DNA of 64,000 nt. Origin: Dipteris shenzhenensis (taxonomy: Eukaryota). Location of the stretch: the NCBI GenBank assembly GCA_047967505.1, contig CM106538.1; one strand, written 5' to 3'. The notes beneath the pieces were generated by a model that saw nothing but the letters and a program-made list of their open reading frames with translations, was not told where the DNA came from and did no database searches. Positions within the stretch are counted from its first letter, which is position 1. Every line of letters begins with the position of its first letter. The position numbers and the translations under genes were made by a program. This document shows, piece after piece, positions 1-64,000 of this stretch.

Positions 1-30
1 TATGCCAAACTCCAACGATTTATTAAGAAA

Positions 31-1000
31 GTAGAAACAGACACAAGTGCACCTTGCAAATCCCATGTTCTCTTTCAGCAAACCTTTACTCCAAGGCACA
101 GGAAGAGTACGGTGGCAAATGACAAACAAAAGTGTGCATGAGCACCATGCTGATTCCATGTGCCATTTGAGCAAACTTTTCAAGGAATACTCCAAAGCAC
201 AGGAAGAGTACATGATGGCACGTGACAAACAAACTTGTGCTAGAGTAAACTGGACAAGTGCTATATTATTTAAGATGCAAATGTAAAAACACTATGCAAG
301 TTGCAACTCCACCAAAGCAGGAAGCATCCCATGCCACAAAAGACCCAAGAAACTTTTTTTTAACACATCTTAATTAATATGAAAATGCAAAAGAATTAGA
401 ATGTAGGAACAGATATACACACACCATGCAAATCCCATGTGCCATTTGAGTAAACCTTTAAAGGAATACTCCAAGGCACAGGAAGAGTACATGGTGGGAA
501 ATGACAAACAAAAGTGTGCACGAGCACCATGCAAATTCCATGTGCCATTTGAGCAAGCCTTTCAAGGAATACTCCAAAGCACAGGAAGAGTACACGATGC
601 TACATGACAAACAACTTGTGCTAGAGTAAAGTGGACAAGTAAAGAGCTATATTGACTAATACACAAATGTAAAAACACTATGCAAGTTGTAGCTCCACCA
701 AAACAGGAAGCAACCCATGCCATTAAAAACCCAAGAACTTTTTTTGACCCACATAGCCTCTTATTTTAAAACCCTTAGATGCTAAATTTCAAGGATTTAT
801 AAAAAATGTAGGAACAAACACACATGCACCATTGCAAATCCCTTGTGCCATTTGAGCAAACTAGAAGAGTACATGATGGCAAACGACAATTAGAGCTATG
901 TGCGAGGACCATGCAAATTCCATGTGCCATTTCTACCTACCCTTGAATGAATACTCCAAAGCATAGGAAGAATACACAATGGCAATGATGTCAGCAGCTG
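31..1000. repeat. Hierarchical tandem repeat: ~370-400 bp units, each with two ~100 bp subunits
   Basis: GTAG(A/G)AACA unit starts near 31, 403 and 808; subunit CACCATGCAAAT(T/C)CCATGTGCCATTTGAGCAA...GGAATACTCCAA(A/G)GCACAGGAAGAGTAC recurs near 49, 144, 422, 524, 827 and 907. Confidence 0.8.
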
Positions 1001-1280
1001 AGAAAAGCACATGCACTCACCCCAATCAAACGCAGAACCAAATGTCATTTCTTCTTTCTCATCTCACCCCCCTCTCTCTCTCCAAATCACAAGAAAGATG
1101 TAGGAATGCCCAAAAATTTGTATGACTAAGAAGACAAAGCATCATATTAATTAGCATGGAAATGTAAAATCATTCCACAAAGTACTACTCCACTAAAATA
1201 AGAACCATCCTATGCCATAAAAGACCCAAGGAAGCACAATAGGTAGTAGCGTATTCGGCTAATAGAATATAAGTATGGGG

Positions 1281-1282
<2 letters not shown>

Positions 1283-1325
<43 letters not shown>
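1283..1325. repeat. (GA)n microsatellite
   Basis: Perfect GA run. Confidence 0.95.
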
Positions 1326-1329
<4 letters not shown>

Positions 1330-1580
1330 TCAATTAGCTAACCAACCAACTATTATAATTAATAAGATCAATTAATTTAATCAATCTAAGTAATCAATTA
1401 ATTATATTTACTCAAACTATCTATGAATTAGTTGCGGTGGCTTAAACCTTAGCAGTGCATGTCCTTAGTGAATGAATGGGCCTAGATCCTTAGTCTTAGT
1501 CTTACATTTGCTCGCCATAACTTTGGAACATATAAGCCTTCACAAGACAATGTAGACCTTGTAATTCGTTACAACGATAA

Positions 1581-2034
1581 TCAATTTAATGTGGTCATTG
1601 TAAGGACTTTGTAGCTTTTTAAAACAACCATATAGTTCCATGTCAAAGTAGGATAGTTTGCCATGTAGGTGTCCGCAAAGTTTATCTTGAGGCATCCAAT
1701 GGATTATAGCAACATCTATCTCGGTAGTGGAGTTCGTAGTTAAAAGAGGCAAAATCCCTAAGTAGAGATGTCTTCTTTCTTTCTTGTGATAAATAGTTAG
1801 CATAAAATTTTCAATGCTATGTGCATATGAATGGATGTACATGGTCAATATAAGGAAGTAGATGGTCCTTGTAAGAACCTATATCGATCTATATGGTCTT
1901 AGAAAGGCTTATGCAACCTAGTCAATTCAATGTGGTCATTACAAGGACTTTGTAGCTTTTTAAAAGAACCATATAGTTCCATGTCAAAGTAGAATAGTTT
2001 GTCATGCAGGTGTATGCAAAGTTTATCTTGAGGC
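1581..2034. repeat. Pair of ~110 bp direct repeats (1581-1693 and 1922-2034)
   Basis: TGTGGTCATT..AAGGACTTTGTAGCTTTTTAAAA.AACCATATAGTTCCATGTCAAAGTAG..GCAAAGTTTATCTTGAGGCA occurs twice. Confidence 0.8.
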
Positions 2035-3524
2035 AAGCATTTATCCCAATTGTAAGGCAACCTCTGCACCTTTGTGAATCGTGATACCACTAGCCTGCTG
2101 ACCAGCGTGTTGCATCTAAGAAGAGAAACTCAATTCCCACAAATTCATATGAGAGCTTTGTAGAAGTTGAATACATCGAATCATCCTTGATGTGAATTAA
2201 GACAAGACACTTTGAACACACAGGCTTCTTGGTTAGAGTTCTTTCTCCAATACATTTTCTAAGTCCATGCAATGCATGGGTTTCTCAGCTAGTGACTACG
2301 GTAAAGGTGATGGAGTTGCTCAGGCAATGTTCCTAGCTCGCTTTATGCTCATGCCTACGTCCCCTGCACCACATAGATATAAAAGGAGGCTAGCACACTG
2401 TGGCAAACCATAACGAGCAAAGGACCTCGCAGAACTTGCTATCGTCCAACCGGAGCTAGCAACAACCTTGCCTTAGTAGGAGATGTGGAGCCGGCAATGG
2501 AAGCAATTACTAGCCAACGCAGGTCGAGAGCACGCAGTAGAGCAGATCAAAGCTCGATCAAGTACTTTGTGCCTAAAAGCACCCAAAGCACATCAAAGAT
2601 AGCTGGCCATGCAACCAATCACAAGGCAAGCCAACCAGTCTAAGCAAACTCGACCAAAACCCCACACAACTCTGGTAAAGTCCCAAAGAACTCCAGTTGG
2701 CAATTTTTGAAAAAGCTTTTCACACAACTTTCCCCACAATGCCTCGAACCTGTTTCTAAAGCACTTGACTCTAATGAGCTAGTGCTAACAAAGCATGCAA
2801 AAACCAAACCAAAACAACTAAAATACCAGAAACAACCTCCAGCATCTCAAGAGTCATCCGGAACATTCGAAGTAGCAAATCCAAATTCATATCTAATAGT
2901 AACACCCGATTCGGAGTTGCACCTAACGGGAACGTCCACAACTCCAACAATCCGGAATTAGAATCAGAATTCTCCAAATCAAAAAGTAGACTATTTGCAC
3001 ACACCTCCTGGCTCAAACTCAAAGAACGATCACTCAGTGAAACACACTCGACTAAAACACAATACACTCGTACTGCAAACCAATGAATCCCAATAAGAAG
3101 AAGCATCGCAAACCAAAGTAGTGAAATCCAACGGAACACCTAAGAGCACTACAATAAACAACAGAATCCCATGAAAGCATCGCACAGTAGCGCACAGCAG
3201 AAACCACAAGCCGCACTAAACGATACAATGAAGCCACAATAGAAACTCGAATGAAGACTCGATTGAAACGTGCCCTACATGCAACGGACAAAAGGACCAC
3301 GCAAAACCCCTCCGTCAAACCCTCCATAGCAAGAAAAGTGCCACGTATCACCCGGCCCGTGGCCGCGGCTGCTTGCCACACGGCCACGGCCGCTGCTTGC
3401 CACATGGCCACGGCCTCTGGAGAGCAATTGCCCTCCAACAGCGCAGTTCACTTTGCCAACTGCCTTCACAGTTCACATGCCAATGCTTTCGTTTTTGTGG
3501 ACACAGCGACACACGCTCCAGATT

Positions 3525-6500
3525 ATGGAGACTGTAAACAATGCCATGCACAGCCCCATAGCAGAACCGCAAGAGCTAAGCTTAGAGGAGGCACTCGCTT
3601 CATTGGAACGCACACCCCATCCGCCTTCGGTTGAAAACTTGACATGCATCTTGCGCAAGTGCAGAAAATACAAAAATCCAGCGTTAGCCCTGCGCTTGCA
3701 TGCCTACCTGCGCAAAGGTGGGCTGGAAGCTCATAACTCACTCGGGAACTATCTTGTCCCAGTGTTAGTGGAAGTTGGAAGCATGTGTGATGCCCAGCAG
3801 GTTTTTGATAGGTTGGTTGATCGGAATGAGTATTCCTGGACTTCTCTCATTACCGGATATATTGAATGTGGGGAGTTACACCATGCCTTTGTACTGCACC
3901 AAAAAATGCAGGAGGATTGTGTACATCCTAGTGGGTATACTTTCGTAGCCTTACTAAAGGCTTGTGCCAGGCTGAAAGATAAACAAAGAGGCCGAGAAAT
4001 ACATGCTCAAATTACGAGAATGGGGTTGTTGGAAATAAATCCTTTTGTTGGTAGCACCTTGGTTGATATGTATGCCAAGTGTGGCTTGCTTGCAAAAGCA
4101 CAGGAAGTGTTTGACAAACTTCCTGTTCGAGATGCAGTCTCCTGGAACGCACTTATCGCAGGGTATGCTGAACATGAGCTTGGTCAGGACGCACTGAACT
4201 GTTTCAAACAGATGCAATTAGAGGGCGTCTCTCCTGATGCGGTTACATTCATTTGCAGCTTGAAAGCTTGTGGCAGCATAGGAGCCATAGACAAGGGCCG
4301 AGAAATACATGCTGAGATTGCAAGAAAGGGGTTGTTGCAAAGAGCTCCTTCTGTTGGTAACACCTTGGTTGATATGTATGCCAATTGTGGCTTGCTTGCA
4401 ACTGCACAGGAAGTGTTCAACAAACTTTCAGTTCAAAATATAGTCTCATGGAATGTACTTATCGCAGGGTATGCTGAACATGACCTTGGTCAGGAGGCTC
4501 TCAACTGTTTCGAACATATGCGATTGGGAGGTGTCCCTCCTGATGCGGTCACGTTTGTTTGCAGCTTGAAAGCTTGTGGCAGCATAGGAGCCATAGACAA
4601 GGGCCAAGAAATACATGCTGAGATTGCGAGAAAGGGGTTGTTGGAAAGAAATCCTTTTGTTGGTAGCACATTGGTTTATATGTATGCCAAGTGTGGCTTG
4701 CTTGCAAATGCACAGGAAGTGTTCAACAAACTTCCAGTTCAAAATGCAGTCTCCTGGAATGCACTTATCGCAGGGTATGCTGAACATGACCTCGGTCAAG
4801 ACGCACTGAATTGTTTCGAAGAGATGCAATTGGAGGGTGTCTCTCCAAGTGCGGTCACATTTGTTTGCAGCTTGAAAGCTTGTGGCAGCATAGGAGCCAT
4901 AGACAAGGGCCGAGAAATACATGCTGAGATTGCAGGAAAGGGGTTCGAAATAAATCCTTTTGTTGGTAACACCTTGGTTGATATGTACGCCAAATGTGGC
5001 TTGCTTGCAAAAGCACAGGAAGTGTTTGACAAACTTTCAGTTCGAGATGCAGTCTCATGGAATGCACTTATCGCAGGGTATGCTGAACATGACCTTGGTC
5101 AGGATGCAATGAACTATTTCGAACAGATGCGATCTGAGGGTGTCTCTCCTGATGCGCACACATTTGTTTGCAGCTTGAAGGCCTGTAGCAACATGGGAGC
5201 CATAGACAAGGGCTTAGAAATACATGCTGAGATTGTCAGAAAGGGGTTCTTGGAAATAAATCCTTTTGTTGGTAACACCTTGGTTGATATGTATGCCAAT
5301 TGTGGCTTGGTTGCAAATGCACAGGAAGTGTTCGACAAACTTCCAGTTCGAGATGCAGTCTCCTGGAATGCACTTATCGCAGGGTACACTGAAAATGACC
5401 TTGGTCAGGAGGCACTGAGCTGTTTTGAACAGATGAGATTGGAGGGTGTCTTTCCTGATGCAGTCACATTTGTTAGCAGCTTGAAAGCGTGTGGCAGCGT
5501 AGGAGCCATAGACGAGGGCCGAGAAATACATGCTGATATTGCAAGAAAGGGGTTGGTCGAAGGAAATCTTTTTGTTGGTAGCAGCTTGGTTGATATGTAT
5601 GCCAAGTGTGGCTTCCTTGCAAAAGCACGGGAAGTGTTTGACAAACTTCCTATTCGTGATACAGTCTCATGGAATGCACTTATCGCAGGGTATGCTGAAC
5701 ATGACCTTGGTCAGGATGCACTGAACTGTTTTGAACAGATGCAATGGGAGGGGGTCTCTCCTGATGTGGTCACATTTGTTTGCAGCTTGAAAGCTTGTGG
5801 CAGCATAGGAGCCATAGACAAGGGTCGAGAAATACATACTGAAATTGCTAGAAAGGGGTTGTTGGAAAGAGATCCTTTTATTGGTAGCACATTGGTTGAT
5901 ATGTATGCCAAGTGTGGCTTGCTTGCAATTGCACAGGAAGTGTTTGACAAACTTCCAGTCCGAGATGCAGTCTCATGGAATGCACTTATTGCAGGGTATG
6001 CTGAACATGACCTTGGTCAGGATGCACTGAACTGTTTCGAACAGATGCAATCGGAGGGCGTCTCTCCTGATGCGGTCACATTTGTTTGCAGCTTGAAAGC
6101 TTGTGGCAGCATAGGAGCCATAGACAAGGGCCAAGAAATACATGCTCAGATTGCGGGAAAGGGGTTTTTGGAAAGAGATCCTTTTGTTGCTAGCACCTTG
6201 GTTGATATGTATGCAAAGTGTGGCTTGCTTGCAAAAGCACAGGAAGTGTTTGACAAACTTCTAGTTCCAGATGCAGTCTCGTGGAATGCACTTATCGCAG
6301 GGTATGCCCAGCTAGGAGAGAGTGATAAGGTTTTTCTTATACTTGACAGAATGAGAGCAGAAGACATAAAACCAGTTGGGGTCACATTCCTTAGCATTCT
6401 TACTGTATGCAGTCACACAGGTCTAGTGGAGAAAGGCCAGACATATTTTGAGGCCATGAGCAAAGACTATGGCATCACTCCAACTATTGAGCACCATAAT

Positions 6501-6878
6501 TGCATGGTTGATCTCCTTGGCCGTGCCGGCCAATTAGACAAGGCAGTAGTGATGATAAAGAAGATGCCGTTCAATCCTAATCTCGTGTTGTGGCGTACTG
6601 TGTTGGGTGCTTGTCGGAAGTGGGGGAATGTGGAGCTTGGAAGGTGGGCCTTTGAACATGCAGTGGAATTGGATAAAAAGGATGCTGCAGCTTATGTCTT
6701 GATGTCTAACATTTATGCAGATGCTCACATGCAGGAGGATGCTAAGCAGGTTGAGTTAATGAGATTAAATGAACAACCATGGAAGAAGGCAGGACAGAGT
6801 TGGACTGATGTTGGCGGAATTGTGCATTCATTTTTGGTAGGGATACAGGACCTTCCCAAAGCATCTGTATATATGTGA
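3525..6878 (+). CDS. PLS-class pentatricopeptide repeat protein, copy 1: L-S-(P1L1S1)x8-P2L2S2-E1E2, DYW tail lost by frameshift
   Basis: Open frame 3453-6878 with ~102-aa triplets VSWNALIAGYAEH / VTFVCSLKACG / PFVGSTLVDMYAKCG, then P2L2S2 (CSHTGLVEKG, CMVDLLGRAG) and E1/E2 (AAYVLMSNIY). Start put at METV by homology with copies 2 and 3; in-frame ATGs also at 3477 and 3483. Confidence 0.92.
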   Translation: METVNNAMHSPIAEPQELSLEEALASLERTPHPPSVENLTCILRKCRKYKNPALALRLHAYLRKGGLEAHNSLGNYLVPVLVEVGSMCDAQQVFDRLVDRNEYSWTSLITGYIECGELHHAFVLHQKMQEDCVHPSGYTFVALLKACARLKDKQRGREIHAQITRMGLLEINPFVGSTLVDMYAKCGLLAKAQEVFDKLPVRDAVSWNALIAGYAEHELGQDALNCFKQMQLEGVSPDAVTFICSLKACGSIGAIDKGREIHAEIARKGLLQRAPSVGNTLVDMYANCGLLATAQEVFNKLSVQNIVSWNVLIAGYAEHDLGQEALNCFEHMRLGGVPPDAVTFVCSLKACGSIGAIDKGQEIHAEIARKGLLERNPFVGSTLVYMYAKCGLLANAQEVFNKLPVQNAVSWNALIAGYAEHDLGQDALNCFEEMQLEGVSPSAVTFVCSLKACGSIGAIDKGREIHAEIAGKGFEINPFVGNTLVDMYAKCGLLAKAQEVFDKLSVRDAVSWNALIAGYAEHDLGQDAMNYFEQMRSEGVSPDAHTFVCSLKACSNMGAIDKGLEIHAEIVRKGFLEINPFVGNTLVDMYANCGLVANAQEVFDKLPVRDAVSWNALIAGYTENDLGQEALSCFEQMRLEGVFPDAVTFVSSLKACGSVGAIDEGREIHADIARKGLVEGNLFVGSSLVDMYAKCGFLAKAREVFDKLPIRDTVSWNALIAGYAEHDLGQDALNCFEQMQWEGVSPDVVTFVCSLKACGSIGAIDKGREIHTEIARKGLLERDPFIGSTLVDMYAKCGLLAIAQEVFDKLPVRDAVSWNALIAGYAEHDLGQDALNCFEQMQSEGVSPDAVTFVCSLKACGSIGAIDKGQEIHAQIAGKGFLERDPFVASTLVDMYAKCGLLAKAQEVFDKLLVPDAVSWNALIAGYAQLGESDKVFLILDRMRAEDIKPVGVTFLSILTVCSHTGLVEKGQTYFEAMSKDYGITPTIEHHNCMVDLLGRAGQLDKAVVMIKKMPFNPNLVLWRTVLGACRKWGNVELGRWAFEHAVELDKKDAAAYVLMSNIYADAHMQEDAKQVELMRLNEQPWKKAGQSWTDVGGIVHSFLVGIQDLPKASVYM

Positions 6879-7110
6879 AGCTAGAAGATATTTCTTTCAA
6901 AAAAAGGGAAGAAGGATATGTACCAGATTTGCATTGGCTGTCCTAGGACATGTCTGATAATCTAAAGGAATTTGAGTAATATCGGCACAGTGAGAAGTTG
7001 TCTATCGCTTGTGCCCTGAATAATACAACCAAGGGGGAAAACCATACACGACATAAGGTTTGCAAGGCTGTCATTCGGCTACAGCACTTATATCGAAAGT
7101 AGAGTAGCGA
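6783..7110 (+). pseudogene. Degenerate, truncated DYW domain of PPR copy 1
   Basis: KKAGQSWTDVGGIVHSFLVG, then one G missing relative to copy 2; corrected frame gives REEGYVPD..S*..FE*YRHSEKLSIACAL..CHSATALISKVE*; no terminal DYW tripeptide. Confidence 0.85.
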
Positions 7111-7789
7111 ACTAGGGGAATGAAAGGAGGAAAGTGGTTGGGATCGTGTGTGCTTTAGTGAACAAGGTTGTGAATCTGTCGTTTAAATCAAGCAATTTTT
7201 AGAAATCCAGTCTCCTTATTCTCCATGTCAGTAGACCTCGATTTGATTTCTGCAAATTACAGTTTGTGACGTTTTCATGATTCTGTTAAGTGTGGTGTTT
7301 GCATTTTTTCTTATTACAGATTCGTCCCCAGTATAGTGAATTCCCTTGTTAAAGTGGACAAAGTCTTCTATGAGCTAGTTCTAGTATTGTGAGTTTTGAG
7401 GTTTGTTACTAAGGCTATTATATTTTGTATCTTTGTGTGCTTAAGAAGGTGTTAACTTATTATGTACTGAGGCATGTATCTTTGATCAATCTTTTTATGT
7501 CATGATGATACGATATACCGTTTGAGTTAAAATGATTATCGTTCTCCCATAGGTGGCTATATTCGTTTGGATGAATTTGTGCAACCAGGTATTTTAGGTA
7601 CCCTAAGTACTGCTAAGACATTTCTAGAGTACTTCAGCCATACCATCAAGCAGAGATTTGTAAGAATATTACAATGGTATGGTTATGTAAGCTAACTCTA
7701 CTTAGGTCAATCCAGTCACATAATCCAAAACTCTGTCTTTTCAATCATTTGTTCAAGGAAGTTTTGCTCTTCCAGTTTGTATGAACTGA

Positions 7790-8400
7790 CTCCGGTTTCC
7801 CCTTTAGTCAACTTCCTATAGGCCTCAAGTGCACTAAGTATGACACAACTTGATGGTACAGTTGTAGACAAGACATGGGAAACCTCATTTGTTTGTGCTC
7901 TACGAGGCTTGATATTGCCTATTCTACAAGGTTGCTCTATTAGTTTAGCATTGTGCCACAATCACACATTGAAATGCAGTCAAAAGTGTTATTAGATATG
8001 TACATGGCACTCTCAATTTCGGTCTGCATTATGCTAGAGATTGGGACATTGACCTTCTTGGGCACACAAACCATGACTGGTCTCAAGGACATTGATGACC
8101 GAAAATTCACTTTTGGCTATTGTTTCTCATTGAGTTCAGCTTGCATTTCATGGCTGAGCAAGTGAGGGTCTCTCTTTCATCTAGTGAAGCGAAATATAAG
8201 CAGCAATCCAACCCCTATGGGCTGCATGTGCTTAAGGAGTTAAAACACTATCTACATCATTCAAAATACAGTGTGGCCACTCCACTTATTGTGACAGTCA
8301 AAGTTGCATCGCCATAGCAAAAACTATCATCGTTCATGCTCACATGAACCATATTGAAAATAATTAGCATTATTGGCCTCACTTTTTCCATCCAAGGACA
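7790..8400 (+). mobile_element. Degraded Ty1/copia RT-RNase H remnant in the 3' flank shared with PPR copy 2
   Basis: DDRKFTFGYCFSLSSACISWLSK, VSLSSSEAKY, H(M)NHIE motifs; homologous to 31840-32300. Confidence 0.65.
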
Positions 8401-9199
8401 ACTAAAACCCCTTCTAGTGATACATTTGTACACCTTTAAGAAGGATTTGGGGATGAGAGATGTACAAAAAATAACAATCTCGGGTTGAAATAGGACATTG
8501 TTTTATTAATATATGTGCTAACATTGGAAATCCTCATAATAAGAGTTGATTAAACAAATTTGCAAAAACTGAGACAACTCAGGGCAAGAAAAACAACCAT
8601 TCTATGCTTAAAGTATGGGAAATGGTATTTCATTGCATGTCCATTTAACCATGAGGAAAGAAATTTGAACTATATGCTTACAGCTGACTTTTCTATACTG
8701 CTTGTTTATTTACAAGCATGCTAAAGATACAAGCTTGCAAGATTGTTACTCGAAGTGACACAATTTTTCTTTCTTCTAGCACCTCCTTACATGCTAATTT
8801 ACATGCTTCAACAATCCAATGCCAATAAAAGTTTTGAGCTTTACTAAAACATATACATTACAATACAATAAAGCATTGGGCATGAAACATGCCGCAATGG
8901 TGCTCTAGGAGGTAGGTAGTATGTAAAGGAATCAATACTTGGACGACCTGCAAAGAGTACATGGGTAATATGTGGATGCAAAGGAGAAAAGGAGATGATC
9001 TAACACACACAGTATGTTTATGAACCATTGTATTCCATTACGGGGAGATAGCACATTACAGCCTTTACCCTCAACTACATTCCCTTGTCACAATCTACAA
9101 GAAAGGACTTTAAGTCCATTTACGCAAATGCTTTCAAGAAGCATGGATGTTTTTATCAAAGTTTCCCCAAAATACACATTTTATAGCCCTTGGCTCTAA

Positions 9200-9480
9200 C
9201 TTCTTCCTTAACTCATTTGGCACATGCACATAACAAATGGAACCAAACACCTTCAAATAAGCCAAGGTTAAGCCAAGGTTGGCTTGTACCCATAAAGCTT
9301 TTCAAAAGGTGTCAACCCATGTATGGCATCCGTTGGTGTTCTATTCATGATATGCACGGCTACATGCACCGCTTCATCCCAAAAAATCAATGGTGTATTC
9401 ATTTCATCCATCATGGCTCTAGCCATGTCACCAATCACCCTATTCTTTTTTACCCATCTCTTAATGCCTTGGCCATATAG
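9200..9480 (-). mobile_element. Ty1/copia integrase fragment
   Basis: KNRVIGDMARAMM..FWDEAVHVAVHIMNRTPT..TPFEKLYGYKP. Confidence 0.8.
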
Positions 9481-9499
9481 AAACTGATAGTGACAGTGA

Positions 9500-11950
9500 G
9501 AGAGGGAGAGAGAGAGAGAGGAGTGCACTCGATATAGCTGCCTATACAGTAAGTTGTATTGAACATGAACATGAAGATATACATGTGAATCCCTTAGGGT
9601 TAGGGTTAGGGTTAAGGTTTGGCCCTAATGCCCTAGAGGTATGGTGCAATTTACAACACCCCCTTTTAAATTGCACTGGGTAAGTAGAGGGTGCATGTAC
9701 AAAACCTTTTCATAGGATTTCTTTTGGTGCATATGATAGCATCCAAAACTGGTAAAAAATTAAAAAGAAATTAGAGTAGTGTGTGCATATGTGAGCACAA
9801 TGACTACATAGCGGAAGCATGTACAATGAGTACAACTTACTAGATCCTATACATATCGTGCATTTCCACCTCTTAAGTTGTGGGTCATCCTTCGTCTTTG
9901 GGAAGAAAACCCAACAGATAGGCTAAAGAGGAGGAAGGAAATATGCAGAAAGTCAAGTCCTCCTCAATTAAAAATTGGTCAATCAAAAAATGATTGCGTG
10001 CCAATCTGTGTGTATGGTTGCATGCTGAACATGTCATAAGTCACCATGGATTGTATAGATGCTTTGAAGAAGAGGCATCTAGATGTGAAGCTAGTCAATG
10101 TAGCCACGAAGACGTGATCCGATAGATTGTGACATACGAGGGTGTCACCAACCCAAAAGAGCTGACAACAATGTGTGAGGTATGCTACAGTAGAGCTATA
10201 ATCTCTATCAACTGATGCAAGGTTGAAGGAGACCGCATAGTTGATGTGGACAGACTGATCTAGGGGCTGAAAATTTGGGGCCGAAGGTGTAGGTATGATA
10301 CACTGCTCTACTGAAAAAGAATCCCATAAAACTGACAAGGTATGACAACTTGTCAAACTTGTATGCTTAGCTATGAGTGAAGGTCGTCTGATATGTGCAT
10401 GGCTAAACATCCATTGGCATGGGATATAGCATCAGTCATAGGCTCAAGGTGGAGCTGACAGTACAAAGGCCTAGAAGCCTGAAATACAACGAAAAAAGCA
10501 TAAGATGTCCCTGAGGCATATGAGGTGCCAAAGCTGATGTAGATGGGATTGCCTCATATTGAGGACTTACCATCAAATTTACAGAGGGCTTATTGAGAAG
10601 TGTGCCTCATGCTGAGGGCTTAGTGATAAGTGTGCATGATCAGAAACTGCAGGTTGATCCATGCTAATATATGAAGCATCTGTGTCTAATTTCTCAAGAC
10701 CAATGAGGCTTGAGTCTGCATCATAAATTGGTACATATCCTGTGGCAAGGAATGGTCGAAGAAGGTTCTCTTTCCACTCACGGATCTCGTCTGGAGTCAT
10801 GACTAGTGTATCATCAACTACATGATGTGAGTAGCTCCATGTTGGAGGCAACGGTTTGGTGCTCTATCTAAGAGGCTTACTCGTGTACCGGTGAGAATGT
10901 CTACCCATGAGAACACTATGTGAGAGCTAGCACTATGGAGCTTATGCTAAATGGTTAGAACCAAGTCATGTGAGAAGAACTACTATGTGCCAAGGATCAA
11001 GCCTGCAATAGAATGATGACTATTGACTGTCCGGTGTGATGTGTATGTGTAGGAACCAATGCCAAAAATAGTCAATGAAAAGGATTGTACATGGGTGGCA
11101 TATGTGCATGCAAGAAGAATGCAACAATCTTGAATCTAAAAGAACTCTGCCAATTGTCACATTGAATTATGAATTGCCAAATGCCAAGAGTATTGAATTG
11201 TTAGAAGTGTGAATGTGTATACCGATGATAGAACTAATGGGACTGACGTCACTAGGAACTAATTGGGTAATGTGGCATGGCTTGCTTGGCTTAGTGGAGT
11301 TGGTTCTCCTCTACAATGGAGCTAGTCTATAGCTAGACTATGTGTCAAAGCATCAAATGCAGCAATCGTTCATTTTATGTGATGGATGCGCTGCAATGGA
11401 TCAAGAGGTGGCTTTGATGAAAATGATTTGGTGATGCTAGCTTGTGGAAATGTCAAATGGTAGATCCGATGTGCTTAGCACGTAGAGCATGATCTAGTAA
11501 CCATTTTTGGTGTTTGGATCGCCTCCAAATTCCCTCTTGATCAAAAGATACAGCTCTCGGAAGCATATGCCAAACTTTGATCCCAAGAAGGCCCAACAAT
11601 GATGATGTGGCTTGTGGTGAGGTGGCAAGCTAAGTTCACATGGAGAAATGTATTGTGCCTATGTAGAGGCAAGTGTGCCTTGCTGGCACTGTGCCACATG
11701 TCATGATGACATGGCATGGCATGATGAGTTAGGGTCAAGATGATGTGGCACAACTGACTAAGCCAATGATGTGGCATGCGAGACCTAACCATGGTTAAGA
11801 AAACCTAGGTGATAGGGCTCTCTTGGCGACATGGCAGTCTGACAATTGATGATATGGTGCTCTTACTGAGGTGGCGGTCTGAGTTGTCAACTAATGATGT
11901 GGACTGCTTGCGTGGCAGATTCTCCACGTGGTAGTTAGGATAAGGTTGTT
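9500..11950 (-). mobile_element. Probable LTR-retrotransposon remnant (internal region, PPT and start of an LTR)
   Basis: Minus strand AAAAGGGGG|TGTTGTAAA at 9667-9650 looks like a PPT/LTR boundary; no recognisable domains in the interior. Confidence 0.4.
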
Positions 11951-12019
11951 AGGTGGTAGCCTATGAGACAAGCCTAAAAGATAGTTCTTTTATGAGGCTA
12001 GGGTTCAAGGCTAGGGTTC

Positions 12020-12075
12020 AGATACAGTTGCATGGATACACTGATGCTGATTGGGCTGGTAGTATTTCTGATAGA
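12020..12075 (+). mobile_element. Short Ty1/copia RNase H fragment
   Basis: QLHGYTDADWAGSISDR motif, joined abruptly to gypsy RT sequence. Confidence 0.7.
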
Positions 12076-12436
12076 ACATGGCGTGATTGTTGGCCACATA
12101 GTGTCCAAGAATGGCATCTCCATGGATTACAACAAGATCAAGATCATTGTAGAATTACCTCCCCCCCACAAATGCCAATGGCATGCAATGGTTTACGGGT
12201 CATACGGACTACTATCGAAGGTTCATCCTAAGGTTCATCCTGTTCTATGCAGAATTAGCTCGGCCACCATTGTACAAGCTATTAGTAGTCTTTGAGTGGA
12301 CCAAGGGGTGTCAAAAACTCCTTTGAAACCCTCAAGCTATCTTTGGCCATAGCAGCGGTGTTACAGGCCCTGGACTTATATTCCACATTCACATAGATGC
12401 CTCCAATTTTGCTATCGGATGTGTGTTCCAACCAGG
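12076..12436 (+). mobile_element. Older Ty3/gypsy RT-RNase H fragment, left part (split by the 12437-21543 insertion)
   Basis: HGVIVGHIVSKNGISMDYNKI..FHIHIDASNFAIGCV; continues at 21544. Confidence 0.8.
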
Positions 12437-13451
12437 TACTAACTAGAAAAGAATTCGAGGCATGATGCTAGATGCAAGGCATGGCTATGTTAGAGGGCCA
12501 TAGAGGAAAAGGGAACATGAGGGAAGAAGCATTAACATAGGTGGGGAAAAAGGATTAAGAGGGGTGGGAATGAAGAGAGGGACTATGCCACAAGGCGGAA
12601 GGGAGAGGAGTAAGAGGAGCATGTACATGATGGGAGGTGGAATGTAGAGATGGAGACATCAAGGGAAGAGAGTCATGCTTTATTTGAAAGGAAGGATGGG
12701 GGGGGGGGGGGAAATCAAAGTACTAGCTAGGTGGCTTTACAAGAATGAGCATGTTCCATCAAGGAATAGCCCCCTCCTTTTATAGCCAAGAGAGGGGGTC
12801 TCTCCCAATCAATGCATCCTCCCACAGGCATGGTGTGTGTGGAAAAGTCTCCCATGTGGGCTAGGCGGTTACGCACTCTCAATTGTGTGCGACAACCCTT
12901 GGCCTCATTTTTCCACATATATCAACACCCATATCCCAAGTCTAAGATACTCCCTTGGTCTCTTCCCAATTTTATAATACATTCAAACATCTAGGAGGAC
13001 AAGTGGACGGTTGGCACAAGGAATCTTGCCACCTCATCCTACTTTCCCATTATTTAACTTGCATTCTTGGACTTTCTATACCCCCCCCCCCCCCCACATG
13101 GGCCTATCCTACATGGAGGGAATAATCCAATATAATATCCATCTCCATCTATTTTATATTACTTCTCCAATGGTCCTTGGGCCATATCTCACTAAATGTA
13201 GGCATGGGACTGCCTAGGTGGAGGGGTGGTACATGGAGGACCCATGCCACCTTATCATTTTATATTATTACTACCATGGATTATGTACAACACACCTTAT
13301 GGGTCCTCTTACGTGGAAGGGTGGCACATGGTCATGCCCTACCACCTCAACCCTGGGCCTTATCCACACCATATTTTATTATACTATTGCCACACATACA
13401 AGCACACACACATATTTATGCCTTTTACTTTGGTCAAACTTATCCATAACA
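12437..13451 (-). repeat. 3' LTR of the gypsy element
   Basis: Highly similar to 20535-21543; begins TGTTATGGAT on the minus strand right after the PPT. Confidence 0.92.
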
Positions 13452-13462
13452 GTTCCCTCCCC
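13452..13462 (-). other. Polypurine tract
   Basis: GGGGAGGGAAC immediately before the 3' LTR TG. Confidence 0.8.
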
Positions 13463-13469
13463 AGGAAGG

Positions 13470-14800
13470 GAATGCACAACATTTCCATGCCTGGGACCAT
13501 CAGGCACAAAGAAGGGCTTGAGATAACACTTGTTGATCACCTTCTTGCCATATGGCTCATGCAGCTCTTGTACTTGTACAGACCCATTGCTATGTTCCTT
13601 GATAACTGTGTATGGACAGATCCACAATGGAAGGAACTTTTTATCCATCTGGTGGTCCAATCTATTATTAAAGCATAGCACAACATCTCCCTCAGCAAAG
13701 CGTCTTTCCCATCCCTTGTGAATCTTAGCATCCATGCGGGCCTTTTGTCGGTTCTTTTGGATCTCTGTTTGATGGAGTGCAAGGCATTGGGTTTCATCTA
13801 GCTTCTCAAGTTGTACCAACCTGGCCTCTACATGTTCATCTTCTGTCATCCTCTATTCTTGTGCTAATCTCAAGGCCGGAATCTCTATCTCTAGTGGTAA
13901 AACTGCCTCAGTACCGTACACCAACTCAAAAGGAGTGTGACCTGTAGACGTTTTATGGGTGATGTTGTAAGCCCACACGGCTTCGGTGACCTTCTGATCC
14001 CACTGGCTCCTGTTCCCTGTGGCCATTTTTCCCATGGATTTACAAAGGAGGCCATTGATCCGCTCCATTTGTCCCATGGATGCTGGATAATAGATGCTAG
14101 AAGTGCGATGATCAATACCCATGCGATCCATGAGCAACTCCACTGCTTCATTTAAGAATGGACTCCCATGGTCAGATACTATTTCCATGGGTGTCCCAAA
14201 CCTTGTGCAAATACGTTCAAATATGAAATTTGAAACTACCTTACCATTTGCAGCGGGGAGGGCAATAGCTTCAACCCACTTAGTGACATACTGACTGGCT
14301 ACCAAAAGATACTTCTTTTTGTGGGCAGTCATGGGCAGGGGCCCAACAAAATCTATTCCCCACTTATGAAACGGATGGATGGACATCATTGGGTGATGTT
14401 GCCCAGGACGCAAATCCTTCCTACCAAAGAATTGGCATGGTTCACAAGTTTTGCAATACATAGTGACATCCTTGAACAAGGTCAGCCAATAGTACCCAGC
14501 ATGTAAAATCTTCTTAGCTGTATAGTCACCGGCATAATGACCTCCACAAAATCCATCATGATAATGCTTCAATACCTTAGGTACTTCATCTGCATCAATG
14601 GCCCATCTTAGTACCCCATCCAAGCCTTGACGGTATAACACCCCATCAAAGAGAGTGTAGCGCCTACTATCTCTACGGATCTTCTTTCTCTCATAGCTAG
14701 TACTTTCTGGAGGAAAGGAGAAAGAGGTCAGAAATCTATAGATACCACCATACCATGGATCCCCAACTTCTATGGCTGCTACAAGGGTTACATCGAGGCA
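13470..14800 (-). pseudogene. Gypsy integrase (one in-frame stop near 13853)
   Basis: HHCC (HDGFCGGH..CEPCQ), WGIDFVGP, IVSDHGSPF, GQMERIN, C-terminal LWICPY..INKCYLKPF. Confidence 0.9.
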
Positions 14801-14859
14801 CTCCTCTAAACCAATCGAAGCATCCTTCAAGGTGGAACAACCCCCTTTTACAATTTTGA

Positions 14860-15190
14860 ACGAAAAATCATATTCTTGTAAAGCTACCAACCATTTGGCC
14901 AACTGGCCCATGGGATTTGGTGATTGAAGAACCTACTTTGCAAGACCATTGCTGCAAATTATGATGGACTTTCCAGCCACATAATGCTTAAATTTCTCAA
15001 TGTAGAATACCAAAGACAAGCATGCTTGTCAGCCTCAGAGTAGCGTCGTTTAGTTTCGAGCAATTGTCGAGAAGCAAATCTAACGGGATACATGAACCGA
15101 TCCTCCCCTTACTGGAGAAGAATACCTGCGAGAGTATGCTCACCAAACCCAAGATTGATATAGAAAGTCTTTGACCAATCAGGATTGCAT
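14860..15190 (-). pseudogene. Native pol RNase H, catalytically degenerate (tether-like)
   Basis: PDWSKTFYINLGFG..AGILLQ*..YPVRFASRQL..RRYSEA/QACLSLVF..KFKHYV..IIICSN..QLAKWLVALQEYDF: no TDAS, EKE or TDH acidic residues. Confidence 0.8.
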
Positions 15191-15199
15191 AGAATGGGT

Positions 15200-16100
15200 T
15201 CTGAAGCCAGAGCACTCTTGATTTGTACAAACCCATGATCACAATCCTCATCCCAAGAGAAATCAACTCCATCTTTTAATAGCATAGTCATGGGTCGCGT
15301 CAAAGCAGCATATTGATCAATGAAGCGGCGATAGTATCCTACTAGATTGACAAATGAGTATACCTGACGTTTGGTTGTTGGCGGGGGAGCTTGAGAATAG
15401 CTTCTACCTTCTCGAGGTCACGCTTGATGCCCTCGGATGAGACAATATGTCCCAGTAACCTCCCTTGAGTGGCCTAAATGGTGCATTTATCAGGGTTGAG
15501 GCTGCCATTTGCATCATTGACCTTTTGGAAGGCCAACCTAACCTTCATGATGTGCTTCTTACATGCCGAGAATATACAGAAATCATCTAAAAACACCTCC
15601 AAGAAAACCCCCAAATATGGAGCAAACACCATCTGCATGAAGCTTTGAAAGGTAGCAGGAGCATTGGTGAGGCCAAATGGCATTACTTTGAATGTAAACG
15701 TCCCCCAAGGTGTGGCAAATGTGGTTTTAAGCACATCCTCCTCAGCAATTCTTATTTGATAAAACCCGGAGTAACCATCACAGAAAGTATACATCTCATG
15801 ACCACTTACCTTCTCAAGAATGAGGTCTTGAAAGGGAAGAGGATGATGGTCCCTCTTGGTGGCTGCATTGAGTTTCTTATAGTCGATGCAGACCCGCCAC
15901 TTGTTGTTTTTCTTTGGGGTGACTACCATTGGTGAAACCCATTCAGTATTGTGAACCGGAACAATAAACCTAGCTTCTATAAGTTTCTACAACTCTGAGT
16001 GCAAAGCATCGGTCTGTAGGCGCCCTAATCTCTTATACTTCTGAGCCACAGGCTTCACATCAGAGGCTTCAGCTCTATCTTGTGCTCTATGGTAGTCACA
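15200..16100 (-). pseudogene. Gypsy reverse transcriptase
   Basis: WRVCIDYKKLN, DGYSGFYQI, MPFGLTNAPATFQ, FLDDF. Confidence 0.92.
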
Positions 16101-16335
16101 TGGCGAAGGTGGCGGTAGCTAGTTACGAAGAGGTCAGGGAAATCTTTGAACATTTCTAGGAACTCATCTTTCTCACTTGGCATGAGGTTTGGGGAAAGCA
16201 TAGATTCAAGCTATTGAGGACTAGCTGTTACCTTTTCTGCAGGTGGCAGGGTCAGAGACACCCTCATCATGTAAATTTCCTCCTCTGAGAACTCCTCCCC
16301 CCATCTAATTCTTCCATTGATTCAGACACCGAGGA

Positions 16336-17292
16336 TTAGAGAGTATCACTGTCTTGCTCCTCTTCTTCTTCTGGTTCAGTGGCACCTGGTTGCACCAAGA
16401 TCTTCTCCTTAGAAGCACCAAAAGACATGTGTCCTGTCTTCCAATAGCTAACTGCATCACTCTTTCTCAACCATGGTCTCCCGAGTATGGCTGGGTAACT
16501 CCTGCATGTATCTTTGATGTCCACTACATAGAAATTGACGGCGGTGGTCAACCCATTGACAGTGATGGGCAAATCCTCAATGACTCCCATGGTGGCGAGT
16601 CGTTGACCATCTGCTACCTTGATTCGAGTGGAGGAATGCCTTGTGCATTTCAAATTCAATTTCTTCATGATCCAGAGCACCATGATATTACATGCAGCTC
16701 CCCCATCGACACACACACTTTTGATATGGCAATTATCTATGATGACATCTACTATATATGGGTGCCGATCAATTTCTTCAGAGATAGAAGAAACCTCTCG
16801 TACCTTTCCCTTTTTCTTGCTCCTCCTTGTTGAGAGCCCTTGCTGCATCTCATGTCTCACCTTAGGGCTTAATGCTATTAGTTGAGGAAGCGTGATGCTC
16901 AAAGACCGATGAGCAAGGTCCTGAACGACCGAATAGTCCTCTTGCCCTAAGCCGATAGGAAAATCCGAGGGTGACAACTTACTCCTATGAGATATTTTAG
17001 TCTTCTTTGTTGGTGGGTTTGCCATCTCAGCATTTGAGGGCTCTGCGAAGGACACCTTCTTCCTAGGAAGGCCTGATCCACGGTTTGGACAGGGGTCCGA
17101 GGTGGTACGACTTCTTTTCCCAGGGTCAAGTATATCTACGTCAGAATCCTCAATGCCTGATTCACTTAGAAGATTCGCCCTTGGAATATTGGGGCATTCC
17201 GTGCAATAATGACCCTTCTGGTGGCACTTGTAGCACACAACATTGGCACATTCTCTTGGAGGGCGATTGGCTTGATTTCTGATGCCCACCAT
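16336..17292 (-). pseudogene. Gag C-terminal CCHC knuckle and aspartic protease
   Basis: CYKCHQKGHYCTEC; VDGGAACN; ILGRPWL. Confidence 0.88.
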
Positions 17293-17601
17293 CTCAAGCC
17301 GAAGATCATTCAGGGCCTTGGCTAGGTCATTGACTCCGAGTTCTTTAGCAGGAGGGGCCGGGGGAGTAGGAAGGAGGGGGGCTCATGGGCGAGGCTGGGG
17401 AAATCTTCCAGGCAGAGGTTGAGGATATACTCCTTGTTGAGGGTAAGCATCTATAGGAGGACCATACATTTGAGGTGGAGGCAGTGGATACATCCCTGAT
17501 GAGGGGTGGGGGTATGCCCCTGAGTTGGAGCCCCCAGGTTGTTGTTGCAAGAATTAAGGGGGTTGCAAAGGGACAATCGTCTTCTTTGAAGTGAGGTCAG
17601 A

Positions 17602-18105
17602 CTAAACTTTATCAAACTTTTGAGCAATCTCATGTGCTAGCACCATAGTTTCCGGATTCTCCCATTTAAGCTTGAGGCGGAACTCGTCACTTGCTCCTAC
17701 TACAAGGTAGCCCAGCACATGCTGAGTCATTCCAGCTCGAAATCCGACATTGTTCTCTTGTGTGGCAATTAAACGGTCCAAGAGCACGGCCGCTTGATCC
17801 ACATATTGATGCGCCGTCTTACCTTCTGACTGCTTCAAGTTTTCCACCTGCAAGTACACATTCTCTAGCTCTTCTTTGCCAAAATACTCAATCATCATTG
17901 CTGTCAACCTTGGCCAGCTTTGGCGAATGTCTTCGGCTTGCTTCTCATACCACACTTGAGCCAAACCCTCTAGAAATGTGGGAAGAACCAACAGCCATCT
18001 ATCTTCAGTAAGAAAGTTGAGAGAAACACAATGGCACTTGAAGGCCACAAGATACTCATTTGGATTTTCTTCAACCCATCCACAGAACACATGAATGTTA
18101 GCCAT
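17602..18105 (-). pseudogene. Retrotransposon gag capsid region
   Basis: MANIHVFCG..ENPNEYL..FLEGLAQVWY..SWPRL..LKQSEG. Confidence 0.8.
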
Positions 18106-18534
18106 GCTTGGAAAATGGAAAAGAGAGAGACGAAATGAGGCTTACCTATTGGCAAACAATGGAAAGAGGTAGCTTGAACTGAAAATCAAATGAAGATACA
18201 TCCACGAAGCACACATAGGCAGGGTAGGGTGTGACTGGTGTATTGTGAAATACTACACGGGAAGAATCTTCAACATAGAATAGCTCATAGGCAATCTTAA
18301 AAGGACCAACCCTTACAAGCGAGGGTTAGAGACACGGCGCTACATGAGGTTGTTCATCAAGGCAAACAAGAATGCCATGACAAATGTCAACAGTTGGAGA
18401 GCTTGCACATCACCTTCAGCTTCTTCCAGTTCTTGTAGTCACCATGCTATTTCTTCAAGGGGTGTGCGGTTTGGCATCCTTCTTTTGGGCAATGTCCTTG
18501 AGGACTTTCTGATGATATTCCAAAGTCGGTAAAC

Positions 18535-19068
18535 TCATATCAAATATGCCCAACACTTAGTTTCATGATGACCACAACCTTTGCATTCCTTACAAATGAT
18601 CACCCTCATTCGTGGCTTGCGGCTTTGTTGGAGCGATGCTTCCGCTCGTTTCATGCGTGATTGAAGTACAAGCTTCACTTGCCAAGAAATCAGCAACTAG
18701 ATTTTGAGCTCGAGGCATATGCTGAATTTTTACCTCTTCAAATTGTTGGCAAAGTTCCAATGCTTGTTGATACCGTGGAACCAAGCCTTCGCTCTGCACC
18801 TTCCACTAACTTGTTCACACATGAGTTGAGAATCTCCTTGAACCTCAAGTTGCTTGATGCGATGTTCTTGCGCCTTTTGTAGCCCAAAAATGAGTGTCGA
18901 GTACTCAACTTGGTTGCAAGTACTTGCTGGTGCAGACTCGCTATAACAATACACCTCACCCCCTGGTGAAGTGAGCTTCACATCCACACTAGCAGCCTTG
19001 GTCGAAGGTTTGTATGCACCATCAAATTGGAGGAGCCAAGATGTAAGACTAAAATCCGGACATCCCAA
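18535..19068 (-). pseudogene. Archaeal-type RNase H (aRH) followed by a CCHC knuckle, upstream of gag; two frameshifts
   Basis: WLLQFDGA, TCNQVEY, LEVQGDSQL, HMPRAQNLVADFLA; then CKECKGCGHHETKC at 18594-18553 in a shifted frame. Confidence 0.85.
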
Positions 19069-19259
19069 GTTTCTCGATAGTCCAAGACAGGTAGAAGGAG
19101 AGGGTGGGGAGAATTGAATACTTAAGCAAGATGTTCAGCACCAAATAAACTTGCAATCCTTTGTTGATAGTTTATATTTAGACCAAAAAGAATTACAACT
19201 TGAAGCTCAATGAGGCACAAAAGGTTGATTAGGTACAAAGGGATTCCTTGGTCGAAACA

Positions 19260-19670
19260 TTACCAACCATAGCCGAGCCCTAGAAACCTTTGTAGTGAGA
19301 TTGAGAAGAAATCATTCAAGACGAGCTTATCCACAGGAATTAATAAGCATATGCACCAAATCTCCCCCCAAGCTTGGAGAGTATCCCACCCTTCGAAGAA
19401 TGTCACCCTTTTAATTACCTCTGATGCAAAAAGTAGCTCGATCACTACACAATGAGTAGAATTGAAATCAAAGTCCTCCCACTGTATCACTAGTTCTTCA
19501 CCTTGAATCATCCACGGTGTATCATCCCACCCATCGTCACCTTGAACAACGCATTGTACAATTAGTTGTTGAAGATCGACATGAAGATCAAGAAAGAGAT
19601 CTCGCCAATTGGTAGCTGTAATGAGCAGAGGGCCGAGCACCAAATCCTTGAACTCGTCGAGAAGTGACAT
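19260..19670 (-). CDS. 136-aa ORF of unknown function in the gypsy 5' region
   Basis: ATG start, uninterrupted, same strand as gag-pol, acidic and W/F-rich; no recognised domain. Confidence 0.4.
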   Translation of the reverse strand: MSLLDEFKDLVLGPLLITATNWRDLFLDLHVDLQQLIVQCVVQGDDGWDDTPWMIQGEELVIQWEDFDFNSTHCVVIELLFASEVIKRVTFFEGWDTLQAWGEIWCICLLIPVDKLVLNDFFSISLQRFLGLGYGW

Positions 19671-19880
19671 AAATATTCACCCTCCTAGTGTGGCGTGCGT
19701 CCAATGAGTGAACTTGAAAAAGTTCAGAATCTACGATCTAGTATCAGATATGAATAGAGCACATGAAATGAAGTACTTTTGCTTTCTACAACAAGAGGAA
19801 ACTCCCTATGGTTAGAGAGTTATAGTTCATGAGATTTCACCATATAAGTAATATCATTACACTTGCATCACTTCCTATAT

Positions 19881-19940
19881 GCTGGCCCATTGGTAAGTCT
19901 TCCTTTTGTGAATGGGGAGGTCTTGGGTTCAATTCCCACT
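19881..19940 (+). other. Degenerate tRNA-like (Pol III A/B box) sequence in the gypsy leader
   Basis: TGGCCCATTGG (19883-19893), TTGTGAA loop, GGTTCAATTCC (19926-19936); no acceptor stem. Confidence 0.45.
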
Positions 19941-20512
19941 CCTTAATAAAAAGAGAGGAGAGCAGAGGAGAAGAGGAGAAAGAGAAAGAGAAAGAGAAAG
20001 AGAAAAAGAAGAGGATAGGGGTGCGAGAGATTTTTCAGGAGCCCAAAAAGTCTGTCCGTGATACGTAGGTGCGCCAGAAGACGCAGGGACCCAAGAAAAC
20101 AGTCACGATTTGTCCGCGATGCGCAGATGCACCAGAAGATGCAAGAACTCAAAAAACAGTTGTGATTCGCGATCTGTCCATGATGCAATGGCTACAACCA
20201 AGGGGCGTGCAGATGTTGCAGTTTTGTAGATACACAGGAGCGGTTTTGCAGGCGCAGTCAACCAGAAGACACATAGGAACCCAGAAGATGCGCAAGAACC
20301 TAGAAGAGGCACAGGAACCCAAAAGATGCACAGGAACCGCACGCTGAAGGCACAAAAATTGAGAAATTCTGCAGTCGCAGAGACGGAGAACTGCGAGCAG
20401 AAGATACGCAGATTGGAGGCGCAGAAGCAAAGAACTGCACAAAGAAGGTGCTATAGAACTACACCCAACCGCAGGAGTAACGAATTTTACACCACTAGCC
20501 GTGGAGATTTTG

Positions 20513-20530
20513 ATCCCAGTAGCCACACCA
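20513..20530 (-). other. Primer-binding site complementary to tRNA-His(GUG)
   Basis: Minus strand TGGTGTGGCTACTGGGAT, 4 nt after the 5' LTR; the plus strand matches the plant tRNA-His 3' end ATCCCAGCAGCCACACCA (recalled from memory) with one mismatch. Confidence 0.75.
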
Positions 20531-20534
20531 ATTC

Positions 20535-21543
20535 TATTAACTAGAAAAGAATTCGAGGCATGATGCTAGACGTGAGGCATGGCTACGCTCTAGGGCCATA
20601 GAGGAAAAGGGAACATGAGGGAAGAAGCATTAACATAGGTGGGGAAAAAGGATTAAGAGGGGTGGGAATGAAGAGAGGGACTATGCCATAAGGGGGAAGG
20701 GAGAAAGGGAAGAGGAGCATGTACATGATGGGAGGTGGAACGTAGAGATGGAGACATCAAGGGAAGAGAGTCATGCTTTATTTGAAAGGAAGGAGGGGGG
20801 CGAGGGGGGGAAATCAAAGTACTAGCTTGGTGGCTTTACAAGAATGAGCATGTCCCATCAAGGAATAGCCCCCTCTTTTATAGCCAAGAGAGGGGGTCTC
20901 TCCCAATAAATGCATCCTCCCACATGCATGGTGTGTGTGGAAAAGTCTCCCATGTGAGCTAGGCGGTTATGCACTCTCAATTGTGTGTGACAACCCTTGG
21001 CCTCATTTTTCCACATATATCAACACCCATATCCCAAGTCTAAGATACTCCCTTAGTCTCTTCCCAATTTTATAATACGTTCAAACATCCAGGAGGACAA
21101 GTGGAGGGTTGGCACAAGGAATCTTGCCACCTCATCCTACTTTCCCATTATTTAACTTTCATTCTTGGACTTTCTGTACCCGCCCCCACATGGGCCTATC
21201 CTACATGGAGGGAATAATCCAATATAATATCTATCTCCACCTATTTTATATTACTTCTCCCATGGTCCTTGGGTCATATCTCACTAAATGCAGGCGTGGG
21301 ACCGCCTAGGTAGAGGGGTGGTACATGGAAGACCCATGCCACCTTATCATTTTATATTATTACTACCATGGATTATGTACAACACACCTTATGGGTCCTC
21401 TTACGTGGAAGGGTGGCACATGGTCATGCCCTGCCACCTCAACCCTAGGCCTTATGCACACCATATTTTATTATACTATTGCCACACATACAAGCACACA
21501 CACATATTTATGCCTTTTACTTTGGTCAAATTTATCCATAACA
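20535..21543 (-). repeat. 5' LTR of the gypsy element, TATA-like CTATAAAAG near 20876-20884
   Basis: Highly similar to 12437-13451; followed by PBS; flanked by TSD CCAGG. Confidence 0.92.
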
Positions 21544-22110
21544 CCAGGCAAGTACAACTTGGACTACTTGGTGTACTTTGCTAGCCAGCAATTAAACGAT
21601 GCCGAGATTAATTATACAATAATAGAGAGGGAAGGCCTAGCCATGGTCTACACAGTTAAGAATTTCATGGATTAGTTGTTAGCCAACAAGTTCATCTTTT
21701 TTGTGGATCATCAAGCATTATTGTCTTTGATTAACAAGCCCTACATGATGGGATGCATCACAAGGTGGATGCTAATCCTTCTAGAGCTCAACTTCATAGT
21801 TGCAATGCGTAAGGGAAAGACCCCCGTCCTAGCCGGCCACCTCTCAAGGATTCCCAATGGGAAAGCTCCGATGGGAGTCAAGGATGATCTCCCAGATGCT
21901 CCCCTATTCCTCATCGACATAATTCTGGAATGGGCAGCCAAAATAGGCCACTACTTGGCAAACGGGCTTCCTCTAGATAAAGCCCTCAAGAGGGACAGAG
22001 CCCGCAAAGTTATCAAGGATGCAGTACCATATCAACTAATTGCAAGCTAGCTATACCACATGGGCAAGGATGGCATCATGTGTAGATGCATGTGCAAGCA
22101 CAAATACAAA
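21544..22110 (+). mobile_element. Older Ty3/gypsy RNase H fragment, right part
   Basis: VYFASQQLNDAEINYTIIEREGLAMVY..FFVDHQAL..ITRWMLILLE..LAGHLSR. Confidence 0.82.
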
Positions 22111-23949
22111 GCACATTTTGGAATTTGATATGCATGAGTCCATGGAAGACATTCTCCATAGCTTTGATCATGGGCAGCTTTAGGGAGCTTCATGGTAGCA
22201 TACACTGACATAAAGCCTCAACTTGAGACATGTGGATGTGTAAGTGAAAAAGCTTTTTTACACTGGTGCAAAAGAAAAGAGAAGAAACTTACGTGGAATG
22301 GGAGAAGACTGCCAATTGCATAAATGAGCAAAGAGGCCCATGGCTGCTACTACTCTTGCTGCTATTGTTCTTGCTACTACCGACTGATGGAAGGACAATT
22401 TAAAATTTGTGAAAGCGAGAAAAATTCCATCTTTTGAGTGTAGGCAAGGATCGATTCTTATGAGATGGCAAGTAGATTAGGGGGGAAGATGAATTGTAGA
22501 AAGCCAAGGTGTCCGACCCTTTTTTGTAAATGTTGCTAAATCGTGTGCTCTATTGAAGATGAATCACAGAAAGCCACAGTGGCTGAGCTTTTTTTGTAAA
22601 TGTTTCTAAACCATGTGCTCTATTTGTTGCTTATCCAGAGGCTCTATAAGCCCAACCTTTTCATGTTGACAAGGCCATAATCTCAACCTTATGGGTCCAA
22701 AAATATTTGGGCGTGTATCCTTCTTTAGGATGATTTGTTAACACCATTTAGGAAGCTAGAAATGTGATTTAGAAGAGAAGCTCGGGAAAACGTTACATTT
22801 CAATGTGGTTGTGATGATGAGCAGGAGAGTAATGCAGGAGTAATGCAAGGCCAACCCCAATTGCAATTCAATTTCCCTAGCTCTTGGATCCCTATCATTT
22901 CCATATTCAATATGAGAGCCTCCAATACAAGAATCATGGAGGTCTTCGATCTTCCTGGACAAGCTTGAGTTGTGATGTATCCTTTGTCATTGGCAAGAAT
23001 TCGGATGTCTTTTGTGGGATAGTTGAAAGAGCCTCCAGACTAATGGGTGGGAGATTATTACCAAAGTCATGTTTGGGCATTCCCCAATTCATGTCATGTG
23101 TGTAAGAAGCAATCGCTCTTTGCAAAAATTGACCAGACAAGTAGTTAAAAGAATCAGATAACATTGGTCTAAAAGCTCTTGGAAACCACTTCCACCTCTG
23201 TGTACACTTCCCATCTCTATTTTGTTCTTGAGCTTCTTCTTTATGAGGACTGCTGCTACAAGGATGTGATCTGAGCTCTCCTTATGAGGAGAAGATCTAC
23301 CTCTGGACTGCATGGATATGTTTTTAGCAATGTGTGATTGATCAAATGATTGAATTGATACTTACAAGAAGATTTTGAACTACTATAGGAAGATATCCAA
23401 CTGCTTCTCCATCTCAAAATGGATTTTTTCAAATTCTCCATTGCCTGGAAACGTTTTGAGTAAGTTATATAGACAATTGACTAGCAGTACAGTATACCCT
23501 TTAGGAAAAACATATTTGGAAAGCGTTTACAATTAGGGTAGCACTCCTTTTTAATCTGATTGGATCATTCATCTATGTTACTCACCTCACCTCATTCACA
23601 AAGACCACTAAAGAAACTCTCTGACCTCATCAATGTACACACGTCCTTATTAACATAGTTTCTCTTTTGCATAGCTAAAACTTCACTTATGAGCTGCCAT
23701 TTATGCCTCACCATCCTCAAATCGGTGGTTTCACTTCCTCACTAAGGCAAAACCACTCCCACATTTTAAGTTGCACTATCATCGAATTAAATTTAAGAAT
23801 AAGACGAGCTTTCTAAGGAGTTACTTATTACCAAGAATAAAATGTTGAATAGGTAGAGGCATGGAAGCAACTTTAGCGAAATCTACAACAGGAGCATCAT
23901 CTCTACTCAATACTAGGAAAATGAAGTCATTCTCCTTCTCCAACCAACA

Positions 23950-24580
23950 TTTTCTCCTTCTAAAGAGGGAGAATAGTGAGATAAAAGGCAAGTTTCAAAA
24001 TCTAGAGAGAGAAAAACTGCTGAGCTCAACCTCAACAATCCAATCCCTCCTGAAGTTTTATATGAGGAGCTAGTTTCTTCTCTGATGGAAGAGTTGCATA
24101 AGAAGCTTAAGGGAGAGATTCAAGAGAAGTTCAAAGGAGAGATAAAGAGCTCTTTAGGTACACACATTTAGAAAGAAGTAAACGAGTAAGCTGAAAGGTA
24201 GGTCAACTCAAAGAAAATAAGAATTGGAGGACTACTAGACAATTGGAATGTAGCAAAAGATAGTGGGAGTGAGACCTTCAAAAAACTCAACAAAGCTCTA
24301 CCAGGAATTGAGCGGGAAGATGTAGAATTTGACATTGGACAGGAAGGAGCTCACATTATTCTCACTTTTGGAACAAGAGAGGGAAAAATACATATTCTTA
24401 GACTACTGTCTAACAAGCTGAAAGGGCTTCGAGTGTGGATTGCAAAGGAACTCAGCTGAAGAGCAAAGCCTCAGACCTTGCAAAGGTGAAGGCAGCTAGA
24501 AGGGAAGGAAAATGGGATGCCTACCAAGATGGTAAGGCATTGATTAAAGATTTCAAAGCAAAACCAATAGACCCTCAATC
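23950..24580 (+). mobile_element. Probable non-LTR retrotransposon ORF1 remnant
   Basis: Degenerate coiled-coil then IILTF..KLKGLRVWIAKEL..LAKVKAARREGKW pattern. Confidence 0.45.
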
Positions 24581-26299
24581 TATAACTGATGTATGATCTT
24601 TGCTTTCCCTTTTTCTATTTTGGTTTGTCATATGTACTAGTTAAACCAGTTGTAATTGGAAGTTTATGTGATTATCTGTCTCTTGAGACTTAATATAAAA
24701 AAACACTTCTTTTTTCCTCCTTTAAAAAAAACTTTAGCAGAATCTCATCTGTGAGTATAATAGAATACAAAACCTTAGGGCATGTCTCCAAACTTTCTGT
24801 GCAAAAAAGCCCATTAAAAACTTTAGCAAAAACTCATGTGAGTGTAATATAATACAAAACTAGCTTGGGGCATGTCTCCAAATTTTCTCAACAAAAAAGC
24901 CCATATCCACAAAATCAAATGGAAACTTGCCACATTAGCTCACAAAATTATGTTCCATTGAGCTGAGTGGAATGTGTTTATATGTCCCCTCATTATCAAT
25001 GCCAAAATCACCTTGAAAAGTAAAGAATTAGGTGTTTTACTTTGTCACGATATTTGAGATACTTTCGGGTTCGCATTGCTTGAAAATCTCTAATGATTTA
25101 TGTCTCTAGATTTATAGACGGAGGAAGGATATTTGAGACACTTTCAGTTTTGCATTGTTCAAAAATATCTATTGATTAATAATGTCTCCATCGTCATAGA
25201 TGGAGAGGCAAAGTGAGCCAAAAAGCATAGGCACACTAGAATGATCTCATAGATAGTTTGATTGTAGCAGGTTTGGCACAATTTATTTGATTGAAGCTCA
25301 AAGTTGTGTGAGATATTTTGCTTTCTACAAAGCTATCACATTGTGTGTCATGATTGTAATTGAAGGGCCTTTGAAATAGCAGATTCCTAGCCATCATACC
25401 TATAGGGTTGATGATCACCCAATTCCTTGTCTAGATTCTTCCCCTCCTTGGCCTCCAAAGCGCCACTACTCCACTGTTTGATATGGCAAGATAGCTCAGG
25501 AAACATCCCCAATTCATGCATGCCAATTGTTGCTTGAACCATGTGCCATGGTCTCATTCTTCCATCTACCTCCACCTGTGAGAACTAGAAGAGAAGCTGG
25601 TTGTGTACATATATTGAAGCATATGTGTAGCAAGCGATCAATCATGATCTGCAATGCCAGGGATGCTTGAGGGAGAGGTTTCTCTATTCATAATCATATT
25701 TTTTCTAGTTACGTGCGTTCTTATAGAATAAGATCAAAATATTGCTGTGTATTTTTATTATGTGCAATCCACGATAGAGTGAGAAGTGGATCATGAATAA
25801 AACAAGGTGTCAAAAGACGAGATATCAAAGACCAAGTTATTTCTTGGTTTGCAATCAATTTTTTAGAGGCAATCTATTCATGCATTCATTTGTTTTAACA
25901 TTGCATTGTGTTTGTATCTCAATAGTGAAGGTCGATGGCAGTAAATGTGATTGATGATGTAGATGCACAGAACGGTAATGCTGCACAGAATTCATAGCAG
26001 CAATCACAAAATATTAGTGGACCACTTATGGATAGCAAGGAAAACGTGGATATATGATTTACAGAGAGGTAGACAAGATGTTAGTCACTTTTGGCAAGCT
26101 GCATCCCTTCGTGTCTACTCTTGGCATGAATCTCTGCAAGACTATCTCGAGAGATATTGTTAATGATAGGCATAAAATTTTGAGGCTTTTGACTCACGCA
26201 TGCAAATGAATCCAAAAGATGGGAAGAAGAACTATGTGATTACTTAAAGTGCATAGAGAGTTGTCTATGGGTAACCGAATGGGTCTTCACTATTTTTCC

Positions 26300-27000
26300 T
26301 GAGGTCATAAACTTGAGCATAGGGGCTAGAGGCGGGCATTTTCTCATAAAGGCCTTTGGCATGCACTTACTTCATGCTACTGTCCTCCTTGTTGTGAGGG
26401 TCTTGCATCTTATTCCTTAGCCCTTCGGGTTATGTGCAAGTTGGTTGCTTTTTTTTTCTACCATTGCTAGTACATGGTTTCTCCTATTTCTTCAAAACAA
26501 GGTTCTCTTAAGTATATCAGCTGCTCTTCCTTCCTAAAAAATGTGGTTGCCATAACTTGGGAAATCTTGATGCGTTTTTGTCTTGTTAACTTCTTCCTTT
26601 TTCCTAGCTCATCTCTTAGCACTTTCTTTTACAAACTCCAGAAAATATGTCCATTTGTGGTCTAAGTTGAGTGGTCTACACAAAGTCTGAAAATTGGGAG
26701 GCCTTCCTTGCATCAAGTCTATAGCTTGATGGCTAAGACCCTTTTAGTGATTAAGCCTGAGTTGTACTAGTCTTTCCCATCCAATGTGGACTTTAAGGGG
26801 ATAGTGGTCAGATTCGGGCTGAAGCTCTATCAAGGTAAATTGCTTGATGTGCCCAAAAAATGTATATTGTACTAATACGCAATCAATGCAACTACTACCT
26901 ATATTTGTAAGGCAAGTGAAGGCCCATGTGTCCTCCATTTAGGATAAACATATTTATACTCTTGCTAGACATTTGCCATGGTTGTCCACACAATGTGTTA
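26300..27000 (-). mobile_element. LINE APE-endonuclease/linker remnant
   Basis: FTCLTNIGSSCIDCVLV..PESDHYPL. Confidence 0.6.
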
Positions 27001-27638
27001 TCCAATCACATTTCCTTGACATCTAGCTCTATATGCCAAAAGAAAAGCTCATCTTGATTTCAATATAAGTCTCAAGGTCTCTAAAAGGGTCATCTTTTGT
27101 GTGAGCTTCATGCATATAGAAAATAGAGTCATTTTCAACTCAGCAGGGCTATCGTGGGGCCACTCAGTCTCAGCATTGCAATGCTTAACGTTTAGAGGTG
27201 TGAGTGGCGTGGGGAAGCGCTCTAAGCTCGCCAACTGGCACTGCGTTTCCTTAGGATAATTTTGCAGCAGGCCTGAGTCTCTGGGATTAATGGCTAGTCC
27301 GGTCGGGAGGGTGTGAAACTTCCCATACTCTCCATTATATTCCATGGATGACTTCTCTCCTTAGGCCTTCAATCATCTTGGAATGTGGGCAATTCACTTG
27401 AATCAAAGTGCTGTCCCTCCTCATCTTCTTCGCTTCAAAGCTTCAACCTTGCCTGGATATCTAATACACGAGGGCCATTGAAATATGAGTTGTTCTTGAT
27501 TTCTATTCCACAGCCTCAATTCCCATGTTTCCTCACTTTGCTAACTGCCTTCACAGGCCATGTGCCCATGCATTATTTTTTTGTCAACACCCAGCCTCCC
27601 CCAACTCCACCATACATAGGACACCTACGACCTTCTGC

Positions 27639-27723
27639 AAAAGCAGATAGATCAAGTACTGAGCGCTTATGGAAGTAGTAATTCACCGATCCCTCCCAGT
27701 CGTTTGACAATCGTAACAGCAAA
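27639..27723 (+). pseudogene. Broken exon encoding the first half of an OSB-type PDF motif, upstream of PPR copy 2
   Basis: KADRSSTERLWK**FTDPSQSFDNRNSK followed by donor-like GTACGT; homologous to 58675-58591. Confidence 0.75.
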
Positions 27724-27753
27724 GTACGTGTATCAACCAGCTGAAGTCAATCC

Positions 27754-29607
27754 ATGGAGACCGCAAACAAGGCCATGGACAGCCCCATAGCACAGCTGCT
27801 GCCAGAGCTTAGCTTAGAGGAGGTACTCGCTTCTTTGGAACGCTTGCCCCATCAGCCTCCGGTTGAAAACTTGGCAAGCATCTTGCGCAGGTGCAGAAAA
27901 CACAAAAATCCAGCGTATGCCCTGCGCTTGCATGCCTACCTGCGCAAGAGTAGGCTGGAAGCTCATAAGTCACTCGGGAATTACCTCGTCCCAATGCTCG
28001 TGGAAGTTGGAAGCATGTGTAATGCCCAGCAGGTTTTTGATAGGTTGGTTGATCGGAATGAGTATTCCTGGACTTCTCTCATCACAGGTTATATTGAATG
28101 TGGGGAGGTCGAGCATGCCTTCGTACTGCACCAAAAAATGCAGGAGGATTGTGTACATCCTAGTGGGCATACGTTCGTGGGCTTACTAAAGGCTTGTGCC
28201 AGGATGAAAGATACAAAAAGAGGCCAAGAAATACATGCTGAGATTGCGAGAAAGGGGTTGTTGGAAAGAGATCCTTTCGTCGGTAACACGTTGGTTGATA
28301 TGTATGCCAAGTGTGGCTTGCTTACAAAAGCACAGGAAGTGTTCAACAAACTTCCAGTTCGAGATGTAGTCTCTTCGAATGCACTCATTGCAGGGTATGC
28401 TGAACATGACCTTGGTCAGGATGCACTGGGCTGTTTCGAACAAATGCAATTGGCAGGTCTCTCTCCTAATGCGGTCACATTTGTTTGCAGCTTGAAAGCT
28501 TGTGGCAGCATAAGAGCAATAGACAAGGGCCAAGAAATACATGCTGAGATTGCGAGAAGGGGGGGATTGGAAAGAAATCTTTTTGTTGGGAGCACCTTGG
28601 TTGATATGTATGCCAAGTGTGGCTTTCTTGCAAAAGCACAGGAAGTGTTCGACAAACTTCCAGTTCGAGATGCGGTCTCGTGGACTGCACTTATCGCAGG
28701 GTATGCTGAACATGACCTTGGTCAGAATGCACTGAACTGTTTCGGACAAATGCAATTGGAGGGCGTCTCTCCTAATGCAGCCACATTTGTTTGCAGCTTG
28801 AAAGCTTGTGGCAGCATTGGAGCCATAGACAAGGGCCAAGAAATACATGCTGAGATTGCGAGAAAGGGGTTGTTGGAAAGAAATCCTTTTGTTGGTAGCA
28901 CCTTGCTTGATATGTATGCCAAGTGTGGCTTGCTTGCAAAAGCACAGGAAGTTTTTGAAAAACTTCCAGTTCGCAATGCGGTCTCGTGGACTGCACTTAT
29001 TGCAGGGTATGCTCAGCTAGGAGAGAGTGAAAAGGTTTTTCTTCTACTTGACAGAATGAGAGCAGAAGACATAAAACCAGATGGGGTCACATTCCTTAGC
29101 ATTCTTACTGTATGCAATCACACAGGTATGGTGGAGAAGGGCCAGACATACTTTGAGGCCATGAGCAAAGACTATGGCATCACTCCAACTATTGAGCACC
29201 ACCATTGCATGGTTGATCTCCTTTGCCGTGCAGGCCAATTAGACAAGGCAGTATTGATGATAAAGAAGATGCCGTTGAATCCTAATCTTGAATTGTGGAA
29301 TGCTGTGTTGGGTGCTTGTCGGAAGTGGGGGAATGTGGAGCTTGGAAGGTGGGCCTTTGAACATGCAATGGAATTGGATAAAAAGGATGCTGCAGCTTAT
29401 GTCTTGATGTCTAACATCTATGCTGATGCTCACATGCAGGAGGACTCTAAGCAGGTTGAGTTCATGAGATCAAAAGAAGCACAGAAGAAGCCTGGACAGA
29501 GTTGGACTGATGTCGGCGGAATTGTGCATTCAGTTTTGGTAGGGGATACAGGACAATCCCAAAGCAATTATATATATGAAAAGCTAGAAGATCTTTCTTT
29601 CAAATAA
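27754..29607 (+). CDS. PLS-class PPR protein, copy 2: L-S-(P1L1S1)x3-P2L2S2-E1E2 plus start of DYW
   Basis: 617-aa open frame, paralogous to copy 1; ends after KKPGQSWTD..KLEDLSFK at a 1-nt deletion. Confidence 0.92.
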   Translation: METANKAMDSPIAQLLPELSLEEVLASLERLPHQPPVENLASILRRCRKHKNPAYALRLHAYLRKSRLEAHKSLGNYLVPMLVEVGSMCNAQQVFDRLVDRNEYSWTSLITGYIECGEVEHAFVLHQKMQEDCVHPSGHTFVGLLKACARMKDTKRGQEIHAEIARKGLLERDPFVGNTLVDMYAKCGLLTKAQEVFNKLPVRDVVSSNALIAGYAEHDLGQDALGCFEQMQLAGLSPNAVTFVCSLKACGSIRAIDKGQEIHAEIARRGGLERNLFVGSTLVDMYAKCGFLAKAQEVFDKLPVRDAVSWTALIAGYAEHDLGQNALNCFGQMQLEGVSPNAATFVCSLKACGSIGAIDKGQEIHAEIARKGLLERNPFVGSTLLDMYAKCGLLAKAQEVFEKLPVRNAVSWTALIAGYAQLGESEKVFLLLDRMRAEDIKPDGVTFLSILTVCNHTGMVEKGQTYFEAMSKDYGITPTIEHHHCMVDLLCRAGQLDKAVLMIKKMPLNPNLELWNAVLGACRKWGNVELGRWAFEHAMELDKKDAAAYVLMSNIYADAHMQEDSKQVEFMRSKEAQKKPGQSWTDVGGIVHSVLVGDTGQSQSNYIYEKLEDLSFK

Positions 29608-29890
29608 GGGAAGAAGGATATGTGTCAAATTTGCTTTGGGGACAGGACATATCTGATAATTTAAAGGAATTTGAGTTTTGTCGGTATAGCGAGAAGCTTG
29701 TTATCGCTTGTGCCCTGATTAATACACCCAAGGGGGTATCCATACATGTAAAAAATCCTAGTGTTTGCAGAGACTCTCATTTGGCTACAGCATCTAATCC
29801 AAAGTAGATCAACAAAATATTCTTGTTAGAGATACTAATTGCTCTCATGCTTTAAAGGATGGAAGTTCTTCTTGTGGGGACTATTGGTAA
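29485..29890 (+). pseudogene. Full-length but degenerate DYW domain of PPR copy 2
   Basis: Across two frameshifts: REEGYV..CRYSEKLVIACALINTPKG..VCRDSH..ILVRDTNCSHALKDGSSSCGDYW*; HSE to YSE and CxxC to CxxS. Confidence 0.9.
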
Positions 29891-30780
29891 TCCTAGTATA
29901 ACTGTGGTAGCTTTTGTTCCTCTTATTTGAAATGTTGATGCTAGCGTGAAATAAACATAGCTAAGGCGGACTCAGACCAGGAGAATGGAAGGATGAAGGT
30001 GAGCTGGAATCAGTGTTCTGTAGTGAACAAGGTTGTGAATCTGTTCTTTAAATCAAGCAGTTTTTAGGAATCCGATCTCCTTTTGCTCCATATCAGAAAA
30101 CCTCAAAAGACGTTTATTTTTTGCAAAGTAAGCTCGTTACTTTTCCACGATTTTGTTAAGTGTGGTGTTTGCATTTTGTTATTACAGATTCGCCCTCACT
30201 ATAATGACTTCCCTTGTTAAAGTGGACAAAGTCTGCTTATTACAGATTTGTCCCCACTGTTGAATTCCCTTGTTAATGTGGACAGAGTCTTCTATGAGCT
30301 ATCTCTAGTTTTTAAATTGGACAAAATCTTCTCTGAGCTAGTTCTAGTATTTTAGTTTTGAAGTTTGTTACCTAGGCTATTATATTTTGTCTCTTCTTTT
30401 GCATAAGAAGGTGTTATATCTACTGAGGATGGAAAGTTTTAAAGTTGAAATGATATTGCTATATTTCTATGAATGAATTTGTGCAACCAAGTACTTTAGG
30501 TACCCTAAGTTCTACTAAGACATTTCTAGGCCATACCATTGAGCAGAGATTTGTAGGAATATTACAATGGTATGGCTACGTAAGCAAAACTATAGCTAGG
30601 TTAAGCTAGTTATGGCAGTTTGGGGTTTCATACATAACCCAAGGTTTCGTATTTTCAATTGTTTTGAATGAAGTTTTGCTCTTCCATGTTGTATGAGTTA
30701 GCTCCCTTCTCCCCTTTGGTCGACTACCAAGAGGCCTCAAGCTCAATAACTATCACACAACTGAATAATTTGATGGTCAC

Positions 30781-31830
30781 GAGGATTACCAAAAAGCGAG
30801 CGACAAAAAGCGAGCAAGCCAAAAAAAGCGAGCGATAAAAAACAATAAAAGATTTATAACCATTTTAGTAGCAAAAAATAATATCTTATTCAAAAGTGCA
30901 TATATTCCCTCAATGCCAGAAGGTTAAACATGCATATAACTTTAAATCTATTAACACTAATTTCACATTATCCATGAGACAGTTTGTATGTTTAACTTCC
31001 AAGTCATTGTTTGTATCAAAGACAAACCCTATTGCAATCAAGTTCTCTCTTTCCACTAGAGTAATTGAGATCATCTTTCCAAGGACTCCTTGCATGGATT
31101 AGTCTAGATTCCATGCATATGTAAATGCTTAGGTTTTTTAACTCTGTTCACTCTTGAAACAAAACCCATGTTTCTTTGTTACTGCAAAAATATCCTTCCC
31201 TAATGATTTATTCTTACCTCCCACTAATCTTACCAATGCAGCAAATTGGCCACAAATTCATTTTTTGGTGCATTAAATTTTACTAGATGGTGCACAAAGA
31301 CATGATAATCGTCTAAAGTACGCCTTGCCATTTGATTTGATATGTAACATGACCCCGTTTGGACTTGTAAATCAAAAGATACAGGGATGTGAAAATGTCC
31401 TCTTTTGGGCCAAAACACGGAGCACGTTAACGCGCTCCCTGTTTTGGCCCAAAAGAGGACATTTTTACATCCCTATATTTTGGCAAGGTGTCAACATTTG
31501 ATTGTTTTGGTCCAAAAGATGAGTTTTTAACATCCCTGCATCTTTTGATTATCAAATATAAATGGCATAATGTTACATATCAAATCAAATGACAAGGCAT
31601 GATTTAGATGAATATCATGCCTTTTTGCACCATCTAAAAAACTTGTGTGCATCATAATATAAATTTTGTGACACATAACCACCTTTTTGAATACTTTATA
31701 CTTCAAGCAATTATTTTATAAAAAACTTAGATTCTTTCTTTGCTTGCTTGATTTTCCAACCACTTCAACTAATTGTTGCTCGCTTTTTTGGGCTCGCTCG
31801 CTTTTTCTCGCTCGCTCTATTGACTACCTC
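30781..31830. mobile_element. Non-autonomous Mutator-like/foldback element
   Basis: 9-bp TSD GATGGTCAC (30772-30780 and 31831-31839); imperfect TIRs starting GAGG with AAAGCGAGC subrepeats; central palindrome; empty site near 32420. Confidence 0.85.
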
Positions 31831-32339
31831 GATGGTCACCAGTAAGTGGGCAACCTCATTTATTTTTGCTCTATGAGGCTTGATACTGACTAGGCTACAA
31901 GGTTGTCAATTTTGGCATTGTCCATTGATGACAAACCATCCACTTTTGGCTATTATTTCTCATTGACGTCAGCTTGCTCAGCGAGTTAGGGACTGTCTTT
32001 CATCTAGTGAAGTGAAACATAAGGCAATGAATGCAATCACTATGGAATCCATGTGGTTAAGGGCGTTAAAACATGATCTACAATCATTCAAAAGATAGTA
32101 TAGCCACTCCACTTACTATGACAGTCGGAGTTGCATCATCATAGTAGCAATACGTCTCACATGAAGGATATTGAAAATCACCAACATTACCTTCATGGTT
32201 GTATGGAGGACAAGTCCACTGACCTCGCTATTGTCTATCCACGAACAATGTGGCAAACATCTTTGCAAAAGCACCTAAAATCCCTGATGCTTTAAAATAG
32301 TTCTTTTCTTGTATAGGCATTAAAGAATAAATATTTTTT

Positions 32340-32930
32340 TATGAGCTAGCTCCCCTCTCCCCTTTGGTCTACTACCAAGACGCCTCAAGCTCAATAACTA
32401 TAACACAACTGAATAATTTGATGGTCACCAGTAAGTGGGCGACCTCAATTTATTTTGCTCTATGAGGCTTGATATTGACTATGCTACAAGGTCATCAATT
32501 TTGGCATTGTCCATTGATGACAAACCATCCACTTTTGGCCATTATTTATCATTGACGTCAGCTTGCATTTCATGGCTCAGCAAGCTAGGGACTCTCTTTC
32601 ATCTAGTGAAGTGAAACATAAGGCAATGAATGCAATCACTATGAAATTCATGTGGTTAAGGGTGCTAAAACATGATCTACAATCATCCAAAAGATAGCGT
32701 GGCCAATCCACTTACTATGACAGTTGGAATTGCATCACCATAGTAGCAATGTCGTCTCACATGAAGGATATTGAAAATCACCAATATTATCATCAAGGTT
32801 GTATGGAGGACAAGTCCATTGACCTCGCTATTGTCTATCCAAGAACAATGTGGCAAACATCTTTGCAAAAGAACCTAAAATCCCTCATGCTTCAAAATTA
32901 GTTCTCTTATTGTATAGGCATAAAAGAGAT
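32340..32930 (+). repeat. Local duplicate of the Copia-remnant segment (30690-30780 plus 31840-32330), lacking the Mutator-like insertion
   Basis: Collinear similarity, e.g. CTCAAGCTCAATAACTAT..GATGGTCACCAGTAAGTGGGC..GCAAACATCTTTGCAAAAG. Confidence 0.85.
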
Positions 32931-33283
32931 ATTTTTTTTGGGGGGCAGAAAAAGATAGGTTTATATTGCTATAAAAAACGATGTATACATCTTAGACCTC
33001 TCCTTCATATAGGAGGAAAAAAGTGACATGAGAAAACCTGATGGTAGCATAGGAATATCATTCAAAGTTCTTTGCTTACAAAACCTGTGTTGTCTTCATT
33101 TCCTCATAGTCCAAAAATTAGGATGGTAAAAGTTCTTGAATCGACACCTGGAGTACTGTGACCGGCTTAAGCACCACAAAATAAAATTCAAACAAAAACT
33201 ATGCTTCAGTAGCATCTCTCTGAGAGGCAGTACACAAGTTGACAACTTTATCATTTTGTGTGATGAAGAAGGGTCCCCATGGG

Positions 33284-33830
33284 GCAAAGTTTCCCTTGTA
33301 ATACCTTGAGCTTGAAATATGGTATGATGAATCTAAAAGGAGGGGGATAGCCAAAATCCTCTCTAGAAGAGATCCAATCATACTTGCAAAATCATGATCT
33401 AGAGAGAGAAATACTAAAACTAGAGAGAGAACGGCTAAAAACCTACACTTTTTGAGGTCCCCCTACAAAGTGAAAGGACTCAAGAGGTTCCCCCACAAGT
33501 AGAAAATTAAAGATGTCCCCTTTGTGGGGGGAATCAAGAGGTTCCTTCAAAAGTTGGAGGGACTCAAAGAGGTCCCCCCAAGAGAGAGAACAGCTAAAAA
33601 CCTACACTTTTTGAGGTCCCCCTACAAAGTGAAAGGACTCAAGAGGTTCCCCCACAAGTAGAAAAATTAAAGATGTCCCCTTTGTGGGGGGAATCAAGAG
33701 GTTCCTTCAAAAGTTGGAGGGACTCAAAGAGGTCCCCCCACAAATTGGGGGGACTCAAGAGGTTCCCCCACAAAGTTAGAGACCCATGAAGTCCCCCCAA
33801 AAAGTGGGGGGATTCTTGTCCAAGTGCTCC
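33284..33830. repeat. Repeat arm with an almost exact ~160 bp tandem duplication (33422-33740) and GAGGTTCCCCC subrepeats; inverted partner at ~35560-35776
   Basis: CTTGAGCTTGAAATATGGTATGATGAATCT..CCAATCATACTTGCAAAATCA is reverse-complemented at 35665-35755. Confidence 0.75.
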
Positions 33831-34199
33831 CCTACAAAAGAGATCCCACCTTGGAGGTACCTATAAATTGTGTAGAGACCTGCTTTCCATGCTTTAGACT
33901 ACACCTCTCATCAAAATACGACTCGCAGACCTATGCTACACTTGTGAACACCGATGGTATAAGCAATGACACAATTGTAGGTGACCAACACACTTGAAAC
34001 CTAGAAAATCAAAAGGAAAATTGCACACGGTACTTAGTAATAGCTCTCTATATTCTAAGATTCAATCTCTTTCTCTAAATACAACTTATCTTGCAACAAC
34101 TGTGAGTAGATACCAATTGACAGATAGATCTACAAAGGTACAACGTTTTAGTTATGACTCTTCATATCTTATATTTAGCTTAAACATATACTCTCGAAT

Positions 34200-35550
34200 G
34201 TAATTTAGGGTCATTTTATGTCTAGTTCACACTTGGCATACCCAATGGATTGAAAAGTACCCTAACCAATATATTCCACTATTCAAAATGGTCCATCATA
34301 CCTTAACTTCAATTTTCCTGGAAATCTTTCTATCATACCTTAAATTTAATTTTCTTGGAAATCTTTCCACTTTGGAATCAAGCCTCAGAACCAAGTTACC
34401 TTCTTTAAACATCTTGGATTTAATAGCTCCATCTACCCATGCCTTTGATCTGTGCTGTATATCTACTTTTTGTAGCCAATCTTCTTCAAGTTGGGCTAGC
34501 TGGTTGCACTGGAATTCAATTGACTCCTCCAGATGGAACTTCTCTACCAAAATCCAAAGACTTTCTGAAATGTTTGACTTTGAATTCCATTCAAGACACC
34601 CACACATTTGAATCCAACCTAGTGTCCAAGTCTTTTCTATTTTTGGACACTACTTTAAGACCCGCTTCATTATCCTGTTGGTGCATTTTGCCCACCCATT
34701 TTCCTTCAGATGATATGTTGATGCTTTCTTATGTATGATCATGCATACATTAGTCAAAAATCTAATTGCTTTATTTAGGAAGCGACCTCCTTGATCTGAT
34801 ACGAGTTCAATTAAACATCTAAAACGGGTGATAATATTCTAATAAGGAACTTTTTTGTGCTATCTGTGGAATTGTCCTTGAGTGCCTGTATCTCCACCCA
34901 TCTAGTGCAATATTTTATAGCCTTCAAAATGTATTTGGTGCAATATTCCGTACTAGTTTGAATGTAGCAACAAACTGTAGTCCCTGCATATTCATGGATA
35001 TCTCGAATTGTCATCAGCCACCCACCTTGCTCGGAATATTTTTCTTCCTGTTATTTCTTTAAAAAGTTGTCCCCTTGATATTCCTTGGTGGGCTTCCTAT
35101 TGTATTACTTGTTGCTTATGTCTCAAGCACAATGCCAGATGATCTAGGCAATCTTGCACCTGTAAAGTGCTCCTAGGATTACCAAAACTGGCTTACTCTT
35201 GAGTTCCAATTTGCACCTTTGATCTTGTGACAGTATCCCTAGACAAACCCCATTCCTAAAATATTGTAGCATTTGATCATACCAATCCATCCCTTGGATG
35301 GCCTCTACTTCAAACACTAGAGCATTTGGTAGATCATGTGGAATACCTTACATCATACTTTTTCTGGGTTCCAATCTACCAAGGTAATCCACAGCCATTA
35401 AGTGCTACTTTGGAGGTGTATGCACTATCTTGTATTAAAAATCTTGTAATAGAAGTATCAGTACACCATCCTTTTAGAGGGATGACGCTTATTCACCAAA
35501 TATAATAAATCTTGATGGTCAACATGAAACACCTCATGATTATCTAGTAG
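34200..35550 (-). mobile_element. Heavily degraded Ty3/gypsy RNase H-integrase fragment
   Basis: KAIKYCTRWVEIQAL, LVSDQGGRF, KMFKEGNLVL, FHVDHQ motifs. Confidence 0.65.
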
Positions 35551-36029
35551 GTAGCCACAAAGTGGGGAAACCTCTTGAGTCCCTTCACAAAGTGGGGGGA
35601 CCTCGAAAAGTGTAGGCTTTTAGTATTTCTCTCTCTAATTTTTAGTCTTTCTCTCTCTAGGTCTTGATTTTGCAAGTATGATTGGATCTTTTCCAGAGAG
35701 GATTTTGGCTATCCTTGTCCTTTAAGATTCATCATACCATATTTCAAGCTCAAGATATTATGATCGGAGCTTTGCTGCTACTCTATACGCACAATGATCT
35801 CATCTTCATTGATCTAGATTGAGCTTCTAGCCCTTGTTGCTTAACAAATATGACTCTGTATGCAGAAATGCCCCATTATGTGGAAAACAATATATTTTCT
35901 TGATCTTGAGGAGCTATTTGTACTTGGTTGTACCCATTGAACCCATCCAAGAAGCTTTATACCTCTGGGTGCTTGCTTCAAGCCATGCAAAGCTTTCTTT
36001 AACCTGCAAACAAACTCAGGATGAATAGC

Positions 36030-38375
36030 AAGACATAACCTGGTGGCTGCTCCATATAGACCTCTTCTTGCAAATCACCTTGCAAGAGAGCATTCTTTAC
36101 ATCCATCTGATGTAAAGACCATCCCTTTGATGCAGCCATAGCAATGACTGCTCTTCCAATTGCCATCCTTGCAACCGGACTAAATGTTTCTTCATAATCA
36201 ATGCCATATGTATGTGCATACCCCTTGACAACTAATCTTGCCTTGTATCTATTCACAGAACCATCTGCATTGTGCTTCACCTTACAAACCCACTTGCAGC
36301 CAATTGCATTCTTATCTTTAGGCAAAGGCACCAATTCCCATGTAGCATTTGCTTCCAAGGCGTCCATTTCTTCATCCATGGCTTTCTCCCATTTTTCTTT
36401 TCCCATGGCTTGCTCAAAAGAAGTGGGTTTTGGTTCATGTATCACTTTGACCATATAGGCATAGTGAATGGCTGTAAATCTATCATATTTCAGCCTATCC
36501 ATAGGATACCTAGCTCTGGTAGACCTGCACAAAATAGGCTTACTACCAGATGCTCTCAAAACATCACTTGTCTTCCTTACTCTAGGTGTAACAATAGAAG
36601 GAATACCCAACTCATAAGGCTCTCTTCTGAGCCACTGGATTCACCATCCACATAAGAGTGATGTGCATTCACATCAACCATGGGCTGATATAATTTCTCT
36701 TTTCCTTTTTGTGATACTTGCATACCACTATCTACATTGCTTTGAGGAGATCCTCCTGATCTCAATCTGCCTGTCCATGGTGAAGTATGTGAACCACTGC
36801 TAGAGGACACTACAGGTCCACTAATATTTTGTGATTGGTGCTATGAATTTCATGCAGCATTACCATTTTGTGCATCTACATCATCAATCATATTTACTGG
36901 TTTATACTAGCTACTCATCTCATATTAGCTCACTGTAAACTTATGAGTAGAAGGGTTATATCCTTTCTGCTCCAGAGAATAACCAATAAAGATGCACTTC
37001 TCAGCTTTTGGATCGAACTTGGATCTTAACTCATCTGGCACATGAACATAGGCAATGCAACCAAAAACTTTCAAATGAGAAATATCTGGTTTCCTACTAG
37101 TATACCTCTCCTCTGGTGTCATGCCATGTATCGCTGCAATGGGAGTCCTATTCATTATGTAGACTGTTGTAGCAACTGCTTCAACCCAATAATAAAATGG
37201 CAGGTCTTTGTTGTTAAGCATGGCATGAGATACCTCTCCAATATGCCTATTTTTCCTTTCTACAAGTCCATTTTGTTGTGGGGTATAACTGCATGAATAT
37301 TGCTGCTTTATGACATGCTCCTGCAAAAAACTTGCAAACTCATTTGAGAGGTACTCTCCCCCTCCATCTAACCTTAGGCATTTTATTTACAGGCCTGTTT
37401 TTTTTTTCAACCATAGCTTTAAAAGCTTTGAAATGCCCAAACACTCCACTTTTCTTTCTCATAAAATACACCCAAACTTTTCTGCTGTATTCATCAATAA
37501 AAGTGACAAAATAATGATAGCCTCCAATAGATGCAACTTTAGTTGTCCACACATCAGAGTGGATTAATTCCAATGGCCTCTTACTCTCTTGAACATGTCT
37601 AGGAAATGGTTTCCTTGCCTGTTTTCCAAATTGACAGGCTTCACATACCTTATGCGTTTCTGCAACCTTGAAGTTAGGCAATCCTACAACAATATTTTGG
37701 GCCGGCATTAATTTAAGTCACTGTACATTAACATGACCAATGCGGTTATGCCAGATATCAATATCTGCAACTACATCGGTCCGATGTGCAAACATTGCTG
37801 CACTCAATTCAGGCATGTCCGCATCCAACGTAAACATCCTGCCCTTCTTCTCCCCTTTTGCTATCAAGCGACCTTTATTTTTCATATCCTCAACAAAGCA
37901 TCCATGAGGATTAAATATGACCTGCAAGCCCTGCTCAACCATTTAACCAATAGAAACCAGGTTCTTGGTGATCTTCGGGATATGAAATACATCAGACAGG
38001 TATTTCTTTTTTTCATCCTACACAAACAAAGGAATTTTACCAATCTGCACAATAGGATGTGCAGTATCATCACCAGTCTCCACAAATCCTGGTCTTTCCA
38101 TTTTCCTTGCATCCTGCATCCATTTTGCATGACTTGTCATGTGGTTTGACGCACCTGAGTCAACATACCACACATCATTGCTTTCTTCTACACTTGTCAT
38201 AGAATTGGTCATGTGCTGCACCATAAACAGATGCTCATTTCTGTCATCACCCTGTCTAGTAGATGATGCATAATTGCCTTGCTACAATTTTCTAGTCATG
38301 ATGTCATTCTGCTTTTTATAGCAGTCTTTAACCATATGACCCATTTAACCATAGTAGTAGCATTCAACATTGTTG
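36030..38375 (-). mobile_element. Truncated Ty1/copia gag-pol (knuckle, PR, INT, partial RT) with stops and frameshifts
   Basis: [76 protein letters not shown]. Confidence 0.93.
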
Positions 38376-38376
38376 T

Positions 38377-39030
38377 TTGCATTTTGGCCTCTCTACCATC
38401 CACCACGACCTCTTGTCTGGCTTCATGGTAATCCATAGAAAAAGCACACCCTACTACCCCCAATGGAATGGCCAGGCCAAATCCACCAACAAAATAATAT
38501 GCATTATCCTCACCAAGGTAGTAGAACCACAACGTTTTGATTGGGCAGAGAAACTGAATGCAGCCTTATGGACAAACAGAACCACATTCAAGGTCAGTAC
38601 ATGGAACACACCTTTTCAATTGGTGTACGGCCTTGAAGCTATGGTCCCACTCAAATTTGTAATACCAAGTCTATGCATAGCAGTACAAGAACGCATGGGA
38701 GACCATGAATCCTTGAAAGAAAGGCTCTATTAGTTGGAGAAGCATACAAACACAAGACTAGTTGCCTACCATGCCATGACAATAGAAAAACGCAGAAGAA
38801 AGGCATGGTTTGACAAAAATCTGAAAGCTAAAGACATCAAGGAAGGCGACTTAGTCCTATTATACAATGCCAAAGTACACAAGGGGAAACTGAAGTATCT
38901 AGGTCAAGGACCCTACCGAGTACAAAAGATGAATCCCATTAGAGCTGTATTGCTAGAAACATTGGATGAAGTGGAATCCAATTCAACACAACAATAAATG
39001 AAAGCCAACTGAAGCACTACTACATCAACA
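38377..39030 (+). mobile_element. Ty3/gypsy integrase C-terminal half
   Basis: HRKSTPYYPQWNGQAKSTNK, TPFQLVYGLEA, EGDLVLLY, GPYRV. Confidence 0.88.
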
Positions 39031-39736
39031 TGCAAGCCATCCCCGACAAAAATGAAGATTTGGGAAACCAATTCTTCCTTAGTTAGGATTAGATTGTATC
39101 ACGAGCACTCACTTCCATATGTACATCTTCGCACATATAGGTAGCATCAATCGATTTTAACCTAGGGCTCAGAAGTGATGCCTGAGTTCTAGTTGCCCTA
39201 TGAAAATCCCAACAATAAAAAGAGCATATAGTTAGTCCATACCTAGCTACTAGGTCATGTGCACTCACACGCTTTCGCTTAGATAATGCACGGCAACATT
39301 GATTGCTTCCCACGTTACCTCAATTCCCATTTGCCTCCACTCAGTTTCAATCCCAATTAATGGGTCGATGCTCAGATTACAAGCCCACTCTATCAAAGAG
39401 TGATATTCTTAGAAGCACGCCACATATCTCTGTTCGAGCAAATGGTGGATACAGACTACCTGGAAACTGCGCAAAAATTGTATGGTGCCAAGGCTTTACA
39501 GCAGGATCGACTGGCACGACACAAGTTCCATAGCCATTGGACTAAAAGCATGGCAACCCAGGTACGTGCTCGCAATCAGCCATAACTTGAGGACGGGTAA
39601 TAAAATGGATCCGAGAGAATGTTGTTGTCTCTGGGCTAACATGGACTTAGGTAGAACAGAATGTGTGTGTAGAGTAGCAGCAAATCTCTGCTTGTACTTG
39701 CATAAGGCTAGAAATAATCCATCTTAGAAATCCAAC

Positions 39737-39975
39737 TTGCATGTTCTACATGCAAGTTCTACATACAACTCCTACATGCAACTCCTACATGCGAGTTGTA
39801 CATGTGAGTTGTACATGCGAGTTCTACATGCAAGTTCTACATACGACTTCTACAGGCAACTCCTACATGCGAGTTCTACATGTGAGTTGTACATGCGAGT
39901 TCTACATGCGAGTTCTACATGCGAGTTCTACATACGACTTGTACATGCGAGTTCTACATGCAAGTTCTACATGTA
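39737..39975. repeat. 13-bp minisatellite (CTACATGCGAGTT)
   Basis: About 18 head-to-tail variant copies. Confidence 0.9.
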
Positions 39976-40167
39976 GAGAGAGAATGTCTTACACTTCCTA
40001 CATGTAGAGAGAGAAGCTCTCCAACTTGTATAAATACCCCATAATGGAATGAAGCCCACACTCTTTGGGGCATTGTGTTGAGTTCTACTTTGGTATTCCA
40101 AGCAATTGTCTCAAGTGTCCATGCTTCCTTGCACTCCACGTCCAAAAGCATGTCCTAACCTTGCAAC

Positions 40168-40350
40168 TCCTCCCCTCTCCTCCGACCTTGCAACCCATCC
40201 TCCCCCTCTCCTCCTCCCTCCTCCCTCCTCCTCCTCCCTTCTCCTCCTCCCTCTTTCTCCTCCTCCTCACTTCTCCTCCCTTCTCCTCCTCCTCCTCTCT
40301 CCTCCTCCCTCCTCCTCCTCCTCCTCCTCCTCCTCCCTCCTCTCTCTTCT
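40168..40350. repeat. (CCT)n / pyrimidine low-complexity tract
   Basis: Nearly pure C/T with CCT periodicity. Confidence 0.9.
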
Positions 40351-40469
40351 TTTCCCCATGCTCTTACACCTTCTTCCTCTCCCACTCCTATGCTCCCCCT
40401 AAACCCTTTGTTCCTCAACCCTTAAACTCCATGATCTATGAGGGAGATGAGTTCTCCACCATATACTCT

Positions 40470-40670
40470 ACCCTAAACCTTGGAACCTCCTTCTAAACCT
40501 TGGAACTCCTAACCCTGGAACCTCCTTCTAAACCTTGGAACCTCCTTCTAAACCTTGGAACTCCTTCTAACCCTGGAACCTCCTTCTAATCCTTGGAACC
40601 TCCTTCTAAACCTTGAACCTCCTTCTAACCCTAGAACCTCCTTTTAACCCTTAAACTCCTCCTAAACCCT
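40470..40670. repeat. ~20-bp minisatellite (TAAACCTTGGAACCTCCTTC)
   Basis: About 9-10 variant copies. Confidence 0.9.
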
Positions 40671-41129
40671 GTAACCCCCAATGAAGGCGAAAGCCTTCAT
40701 TACCTCAATCATGATGAAATGCGTTCCTTTTACACATGCATGCACTTTGTTTTCTTACCACACTTGAGCCTACGTCTCTCACCGAAACACGACTTGAGGT
40801 CCTAAGCTATACATATACTACAACCAACAACCCCGATATATCTGTAGGTGACAAAAAGCCTCGAAACCCTGCATAACTGAGAATACCCTGCTCTTCCTAG
40901 GAAAGCCATAGGAAAGAGCCAACACCCATTCTCATGGGGTCCAAATGTATTAGAGATAAGTACAGTAATCTTAACAATGCAAAACATAAGGTTTGTATGA
41001 CAAAAGCAGAAATCCACTGTTACTAAAGAAAACCCAATTTGTCCCAATTCTGTTTAAATCCTTTATCATAATGGAATACGTGTTAAATTAGACAAATAAG
41101 AGCCTTTCTCTCTTATGGACATAGAAAAT

Positions 41130-44100
41130 ATCAAAAGTAAATCAACTCTATGAACTATGCAGTTCAAAAAAAGTAGATATCATTAAAAAACAAAGAAGAG
41201 AATCATGCATAGCATAGACTTGCATTCATTTCCATTATAAGGTCTAATCCAACATCATGAATGTTAGAATATGAAGAGCTTCCTGACTTGCCTATGTATC
41301 TATTTACTCAATCGCCCTTCTTATGCTGTGGTCTAGGAAAACTTCATAAATCCTAGAGGATACCCCCAGGTATGTATTAAGATTGAAATTGTTGAAGAGC
41401 TTCCTAAGACCTTGGTTATTCTCAACAAAAATGGTAGCACATTCAAGGAACAGCCATTGCTCTACAAGAACTTACCCAACTCTTGTTGATTCCTATGTGG
41501 TCTATCCAACCATGTTGTCAAGCACTATCCTTTGAAGAGGAATAAGCCCAAAGAGGCTCCTCCTCCTACCCAAAAGCAACCTATTGTATCAGAAAAATGG
41601 GTCCCAATGGCTCCTTCAGTGCCTGATTACACTTTGCCTGATAACACTAGACAAGAAGTACACAGCTAATGCCTCCAAGAATACTGCAGAAAGAGGGAAG
41701 GAAATAGTGCCCATTCCTTCTACTTATAAAGACTCCTTTGAACCTCTTAGATAGAAGGAGGGCTATCAAGGGATAGAATTTTGTACTTATTTCAATATAT
41801 GCACCAAATGTTGTAGCAAATAGAAAGATCATGTGGAAATCACTTGCTATTGTAGATGGCAATCGTTTTGCCTTAGGTGACTTTAAGATGGTGGAAAGGA
41901 AGAAGTACAGATGGATGGAAAAGGGTACATTAATAAGAGGTTCTGAACTTGAGGCTTGGGAAGAATTGAAGGATCAATGGTAGCTAGTAGCTGTTTGTCT
42001 AGAGGGGGATTTTAGTTGGTGCGATAGTCAAGTTGGAGATTATAGGAGAGAGGCTATTTTACTTCTCTCAAGGTCTCTTACTCAGCATAAGTTCAATGAT
42101 AACTTAGACTTTCTCGTCTCTCTCTCTTTCAGATCACAAATCAGTCTTTCTTTACTATAATTTTGGATCTGGATAAAGAGGCTCATCTTGGTTTAAAGAT
42201 GACCCAAACCTATTCACCCTAAAGAGTGTTCAAGTTATGGTAAAGATAGTTTGGGAGAATGCATTTTCTAATTGCAACAGATTCTCGGGCAGTAGCAGTA
42301 GAGAACACTAAAAGATTGCTTAAGACAGCAAGGAAGAACAGGGCCAAAATTAGAGCTCAGAGGATGGACATTATTTAGGAAAGGATTAAGGGATTAGAAG
42401 ACGAGGCCAGATTGGGGAATATAGACACACAACTGAGCTATTGTCAGCCAAAAAAGAGATTAGAAGACAAGAACAAATCTGGTTTAATGACACTAAGATA
42501 TATTATAGGGGTTGGTGGGCAGGGAAGTTAGATGGACCTACTAAAGAGACCTTCAAACTCATCAGAAGGAAGAGGGCTAATTGAGAAATTCCTTTGTTGT
42601 AGAAGACTAATAATACTTTAGTTTCTTCCAAAGAGGAGAACATAAAACTTATTCAAAGCCACTTCCAAACTCTGTTTTCTTCCTTTGTGATACCAGACGA
42701 AGAAGTACAAAGGGCTAGAGATCTACGCCAAGCAGTGAGAGAAAACTCTGTAGAGAAATTTGATATGGCTTATTTAGAGAAACCTCTCTCATTAGAAGAG
42801 CTGAAGGAAGCTGCTTCAGTAATGGCAAAAGGGAAAACTCTAGGTGAGGATGGATTGTCCATTGAATTCTACAAGGACTTTTGGGATGTGGTTGGTCCTT
42901 ATTTGCTCTTATTATGGCAAGAAAGCTTAAACAATGGAGCTTTTCCTTCACACATTGATGGGGGAATTATCAAGCTCATCCCTAAGGATGGCTCTAAAGA
43001 TGGACTTAGAAATTGGAGTCCCCTCACTATTCTTAACTGTAGTTACAAAATATTTTCCGAGGCTTTGGATCTCAGGATCCAAAAGAAGATGAAGGAATGG
43101 ATTTTATAGGAACAAAAAGGATTTATTAAAGGATGTTCTCTTCTTGAGGCCATCATTAACATTTGGGAGGGATGTGAATATGCCAAAGAAACCAATCAAG
43201 AAATATGTTTTCTCAAGGTTGATTTTGATAAAGTCTATGATAGATTAGAATGGGATTTCCTCATTCAATCCTTGTAGGACATGGGGTTAGGCCCCTCTTT
43301 GTTTCTTATGTAAAACTACTACTCACCAATGCTTCTGCTAAAATATGTGTCAATAGTGACATGAGCCCTTGTTTTCCTTTGAAGAAATCAATCAGACAAG
43401 GATATCCCCTTGCTCCTTTGCTATTTGTAATTGCTACCGATGCTCAAGGGTGGCTACTTAAAAGCCAAGTCAAGGAAGGTAACCTTAGACACATAGAGTT
43501 GATTTCTAGCAACAAACAGTTAGTTTGCCAACAGTTTGCTTATGACACAACTTTCACACCTAGAAACATAGTACAAGATGTTGAGTGCACTATGAAGTCT
43601 TTGGATATATTTTGCAAAGCCTCTGGGTCCAGAATTAGTCATTCAAAGATTGACTATGCTACTCTCAAAGGAAGAGAAAAGGAAACACTAAAAGAATTAG
43701 GATGCCACATCATTAACAAGGTACTGTTTTCAGATTACTTGGGATTCCCATGAGGTTTGAAATAACCATGAAACAAAGATGGGACTGGTTTATGCAGAGG
43801 TTTCAAAAGAAGATAGACAAATGGAGAGGCTTTCAAGCCAATCTTACAACCGTTCTCACAGCCATTGTATTTATCTTATTTCCATTTTTTATTTATCTTG
43901 TTGGGCCCCATTCAAAGCTAGACTGGATAGATTCATTAGGATTTGTAGATCCTTTGTTTGGGAGGGAACTCTAAGAATATTTAAAGCAACTATATCAAGC
44001 CTAACGGAGAAGGTGGCTTAGGAGTGATTGATATAGCTCTAGTTGCTGCTACAAAACTATCTACCACATGGGTGATTAAAGCTATTTGAGCCCATAATGT

Positions 44101-45740
44101 GATTAGGCACAACTTCTTTTGAGGAATATGAAACTGGTCAAACCAATTAGGGCCCCTAAATGAAAAAATTATCCTATTCTCTTTGCCATTTGCAATCTTG
44201 AGTCTTGCAAAGCTAAGGGGAATCCCCTCTGGCAATATACCTAGAAAGCTTTTGAGGAAATAAAGGCCTTTTTGCAATTTTTGGCAAAGGATCCTTTAAG
44301 GCTATTGACTCTATATGGGTCTCCACTATCCTTAGGAATTCCCAACTTAATGATGAAAAGTTTATCCTAGCCAACGTTATGTTTTAACTAGGATTGCAAA
44401 CTTGGAGACAACTTTGGAATAGGTTTGGAATAAAGAGCATCTAAGATGGAAGACATGGGAAGAAATTAGGAGGGAATTTGCTTTAACCAATTAGTGTCAA
44501 TTTTACTGATTATGAGCAGACTTGAACTATGGAAAGGGAACACAAGTTGGAAAGGTGGTACCTTCCTAATCTATCATAAGGAATTTTGCTGGGTGGGAAG
44601 TATTTCACTGCTTCCAATCCCCACTCCTTCCTCTGACATTGAGGATCTTTTCAAAACTTGAAATACAAGATGGCTACTTCAGGATAGCAGAGCAAAATGG
44701 TATGAAAGGTTTGGGAAGATATGGAACAAGAAGGTCCTTGAAAAGATGTCATGCCTAGTTGGCATCTTTGTGGACTAATGCAAGGGGTCTCATAATAGGG
44801 AGAGGGAATGGAAAATGTAGAAGATGCCTTGGTGTTATTGAAGACATTTTCCATCTATTTGTTGCTTGTGCTCATGCTAGAAAGGTGTGTAAATACATCC
44901 AAATAGAAATTTGGGAGCCAATTAACTGGAAAGCCATTCTATTGGGAGATGCATTTGAGACCAAGCAGGAGCTTTGGTTCTGAATTAGGGCCCATGCTTT
45001 ATGGTTCATTTGGATATCTAGAAACAGCTTCTAATTTAATGTTGTGATGCTTATTGACACTCTATTCAATTATTGTAGGATTGGCGAAAAGGAGACTTGA
45101 CTTCCAAATAAGTGCATACAATTTGGAACACACCAACTTAAGTAAGGATCTTACTAACCACATAAGAAGATGTAATCTGGAGGATGATCATGATAAGCCC
45201 CCTCACTACTTCCACAAGAAACCCCTCACTACTTCCACGGGAAACCCCTCACTACTTCCACAGGAAACCCCTCACTACTTCCATAGGAAACCCCTTTCTC
45301 AAACTGAAGCTGCTCAAAGCTCCATTCAAGGTAATGCTGCTCAAGGTATTACTGGTCAAAACCCTACTCCAGGTGCTGCAGACCAAATCCCTACTACCGA
45401 GTTCTATTTTCAGGGTGCTACCTCTCAAATCCATTCTAGTTGGGATGTTTATATTGACCTTGCACAAGGTGTCCCTTCTCATGTTGGTGTTGCTACCAAT
45501 GCTCAAGTTCCAAATGTTTCTAATGATGCTACACAAAATGTTTCATTTTAGGGCTCCTCATGTCTATATAGGAGGACTTGAAATGTCATGTTGTCTTTCT
45601 ACATGATGTCACAACTGAGTTATTGTTGTTGTGCTCTAAAATTTTGTTTGAGCTTGCATCTTTTGGTCTAGCTAGAGTCCAAGGAAATCCTGCCAAAATT
45701 TTTTATATTAATATAATCATTTTTTCCCCCCAAAAAAAGA
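41130..45740 (+). mobile_element. Degraded L1-type LINE (ORF1 remnant, endonuclease, RT, zf-RVT, 3' UTR)
   Basis: YKNLPNSC..CG..NH; SIYAPN; GEDGLSIEFYKDFW; LKVDFDKVYDRLEW; IRQGYPLAPLLF; QFAYDT; CRRC..EDIFHLFVAC; A-rich end near 45735; boundaries approximate. Confidence 0.85.
45197..45293. repeat. 23-bp tandem repeat x4 (GAAACCCCTCACTACTTCCACAG)
   Basis: Direct reading. Confidence 0.9.
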
Positions 45741-45749
45741 AGCTTTTTC

Positions 45750-46060
45750 ATTATTGGAAGAGCAATTGTTACTATCCTTAATACACAAAAAGAACTAATG
45801 GAATGCTAGTTGGAATTTTGGGAAATTTGGTTGCTAGAAATCAAGGGGACTAAATAAGTTATGGTGCATGCTTTGTGGGCCTACAATATAGCACCATAAG
45901 ATCACAACAAAGTACCCCCATTCAAGTTAGTTAATGGGACAAATACTATTATGCCCTTGGAATATGAGATCACTAGTTTGAAGATCTTGATGCGATCTCA
46001 AGATCTTAATGCATCAAAAAATTGGATGAGTGAAATATTGAGTGGCATTTGGTGTTTGTT
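45750..46060 (+). mobile_element. Degraded gypsy integrase fragment
   Basis: YYP..RTNGMLV.IL, ALWAYN, PFKLVNG..IMPLEYEI. Confidence 0.55.
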
Positions 46061-47399
46061 TATGAAAGTGTGATCGAATAAAATATGGGAAAGGTGGATG
46101 ATGTGCAAAGGAGTCTCCATGAGACATACTGCCACATAGGTGGACCCATGGCAATATTAAGTGATCTAGGCCCAAGATCAATGGCATGGAAATATAAAAT
46201 TGTGAGAGAGGCTAAGGTGGCAAGTGATCTTGGGGCAAGCATACCTTAGGAATATTTTAGTCCATGGCTGGGGATTGGGGAGGCAAGAGCATCTTTTGTG
46301 CCAGCCCTCCCAATGTTTGGTTTTATTAGGAAAGGTTCCAAGGGCCTAAGGTATTGTGACTTGATTCTTATGGAAAATGCAAGCCAAGGTTGTCAAGTGC
46401 AATTGAGGAAGCTTGGATCTTCTGTTCACAAGGATGGTGCCTCCTTGTATACTCACACCATGCACGTGGGAGGGACAATTTATTGAGGAGACCTTGGACT
46501 ATAGAAAGAGGACTACTCTTTGATGTGTGGGGGCAAGCCTCCACATTCGGCATCTCTCCATGAAGATTCTCCTGTGTGACTTGGATGGATATTATGATCC
46601 TTATCATGCCTCCATTCCTTCTCCTTTTACCCCTTTGTTGCTCCTCCCCTTTCTCTTGCTACCCATGTTCTCTTGTTGCATTGTAAATATTTCCCCCCTT
46701 TCTCTTGCTCGCCCTGTTCTCTTGTTGCATTGTAAATACTCTCTCCTCTCCTTTGGTTGTGGAGTATTTGCTTCACATGCTATGATTTCTTGAAGGAAGG
46801 ATTGTTATGTGGTGTGGGACATGTTGATTGGGTGTGGGTGGATGAAAATTCTATACTGTTACATTGCGCATCATTTTGGAATTCATGCATTAGTTGTACT
46901 TGTAATGGGTCCTTTTTTTTTTGTTCTCCTTGCTGCAATGTGTTCAAAATTAGCCTTTGAGGATGTTGATAACAGAGTGCTTCTGATTGTTCTATCTTTT
47001 ATTTATCCTTGGTGAATTTGGAGAAATGCAAGCTACAAGTAGCGGTGGCCAATCATGGAATGTGGTTTAGCTAGTTAGGGAGAAAACATGAATAGAAGGC
47101 AGTAAGCTCCACCAAGCAGTGAGCTCACCTACATAGTGATAGATGTGTTAGATGGAGAGAATTGAGTCTTATTCAATTGAATAGTGAGCTATGAGTGAGG
47201 TCCTAGTGAGTCTAGGGAAAGGGCTTCTAGTACATAGACTTCAACCCTAACTTGAGGCGAGTGAAGGTAAGTATGAATGAGGTCTATTGTGCATGTGTGT
47301 AGCTATAAGATGTTGTAAGCAATTCTAACTTCAATAATACAATCAATATCAAACCGGTATTCTATTCTCTTTCAATTCCCAATCGGTTACTTCAAAGAT

Positions 47400-50300
47400 T
47401 GGCAACAAATGTCGAAGGCTTCTCTCAAAATATTTGGACAAGAAACCCATAAAGCTTAGTGCCTTGGAGCAGAAGGAATACGAGTCCATACAAGACTTTG
47501 TACTTAGATGAGAGCTTTGATTATATCATCTTAGCCCACCTCCATATGACAAATCCTTATGAGCATGGTTAATCATAGGTTGCATTTAGATCAACCTCAA
47601 ATCTCTAGAAATAGTCAATTCAACAAAAACATATGAAGAATTACTAAACGGAGCTGTTGCATTGGAGAAAAGTGCTCCGACCAAGGAGAAGGAAAAAAAG
47701 ACCGAGTGACTGATGATGAGGATGCTTTGAATAAGCCCGACAAACTTTAGGTTTGACAATAAAGAAGTCTCTAAAAGAAATGGGCTTTAGAGAAAAGCCA
47801 AGTCAAGAAGAGAAATGGTGCAACAAATGCTATAGGAAGGGAGATACAGAGGATGATTGCAAAACCAAATATTCTAGGACTTCTTCATGATGAGTCCAAT
47901 TGTTGGTATGCCAAGAAGAAGCTACCCAAGGTTAACTAGGTGGAACTTGAGTCAAAGACTAAGGAGACATGACCACCAAAGCTTTAGCAGGGTAAAGGCA
48001 AGCATAAGAATGGTAAGAACAAAAGTCAAGTCCCTCATAAATTTGATGTTACTTCTATGATGATAATCATACTAAGGCTAAGTGTCTACTTTCACAAGAA
48101 CATTTGAAGCTACTCCAAAGCAATAAGTGAAGACAAGAAGAAGATCTTGGATGCCAAGTCATACTGGTAGAAATCTCGAGTTCAGTGGATGCCAGTGTAG
48201 TGACTCCGTCGTAATAACTAGCGACATAGTAAAGCATCTCATATAGGTGACCTAAATTGGAAGGCACATTGTCACCTCAAGAATTAAAGATAAATCTCAA
48301 GCTATGGATCTACCTCCTAATTTGAGTAAGGTGCCGCCATCAGATCACTCGGGTGAGGCTTCCACAAGTAAGACCCAAATAGAATTGAGTTCTAAAGGAG
48401 ACCCAAGTCTTGAAATGAAGGTCATACCGACGATCATAGAATTATTAAAGATTGCACTATATTGAAGGGAGTTTCTTTTGCAACAACTCTAGAATAATAA
48501 ACACCCTATGAAGGAATTGGAATCATTGGTTACCATTCCATTTATTGACATCCCAATGGTGGGTGAAGAGGTCCCAATGATCAATGTGAAGGTTTAAAAA
48601 CAAATGTATTAGGTGTCATTATTGATGGTGGTTCATGAGTAAACATCATATCAACAGGAGTGGTCAACAAGTCAAAACTCGAGAACATGAAGCCTTTCCC
48701 AGCCTAAGTTCGGATGGTAGATCAACAACCTATGGAGCCCAAAGGTATGCTTTTTGAAGTTGTTCTTACTATTGAAGGAAATCACTTTATAGTACGTTTG
48801 TTGGTCATCTTATGGAAGAGAATGCCTATCCATTATTGCTAGGTAGACCATGGCTGAAGAATGCCAATTTGTTAAATGACTGGGGAACCGAGTTTATGAC
48901 AATCAAAACTGGGGAAAAGGAGTTTCAAATTCCAACTAATCCCAGTAAAGTACCTAAAAGTTGTAGAAAGATTGAGAAGTCCGGGATCAGTTTCCACAAG
49001 ATGTTGAATCTTGGCTTATGGAGCTTTAGATGTTACCAGTGGGACAAAATAGTGGTGCAAAAGCATCTTTATCCCAACAAGTTCATTGAGGATATCATCA
49101 GTGAAAGGGAGATAGTCGCCCCATCTCACAATTACTCGTCTTTGTTCTAACTAGTTGGTTCTAGAACCAACATAGGAATTGAATTTAGGGTTTGAACACA
49201 AGCCCAAAATAGTAGTCATGAGTTCTCATGTGGTTGATGATTATCTCCAAGCAGTTAAAGACTTATTCCTACAGTATAAGGATGTTTTTGCTTGGATTTA
49301 TACATCTTTGAAGGGTTTCCTCTAGAAATATGCCAGCATAGAATTCCATTAGTGCCAGATGCTAAACCTATTAGATAGCAAGGGTATAGAATGTACCCCA
49401 ATTATGCCAAACACATTGATGGTGAGCTAGATAATCTCATACAACCGAGGTTCATCTATTCCATGATAGAAGTCATTGGTTATTCCCTATGGTGGTAGTG
49501 CCCCAAGAAAATGAGAAACTTAGAGTGTGTGTGGATCACAGCAATTTGAATGCTCAGATAGTGCCAGATCCTTTTCCTATTCCATCCATAGATCATATAG
49601 TGCTAGATCCTTTTCCTATTCCATCCATAGATGGTATACTCAACCAAGCCCAAACCACAATAAAGTTTTTGTTTGAGATTGTTATTTGCAGATATGAGTG
49701 CCCCATGGAATTTGTCAAACATTTCATGAATGAAGTCTTTGAATTGTTAATCACAGAATTCATAATTGTACACCGATTTGCTACTACCTATTATCCACGG
49801 TGTAATGGGAAAGCCAAGTCTATTAACAAAACTCTCAAATTAGTTCTCACCAAAACTGTTAATTCCAATTGGAATAATTGAGACACAAAACTACCTGCTG
49901 TATTATGGGCTTATAGAATAGCTTATAAGGTCACTACCAATCTTACTTCCTTGCGAATGGCATTTGGATTGGAAGTTGTTATGCCTATGGAATTTCTAGT
50001 TTCGAGTTTGTGTATTGTTGCACGGCATCATATCGGTGAGTTAGAAGTAGAAGCTATACAACGTCGGTTACACCAGATCAGCAAGCTAGATGAATTACGA
50101 CTATGAGCTACGTTGACACAGTACTTAATTTAAAGGAGGAGGAAGGCTTGGCATGATAGGAATACTGTGCCCAAAATTTTGAAAAGGGATAAGCTTGTAT
50201 TGTTGTATGATGCAAAAGAAGGCAACTTAGACAAGATGAAGAATAATTTCAAATGGTCCATACAAGTTGATTGAGGTGTATGACAATGGTACCATTGGGA

Positions 50301-50400
50301 TAGCTAACTTGGAAGGAAGGGTAATTCCTGAGTGATCAATGGAAGCCGAGTCAAGCCATACAGAAGTGCAAGATTGAATTTGGTCAAAGTAGACACTTTA
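47400..50400 (+). mobile_element. Degraded Ty3/gypsy element with most of RT and all RNase H deleted (gag, PR, RT start fused to INT)
   Basis: WCNKC knuckle remnant; IIDGGS; LLLGRPWL; KLRVCVDHSNLN..DPFPIP (duplicated) joined to FLFEIVICRY..TTYYPRCNG. Confidence 0.8.
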
Positions 50401-53400
50401 CAGAATTCTAAGGGAGTGCAACAAGTCTCTTAAACTCACCAATACTGGTAGTAATCATGAGAACTACAAGAAATGGGTTTCGATCAAGGTCTCACATGGA
50501 ACACTGGAAGTGGCAACACATCATCTTCAACAAGCTGTTGCTCTACGCAACAACTCACACTATCCCTACTCATTGCTACTCATCTCTTGCATCCACTTCT
50601 GCAATCAATCCCACGACCTCAACTATCCTTCTAACCTTGTTGTCATTATCCTTCTGATCCTCACCAAACCTATGGCTTCTTTAGCTTGTAGGATACGAGA
50701 AAGATATCCAAAGAGGAGGCAAAAGGTGGCTCTCCAACTCCATAGGCCACATCCCATTGAACGCACGATAAAGATGTTGAAGCGTAACAAGATGTTGGAC
50801 ATGGCAAATCTGCTACGGTTCAACATGTGGAGCTGTGAAGTGCAGAGGAGATACTCAACTTGTATAAAGCCGATACATGGAGTATTAGCATCCAAGCCTG
50901 ATGGGTTCATCTGGACCAGTGGTTATATGCTAAAGTTTTCAAGCTGGCAAGCTACCCACTGTGGAGTAATTTGAAGATGGTGTCTTCCACCAGCCACAGG
51001 GGTACCTCATCAGTACAGCGAAGGATGGCGAGAAGCAGCCCTTCTTTTGGTTCTTGATCGAGTATATCTGTTTGAAGAAGAGCCTCAGGTATATACCACG
51101 TAAGTTTGTGGCTAACGCCCTCACAAGTTGTGAAGACAAAGACTAGCTCGACATCTTCATTGACACCTTTTACAACAGCTCCGCGGCATCTGTGTGGCAC
51201 GCTTAGGTCATTGTAAGCTTGGGCTACACCTGTGCATGATCCGACACTGGCTAGAGTCGGGAGCTATGGTGAGGAACTCGTCGTCTTGAAGGGCCTGCTC
51301 CAAGACCCTTGCAGACCTTGACCGTTATTCCTAAAAATCTCACATCTCCTTCCTCCACTCATGCAGTGACCTCTTCCCAGACAGCCACTCTGAGCAAGCC
51401 CCTCCCACTCCAGCAACTTCCCCCATCAATCCCCAGCCTCTCTCTTCTCCACCTGGCATCCAAGCCTCGCCAACTCGACCGACAGCTACAATAGGTGACA
51501 AAGAGGCCACATCAGGCATTGATACGACCAAAGAGATGGCCACCAACACTGTTGGTGAGGAAGGGGAGAATAAAGAGCCAACGAATACTAAAAATCTAAA
51601 TGCATTGGCTCAGGAGGATGTAGGAAAATAGGTCATTCCGGAACCTGATACGAGTGACACAGAAGGACACGACAAAGAGGAAGCACAATACGAGGAGGTC
51701 CTACCACGATCCAGATGGAGCAACCAATTACTGGACCCAACGGGTAAGCAGAAAATCCTAAGGGGCTGGCTCCCACGTCCAACAAGCTCGGAAGAAGCTG
51801 CACAGCAGCAGCGGTGAGAAGGATTGCACCTGAAGCAGAAGGAGGCCCAAACCCACCTGTTGTCACCTCCAAGGCTCTAACTCTGGTATGGACATTATGC
51901 CTTTAATAGAGGTTGAAATTGTGGTGGCTCGGTTGGACCATACAGTGTCTAATCCCAGAGACGAGGCCACCTTCAGGCCCCAAGTCTAGATAAGCAAACA
52001 CAGGGTGGAGATGCCTCAATAATCCCAGCTAAATCTATCACTCTGGAGGAGGAGAAGGATGGAAAAGGAAAAACCAACGTAGGAAAGTTCCAGGAGGAGG
52101 ATGATCAGCAACACCCTACTCGAAAATTTCGCAACCATTTTCCACAAGCTACAGGCATGTACCTTGCTTGCCCCATCCTCGATATGTAGTACCAGGAGAG
52201 GGTATAAACCCCCTCTCTTACTTTGAAGACCTCTCTAGTTCGGAGGCAATTACTGAAAATTGGCAACAAGTTAGGGAGTCAGCCCTGGAGGCAGCTCGCT
52301 CAACTCACCACATTGCCAGCACATGGATCCCTCCACAGGCATTGTCATATGACGCAAAGAGCATGCACGGTATTTAAGGGAGCTCAAGAGCTACTACAAT
52401 GAAATGGTGGAGCTGCTTGCACACTGGGAAAAGAAGACAGACAACAATCTCGCCTAGCTCAACAGATAGAGCATGAGCAACTCCAGCTCGACGATGGCAC
52501 CCTATTACAACAATATAATGAGGCCATGGGTTCTCCTAAGGCATCTCGAGAAACCGTAGCCTCCAGAGGAAGCTAATGGAGCATGAGGAAGAGTGCATTA
52601 AGGTGCTAAGTGGAGTGCACACCGAGTTACAGCACAGCCGAGCGGAAAATGAAGCACTTCATCAAAGGGTATCCAAGCTTAAATGGATTCAAGCTCTCCC
52701 TCGGGACTTTGACCAACCCTTGGAGCACCCAGGTGTACCCTCTAGAAGGAAAGATACGGACGATGAGGGTGACACGAAATGATCGGGAGGACAAGCTCAA
52801 TTCTGGAGACAGATGGAATAGCTCAAAGGGAAGGTGTAGCTGATAGTTCAAGCGCTGCCATGACACGGTTGCACCTATCTTGGTCAAGGGCACTCACATT
52901 CAGGCGAGGCATGTTGGGATTATAATCTAAGGCACAGGGGGGCATAGATAGCCCAAGGATCAGTGTGTGGTTACTCATTGTGAAGAGCTCTTGGTGGACA
53001 ACGGTCATTGATTGGCCCATGCATATCTCACGTGGTGATTTGGCAGTTGGTCCAATGCATGGCTTCACACTTGGTGGCATACCTCATAGTGATTGGTGGA
53101 CTGATGTGTAGACATGCAGTGCATGGCGGTCTCGACCTGGTGAAAGGCGATGGCTGGAGGCTTCTACATAAGTTTGCAACAGCAAGCATGTTCTTTCTCT
53201 TTGTCGAGACTTTTCAGATGAGAGTCAGTCTCAGGGTTATTGCAGTTCGTAGCCAGTCCATCTCGGCTGGCTGGTAGCGTGAAATAGAGAGTCTAGGTCT
53301 TCTCAACTGAGTCGACGTCCATCTTGGTCTTGTAACTAGCAAAAAGCTTCTGTAGAGGTGAGCCAAGGTCCTGAGTCTTTGAGTCCTTTATAATAGATAT

Positions 53401-54004
53401 TTTTTGTGGTTTTACAAAATTGTAATTGCTCTGAGTTCCGAGAGTGTTGTGAAAGAGAGTTTTGATAATCTATTATCCTTTTATGTGAAGGACCAAAAAT
53501 AGAAAGAAATAAGCATGGGAGAACTCCACATGGCAAAAGGTTGTGTGGGACACTTTTGTAATGAAAGTGTTAGTATAGTGCCGCCTGGAAGACAATGCTA
53601 ACACCCGCCTCCTACTATGTCTCAGCTGCCTCCTATTTTGCCCAACTACTATAAGGTTAGTGGAGCAACTGCCCAAGAATATTTTCGTCCACATCACAGA
53701 TCTCTGTTGACCTTCCTACGATAAGTGGATTGGATCCCAACGCCAAATTCTATGCCAGTACAACACCATCTCAAATCCTGGATTGGATGTGCCCAAAACT
53801 TAGTCGAATGGTGCGTGATTGGATCGATGGCATGGGAGAGGTCTCCAGATACCCCTCCAGTCTATATCAGTGGCATATACCCTTGGCGCATGTGTTGCGA
53901 ACGTGGTAGTGTGAAGCCAAGTGGCAATTACCAGGAGTGTCTCCTGGGGGCACTGACTCACTGCCAACGAGACGACTCAACCACAGACTACCCCACCAGT
54001 CGCA

Positions 54005-55853
54005 TGTTAGAAAATTACCCAACAGAGGGTACGCACAGCGAAAGACTTATAGTAATGCCCAGGAGCTCACACAGTGTGCGTGTGGGATGTGGAATCACAA
54101 ACTTCTTAACTTAATGTGCATAATATAGATGTGCAGACTCATATCAATGGACAATGAACCAACCAGATACAAAAACCACCAAAATATATATTTCCGTCCA
54201 AAACTATGGACACAATACAAGAGAGATGGATCCAAAGTCCCACCAATGGTGTGGTCCTCTGATCTAACCACAAGGTCCTTCTCCTATTTGCTGGCTATCT
54301 CTAGACTCGAGCCTACGTGCTCCACCTCGAGCTTTTGTAGACTTTCCGTCCAGTGTGTTCTTCTCCACCTTACTGCCTGTGAATCAGCCTAGGTGGGCAG
54401 CCCCTGCCAAGCGTTGTCTACAGCACACAAGTCCCTGTTCCACTGCTCCAACCTGCTTGTGAATGGCTGCTCGAGAAGGTATGATGATCACAACACCTTG
54501 CTGCCCTAGAAGACAGCCAAGGTCCCAGTCCTTAGGGAAGTCAGTCTGCAGCACTCCTTCAACTCTCCTTTACCTCCAAGATGAGGCCAAAGGGTTGCCT
54601 TCAAGCTGCTCCTGTCTGCTCCACTTTCTGGTAGATGTTGGATATAAAATGAGGCCACAAGCCTCTCCTTTTATAGGCCCTAAGGCCTGCTTGAACCAAC
54701 CGACCAGCCAGCCCTAAATGGGCCGACTGGCTGGTATGTAGCAGCCCTAACCAACTGACCAGTTGGTTGGCTGGTTGGCTGCCTATCCAGCCCTATTCAG
54801 GGCCCTTTGCTGGCCCTTTGTTCCATGCAGGGTCCAGTCCCTTTGCTGCTGCTGTCCTGCCACCTGCCAGCCCTGCTTGCAGGCCATAGACCTGCCCATA
54901 TACTTTGCCAAGGACCCCGTCATGCAAGCGCCTCTGCCAGGCCCTTCTCCAGCGCTGTACAGTTCCGTACATTGCTGATGTCATCGTGCCTTTCCTAGGG
55001 TCCTGCTATAGTCCACTGAGTGCCTCATGCCAGGCCTGATCCAAGACACTGTGTCCCCGCCATCTTCCTGCACATGAGCTGCTCCTGATGCAGCCTTTCA
55101 TCCTTGGGATACCCCACCAACCATGAATGCTCCAGATCTGTCCCAAATCCACACATCGAGGTAATCTCTCTTTGGGCACATCTTGCCCTAGGTCTCCCTC
55201 CTCCACGCTCTCCTCATTTGGGGGCTTACAGATGGAGAGGTGACCTTTCCAACACCCCCTCTCACCGACACATCTCAGCCCAATGCCAACACGTCGATGA
55301 AGATGCTCCAGTAACTCCCTGGTTGTAGTCCTCTGGAACTTTTCAATGTCGAAATCTTTTCCTGGCTTTTCATCCAGTGGCTCCTGCTCCACCAGGTCCG
55401 GTTCCGCTTCCGCACACCATCCTGGTACACAGGTCCATCTTTGGTAGCACCTCCTGGTACCACCTCCTTCAGTCACGTTCCTGCCTCTGAACTCGAGCAA
55501 TCCAACCGTCACGATCTTCCAGTCGTCCCCCTCATAATGAGTGAACAACCTGGAGTCTTCCAGGCACCATGCTCGGAGGGTCTGTTTCAACCCGTCCTTC
55601 CTTTGGCAAGGTCTGCAACAAAAGTACATCTCCAGATAACCTAGACTGCGAACTTTAAACGCACCTGACTGAACCTGAGTTACCCTCCTCTTCTCACAAG
55701 GGCACAATCCTCCAGTCGTGGAAGTCGATTCCCAAGAGCTTCTGAATCAGGGTCGTCCTTCAGCAAGGTCCCTGCCTTCAAGCTCCCACACCAGTGAGTA
55801 CTTGGGCTCTCATACCATGTTAGAAAATTACCCAACAGAGGGTACGCACAGCG
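54005..55853 (-). mobile_element. Non-autonomous Copia-derived LTR element: 36-bp stub of 5' LTR, tRNA-Met-type PBS, ~560 bp interior, PPT, full 3' LTR (55254-54005)
   Basis: TGTTAGAAAATTACCCAACAGAGGGTACGCACAGCG at 54005-54040 and 55818-55853; PBS TGGTATGAGAGCC (55817-55805); PPT GAGAGGGGG|TGTTGG; TATAAAA at 54675-54669. Confidence 0.82.
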
Positions 55854-56137
55854 TGCGAACACGAAGATTTTGTACAACATGTATGGGTACCCCCTTGGGT
55901 GAATTAATCAGGGCACATGAGATAGCCAGCTTCTCACTGTGCCAACATAACTCAAATTCCTTTAAATTATCAGATATGTCCTGCGCGACAGCCAATACAC
56001 ATCTGGTACATATCCTTCTTCCCTTATTTTGAAAGAAAGATCTTCTAGCTTTGCATGTATATACTTGTGTAGGGAATGTCCTGTATACCCTCCAAAATTG
56101 AATGCGCAATTCCGCCCAAAATCAGTCCAACTCTGTC
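55854..56137 (-). pseudogene. Frameshifted, truncated DYW domain of PPR copy 3
   Basis: QSWTD..KLEDLSFKIREEGYVPD..LCWHSEKLAISCALINSPKGVPIHVVQNLRV, then LTR sequence. Confidence 0.88.
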
Positions 56138-58458
56138 AGCATTAACTCAACCTGCTTAGCTTCCTCCTGCATGTGAGCATCTGCATAGATGTTAGACATC
56201 AAGACATAAGCTGCAGCATCCTTTTTATCCAATTCCACTGCATGTTCGAAGGCCCACCTTCCAAGCTCCACATTCCCCCACTTCCAACAAGCACCCAACA
56301 TAGTATGCCACAAGACAGGATTAGAATTGAATGGCATCTTCTTTATCATCACTACGGCCTTGTCTAATTGGCCTGCACGGCCAAGGAGATCAACTATGCA
56401 ATTCAGGTGCTCAATAGTTGGAGTGATGCCATACTCTTTGCTCATGGCCTCAAAGTAGGTCTGGCCTTTCTCCACTAGACCTGTGTGATTGCATACAGTA
56501 AGAATACTTAGGAATGCGACCCCATCTGGTGTTATGTCTTCTGCTCTCATTCTGTCAAGCATAAGAAAAACCTTTTCACTTTCTCCTAGCTGGGCATACC
56601 CTGCGATAAGTGCAGTCCATGAGACTGCATTTTGAACTGCAAGTTTGTCGAACACTTCCTCTGCTTTTGCAAGCAAGCCACACTTTGCATACATATCAAC
56701 CAAGGTGTTACCAACAAAAGGGTCTCTTTCCAACAACCCCTTTCTAGCAATCTCAGCATGTATTTCTTGGCCCTTGTCTATGGCTCCTGTGCTGCCACAA
56801 GCTTTCAAGCTGCAAATAAATGTGACTGCATCAGGAGAGACGCCCTCCAATTGCATCTGTTCGAAACAGTTCAGTGCATCCTGGCCAAGGTCATGTTCAG
56901 CATATCCTGCAATAAGTGCATTCCAGGAGACTACATCTCGAACTGGAAGATTGTTGAACACTTCCTGTGCTTTGGCAAGCAAGCCACACTTGATATACAT
57001 ATCAACCAAGGTGTTACCAACAAAAGGATCGCTTTCGAACAACCCCTTTCTCGCAATCTCAGCATGTATTTCTTGGCCCTTGTCTATGTCTCCTATGCTG
57101 CCACAAGCTTTTAAGCTGCACATAAATGTGACTGCACTTGGAGAGACACCCTCCAATTGCATCTGTTTGAAGCAGTTCAGTGCGTCCTGACCAAGGTCAT
57201 GCTCAGCATATCCTGAGATAAGTGCATTCCACGAGGCTACATTTCGAACTGGAAGTTTGTGGAACACTTCCTGTGCTTTTGCAAGCAAGCCACACTTGGC
57301 ATACATATCAACCAAGGTGCTACCAACAAAAGGATCTCTTTCCAACAACCCCTTTCCTGCAATCTCAGCATGTATTTCTCGGCCCTTGTCTATGGCTCCT
57401 ATGCCACCACAAGCTTTCAAGCTGCAAATAAATGTGACCGCACTTGGAGAGACACCCTCCAATTGCATCTGTTCGAAACAGTTCAGTGCGTCCTGACCAA
57501 GGTCATGTTCAGCATACCCTGCAATAAGTGCATTCCAGGAGACTGCATCTCGAACTGGAAGTTTTTCAAACACTTCCTGTGCTTTTGCAAGCAAACCACA
57601 CTTGGCATACATATCAACCAAGGAGCTACCAACAAAAGGATTTATTTCCAACAACCCCTTTCCTGCAATCTCAGCATGTATTTCTTGGCCCTTGTCTATG
57701 GCTCTTATGCTGCCACAAGCTTTCAAGCTGCAAACAAATGTGACCGCACTTGGAGAGACTCCCTCCAATTGCATTTGTTCGAAGCAGTTTAGTGCATCCT
57801 GACCAAGGTGATGTTCAGCATACCCTGCGATAAGTGCATTCCAAGAGACTACATTTCGAACTGGAAGCTTGTCGAACACTTCCTGTGCTTTTGCAAGCAA
57901 GCCACACTTGGCATACATATCAACCAAGGTGCTACCAATAAAAGGATTTCGTTCCAACAACCCTGTTCTTGTAATCTCAGCATGTATTTCTCGTCCTCGT
58001 TCTGTATCTTTCAGCCGGGCACAAGCCTTGAGTAAGGCCACGAACGTATACCCACTAGGATGTACACAATCTTCCTGCATTTTCTGGTGCAGTACGAAGG
58101 CATGCTGTGACTCGCCACATTCAAGATAACCTGTAATGAGAGAAGTCCAGGAATACTCATTCCGATCAGCCAACCTATCAAAAGCCTGCTGGGCATCACA
58201 CATGCTTCCAACTCCCACCAACATTGGAACGACGTAGTTCCCGAGTGACTCATGAGCTTCCAGCCCACTTTTGCGCAGGTAATGATGCAACCGCAGGGCA
58301 TGCGCTGGATTTTTGTGTCTTCTGCACTTGCGCAAGATGCATGTCAAGTTTTCAACCGAAGGTGGATGGGGCATGCGTTCCAAAGAAGTGAGTGCCTCCT
58401 CTAAGCTAAGCTCTGGCAGTTGTACTATGGGGCTGTGCATGGCCTTTGCAGTCTCCAT
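56122..58458 (-). CDS. PLS-class PPR protein, copy 3: L-S-(P1L1S1)x5-P2L2S2-E1E2
   Basis: 778-aa open frame paralogous to copies 1 and 2; a deletion at the E2/PG-box junction shifts the frame to a stop; may have an upstream exon from 58731. Confidence 0.92.
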   Translation of the reverse strand: METAKAMHSPIVQLPELSLEEALTSLERMPHPPSVENLTCILRKCRRHKNPAHALRLHHYLRKSGLEAHESLGNYVVPMLVGVGSMCDAQQAFDRLADRNEYSWTSLITGYLECGESQHAFVLHQKMQEDCVHPSGYTFVALLKACARLKDTERGREIHAEITRTGLLERNPFIGSTLVDMYAKCGLLAKAQEVFDKLPVRNVVSWNALIAGYAEHHLGQDALNCFEQMQLEGVSPSAVTFVCSLKACGSIRAIDKGQEIHAEIAGKGLLEINPFVGSSLVDMYAKCGLLAKAQEVFEKLPVRDAVSWNALIAGYAEHDLGQDALNCFEQMQLEGVSPSAVTFICSLKACGGIGAIDKGREIHAEIAGKGLLERDPFVGSTLVDMYAKCGLLAKAQEVFHKLPVRNVASWNALISGYAEHDLGQDALNCFKQMQLEGVSPSAVTFMCSLKACGSIGDIDKGQEIHAEIARKGLFESDPFVGNTLVDMYIKCGLLAKAQEVFNNLPVRDVVSWNALIAGYAEHDLGQDALNCFEQMQLEGVSPDAVTFICSLKACGSTGAIDKGQEIHAEIARKGLLERDPFVGNTLVDMYAKCGLLAKAEEVFDKLAVQNAVSWTALIAGYAQLGESEKVFLMLDRMRAEDITPDGVAFLSILTVCNHTGLVEKGQTYFEAMSKEYGITPTIEHLNCIVDLLGRAGQLDKAVVMIKKMPFNSNPVLWHTMLGACWKWGNVELGRWAFEHAVELDKKDAAAYVLMSNIYADAHMQEEAKQVELMLTELD

Positions 58459-58731
58459 TTTCTGGAGCGTGCCTTTAACCCAACTTGGATTGTACCAGCC
58501 GTCTATACATAGCGACTCCTGGGTGAGTTCCTGCTTGAAATCTGGGGTTCTGAAGACTCGTCAGAATTTAATTTCCCGTCGTACATGTACGCTGGTGTTT
58601 CGATTGTCAAACCAACCGGAGGGATCGCTGAAATACTCCTTCCATAAGCGGTCGGTACGTGATCTATCTGCTTTTCTTGTATAGTACAGGCTGACGTTTG
58701 AAGGCGGAGAAAGAACTAAAGCATTTGCCAT
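58459..58731 (-). pseudogene. Upstream coding region of PPR copy 3 encoding an OSB-type PDF motif, split by a short putative intron
   Basis: MANALV..RLWKEYFSDPSGWFDNRNTS | GTACAT..TTCAG | ..PDFKQELTQESLCIDGWYNPSWVKGTLQK, the second part in frame with METAK. Confidence 0.75.
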
Positions 58732-60760
58732 TTGGAGAGGAGGGGACAAATCGGTGCGGCCGCAGGCTGAATCTCAGGTTGGGGCAGGTAGCGAGTTTCC
58801 TTTTATTTTTTTTAAAAAACGAGGTTGGGGCAGGTAGCTTTTCCATTTTCGTGGAGCACTTATTACTAACTTGAAATTGAACTTGAATCTTAGGATTTTA
58901 TCAAAATTTTAAAAGAAAACAGAGAATGAGTAAAAATGAGGACCCAATCCTCCCTGCAAATGTTAGGGATGGTGATTTATTATTGACTAGGCCATATTAT
59001 TTGTGCGTTTTAGGAATTGAAGCCCAACAAATACATGAATAAGGTGATGCTCACAAGAGCTCATAACTGATCCTCATTGAAGTCTGTACAATATTGTCAT
59101 ATGGACTACAGTCATGTGAATAAAGGTGTCGATTTTGACGTTGCCTCTAGCTTGGATTCCCTTGGTCCCTTATGCATCAAAAAGAGAGAAAAGTTGTAAG
59201 AATTTAGATTGAAAACAAGCATTTTGAATGGACGAGCACTTGAAAATATTTGCATTATAATATATAATATATAATTATTACAACCACACATAATGGAGCC
59301 AAGGAGGCGGTGCGCAATTTTCTGCAAAGAGTTATAATCCGAGGGAACGGGCTCTTCCTTGGGTGTCGAGAATATTAACGTCGAGAATAATAGCTTCAAG
59401 AATAAGTCTCGTGAATGGATAAGATACTAGTATATTACTTGGATGTCAATAGTCATAATTGTATTTCTATATATTGGCCATAAAGCCCACATCTTTCTAG
59501 CGACTCCCTTGTTAACCTGCGCCCACAAATAAAGAACGAGCAAAGTAGATGAGGGTGTAAAATCGACAGAGGACTTACGCAATTTAGATTTAATCAATGC
59601 TTTAGCTATAAATTAGTAGGTGGATCATTGGATTGAAAGCCAAAACTTGAAGGAAACTTTTCAAGAAATTTAGTATGACACATCGAGGAAGCCATCCAGC
59701 ATTGTCAAGAGCATTTTTCCTTCCAATGATGATTCCCAAACTTTAAGGGCTTGAAGCAACTCTGCGTAAGCAATTCAAACTAATGCCAGTTTAGACAATC
59801 ACCTAACTTATCCTATGCAAAATGGATGAGCTGCTTTCGATGGGAAACCTGAAACTGATTCCAGAGGTTGACCTATTATCACTCTACGTTCTCGCTACGA
59901 TTTAACTCTGGGAAGAGTTTGCAGATCTTACCATGAATCCTTCAAGGTTGATCGTGGAGTGGATATTTGTTTTACGTTCCTTTCGTAAACTAACTTGGAC
60001 AATTGTGGCACATAGTGCCTTGAAAATCAGCGTGAAAGTTTTGCAAATTAGTTATTGGTTGATTGATATTCTCGGGTCATCATACCTTCATAGCTCTCCC
60101 CCATAATGTAAAAGTTTGTGTATATAACTTAGATGGTGATGACGCTTTCTTGGTATCTGTCAGATTGGGAGTACAAGGCCTCTCCACGAGGCAAGAATAG
60201 AAAAGCGGGTGGCATCCTGCTCTTTTGGCTATCTTTGGTGCAAGTTGAGGGGACAATATTAACAGGAGGAGTTGGCAAGGCTCTTTAATGTTGACTTTGG
60301 CCAAGGTGAAAGCCGAGTGGGGGTAGGTGCCATGCATTCTCTCCCACAATCCTTCTAAGAAGATCTAAAAGGCTTGTCGATCGACTCAGTGTGCGATGCC
60401 AATTTGCCATAATGCAAGCATAATGCAGGCATTCCTTGGCCAATCGCTCATGCTATTCAAGTGGAGAGGAAGCATGCAGCATGCTTTGTGCTCTGCCTAA
60501 AAGGCTACAACCAAGGGCTTTCTGAGAGAGCTCCCACACCGTTCTAACTCTAGCCACATACACGAAAACCTTTCCGAGCAGACGATCTCTAGCCTTGTTC
60601 CCGAGCTCTGTTGCCTTCTCGCAGTATATCGTTGCTATGTCGCCTTCTCATAGTATATAACTGCCATGCATATTCTTGTACCATATGGTTGTGGTAGAAC
60701 ATGGCCATCTTCAGCAAATTAGAGCGCACTGCGAGTCCAACCCGTGACCTCCAGTAAGGC

Positions 60761-60871
60761 GCTTGCAAAGTGACGCAGCTTAGTGTGCTTTTTATCGATC
60801 TCTTGACCTATGTTATCGCTTGCAAAGTGACGAAGCTTGGTGTGCTTTTTATCGATCTCTTGACCTATGTT
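60761..60871. repeat. 57-bp tandem duplication
   Basis: GCTTGCAAAGTGACG..TCTCTTGACCTATGTT twice. Confidence 0.9.
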
Positions 60872-60919
60872 CAATATTCCAACGTAAGTGTTCCAACTGA
60901 GCGTATCCTCAGTGTAGGC

Positions 60920-61735
60920 ATCGCCATCCCAACCACACCCTCCCTTGCTCATTTCAGCAAGCTGAAGCAATTCTTCCAGCTTTTCGTTGGCCTATCGAAC
61001 CATGGAGGCCCCAGCTTCCAAGGCCTACCCGGAGTGTGAGTGCATGCCACTGCAATCCGTGCGATCAATTCAAAGTCGAATTAAAGTCACTTTCCAATAT
61101 GTGGAGCTCTGGCTTGCAGATCGTGCCATCCTGCCTCGTTGGGCGGCAGCATCCATAGAAATTAGTGCCGATTCATGGATGGCACATCGTTGGCAAGGTG
61201 CAGCTCCTCATGCACCAATGCATCCTTGAGCTAAGGCGTGTGATCGGCCATTCTGAGGCCCTTGCACAATGCGAGAACACGCTCGAGCACCAGGTTGGGC
61301 CTGACTGTGAGTTGGGATGCAGGAGCTGCCCAGTTTGTGGCTGTGCACGACCTCAGGGATACATCAGCCATTGCCAGTTACTGGGTAGCTCAAATCTACG
61401 AATTGGAGGTTCTGTCAGACTGCATCTAGGATGATACGAGCAACGTGACTCCCTTTGTGATGCTAGCCAGAGAGCCCATCATCCCCAGAAGAGATCGCGC
61501 TTTCAAAGCCAGCATCATCTTCACCCGGCGTCTTGTTCAAGGTTCTCTTTGCATTCACCTTCCGCAACATTAATCTCACAAAGATCGAGAGCCGACCACA
61601 GAGGAAACTACCCCTGCCAGTGGTAGACGGCAACAGCAACAGTAGCACATCTAGACACTTCGATACCTCTTGTTACATTGGCTTTGAAGCTTCCACGGTT
61701 GATCGCAAGGCACAAAATGCATTAAGCGTCTTTCA
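60920..61735 (+). pseudogene. ADT: Arogenate/prephenate dehydratase pseudogene (intronless, multiple frameshifts and deletions)
   Basis: [95 protein letters not shown]. Confidence 0.88.
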
Positions 61736-62799
61736 AAGCAACAACTTTATCTCCCTCGCATTCATCCACCTCGGTCCTCGAGCTTCAAGATCAAAGCAGC
61801 CAGCACAGTCTATGCGTCCACAAGACGGTGTCTTGTCCTAGGGATTGACTTGGGAAGGGCAAGAGGATGAAAGTCATTGGGTGCAGTTCTTGCGTAACAG
61901 CCCCGCCGAGGCAACAGATCACATACCTTCCCCACTAAGTCCCAATCTTTGGGGCAAGGGCTCCAACTGTGTTCCTCTGCGTTAAAGTTGTTTACAAGTG
62001 CACCTCCCTCAGCCGCACAGGTTGTTGTTTGTGTTGATATTGGCACCTCCTTCTAGCTCGAGCCACCAGAGTCATTAAACCTGTGCGTAAAAGCAAATGG
62101 CATTGTAACCGCTTTTTAGGAAATTCTCTACAATCAATTCAAGATGAACGGTTGATAGTGGTACACATGGCTGAAGGAGGGCTCAGAAAACCCAAACTTC
62201 CCTCTACACTCACTCACCCATGATCCTATCTAAGGGTACATGGCCCTCGATTGATAATCGTAGGTTTCATAGATGTGGTTAAGTCATGTACAACATACAC
62301 ATGCACCCATCTACAAGCTAAGACGTTATGCCCGCCCTCCAAGATTTGAACCCATGAGTTGAGAATGGAAGCCCAATGCTCAAACTTGGAGGCAACAGAG
62401 AAGCTTTTTTAAAACTAAAAGTCCTCCTTTAAGGTACTGAATGAGTTTTTTTTTAAGGGTTGGTCACCCGCAAAAAAGACCTTGATTATAAAAAAGGGGG
62501 ATATTAAATGTCAAAAAGCTCGGCTAGGCAAAAAACAAAAAACCTTGACTAATTCTGCATATCGACTTTCTTGCCAAATCTCCTTGCTTGCCTTCATAGG
62601 CCAAGCTTACATCACATAGCAAAGTTATGAGTAGCTCTTGACTACATCAGTTGTGTTAATGGAAGACAGCCAAGACATGCTAATTGCTCTCACATTCTAG
62701 TCCAAGAGCTTTATTTTTTAACCAATATAGACAATGTGTTCTCGATCCCTATTATGTGAAACCTTGCTTTTAATTTGTTACAACAAATTGCCCAACAAC

Positions 62800-63840
62800 T
62801 CACAAAACTCATATTCTAATGCACACAATTTTTTAAGATGGTGCAAAAAGGCATGATATTCATATAAATCATGCCTTGTCATTTGAATTGATATGTAACA
62901 TTATGCCATTTGTATTTAACAATCAAAAGATGCATGGATGTTAAAAACTCATCTTTTGGTCCAAACTCCAAAACAAGCAAATTTTGATAACTTGCAAAGA
63001 TACAAGGATGTGAAAACAGGGAGCACGTTAACGTGGTCCCTATTTTGGCCCGAAAGATGGCATTTTCACATCCTTATATCTTTTGATTTACAACTCCAAA
63101 TGGGGTCATGTTACATATGAAATCAAACGATAAGGCGTGATTAGGGATGTGAAGACAGGGAGCACGTTAATGTGGTCCTTGTTTTGGCCCAAAAGATAGC
63201 ATTTTCACATCCTTATATCTTTTGATTTACAAGTCCAAATGGTGTCATGTTACATATGAAATCAAATGGCAAGGCGTGATTTGGTTGATTATCATACCTA
63301 TTTGCACCATCTAGTAAGATTTCATGCACCAAAATATAAATTTGTGGTTAATTTGTTGCATTGGTTGGATTAGTGGAATGTAAGAGTGAATCATTGGGGA
63401 GGGAGTTTTTGAAGTAACAAAGAAACATAGGTTTTGTTCCAAGAGTGAATAGAGTTTAAAAAGCTAAGCATTTACATATGCATGGAATCTTAGCTAATCC
63501 ATTCAAGGAGTGCTTGGAAACACCCCACTTGTGTGGAAGGTTACATTGATGATCTCAATTACTATGGTGGAAAAGAGAACTTGATTGTAGTAGGGTTTGT
63601 CTTTGATACTAATGATGATTTAGCAATGAAACATACCACCTCTCTTATGGGTGGGTGATGTGAAATTAGTGTTAGTGGCTTTAAATATTTAACCTTGTAG
63701 CAGTAAGAAAACGTATGGAATTTTGAATAAATTATATTTTCTTACTACTCAAATGGGGGACTTATTAATCTTTTATTGTTTTGTATTGCTCGCTTTTGTT
63801 GGCTCGCTCGCCTTTTGTTGGCCGCATTTTGGTAATCCTC
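62800..63840. mobile_element. Second, inverted copy of the Mutator-like foldback family (left end uncertain)
   Basis: Ends TTTTGGTAATCCTC, the reverse complement of the 30781 terminus; shares the interior and GCACGTTAAC core, here tandemly duplicated (~63005-63280). Confidence 0.78.
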
Positions 63841-64000
63841 ATGTGATTGCATGGTGATGTGGTGGGTCACTTCAACTTGAAGAGATCTATCACACAAGGA
63901 TACCCCTTAACACCTCTACTTTTTGCTCTAGTAAGTGAAACTCTTCTGAATGCAATTCGAAGAAAGATTGTTGTTGGTTCAATTGAGGGCTTATAACTCC

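Follow-up and report, generated by a model that had tools for sequence, protein, structure and literature searches.

A stretch of 64,000 nucleotides from the fern Dipteris shenzhenensis (hereafter the window) holds a Ty3/gypsy element of 9.1 kb (12437-21543, minus strand) in which an archaeal-type RNase H (aRH) lies between the 5' LTR and gag, and none lies in pol. We believe that this is probably a decayed copy of a multi-copy, Tat-kind element of ferns built in the manner known as structure #4 or 'pre-capsid', in which the order would be LTR, primer-binding site (PBS), a 1.4-kb leader, a solo aRH ORF, gag, protease (PR), reverse transcriptase (RT), a degraded native RNase H (RH), integrase (INT), polypurine tract (PPT) and LTR. 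A preliminary description of this DNA had proposed a further, undescribed arrangement. That proposal has to be given up: the accessible text of a 2023 survey reports structure #4 for four mosses and Selaginella tamariscina (Biryukov and Ustyantsev, PMC10508981), and that of Prokopeva et al., 2026 (PMC13468544) names the layout 'pre-capsid'. For ferns, the accessible sections of both papers report structure #1 alone, with the aRH inside pol. A literature search at the level of main texts found no fern case of the pre-capsid layout, and a fern lineage with it may so far be unreported. We thus seem to be dealing with a described Tat structure in a new host group.

The assignment to Ty3/gypsy follows from the two LTRs, the target-site duplication (TSD) and the order gag-PR-RT-RH-INT (Table 1). 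The two 1-kb LTRs are 94.9% identical across 1017 aligned columns with 10 gap letters (blastn of one LTR against the other). When the element and one CCAGG are removed, the joined flanks form a single continuous RH-like frame of another gypsy element; therefore the element arrived by one clean insertion event, in a retroelement older than itself. Self-blast found no second copy of the internal region in the window, and no tRNA gene was found within its 64 kb. The leader matches no Pfam family in any of the 14 stop-free pieces listed for 19052-20532, nor does the 138-aa leader ORF at 19260-19676. Its repeats comprise a 19-bp tandem repeat (20262-20338, TRF) and a (GAGAAA)n tract (19976-20010). 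The part of the leader at 20016-20349, which includes the 19-bp repeat, is nearly missing from the contigs of both DNA runs that we mapped (depth 8 and 0.1) and seems either to vary among copies or to be private to the window copy.

Table 1. Features of the element and its insertion site in the window
Feature	Coordinates	Strand	Basis or remark
Target-site duplication CCAGG, 5 bp	12432..12436 + 21544-21548		read from sequence
3' LTR	12437..13451	minus	blastn of LTR regions, ends read in sequence
Candidate polypurine tract	13452..13466	minus	adjoins 3' LTR; putative, from sequence read
Integrase, zinc-binding and core	about 13853..14827	minus	Integrase_H2C2 E 3.3e-11, rve E 1.4e-12
Native RNase H	14828..15417	minus	several frame pieces; RT_RNaseH_2 and RT_RNaseH fragments (Pfam)
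Reverse transcriptase	15474..15986	minus	RVT_1 E 6e-25
Gag nucleocapsid CCHC knuckle and aspartic protease	16336..17382	minus	knuckle 17194-17235 by pattern
gag (capsid) ORF	17602..18141	minus	likely Met 18103-18105
Extra CCHC zinc knuckle	18553..18594	minus	follows basic stretch; between aRH and gag
Archaeal-type RNase H, Pfam RVT_3	about 18671..19026	minus	between 5' LTR and gag
Leader	19135..20511	minus	about 1.4 kb, no recognisable domain
Candidate primer-binding site	20512..20530	minus	starts TGG; 4 nt from 5' LTR
5' LTR	20535..21543	minus	TG...TA termini; blastn of LTR regions

The repeat that received the insertion is the RH domain of a plus-strand Ty3/gypsy element (11700-12436 and 21549-22100), in which the DAS motif is kept. 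Over its segment 12000-12333 the summed depth in the DNA runs reaches 83,000-166,000, and therefore this plus-strand host element is a very abundant repeat; the same segment is also the main site of the RNA reads. Elsewhere in the window are two related plus-strand genes of the pentatricopeptide-repeat (PPR) family (3569-6466 and 27745-29607), which lie some 24 kb from each other and contain 306-bp repeats of 86-92% likeness; the reading frame of the second is open over 620 codons. Among the 120 relatives listed for the latter, the named ones belong to Adiantum capillus-veneris or Ceratopteris richardii (37-56% identity), except for Cryptomeria japonica and Diphasiastrum complanatum; this points to a fern host from outside Adiantum and Ceratopteris. 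There is also a tandem array of about 25 units of 13 bp at 39676-39998, and, at 31821-32898, a set of direct repeats of 91-94% likeness with a spacing of about 600 bp.

The pre-gag RNase H is recognised by the Pfam RVT_3 profile in two minus-strand ORFs: 18730-19134 (134 aa; E 8.7e-12, profile positions 2-94 of 123) and 18590-18805 (E 2e-6, profile positions 82-123). The domain so delimited falls within the segment 18535-19068 singled out in the preliminary description. In line with the preliminary description, their translations contain FDGA, NQVEY, GDSQL and PRAQNLVAD, the full DEDD motif set, and the domain lies on the gag-pol strand, upstream of gag and inside the element bounded by the CCAGG duplication and the LTRs. 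A single frameshift near 18800-18806 places its halves in different frames and the open frame lacks a Met ahead of the domain, because of which the aRH of the window copy is not an intact ORF. The earlier claim of a separate RNase H ORF stands as regards position, outside pol and before gag, but the frame is broken in this copy, and separate translation would apply to intact ones. By sequence, the sole PDB match of the domain is an RNase H1 (4e19/4nyn, E 1.6e-5). When metagenomes were scanned with the aRH ORF, 114 stretches matched by pattern and none of them was confirmed.

Downstream, the gag ORF has no Pfam match and aligns with the gag end (residues 15-167) of the polyprotein P0168 of the fern Adiantum nelumboides at 24% identity (BLASTP, E 9e-7). 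The protease match is weak (Asp_protease_2, E 0.0026, below the Pfam cut-off), as is that of the adjoining knuckle (zf-CCHC_3, E 0.057). Pol is broken into many pieces, and the window copy is decayed and dead. A Pfam scan of the internal region, in 60 stop-free minus-strand pieces, gave no further RVT_3 domain and no chromodomain after INT. The tblastn search with the aRH domain recovered a single locus within the window. Alignment to P0168 likewise shows no aRH between the native RH and INT: the open RH-INT frame (359 aa) aligns with residues 1086-1120 and resumes at 1279, skipping the stretch in which P0168 has its in-pol RVT_3 (residues 1156-1276). An aRH upstream of gag with none in pol, as already noted in the preliminary description, is the arrangement that defines the pre-capsid class.

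The state of the native RH bears on what this domain might do. Its motif 1 reads FYINLGFG in the window and FYVNPSVG in the aRH-bearing fern relatives, as against YTDAS in an aRH-less Marchantia element; motif 3 reads CSN, LTVEE and TDH, respectively. Thus, the Asp positions of motifs 1 and 3, which we take to be catalytic residues, are replaced in the window just as they are in the aRH-bearing fern relatives. According to the 2023 survey, all Tat structures that have an aRH show a degraded native RH, and the Tat Z lineages, which lack an aRH, have kept theirs intact (PMC10508981). An element whose native RH has decayed and whose pol is free of aRH would need an RNase H from elsewhere, and the pre-gag ORF would be its obvious source.

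To see whether other copies share the pre-gag RNase H, we compared the 134-aa ORF with 1.84 billion representatives. This yielded 675 matches at E up to 0.001, 13 at 1e-10 and one at 1e-30. Other copies of the RNase H region exist. One of them, P0001 (96 aa), has an aRH 79-84% identical to that of the window and reads across the site of the window's frameshift; it has a Met 7 residues before FDGA, keeps all three of the catalytic motifs that its sequence covers, and its frame stays open for 96 codons until the contig ends. A second, P0002, is 74% identical and extends into the window's upstream flank. Two of the three other copies seen as proteins are scrambled, among them P0006 (52% identical), and all three come from contigs below 650 bp. 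At position 19044 both P0001 and P0002 have a Met where the window copy has Leu, and contigs of both DNA runs carry nine extra bases there.

The two DNA runs, from two studies (X1 and X2), were mapped at 85% likeness, and the depths given are summed word depths and not copy numbers. They are 113-163 (X1) and 314-565 (X2) across the aRH (18346-19347), 57-68 and 151-315 across gag (17344-18011), and 49-122 and 190-370 across the 3' LTR; in both runs the aRH region reaches roughly the depth of gag and pol. The RT bins are far deeper than the others, because they hold a conserved stretch common to other families. Depth is unbroken from gag through the aRH to about 20015 in both runs, and both also show a 98-nt skip at 18247-18346. 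Among the contigs (200-370 nt) and proteins examined, none from another copy connects an aRH with gag. Contig joints pass over 16852-19569 in one case and over 18568-18765 in another; therefore some copies are without the region. The layout would probably be typical of the family. As for transcripts, two RNA runs, of which 10.2 and 12.9 million records (about a fifth and about a quarter of the runs) were examined, gave zero reads on 16676-21351, a span that takes in gag, the aRH and the leader as well as most of the 5' LTR. The few reads that mapped were in the flanks and in a conserved part of RT, and INT and PR showed traces. Among the indexed runs, no RNA run is listed as carrying the sequence.

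These data speak to the possibility that the RNase H is found in the window copy alone, as a piece of some other element that became nested in the leader, or was rearranged into it, once the retrotransposon had inserted. Such an origin would fit with there being a single copy readable in full, with the long leader devoid of known domains and with the uneven depth profile. However, P0002 has the RNase H with the same upstream flank, depth runs on continuously across the junction with gag in both runs, and a check of its edges for an insertion of its own, as the preliminary description had suggested, found no second TSD, repeat, LTR, TIR or poly(A). We accordingly regard this origin as highly unlikely.

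In plant LINEs, too, the RNase H that ends ORF2 is of the RVT_3 type. Together with the zinc knuckle close by, this raises the alternative that the 3' end of a plant LINE, with the terminal RNase H of ORF2, was inserted in the leader. A LINE end of this kind is, nonetheless, barely credible here: the 14 upstream pieces show neither RVT_1 nor zf-RVT by Pfam, poly(A) is absent downstream, the knuckle follows the RNase H instead of preceding it, and in other copies a Met stands directly ahead of the domain.

The provenance of the domain itself was examined by phylogenetic analysis. Its best matches other than copies are proteins with two RVT_3 domains that are 35-37% identical, one of them from a transcriptome of Psilotum nudum. 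In a quick tree of 169 domain rows, the window aRH and P0001 group together (98) within an open polytomy, where their neighbours are archaeal (Haloarcula) and bacterial (Aquificaceae) RNase HI and Tat-like aRH of angiosperms. In the free tree the window aRH stands apart from both the clade of fern in-pol aRH (99) and that of the plant cellular proteins (96-98). In AU tests on 72 rows, it could be forced together with the fern in-pol clade (p-AU 0.69) or with plant cellular RNase H1 and the dual-RNase-H proteins of ferns (p-AU 0.65). The constrained trees outscored the free quick search in both tests; therefore the latter had fallen short of the optimum. The domain has no firm place in the aRH tree, and the AU tests reject neither clade. 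The source of the Tat aRH in general is likewise left open in the accessible text of the 2023 survey (PMC10508981).

It is against this background that we weighed whether the RNase H might be functionless cargo throughout the family, namely a fragment of a cellular RNase H of ferns caught in the leader by template switching, with the family being non-autonomous and borrowing the RNase H of structure-#1 elements. The dual-RVT_3 proteins being the best intact matches, the p-AU for the grouping with the plant cellular proteins, and the fact that every copy seen is broken or partial are all compatible with this. The domain nevertheless falls outside the cellular clade in the free trees, Pfam finds no HBD (Cauli_VI) domain in the element's ORFs or internal pieces, the four catalytic motifs are kept in the window along with the three covered in P0001, and Tat elements of other plants have this layout as one of their established structures. 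Hence, we consider cargo of this type improbable. An identity as a cellular eukaryotic RNase H1 was separately rejected, as there is no Cauli_VI match and the locus lies inside an LTR element.

RT provided a second line of phylogenetic evidence. The search retrieved 2773 proteins at E up to 1e-10 among 3053 candidates, of which 120 were listed. Most of those listed are 57-65% identical to the window RT, the best of these being 61-65%, and nearly all the named ones are from Adiantum nelumboides; one partial row reaches 69%, while rows from Tanacetum, Vitis and Chara lie at 39-48%. RVT_3 was carried by eight of the ten RT matches scanned, in all eight after the native RH; in the six that have both RVT_3 and an integrase domain, it precedes the integrase in each case, which is structure #1. 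A careful tree of 37 rows groups the window RT with the fern polyproteins that have in-pol RVT_3 (95/93), outside the 25-row core of that clade (100/99). FastTree with 119 rows recovered the same position with a support of 86. With RT trees that were built without labelled Tat or Athila references, the membership in Tat would rest on the domain architecture of the neighbours in the tree. The partial row with the top identity among the matches listed, P0254 (69% identical across 83% of the query), comes from a 1.6-kb contig in an assembly of the Enterobacter cloacae complex. It falls within the fern clade of the RT trees and is likely plant DNA within a bacterial record.

A further feature of the region is the extra CCHC knuckle. 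It begins 4 nt past the stop of the frame encoding the C-terminal part of the aRH, in a different frame, and lies outside gag as aligned to P0168. A strict CCHC pattern occurs four times in the six-frame translation of the window and two of these matches hold stops; the two stop-free ones are the extra knuckle and the gag nucleocapsid knuckle, both of this element. The extra knuckle may be the tail of the solo aRH protein, split off by another frameshift in the window copy. A homologue search in the near-length range with the 71-aa C-terminal piece of the aRH found no candidate. If it does belong to the same protein as the aRH, the knuckle would suggest a route by which a separately made RNase H reaches the site of reverse transcription.

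Under the pre-capsid reading that we favor, we infer that intact copies make the solo aRH from their genomic RNA, upstream of gag, with gag being reached via leaky scanning, reinitiation or a shorter RNA. The aRH protein would have to enter the particle in trans, perhaps via the basic stretch and the CCHC knuckle; there it would supply the RNase H activity for reverse transcription, with the native RH reduced to a tether. A more specific version holds that the window element represents an unreported fern Tat lineage that is sister to the in-pol Tat D, in which the aRH left pol after the decay of the native RH and the solo aRH has a nucleocapsid-like basic stretch and CCHC knuckle of its own. 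We offer this only as a tentative scenario, on the whole unlikely. If true, the knuckle-bearing aRH could bind the genomic RNA and enter the particle. This would answer the question of how a separately encoded aRH can work outside pol in reverse transcription, which the authors of the 2023 survey ask in its accessible text (PMC10508981).

Published surveys read deep relationships among plants from where the extra RNase H lies, treating its placement as a marker of lineage, and the arrangement that they report for ferns is solely the retrovirus-like one in pol (PMC10508981; PMC13468544). A fern pre-capsid lineage beside the fern in-pol clade would blur the picture of one structure per group, and a close pair of elements, one with the domain in pol and the other with it before gag, would let domain movement be studied.

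Comparisons with described systems help delineate what is shared and what is distinct. The nearest in layout is Tat structure #4, found in Tat B of mosses and Tat C of Selaginella tamariscina, which likewise carries the aRH within the LTRs on the gag-pol strand, ahead of gag and not in pol, and which combines a degraded native RH with a full-DEDD aRH, the same as the window element. However, the host here is a fern and the RT lies beside the fern in-pol clade, the comparison being with the published descriptions of Tat B and C. In addition, the window aRH is followed by a CCHC knuckle, whereas the main text of the 2023 survey has no mention of zinc, knuckle or nucleocapsid (PMC10508981). The nearest relatives by RT are the fern Tat D elements of structure #1 (gag-PR-RT-RH-aRH-INT; Adiantum nelumboides P0155, P0156 and P0168), which are 61-65% identical to the window in RT, 40% in INT and 24% in gag, and which have the native RH degraded at the same places. 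In contrast to the window, their aRH sits between RH and INT, where the window has about 10 residues replacing a stretch of about 158, and it forms a clade of its own (99) that excludes the window domain in the free tree.

Among the other Tat elements, Ogre, Retand and further ones with extra ORFs before gag resemble the window in their long leader and additional ORF, as described in the accessible text of Ustyantsev 2015. Their extra ORFs, unlike that of the window, are PMD or transposase-28-like and not RNase H, and their aRH resides in pol; the three pol-associated positions (PR-RT, RH-INT and after INT) listed in the preliminary description agree with the accessible text of Neumann et al., 2019 (PMC6317226). 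Beyond plants, a parallel is seen in the dual RNase H of retroviruses, where the native RH is similarly degraded and an acquired active RH takes over. In those, however, the acquired RH is fused in pol beside the tether, whereas in the window it is encoded apart. The source clades of the RH also differ, being Fungi/Metazoa-like in the retroviruses and archaeal-like in elements of the window type, as stated in the accessible text of the 2023 survey (PMC10508981).

Follow-up and report, generated by a model that had tools for sequence, protein, structure and literature searches.

A relic OSB-type PDF motif upstream of a PLS-class PPR gene copy in Dipteris shenzhenensis, very probably the decayed N-terminus of an old subfamily of predicted organellar RNA-editing factors

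The DNA analyzed here, a stretch of 64,000 nucleotides from contig CM106538.1 of the Dipteris shenzhenensis assembly GCA_047967505.1 (hereafter the window), is plant nuclear DNA with three PLS-class PPR paralogues amid retroelement remains. Copy 1, which has the longest array, occupies positions 3330-6878 of the plus strand, or 3330-7101 when its DYW remnant, which lies in other frames and contains stops, is included. Copy 2 is also on the plus strand (27745-29607; 27745-29887 with a DYW remnant that runs through three frames with stops and ends in ...SSCGDYW). Copy 3 is on the minus strand (56122-58458) and consists of a 778-aa ORF, read from its ATG, that contains a PLS-type array and part of an E motif. 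This ORF terminates too early, within the E region and at an earlier point than in copies 1 and 2. The Pfam matches in copy 3 were PPR_2 (E 4.2e-85), PPR (E 1.1e-80) and E_motif (40.4 bits; cut-off 27.3), and the Pfam scan of its read-through protein gave no DYW match. Behind the stop, a decayed E2/DYW remnant was recognized on the same strand (55813-56121), in which HSEKLA is readable, the CxxCH region is lost and a further stop is present. No copy has an intact in-frame DYW deaminase (HxE, CxxCH and a C-terminal DYW), and all three tails are broken.

Several other features were seen around the PPR copies. Retroelement remains lie between them at 13853-17382 (minus strand), 35999-37386 (minus) and 43244-43753 (plus); their Pfam matches comprise an integrase with RVT_1, an RVT_2 reverse transcriptase with a retroviral SH3-like domain, and one weak RVT_1 of 27.4 bits, below the cut-off. 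Long ORFs of 150-276 codons run antisense to each PPR array, at 4446-5666 (minus), 28186-29016 (minus) and 56623-57792 (plus); they share the repeat period of the arrays and look like a by-product of the repeats rather than genes. Just behind the DYW remnant of copy 3 is a 246-codon open frame (55006-55746, minus strand) without a Pfam match, and GC content rises to 0.495 in 52001-56000. The stretch 55006-55746 is probably of foreign origin and has truncated copy 3 at its end.

Immediately upstream of copy 3, at 58462-58668 on the minus strand, profile and phmmer searches located a relic OSB-type PDF motif, both halves of which are complete but interrupted. The frame opens at an ATG at 58731 (MANALV...), with a stop codon 15 codons further upstream, and the in-frame leader up to the motif covers 58669-58731. 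Read from 58731, this frame comprises a 27-residue leader, then ...LWKEYFSDPSGWFDNRNTS, then 10 codons ending in TGA. The first half of the motif (58591-58668) corresponds to a moss-type exon, described below, that ends after the K of DxRxxK. It is followed in the motif loop by an extra 30 nt, or 10 codons (58561-58590), beginning with GTACAT and ending with the TGA (58561-58563), which is the sole stop between the ATG at 58731 and the PPR ORF. The second half (58462-58560; RVFRTPDFKQE...NPSWVKGTLQ) is contiguous with that ORF: after the TGA, RVFRTPDFKQELTQESLCIDGWYNPSWVKGTLQK continues directly into METAKAMHS... of the copy 3 ORF at 56122-58458, and the stop-to-stop ORF 56122-58560 already holds it. 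The original prediction had placed the second half in frame with the PPR ORF; this is correct, and its wording can be refined, since the first half shares the same frame and the whole PDF motif is therefore in frame with copy 3 (ATG at 58458). From DNR to PDF the window motif has a spacing of 18 residues, including the TGA, against a canonical and uninterrupted spacing of 8, and two near-invariant elements are altered, LW to LC and KHK to KQE (H to Q).

The read-through peptide, with X at the stop, was compared by phmmer with 1.84 billion representative proteins, which gave 80 matches at E <= 0.001, the best at E 3.9e-16. A profile made only from OSB proteins (23 PDF motifs from 10 SSB-domain proteins) was run over the window in six frames; it scored 45.7 bits at copy 3 (model positions 4-61) and 14.5 bits at copy 2, and the third-best score in the 127,996 six-frame residues was -3.2 bits. 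The window motif is similar to the PDF motifs of SSB/OB-domain OSB proteins across its length of about 55 residues. Against a profile of 16 PPR-linked motifs it scored 67.3 bits, and against one of 33 OSB-linked motifs 58.4 bits; intact motifs score 56-107 bits on these two profiles, and intact PPR-linked members 90-104 bits on the PPR-linked one. Judged by these scores, the window motif is a genuine, somewhat eroded PDF motif that is nearer to the PPR-linked kind. The claim that a PDF motif lies upstream of copy 3 is borne out by the phmmer E value and by the profile scores of 45.7-67.3 bits. A Pfam scan of the 91-aa read-through motif peptide returned no family at E <= 10, and the only match in a PDB sequence search was a TBC-domain chain at E 0.27. 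An AlphaFold2 model of the PDF motif (P0020 with alignment A2) had a pLDDT of 80.1. Foldseek comparison of this model with the PDB gave three rows, all with E >= 9, and no solved look-alike; the best Z in a VIA-align comparison with 48,161 chains was 3.0. These comparisons yield no fold assignment and are silent on the novelty of the fold.

Copy 2 also retains part of the motif (27604-27732, plus strand): the first half is present, with two adjacent stops and then GTACGT, and the second half is deleted. This first half was detected by tblastn at E 2e-9, and its DNA is 84% identical to that of copy 3 over 94 nt. In both copies the letters that follow DNRN(T/S)(S/K) are GTAC(A/G)TGTA, and DNA alignment and tblastn agree with the earlier observation that copy 2 has a first half with stops and a GT at the same phase-0 position. 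Upstream of copy 1, neither DNA alignment nor the six-frame profile scan found any PDF trace. With half a motif in copy 2 and none in copy 1, the three tandem paralogues record a stepwise loss of the motif.

All 80 phmmer matches were scanned with Pfam. Sixteen of them have an SSB domain (PF00436; three of these matches fall short of the curated cut-off) with one or more PDF motifs behind it, the arrangement that reviews give for OSB proteins; nine have PPR domains, and 55 have neither, many of the latter being short fragments or motif-repeat proteins. Proteins that combine PDF and PPR include named fusions of Diphasiastrum complanatum (P0017, P0047) and Sphagnum (P0054, P0105) and two gene models of the fern Adiantum capillus-veneris (P0008, P0066). 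From the transcriptome of Pteridium aquilinum, single ORFs carry the PDF motif in frame with a Pfam PPR match (P0035, P0053), and a further ORF (P0018) has the motif without any Pfam match but continues into a PPR-type leader. A 3873-nt contig encodes a 1154-aa ORF (P0129) in which the motif spans residues 53-107 and is accompanied by a PLS array, an E motif and a match to DYW_deaminase (E 1.2e-19). This protein has HSIK instead of the catalytic HSE, with CxxCH kept, and may be an inactive or altered deaminase, judging by these residues.

A profile search for longer proteins, in which 8000 candidates were scored, gave 15 matches; seven of these have PPR domains, and four of the seven also have DYW. 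The complete PDF-PLS-E-DYW arrangement is found in the moss Ceratodon purpureus (P0142), the liverwort Calypogeia fissa (P0140) and the lycophyte Diphasiastrum (P0137, P0138). These four, out of 23 proteins checked, have both HSE[KR]xA and CxxCH, and three of the four end in DYW. The flowering-plant matches (Amborella, Malus and Daucus, the last named OSB4) are without PPR domains; no PDF-PPR fusion of a seed plant was found among the 8000 candidates scored, which is weak evidence of absence. Weak word-indexed searches yielded three matches for the N-terminus of copy 3 and, for the motif region of P0129, only P0129 itself among four candidates. The intact proteins with HSE and CxxCH in moss, liverwort and lycophyte support the proposal of an ancestral PDF-PPR-E-DYW fusion. 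On the two points by which the original prediction was to be judged beforehand, the PDF profile match is significant, and the fern single ORFs (P0035, P0053, P0018) join the motif to PPR sequence.

A maximum-likelihood tree was constructed from 50 motifs and 57 columns; many of its forks are unresolved. The window motif groups with fern PPR-linked motifs, with weak support (80/63). Only 4 changes between PPR-linked and OSB-linked labels are needed on this tree, compared with 13.8 when labels were shuffled, and none of 500 shuffles was as low. A tree with all PPR-linked motifs in one clade was not rejected (p-AU 0.381), although a single origin is not shown by the tree. This pattern would fit one or a few old PDF-PPR fusions.

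The position of the extra 30 nt was compared with gene structures at moss-type loci. When metagenome contigs were scanned with a Sphagnum protein, 80 loci were retained from 283 related stretches; since one search pattern out of six falls in the motif, the sample is biased to motif-bearing genes. Among these 80 moss-type loci, the motif is whole in one frame in 24, in two pieces in 38, partial in 6 and absent in 12, mostly at contig ends. Between the two pieces, every one of the 38 split loci has a GT-AG stretch of 124-316 nt in phase 0, which begins exactly after the K of DxRxxK and ends five codons before PDF; the 24 whole-motif loci are without an intron at this site. When loci with at least 95% identity were grouped, 43 groups were obtained, of which 18 contained whole motifs only, 15 split motifs only, 1 both and 9 neither. 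Contig L001 equals L003 (100% over 2419 nt) minus three GT-AG stretches, one of them the motif intron, with the junction reading EK|VNAR. This difference is, from the contigs compared, the signature of a spliced transcript or processed copy. The other two stretches (about 194 and 550 nt) lie upstream of the motif intron in the Sphagnum-type PDF-PPR gene and are absent from L001, as seen in a comparison of L003:1824-3257 with L001:1-554. PPR genes are mostly intronless, and such GT-AG stretches in the Sphagnum-type gene are unusual. On another contig, some 5.5 kb downstream of the PDF-PPR gene, there is a second match to the first half of the motif (L008:8880-8951; 25.2 bits), perhaps a neighbouring paralogue.

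In copy 3 the serine codon at 58593-58591 is followed by GTACAT from 58590, and 58560 is the position five codons before PDF. The moss-type intron site is therefore filled to the base by the extra 30 nt (58590-58561), with the TGA as their last triplet and no acceptor. The letters of copy 3 at this site, for comparison with intron 5' ends, are GTACATGTACG. The 30 nt are an insertion relative to all 11 aligned intact relatives and to the OSB-only profile; in P0057, the nearest relative, a shorter in-frame coding stretch occupies the same loop position. We think it probable, from this positional agreement, that the extra 30 nt are the conserved phase-0 intron collapsed by deletion; the intron evidence is moss-type, not fern. 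The GT at phase 0 that had been pointed out earlier is indeed at the exact site of a spliced moss-type intron, but no usable intron is left in the window. Alternatively, the extra 30 nt may have no relation to an intron and may have arisen in this fern subfamily as a plain in-frame insertion into the loop, which later gained a stop. The shorter open stretch in P0057 would agree with this, as would 4-residue insertions in the same loop of two OSB-type motifs and PDF-domain insertions reported at positions 19-30 (PMC13393729, in the text available). However, the stretch begins at the exact codon boundary at which the donor GT stands in 38 of 38 split moss-type loci, it ends five codons before PDF, which is the moss-type acceptor position, and its GTAC(A/G)T start is common to both window copies. 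With these coincidences in mind we regard a simple loop insertion as possible but rather unlikely.

The local gene is dead or truncated, and the window copy is a relic and not a hidden live gene. The pseudogene status of copy 3 is based on the breakage of both its PDF and DYW ends, although the array itself is still an open frame of 778 codons. It might be argued from this open frame that copy 3 still yields a functional, shortened PLS-E protein by translation from the ATG at 58458, with the PDF relic in its 5' leader. The methionine concerned (METxxAMxS) is kept in all three copies and in P0057, and E-class factors without a DYW domain occur in seed plants. Yet the ORF stops within the E region, before copies 1 and 2 do, a start at this methionine would presumably lose any targeting sequence that stood before the motif, and all three copies sit in retroelement debris. 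We therefore consider a functional short protein to be distinctly unlikely.

Sequencing runs were also screened, which gave 15 rows, each with at most 0.12 of the sampled words. Contigs of four runs contained paralogue-level pieces that are 85-95% alike, none of them specific to the copy 3 locus. In none of these paralogue-level, not locus-specific, contigs had 58590-58561 been spliced out. Depth in these paralogue-level contigs dropped to 1-13 over 58566-58602, with the flanks covered, in all four runs, and in two contigs, likewise at paralogue level, unrelated letters replace 58547-58622 or 58551-58646.

It is very improbable that copy 3 is live and that its TGA is spliced out to give a full PDF-PPR protein from a hidden exon, even though a phase-0 GT stands at the homologous donor site. 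In copy 3, 187 GT/GC..AG pairs span the stop and 67 of them keep the frame; only one in-frame pair retains both WFDNR and PDFK, and this is a GC-AG stretch of 36 nt, far below the shortest plant introns of about 60 nt. Every in-frame option with a GT donor from 58590 removes the PDFK core, and the DYW end is also broken. None of the 67 in-frame GT/GC-AG candidates is usable as a working intron across the TGA. The idea of a hidden live gene was consequently abandoned, the PDF and DYW parts being broken and no usable intron being available.

A further alternative is that part of an OSB gene came by chance to lie beside a PPR gene in this lineage, which would make the juxtaposition recent and local. 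The best phmmer matches are indeed SSB-domain proteins. However, the 19 OSB-type proteins with tblastn matches in the window reached it, at E <= 0.01, only via their PDF motifs, at the two sites; no OB/SSB part matched, and one further protein (P0141) had no match at all. The joint is common to copies 2 and 3, and the order of motif, leader and array is colinear with fern, lycophyte and moss fusion proteins. In BLASTP comparisons, single segments linked the window read-through to P0057 (65% over 206 aa), to Pteridium P0035 (50% over 268 aa) and to Ceratodon P0142 (35.6% over 888 aa, extending from the motif at query residue 27 to the E domain at 869). An alignment of N-termini, together with BLASTP, places the window PDF motif N-terminal to and colinear with the PLS array, as in P0142, P0137, P0140, P0129 and P0035. 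From this single-segment colinearity we infer that the local PDF-PPR joint was inherited and is not accidental. Assembly or annotation chimeras are unlikely as a source of the fusions, because each is an uninterrupted ORF and the contigs, genomic as well as transcript, are independent of one another. Recent juxtaposition is thus highly improbable. Chance likeness of non-coding DNA to a PDF motif, which has nothing in its favor beyond the shortness of the motif, is of negligible probability and is refuted by phmmer (E 3.9e-16 in 1.84 billion proteins), by 2000 shuffles of the window peptide, which reached at most 14.8 bits on the PPR-linked profile, where the motif itself scores 67.3, and 10.1 bits on the OSB-linked profile, and by the six-frame scan, with just two matches in the window, each directly upstream of a PPR copy.

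The inherited PDF-PPR joint can be compared with several known systems. OSB proteins have the same motif of about 55 residues, W..(Y/F)F.(D/N)P..WWDNR..K.NP..PDFKHK....LW.....P.WV, in one or several copies, and its loop is reported to tolerate insertions (PMC13393729, in the text available). In OSB proteins, however, the motif lies on the C-terminal side of an SSB-like OB fold and a PPR array is lacking, whereas here it is N-terminal to a PLS-PPR array; no PF00436 match was found in the copy 3 read-through protein, and no OB part was found in the window by tblastn with OSB proteins. For ssDNA binding by AtOSB1 the PDF motif suffices, and both AtOSB1 and AtOSB2 bind ssDNA in preference to dsDNA or RNA, according to the available parts of PMC6963530, PMC4166229 and PMC6451138. 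A review, as far as its accessible text goes, describes the PDF motif as conserved only in green plants (PMC4166229). Among the proteins collected here, tandem arrays of up to nine PDF copies were seen in the dinoflagellate Effrenium voratum and two copies in one protein of Yihiella yeosuensis (P0005, P0122-P0128 and P0010).

PLS-E-DYW editing factors such as Physcomitrium PPR56 share with the intact relatives the PLS array, E and DYW with HSE and CxxCH, and the window copies are decayed members of this class. The difference is at the N-terminus, where nothing but a targeting peptide precedes the array in the described PLS-E-DYW architecture. Additional domains listed for Physcomitrium PPR proteins are RRM, LAGLIDADG, SMR, NYN, CBS and SAP, and PDF is absent from that list in the part of the source available (PMC9459714). 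The PPR56 constructs used in E. coli assays are described as keeping no more than 14 residues ahead of the first PPR (PMC10482289, available portion); a truncation of this type would remove any PDF-like N-terminal motif. PPR4-type proteins likewise have a general single-strand nucleic-acid-binding module N-terminal to the PPR array (PMC9459714, same portion), but this module is an RRM rather than PDF, the array is P-class and not PLS, the process is splicing and not editing, and there is no deaminase.

In the main texts searched, with the founding OSB paper covered through reviews, no report linking PDF motifs to PPR proteins was found. Mentions of PPR in the one review that looked relevant concern RNA polymerases, another paper was unrelated, and the searches yielded nothing that combines organellar single-stranded DNA with DYW and nothing relevant on WWDNR or PDFKHK. 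The accessible text of a 2026 paper on the OSB family does not mention PPR (PMC13393729). The main text of a 2026 kingdom-wide survey of editing-factor fusions contains no occurrence of 'OSB' or 'single-stranded' (PMC13386178). Domain surveys use Pfam-type models, and the window motif peptide matched no Pfam family, which may explain why the motif is missing from that survey. The statement in the original prediction that the architecture is not a characterized one agrees with these searches. We conclude with moderate confidence that the PDF-PPR architecture is unpublished; it is old, real and apparently undescribed.

Taken with the intact relatives, the stretch upstream of copy 3 is very probably the decayed N-terminal PDF motif of an old, conserved and unnamed subfamily of plant organellar RNA-editing factors. 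Its members are predicted to begin with a presumed transit peptide, followed by between one and three PDF motifs of the OSB type and a linker, and then by the PLS-class PPR array, E1/E2 and the DYW cytidine deaminase. In such factors the site on the RNA is chosen by the PPR array, which reads the stretch upstream of the target, and the cytidine is deaminated by the DYW domain. The last PPR is reported to face position -4 (PMC10482289, available portion), and an N-terminal module would therefore sit at the 5' end of the bound RNA. By analogy with OSB proteins, the most likely role of the PDF motif in the fusion would be that of an extra, sequence-unspecific single-strand nucleic-acid clamp on the 5' side of the RNA, or of a nucleoid tether. 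That key PDF residues are kept before PPR arrays from liverwort to ferns argues for a retained function, as far as conservation can indicate; the ssDNA-over-RNA preference reported for OSB proteins speaks against a simple RNA-clamp role. Tethering to nucleoids or R-loops and deamination of ssDNA, as put forward in the original prediction, are hypothetical. A bolder proposal, to which we give limited credence, is that PDF was an ancient integral module of DYW factors in non-seed plants, a second nucleic-acid-binding site holding the factor on nucleoid ssDNA or nascent RNA and so coupling editing to transcription; its intron-bearing 5' part would have come from an OSB-like gene, the module would later have decayed in some fern lineages, this window being an example, and other helpers would perhaps serve in seed plants.

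C-to-U editing in plant organelles has PLS-DYW proteins at its core, and these are now being made into programmable RNA editors. The PDF motif precedes editing factors in a liverwort, mosses, a lycophyte and ferns, as well as dozens of paralogues on moss-type contigs. N-terminal regions of PLS-DYW proteins are described as routinely removed in heterologous assays (PMC10482289, available portion). The architecture raises the questions of whether PDF adds affinity or localization to these factors and whether PDF motifs bind RNA too. The phase-0 intron within the motif provides a datable marker for the origin and the loss of the fusion.
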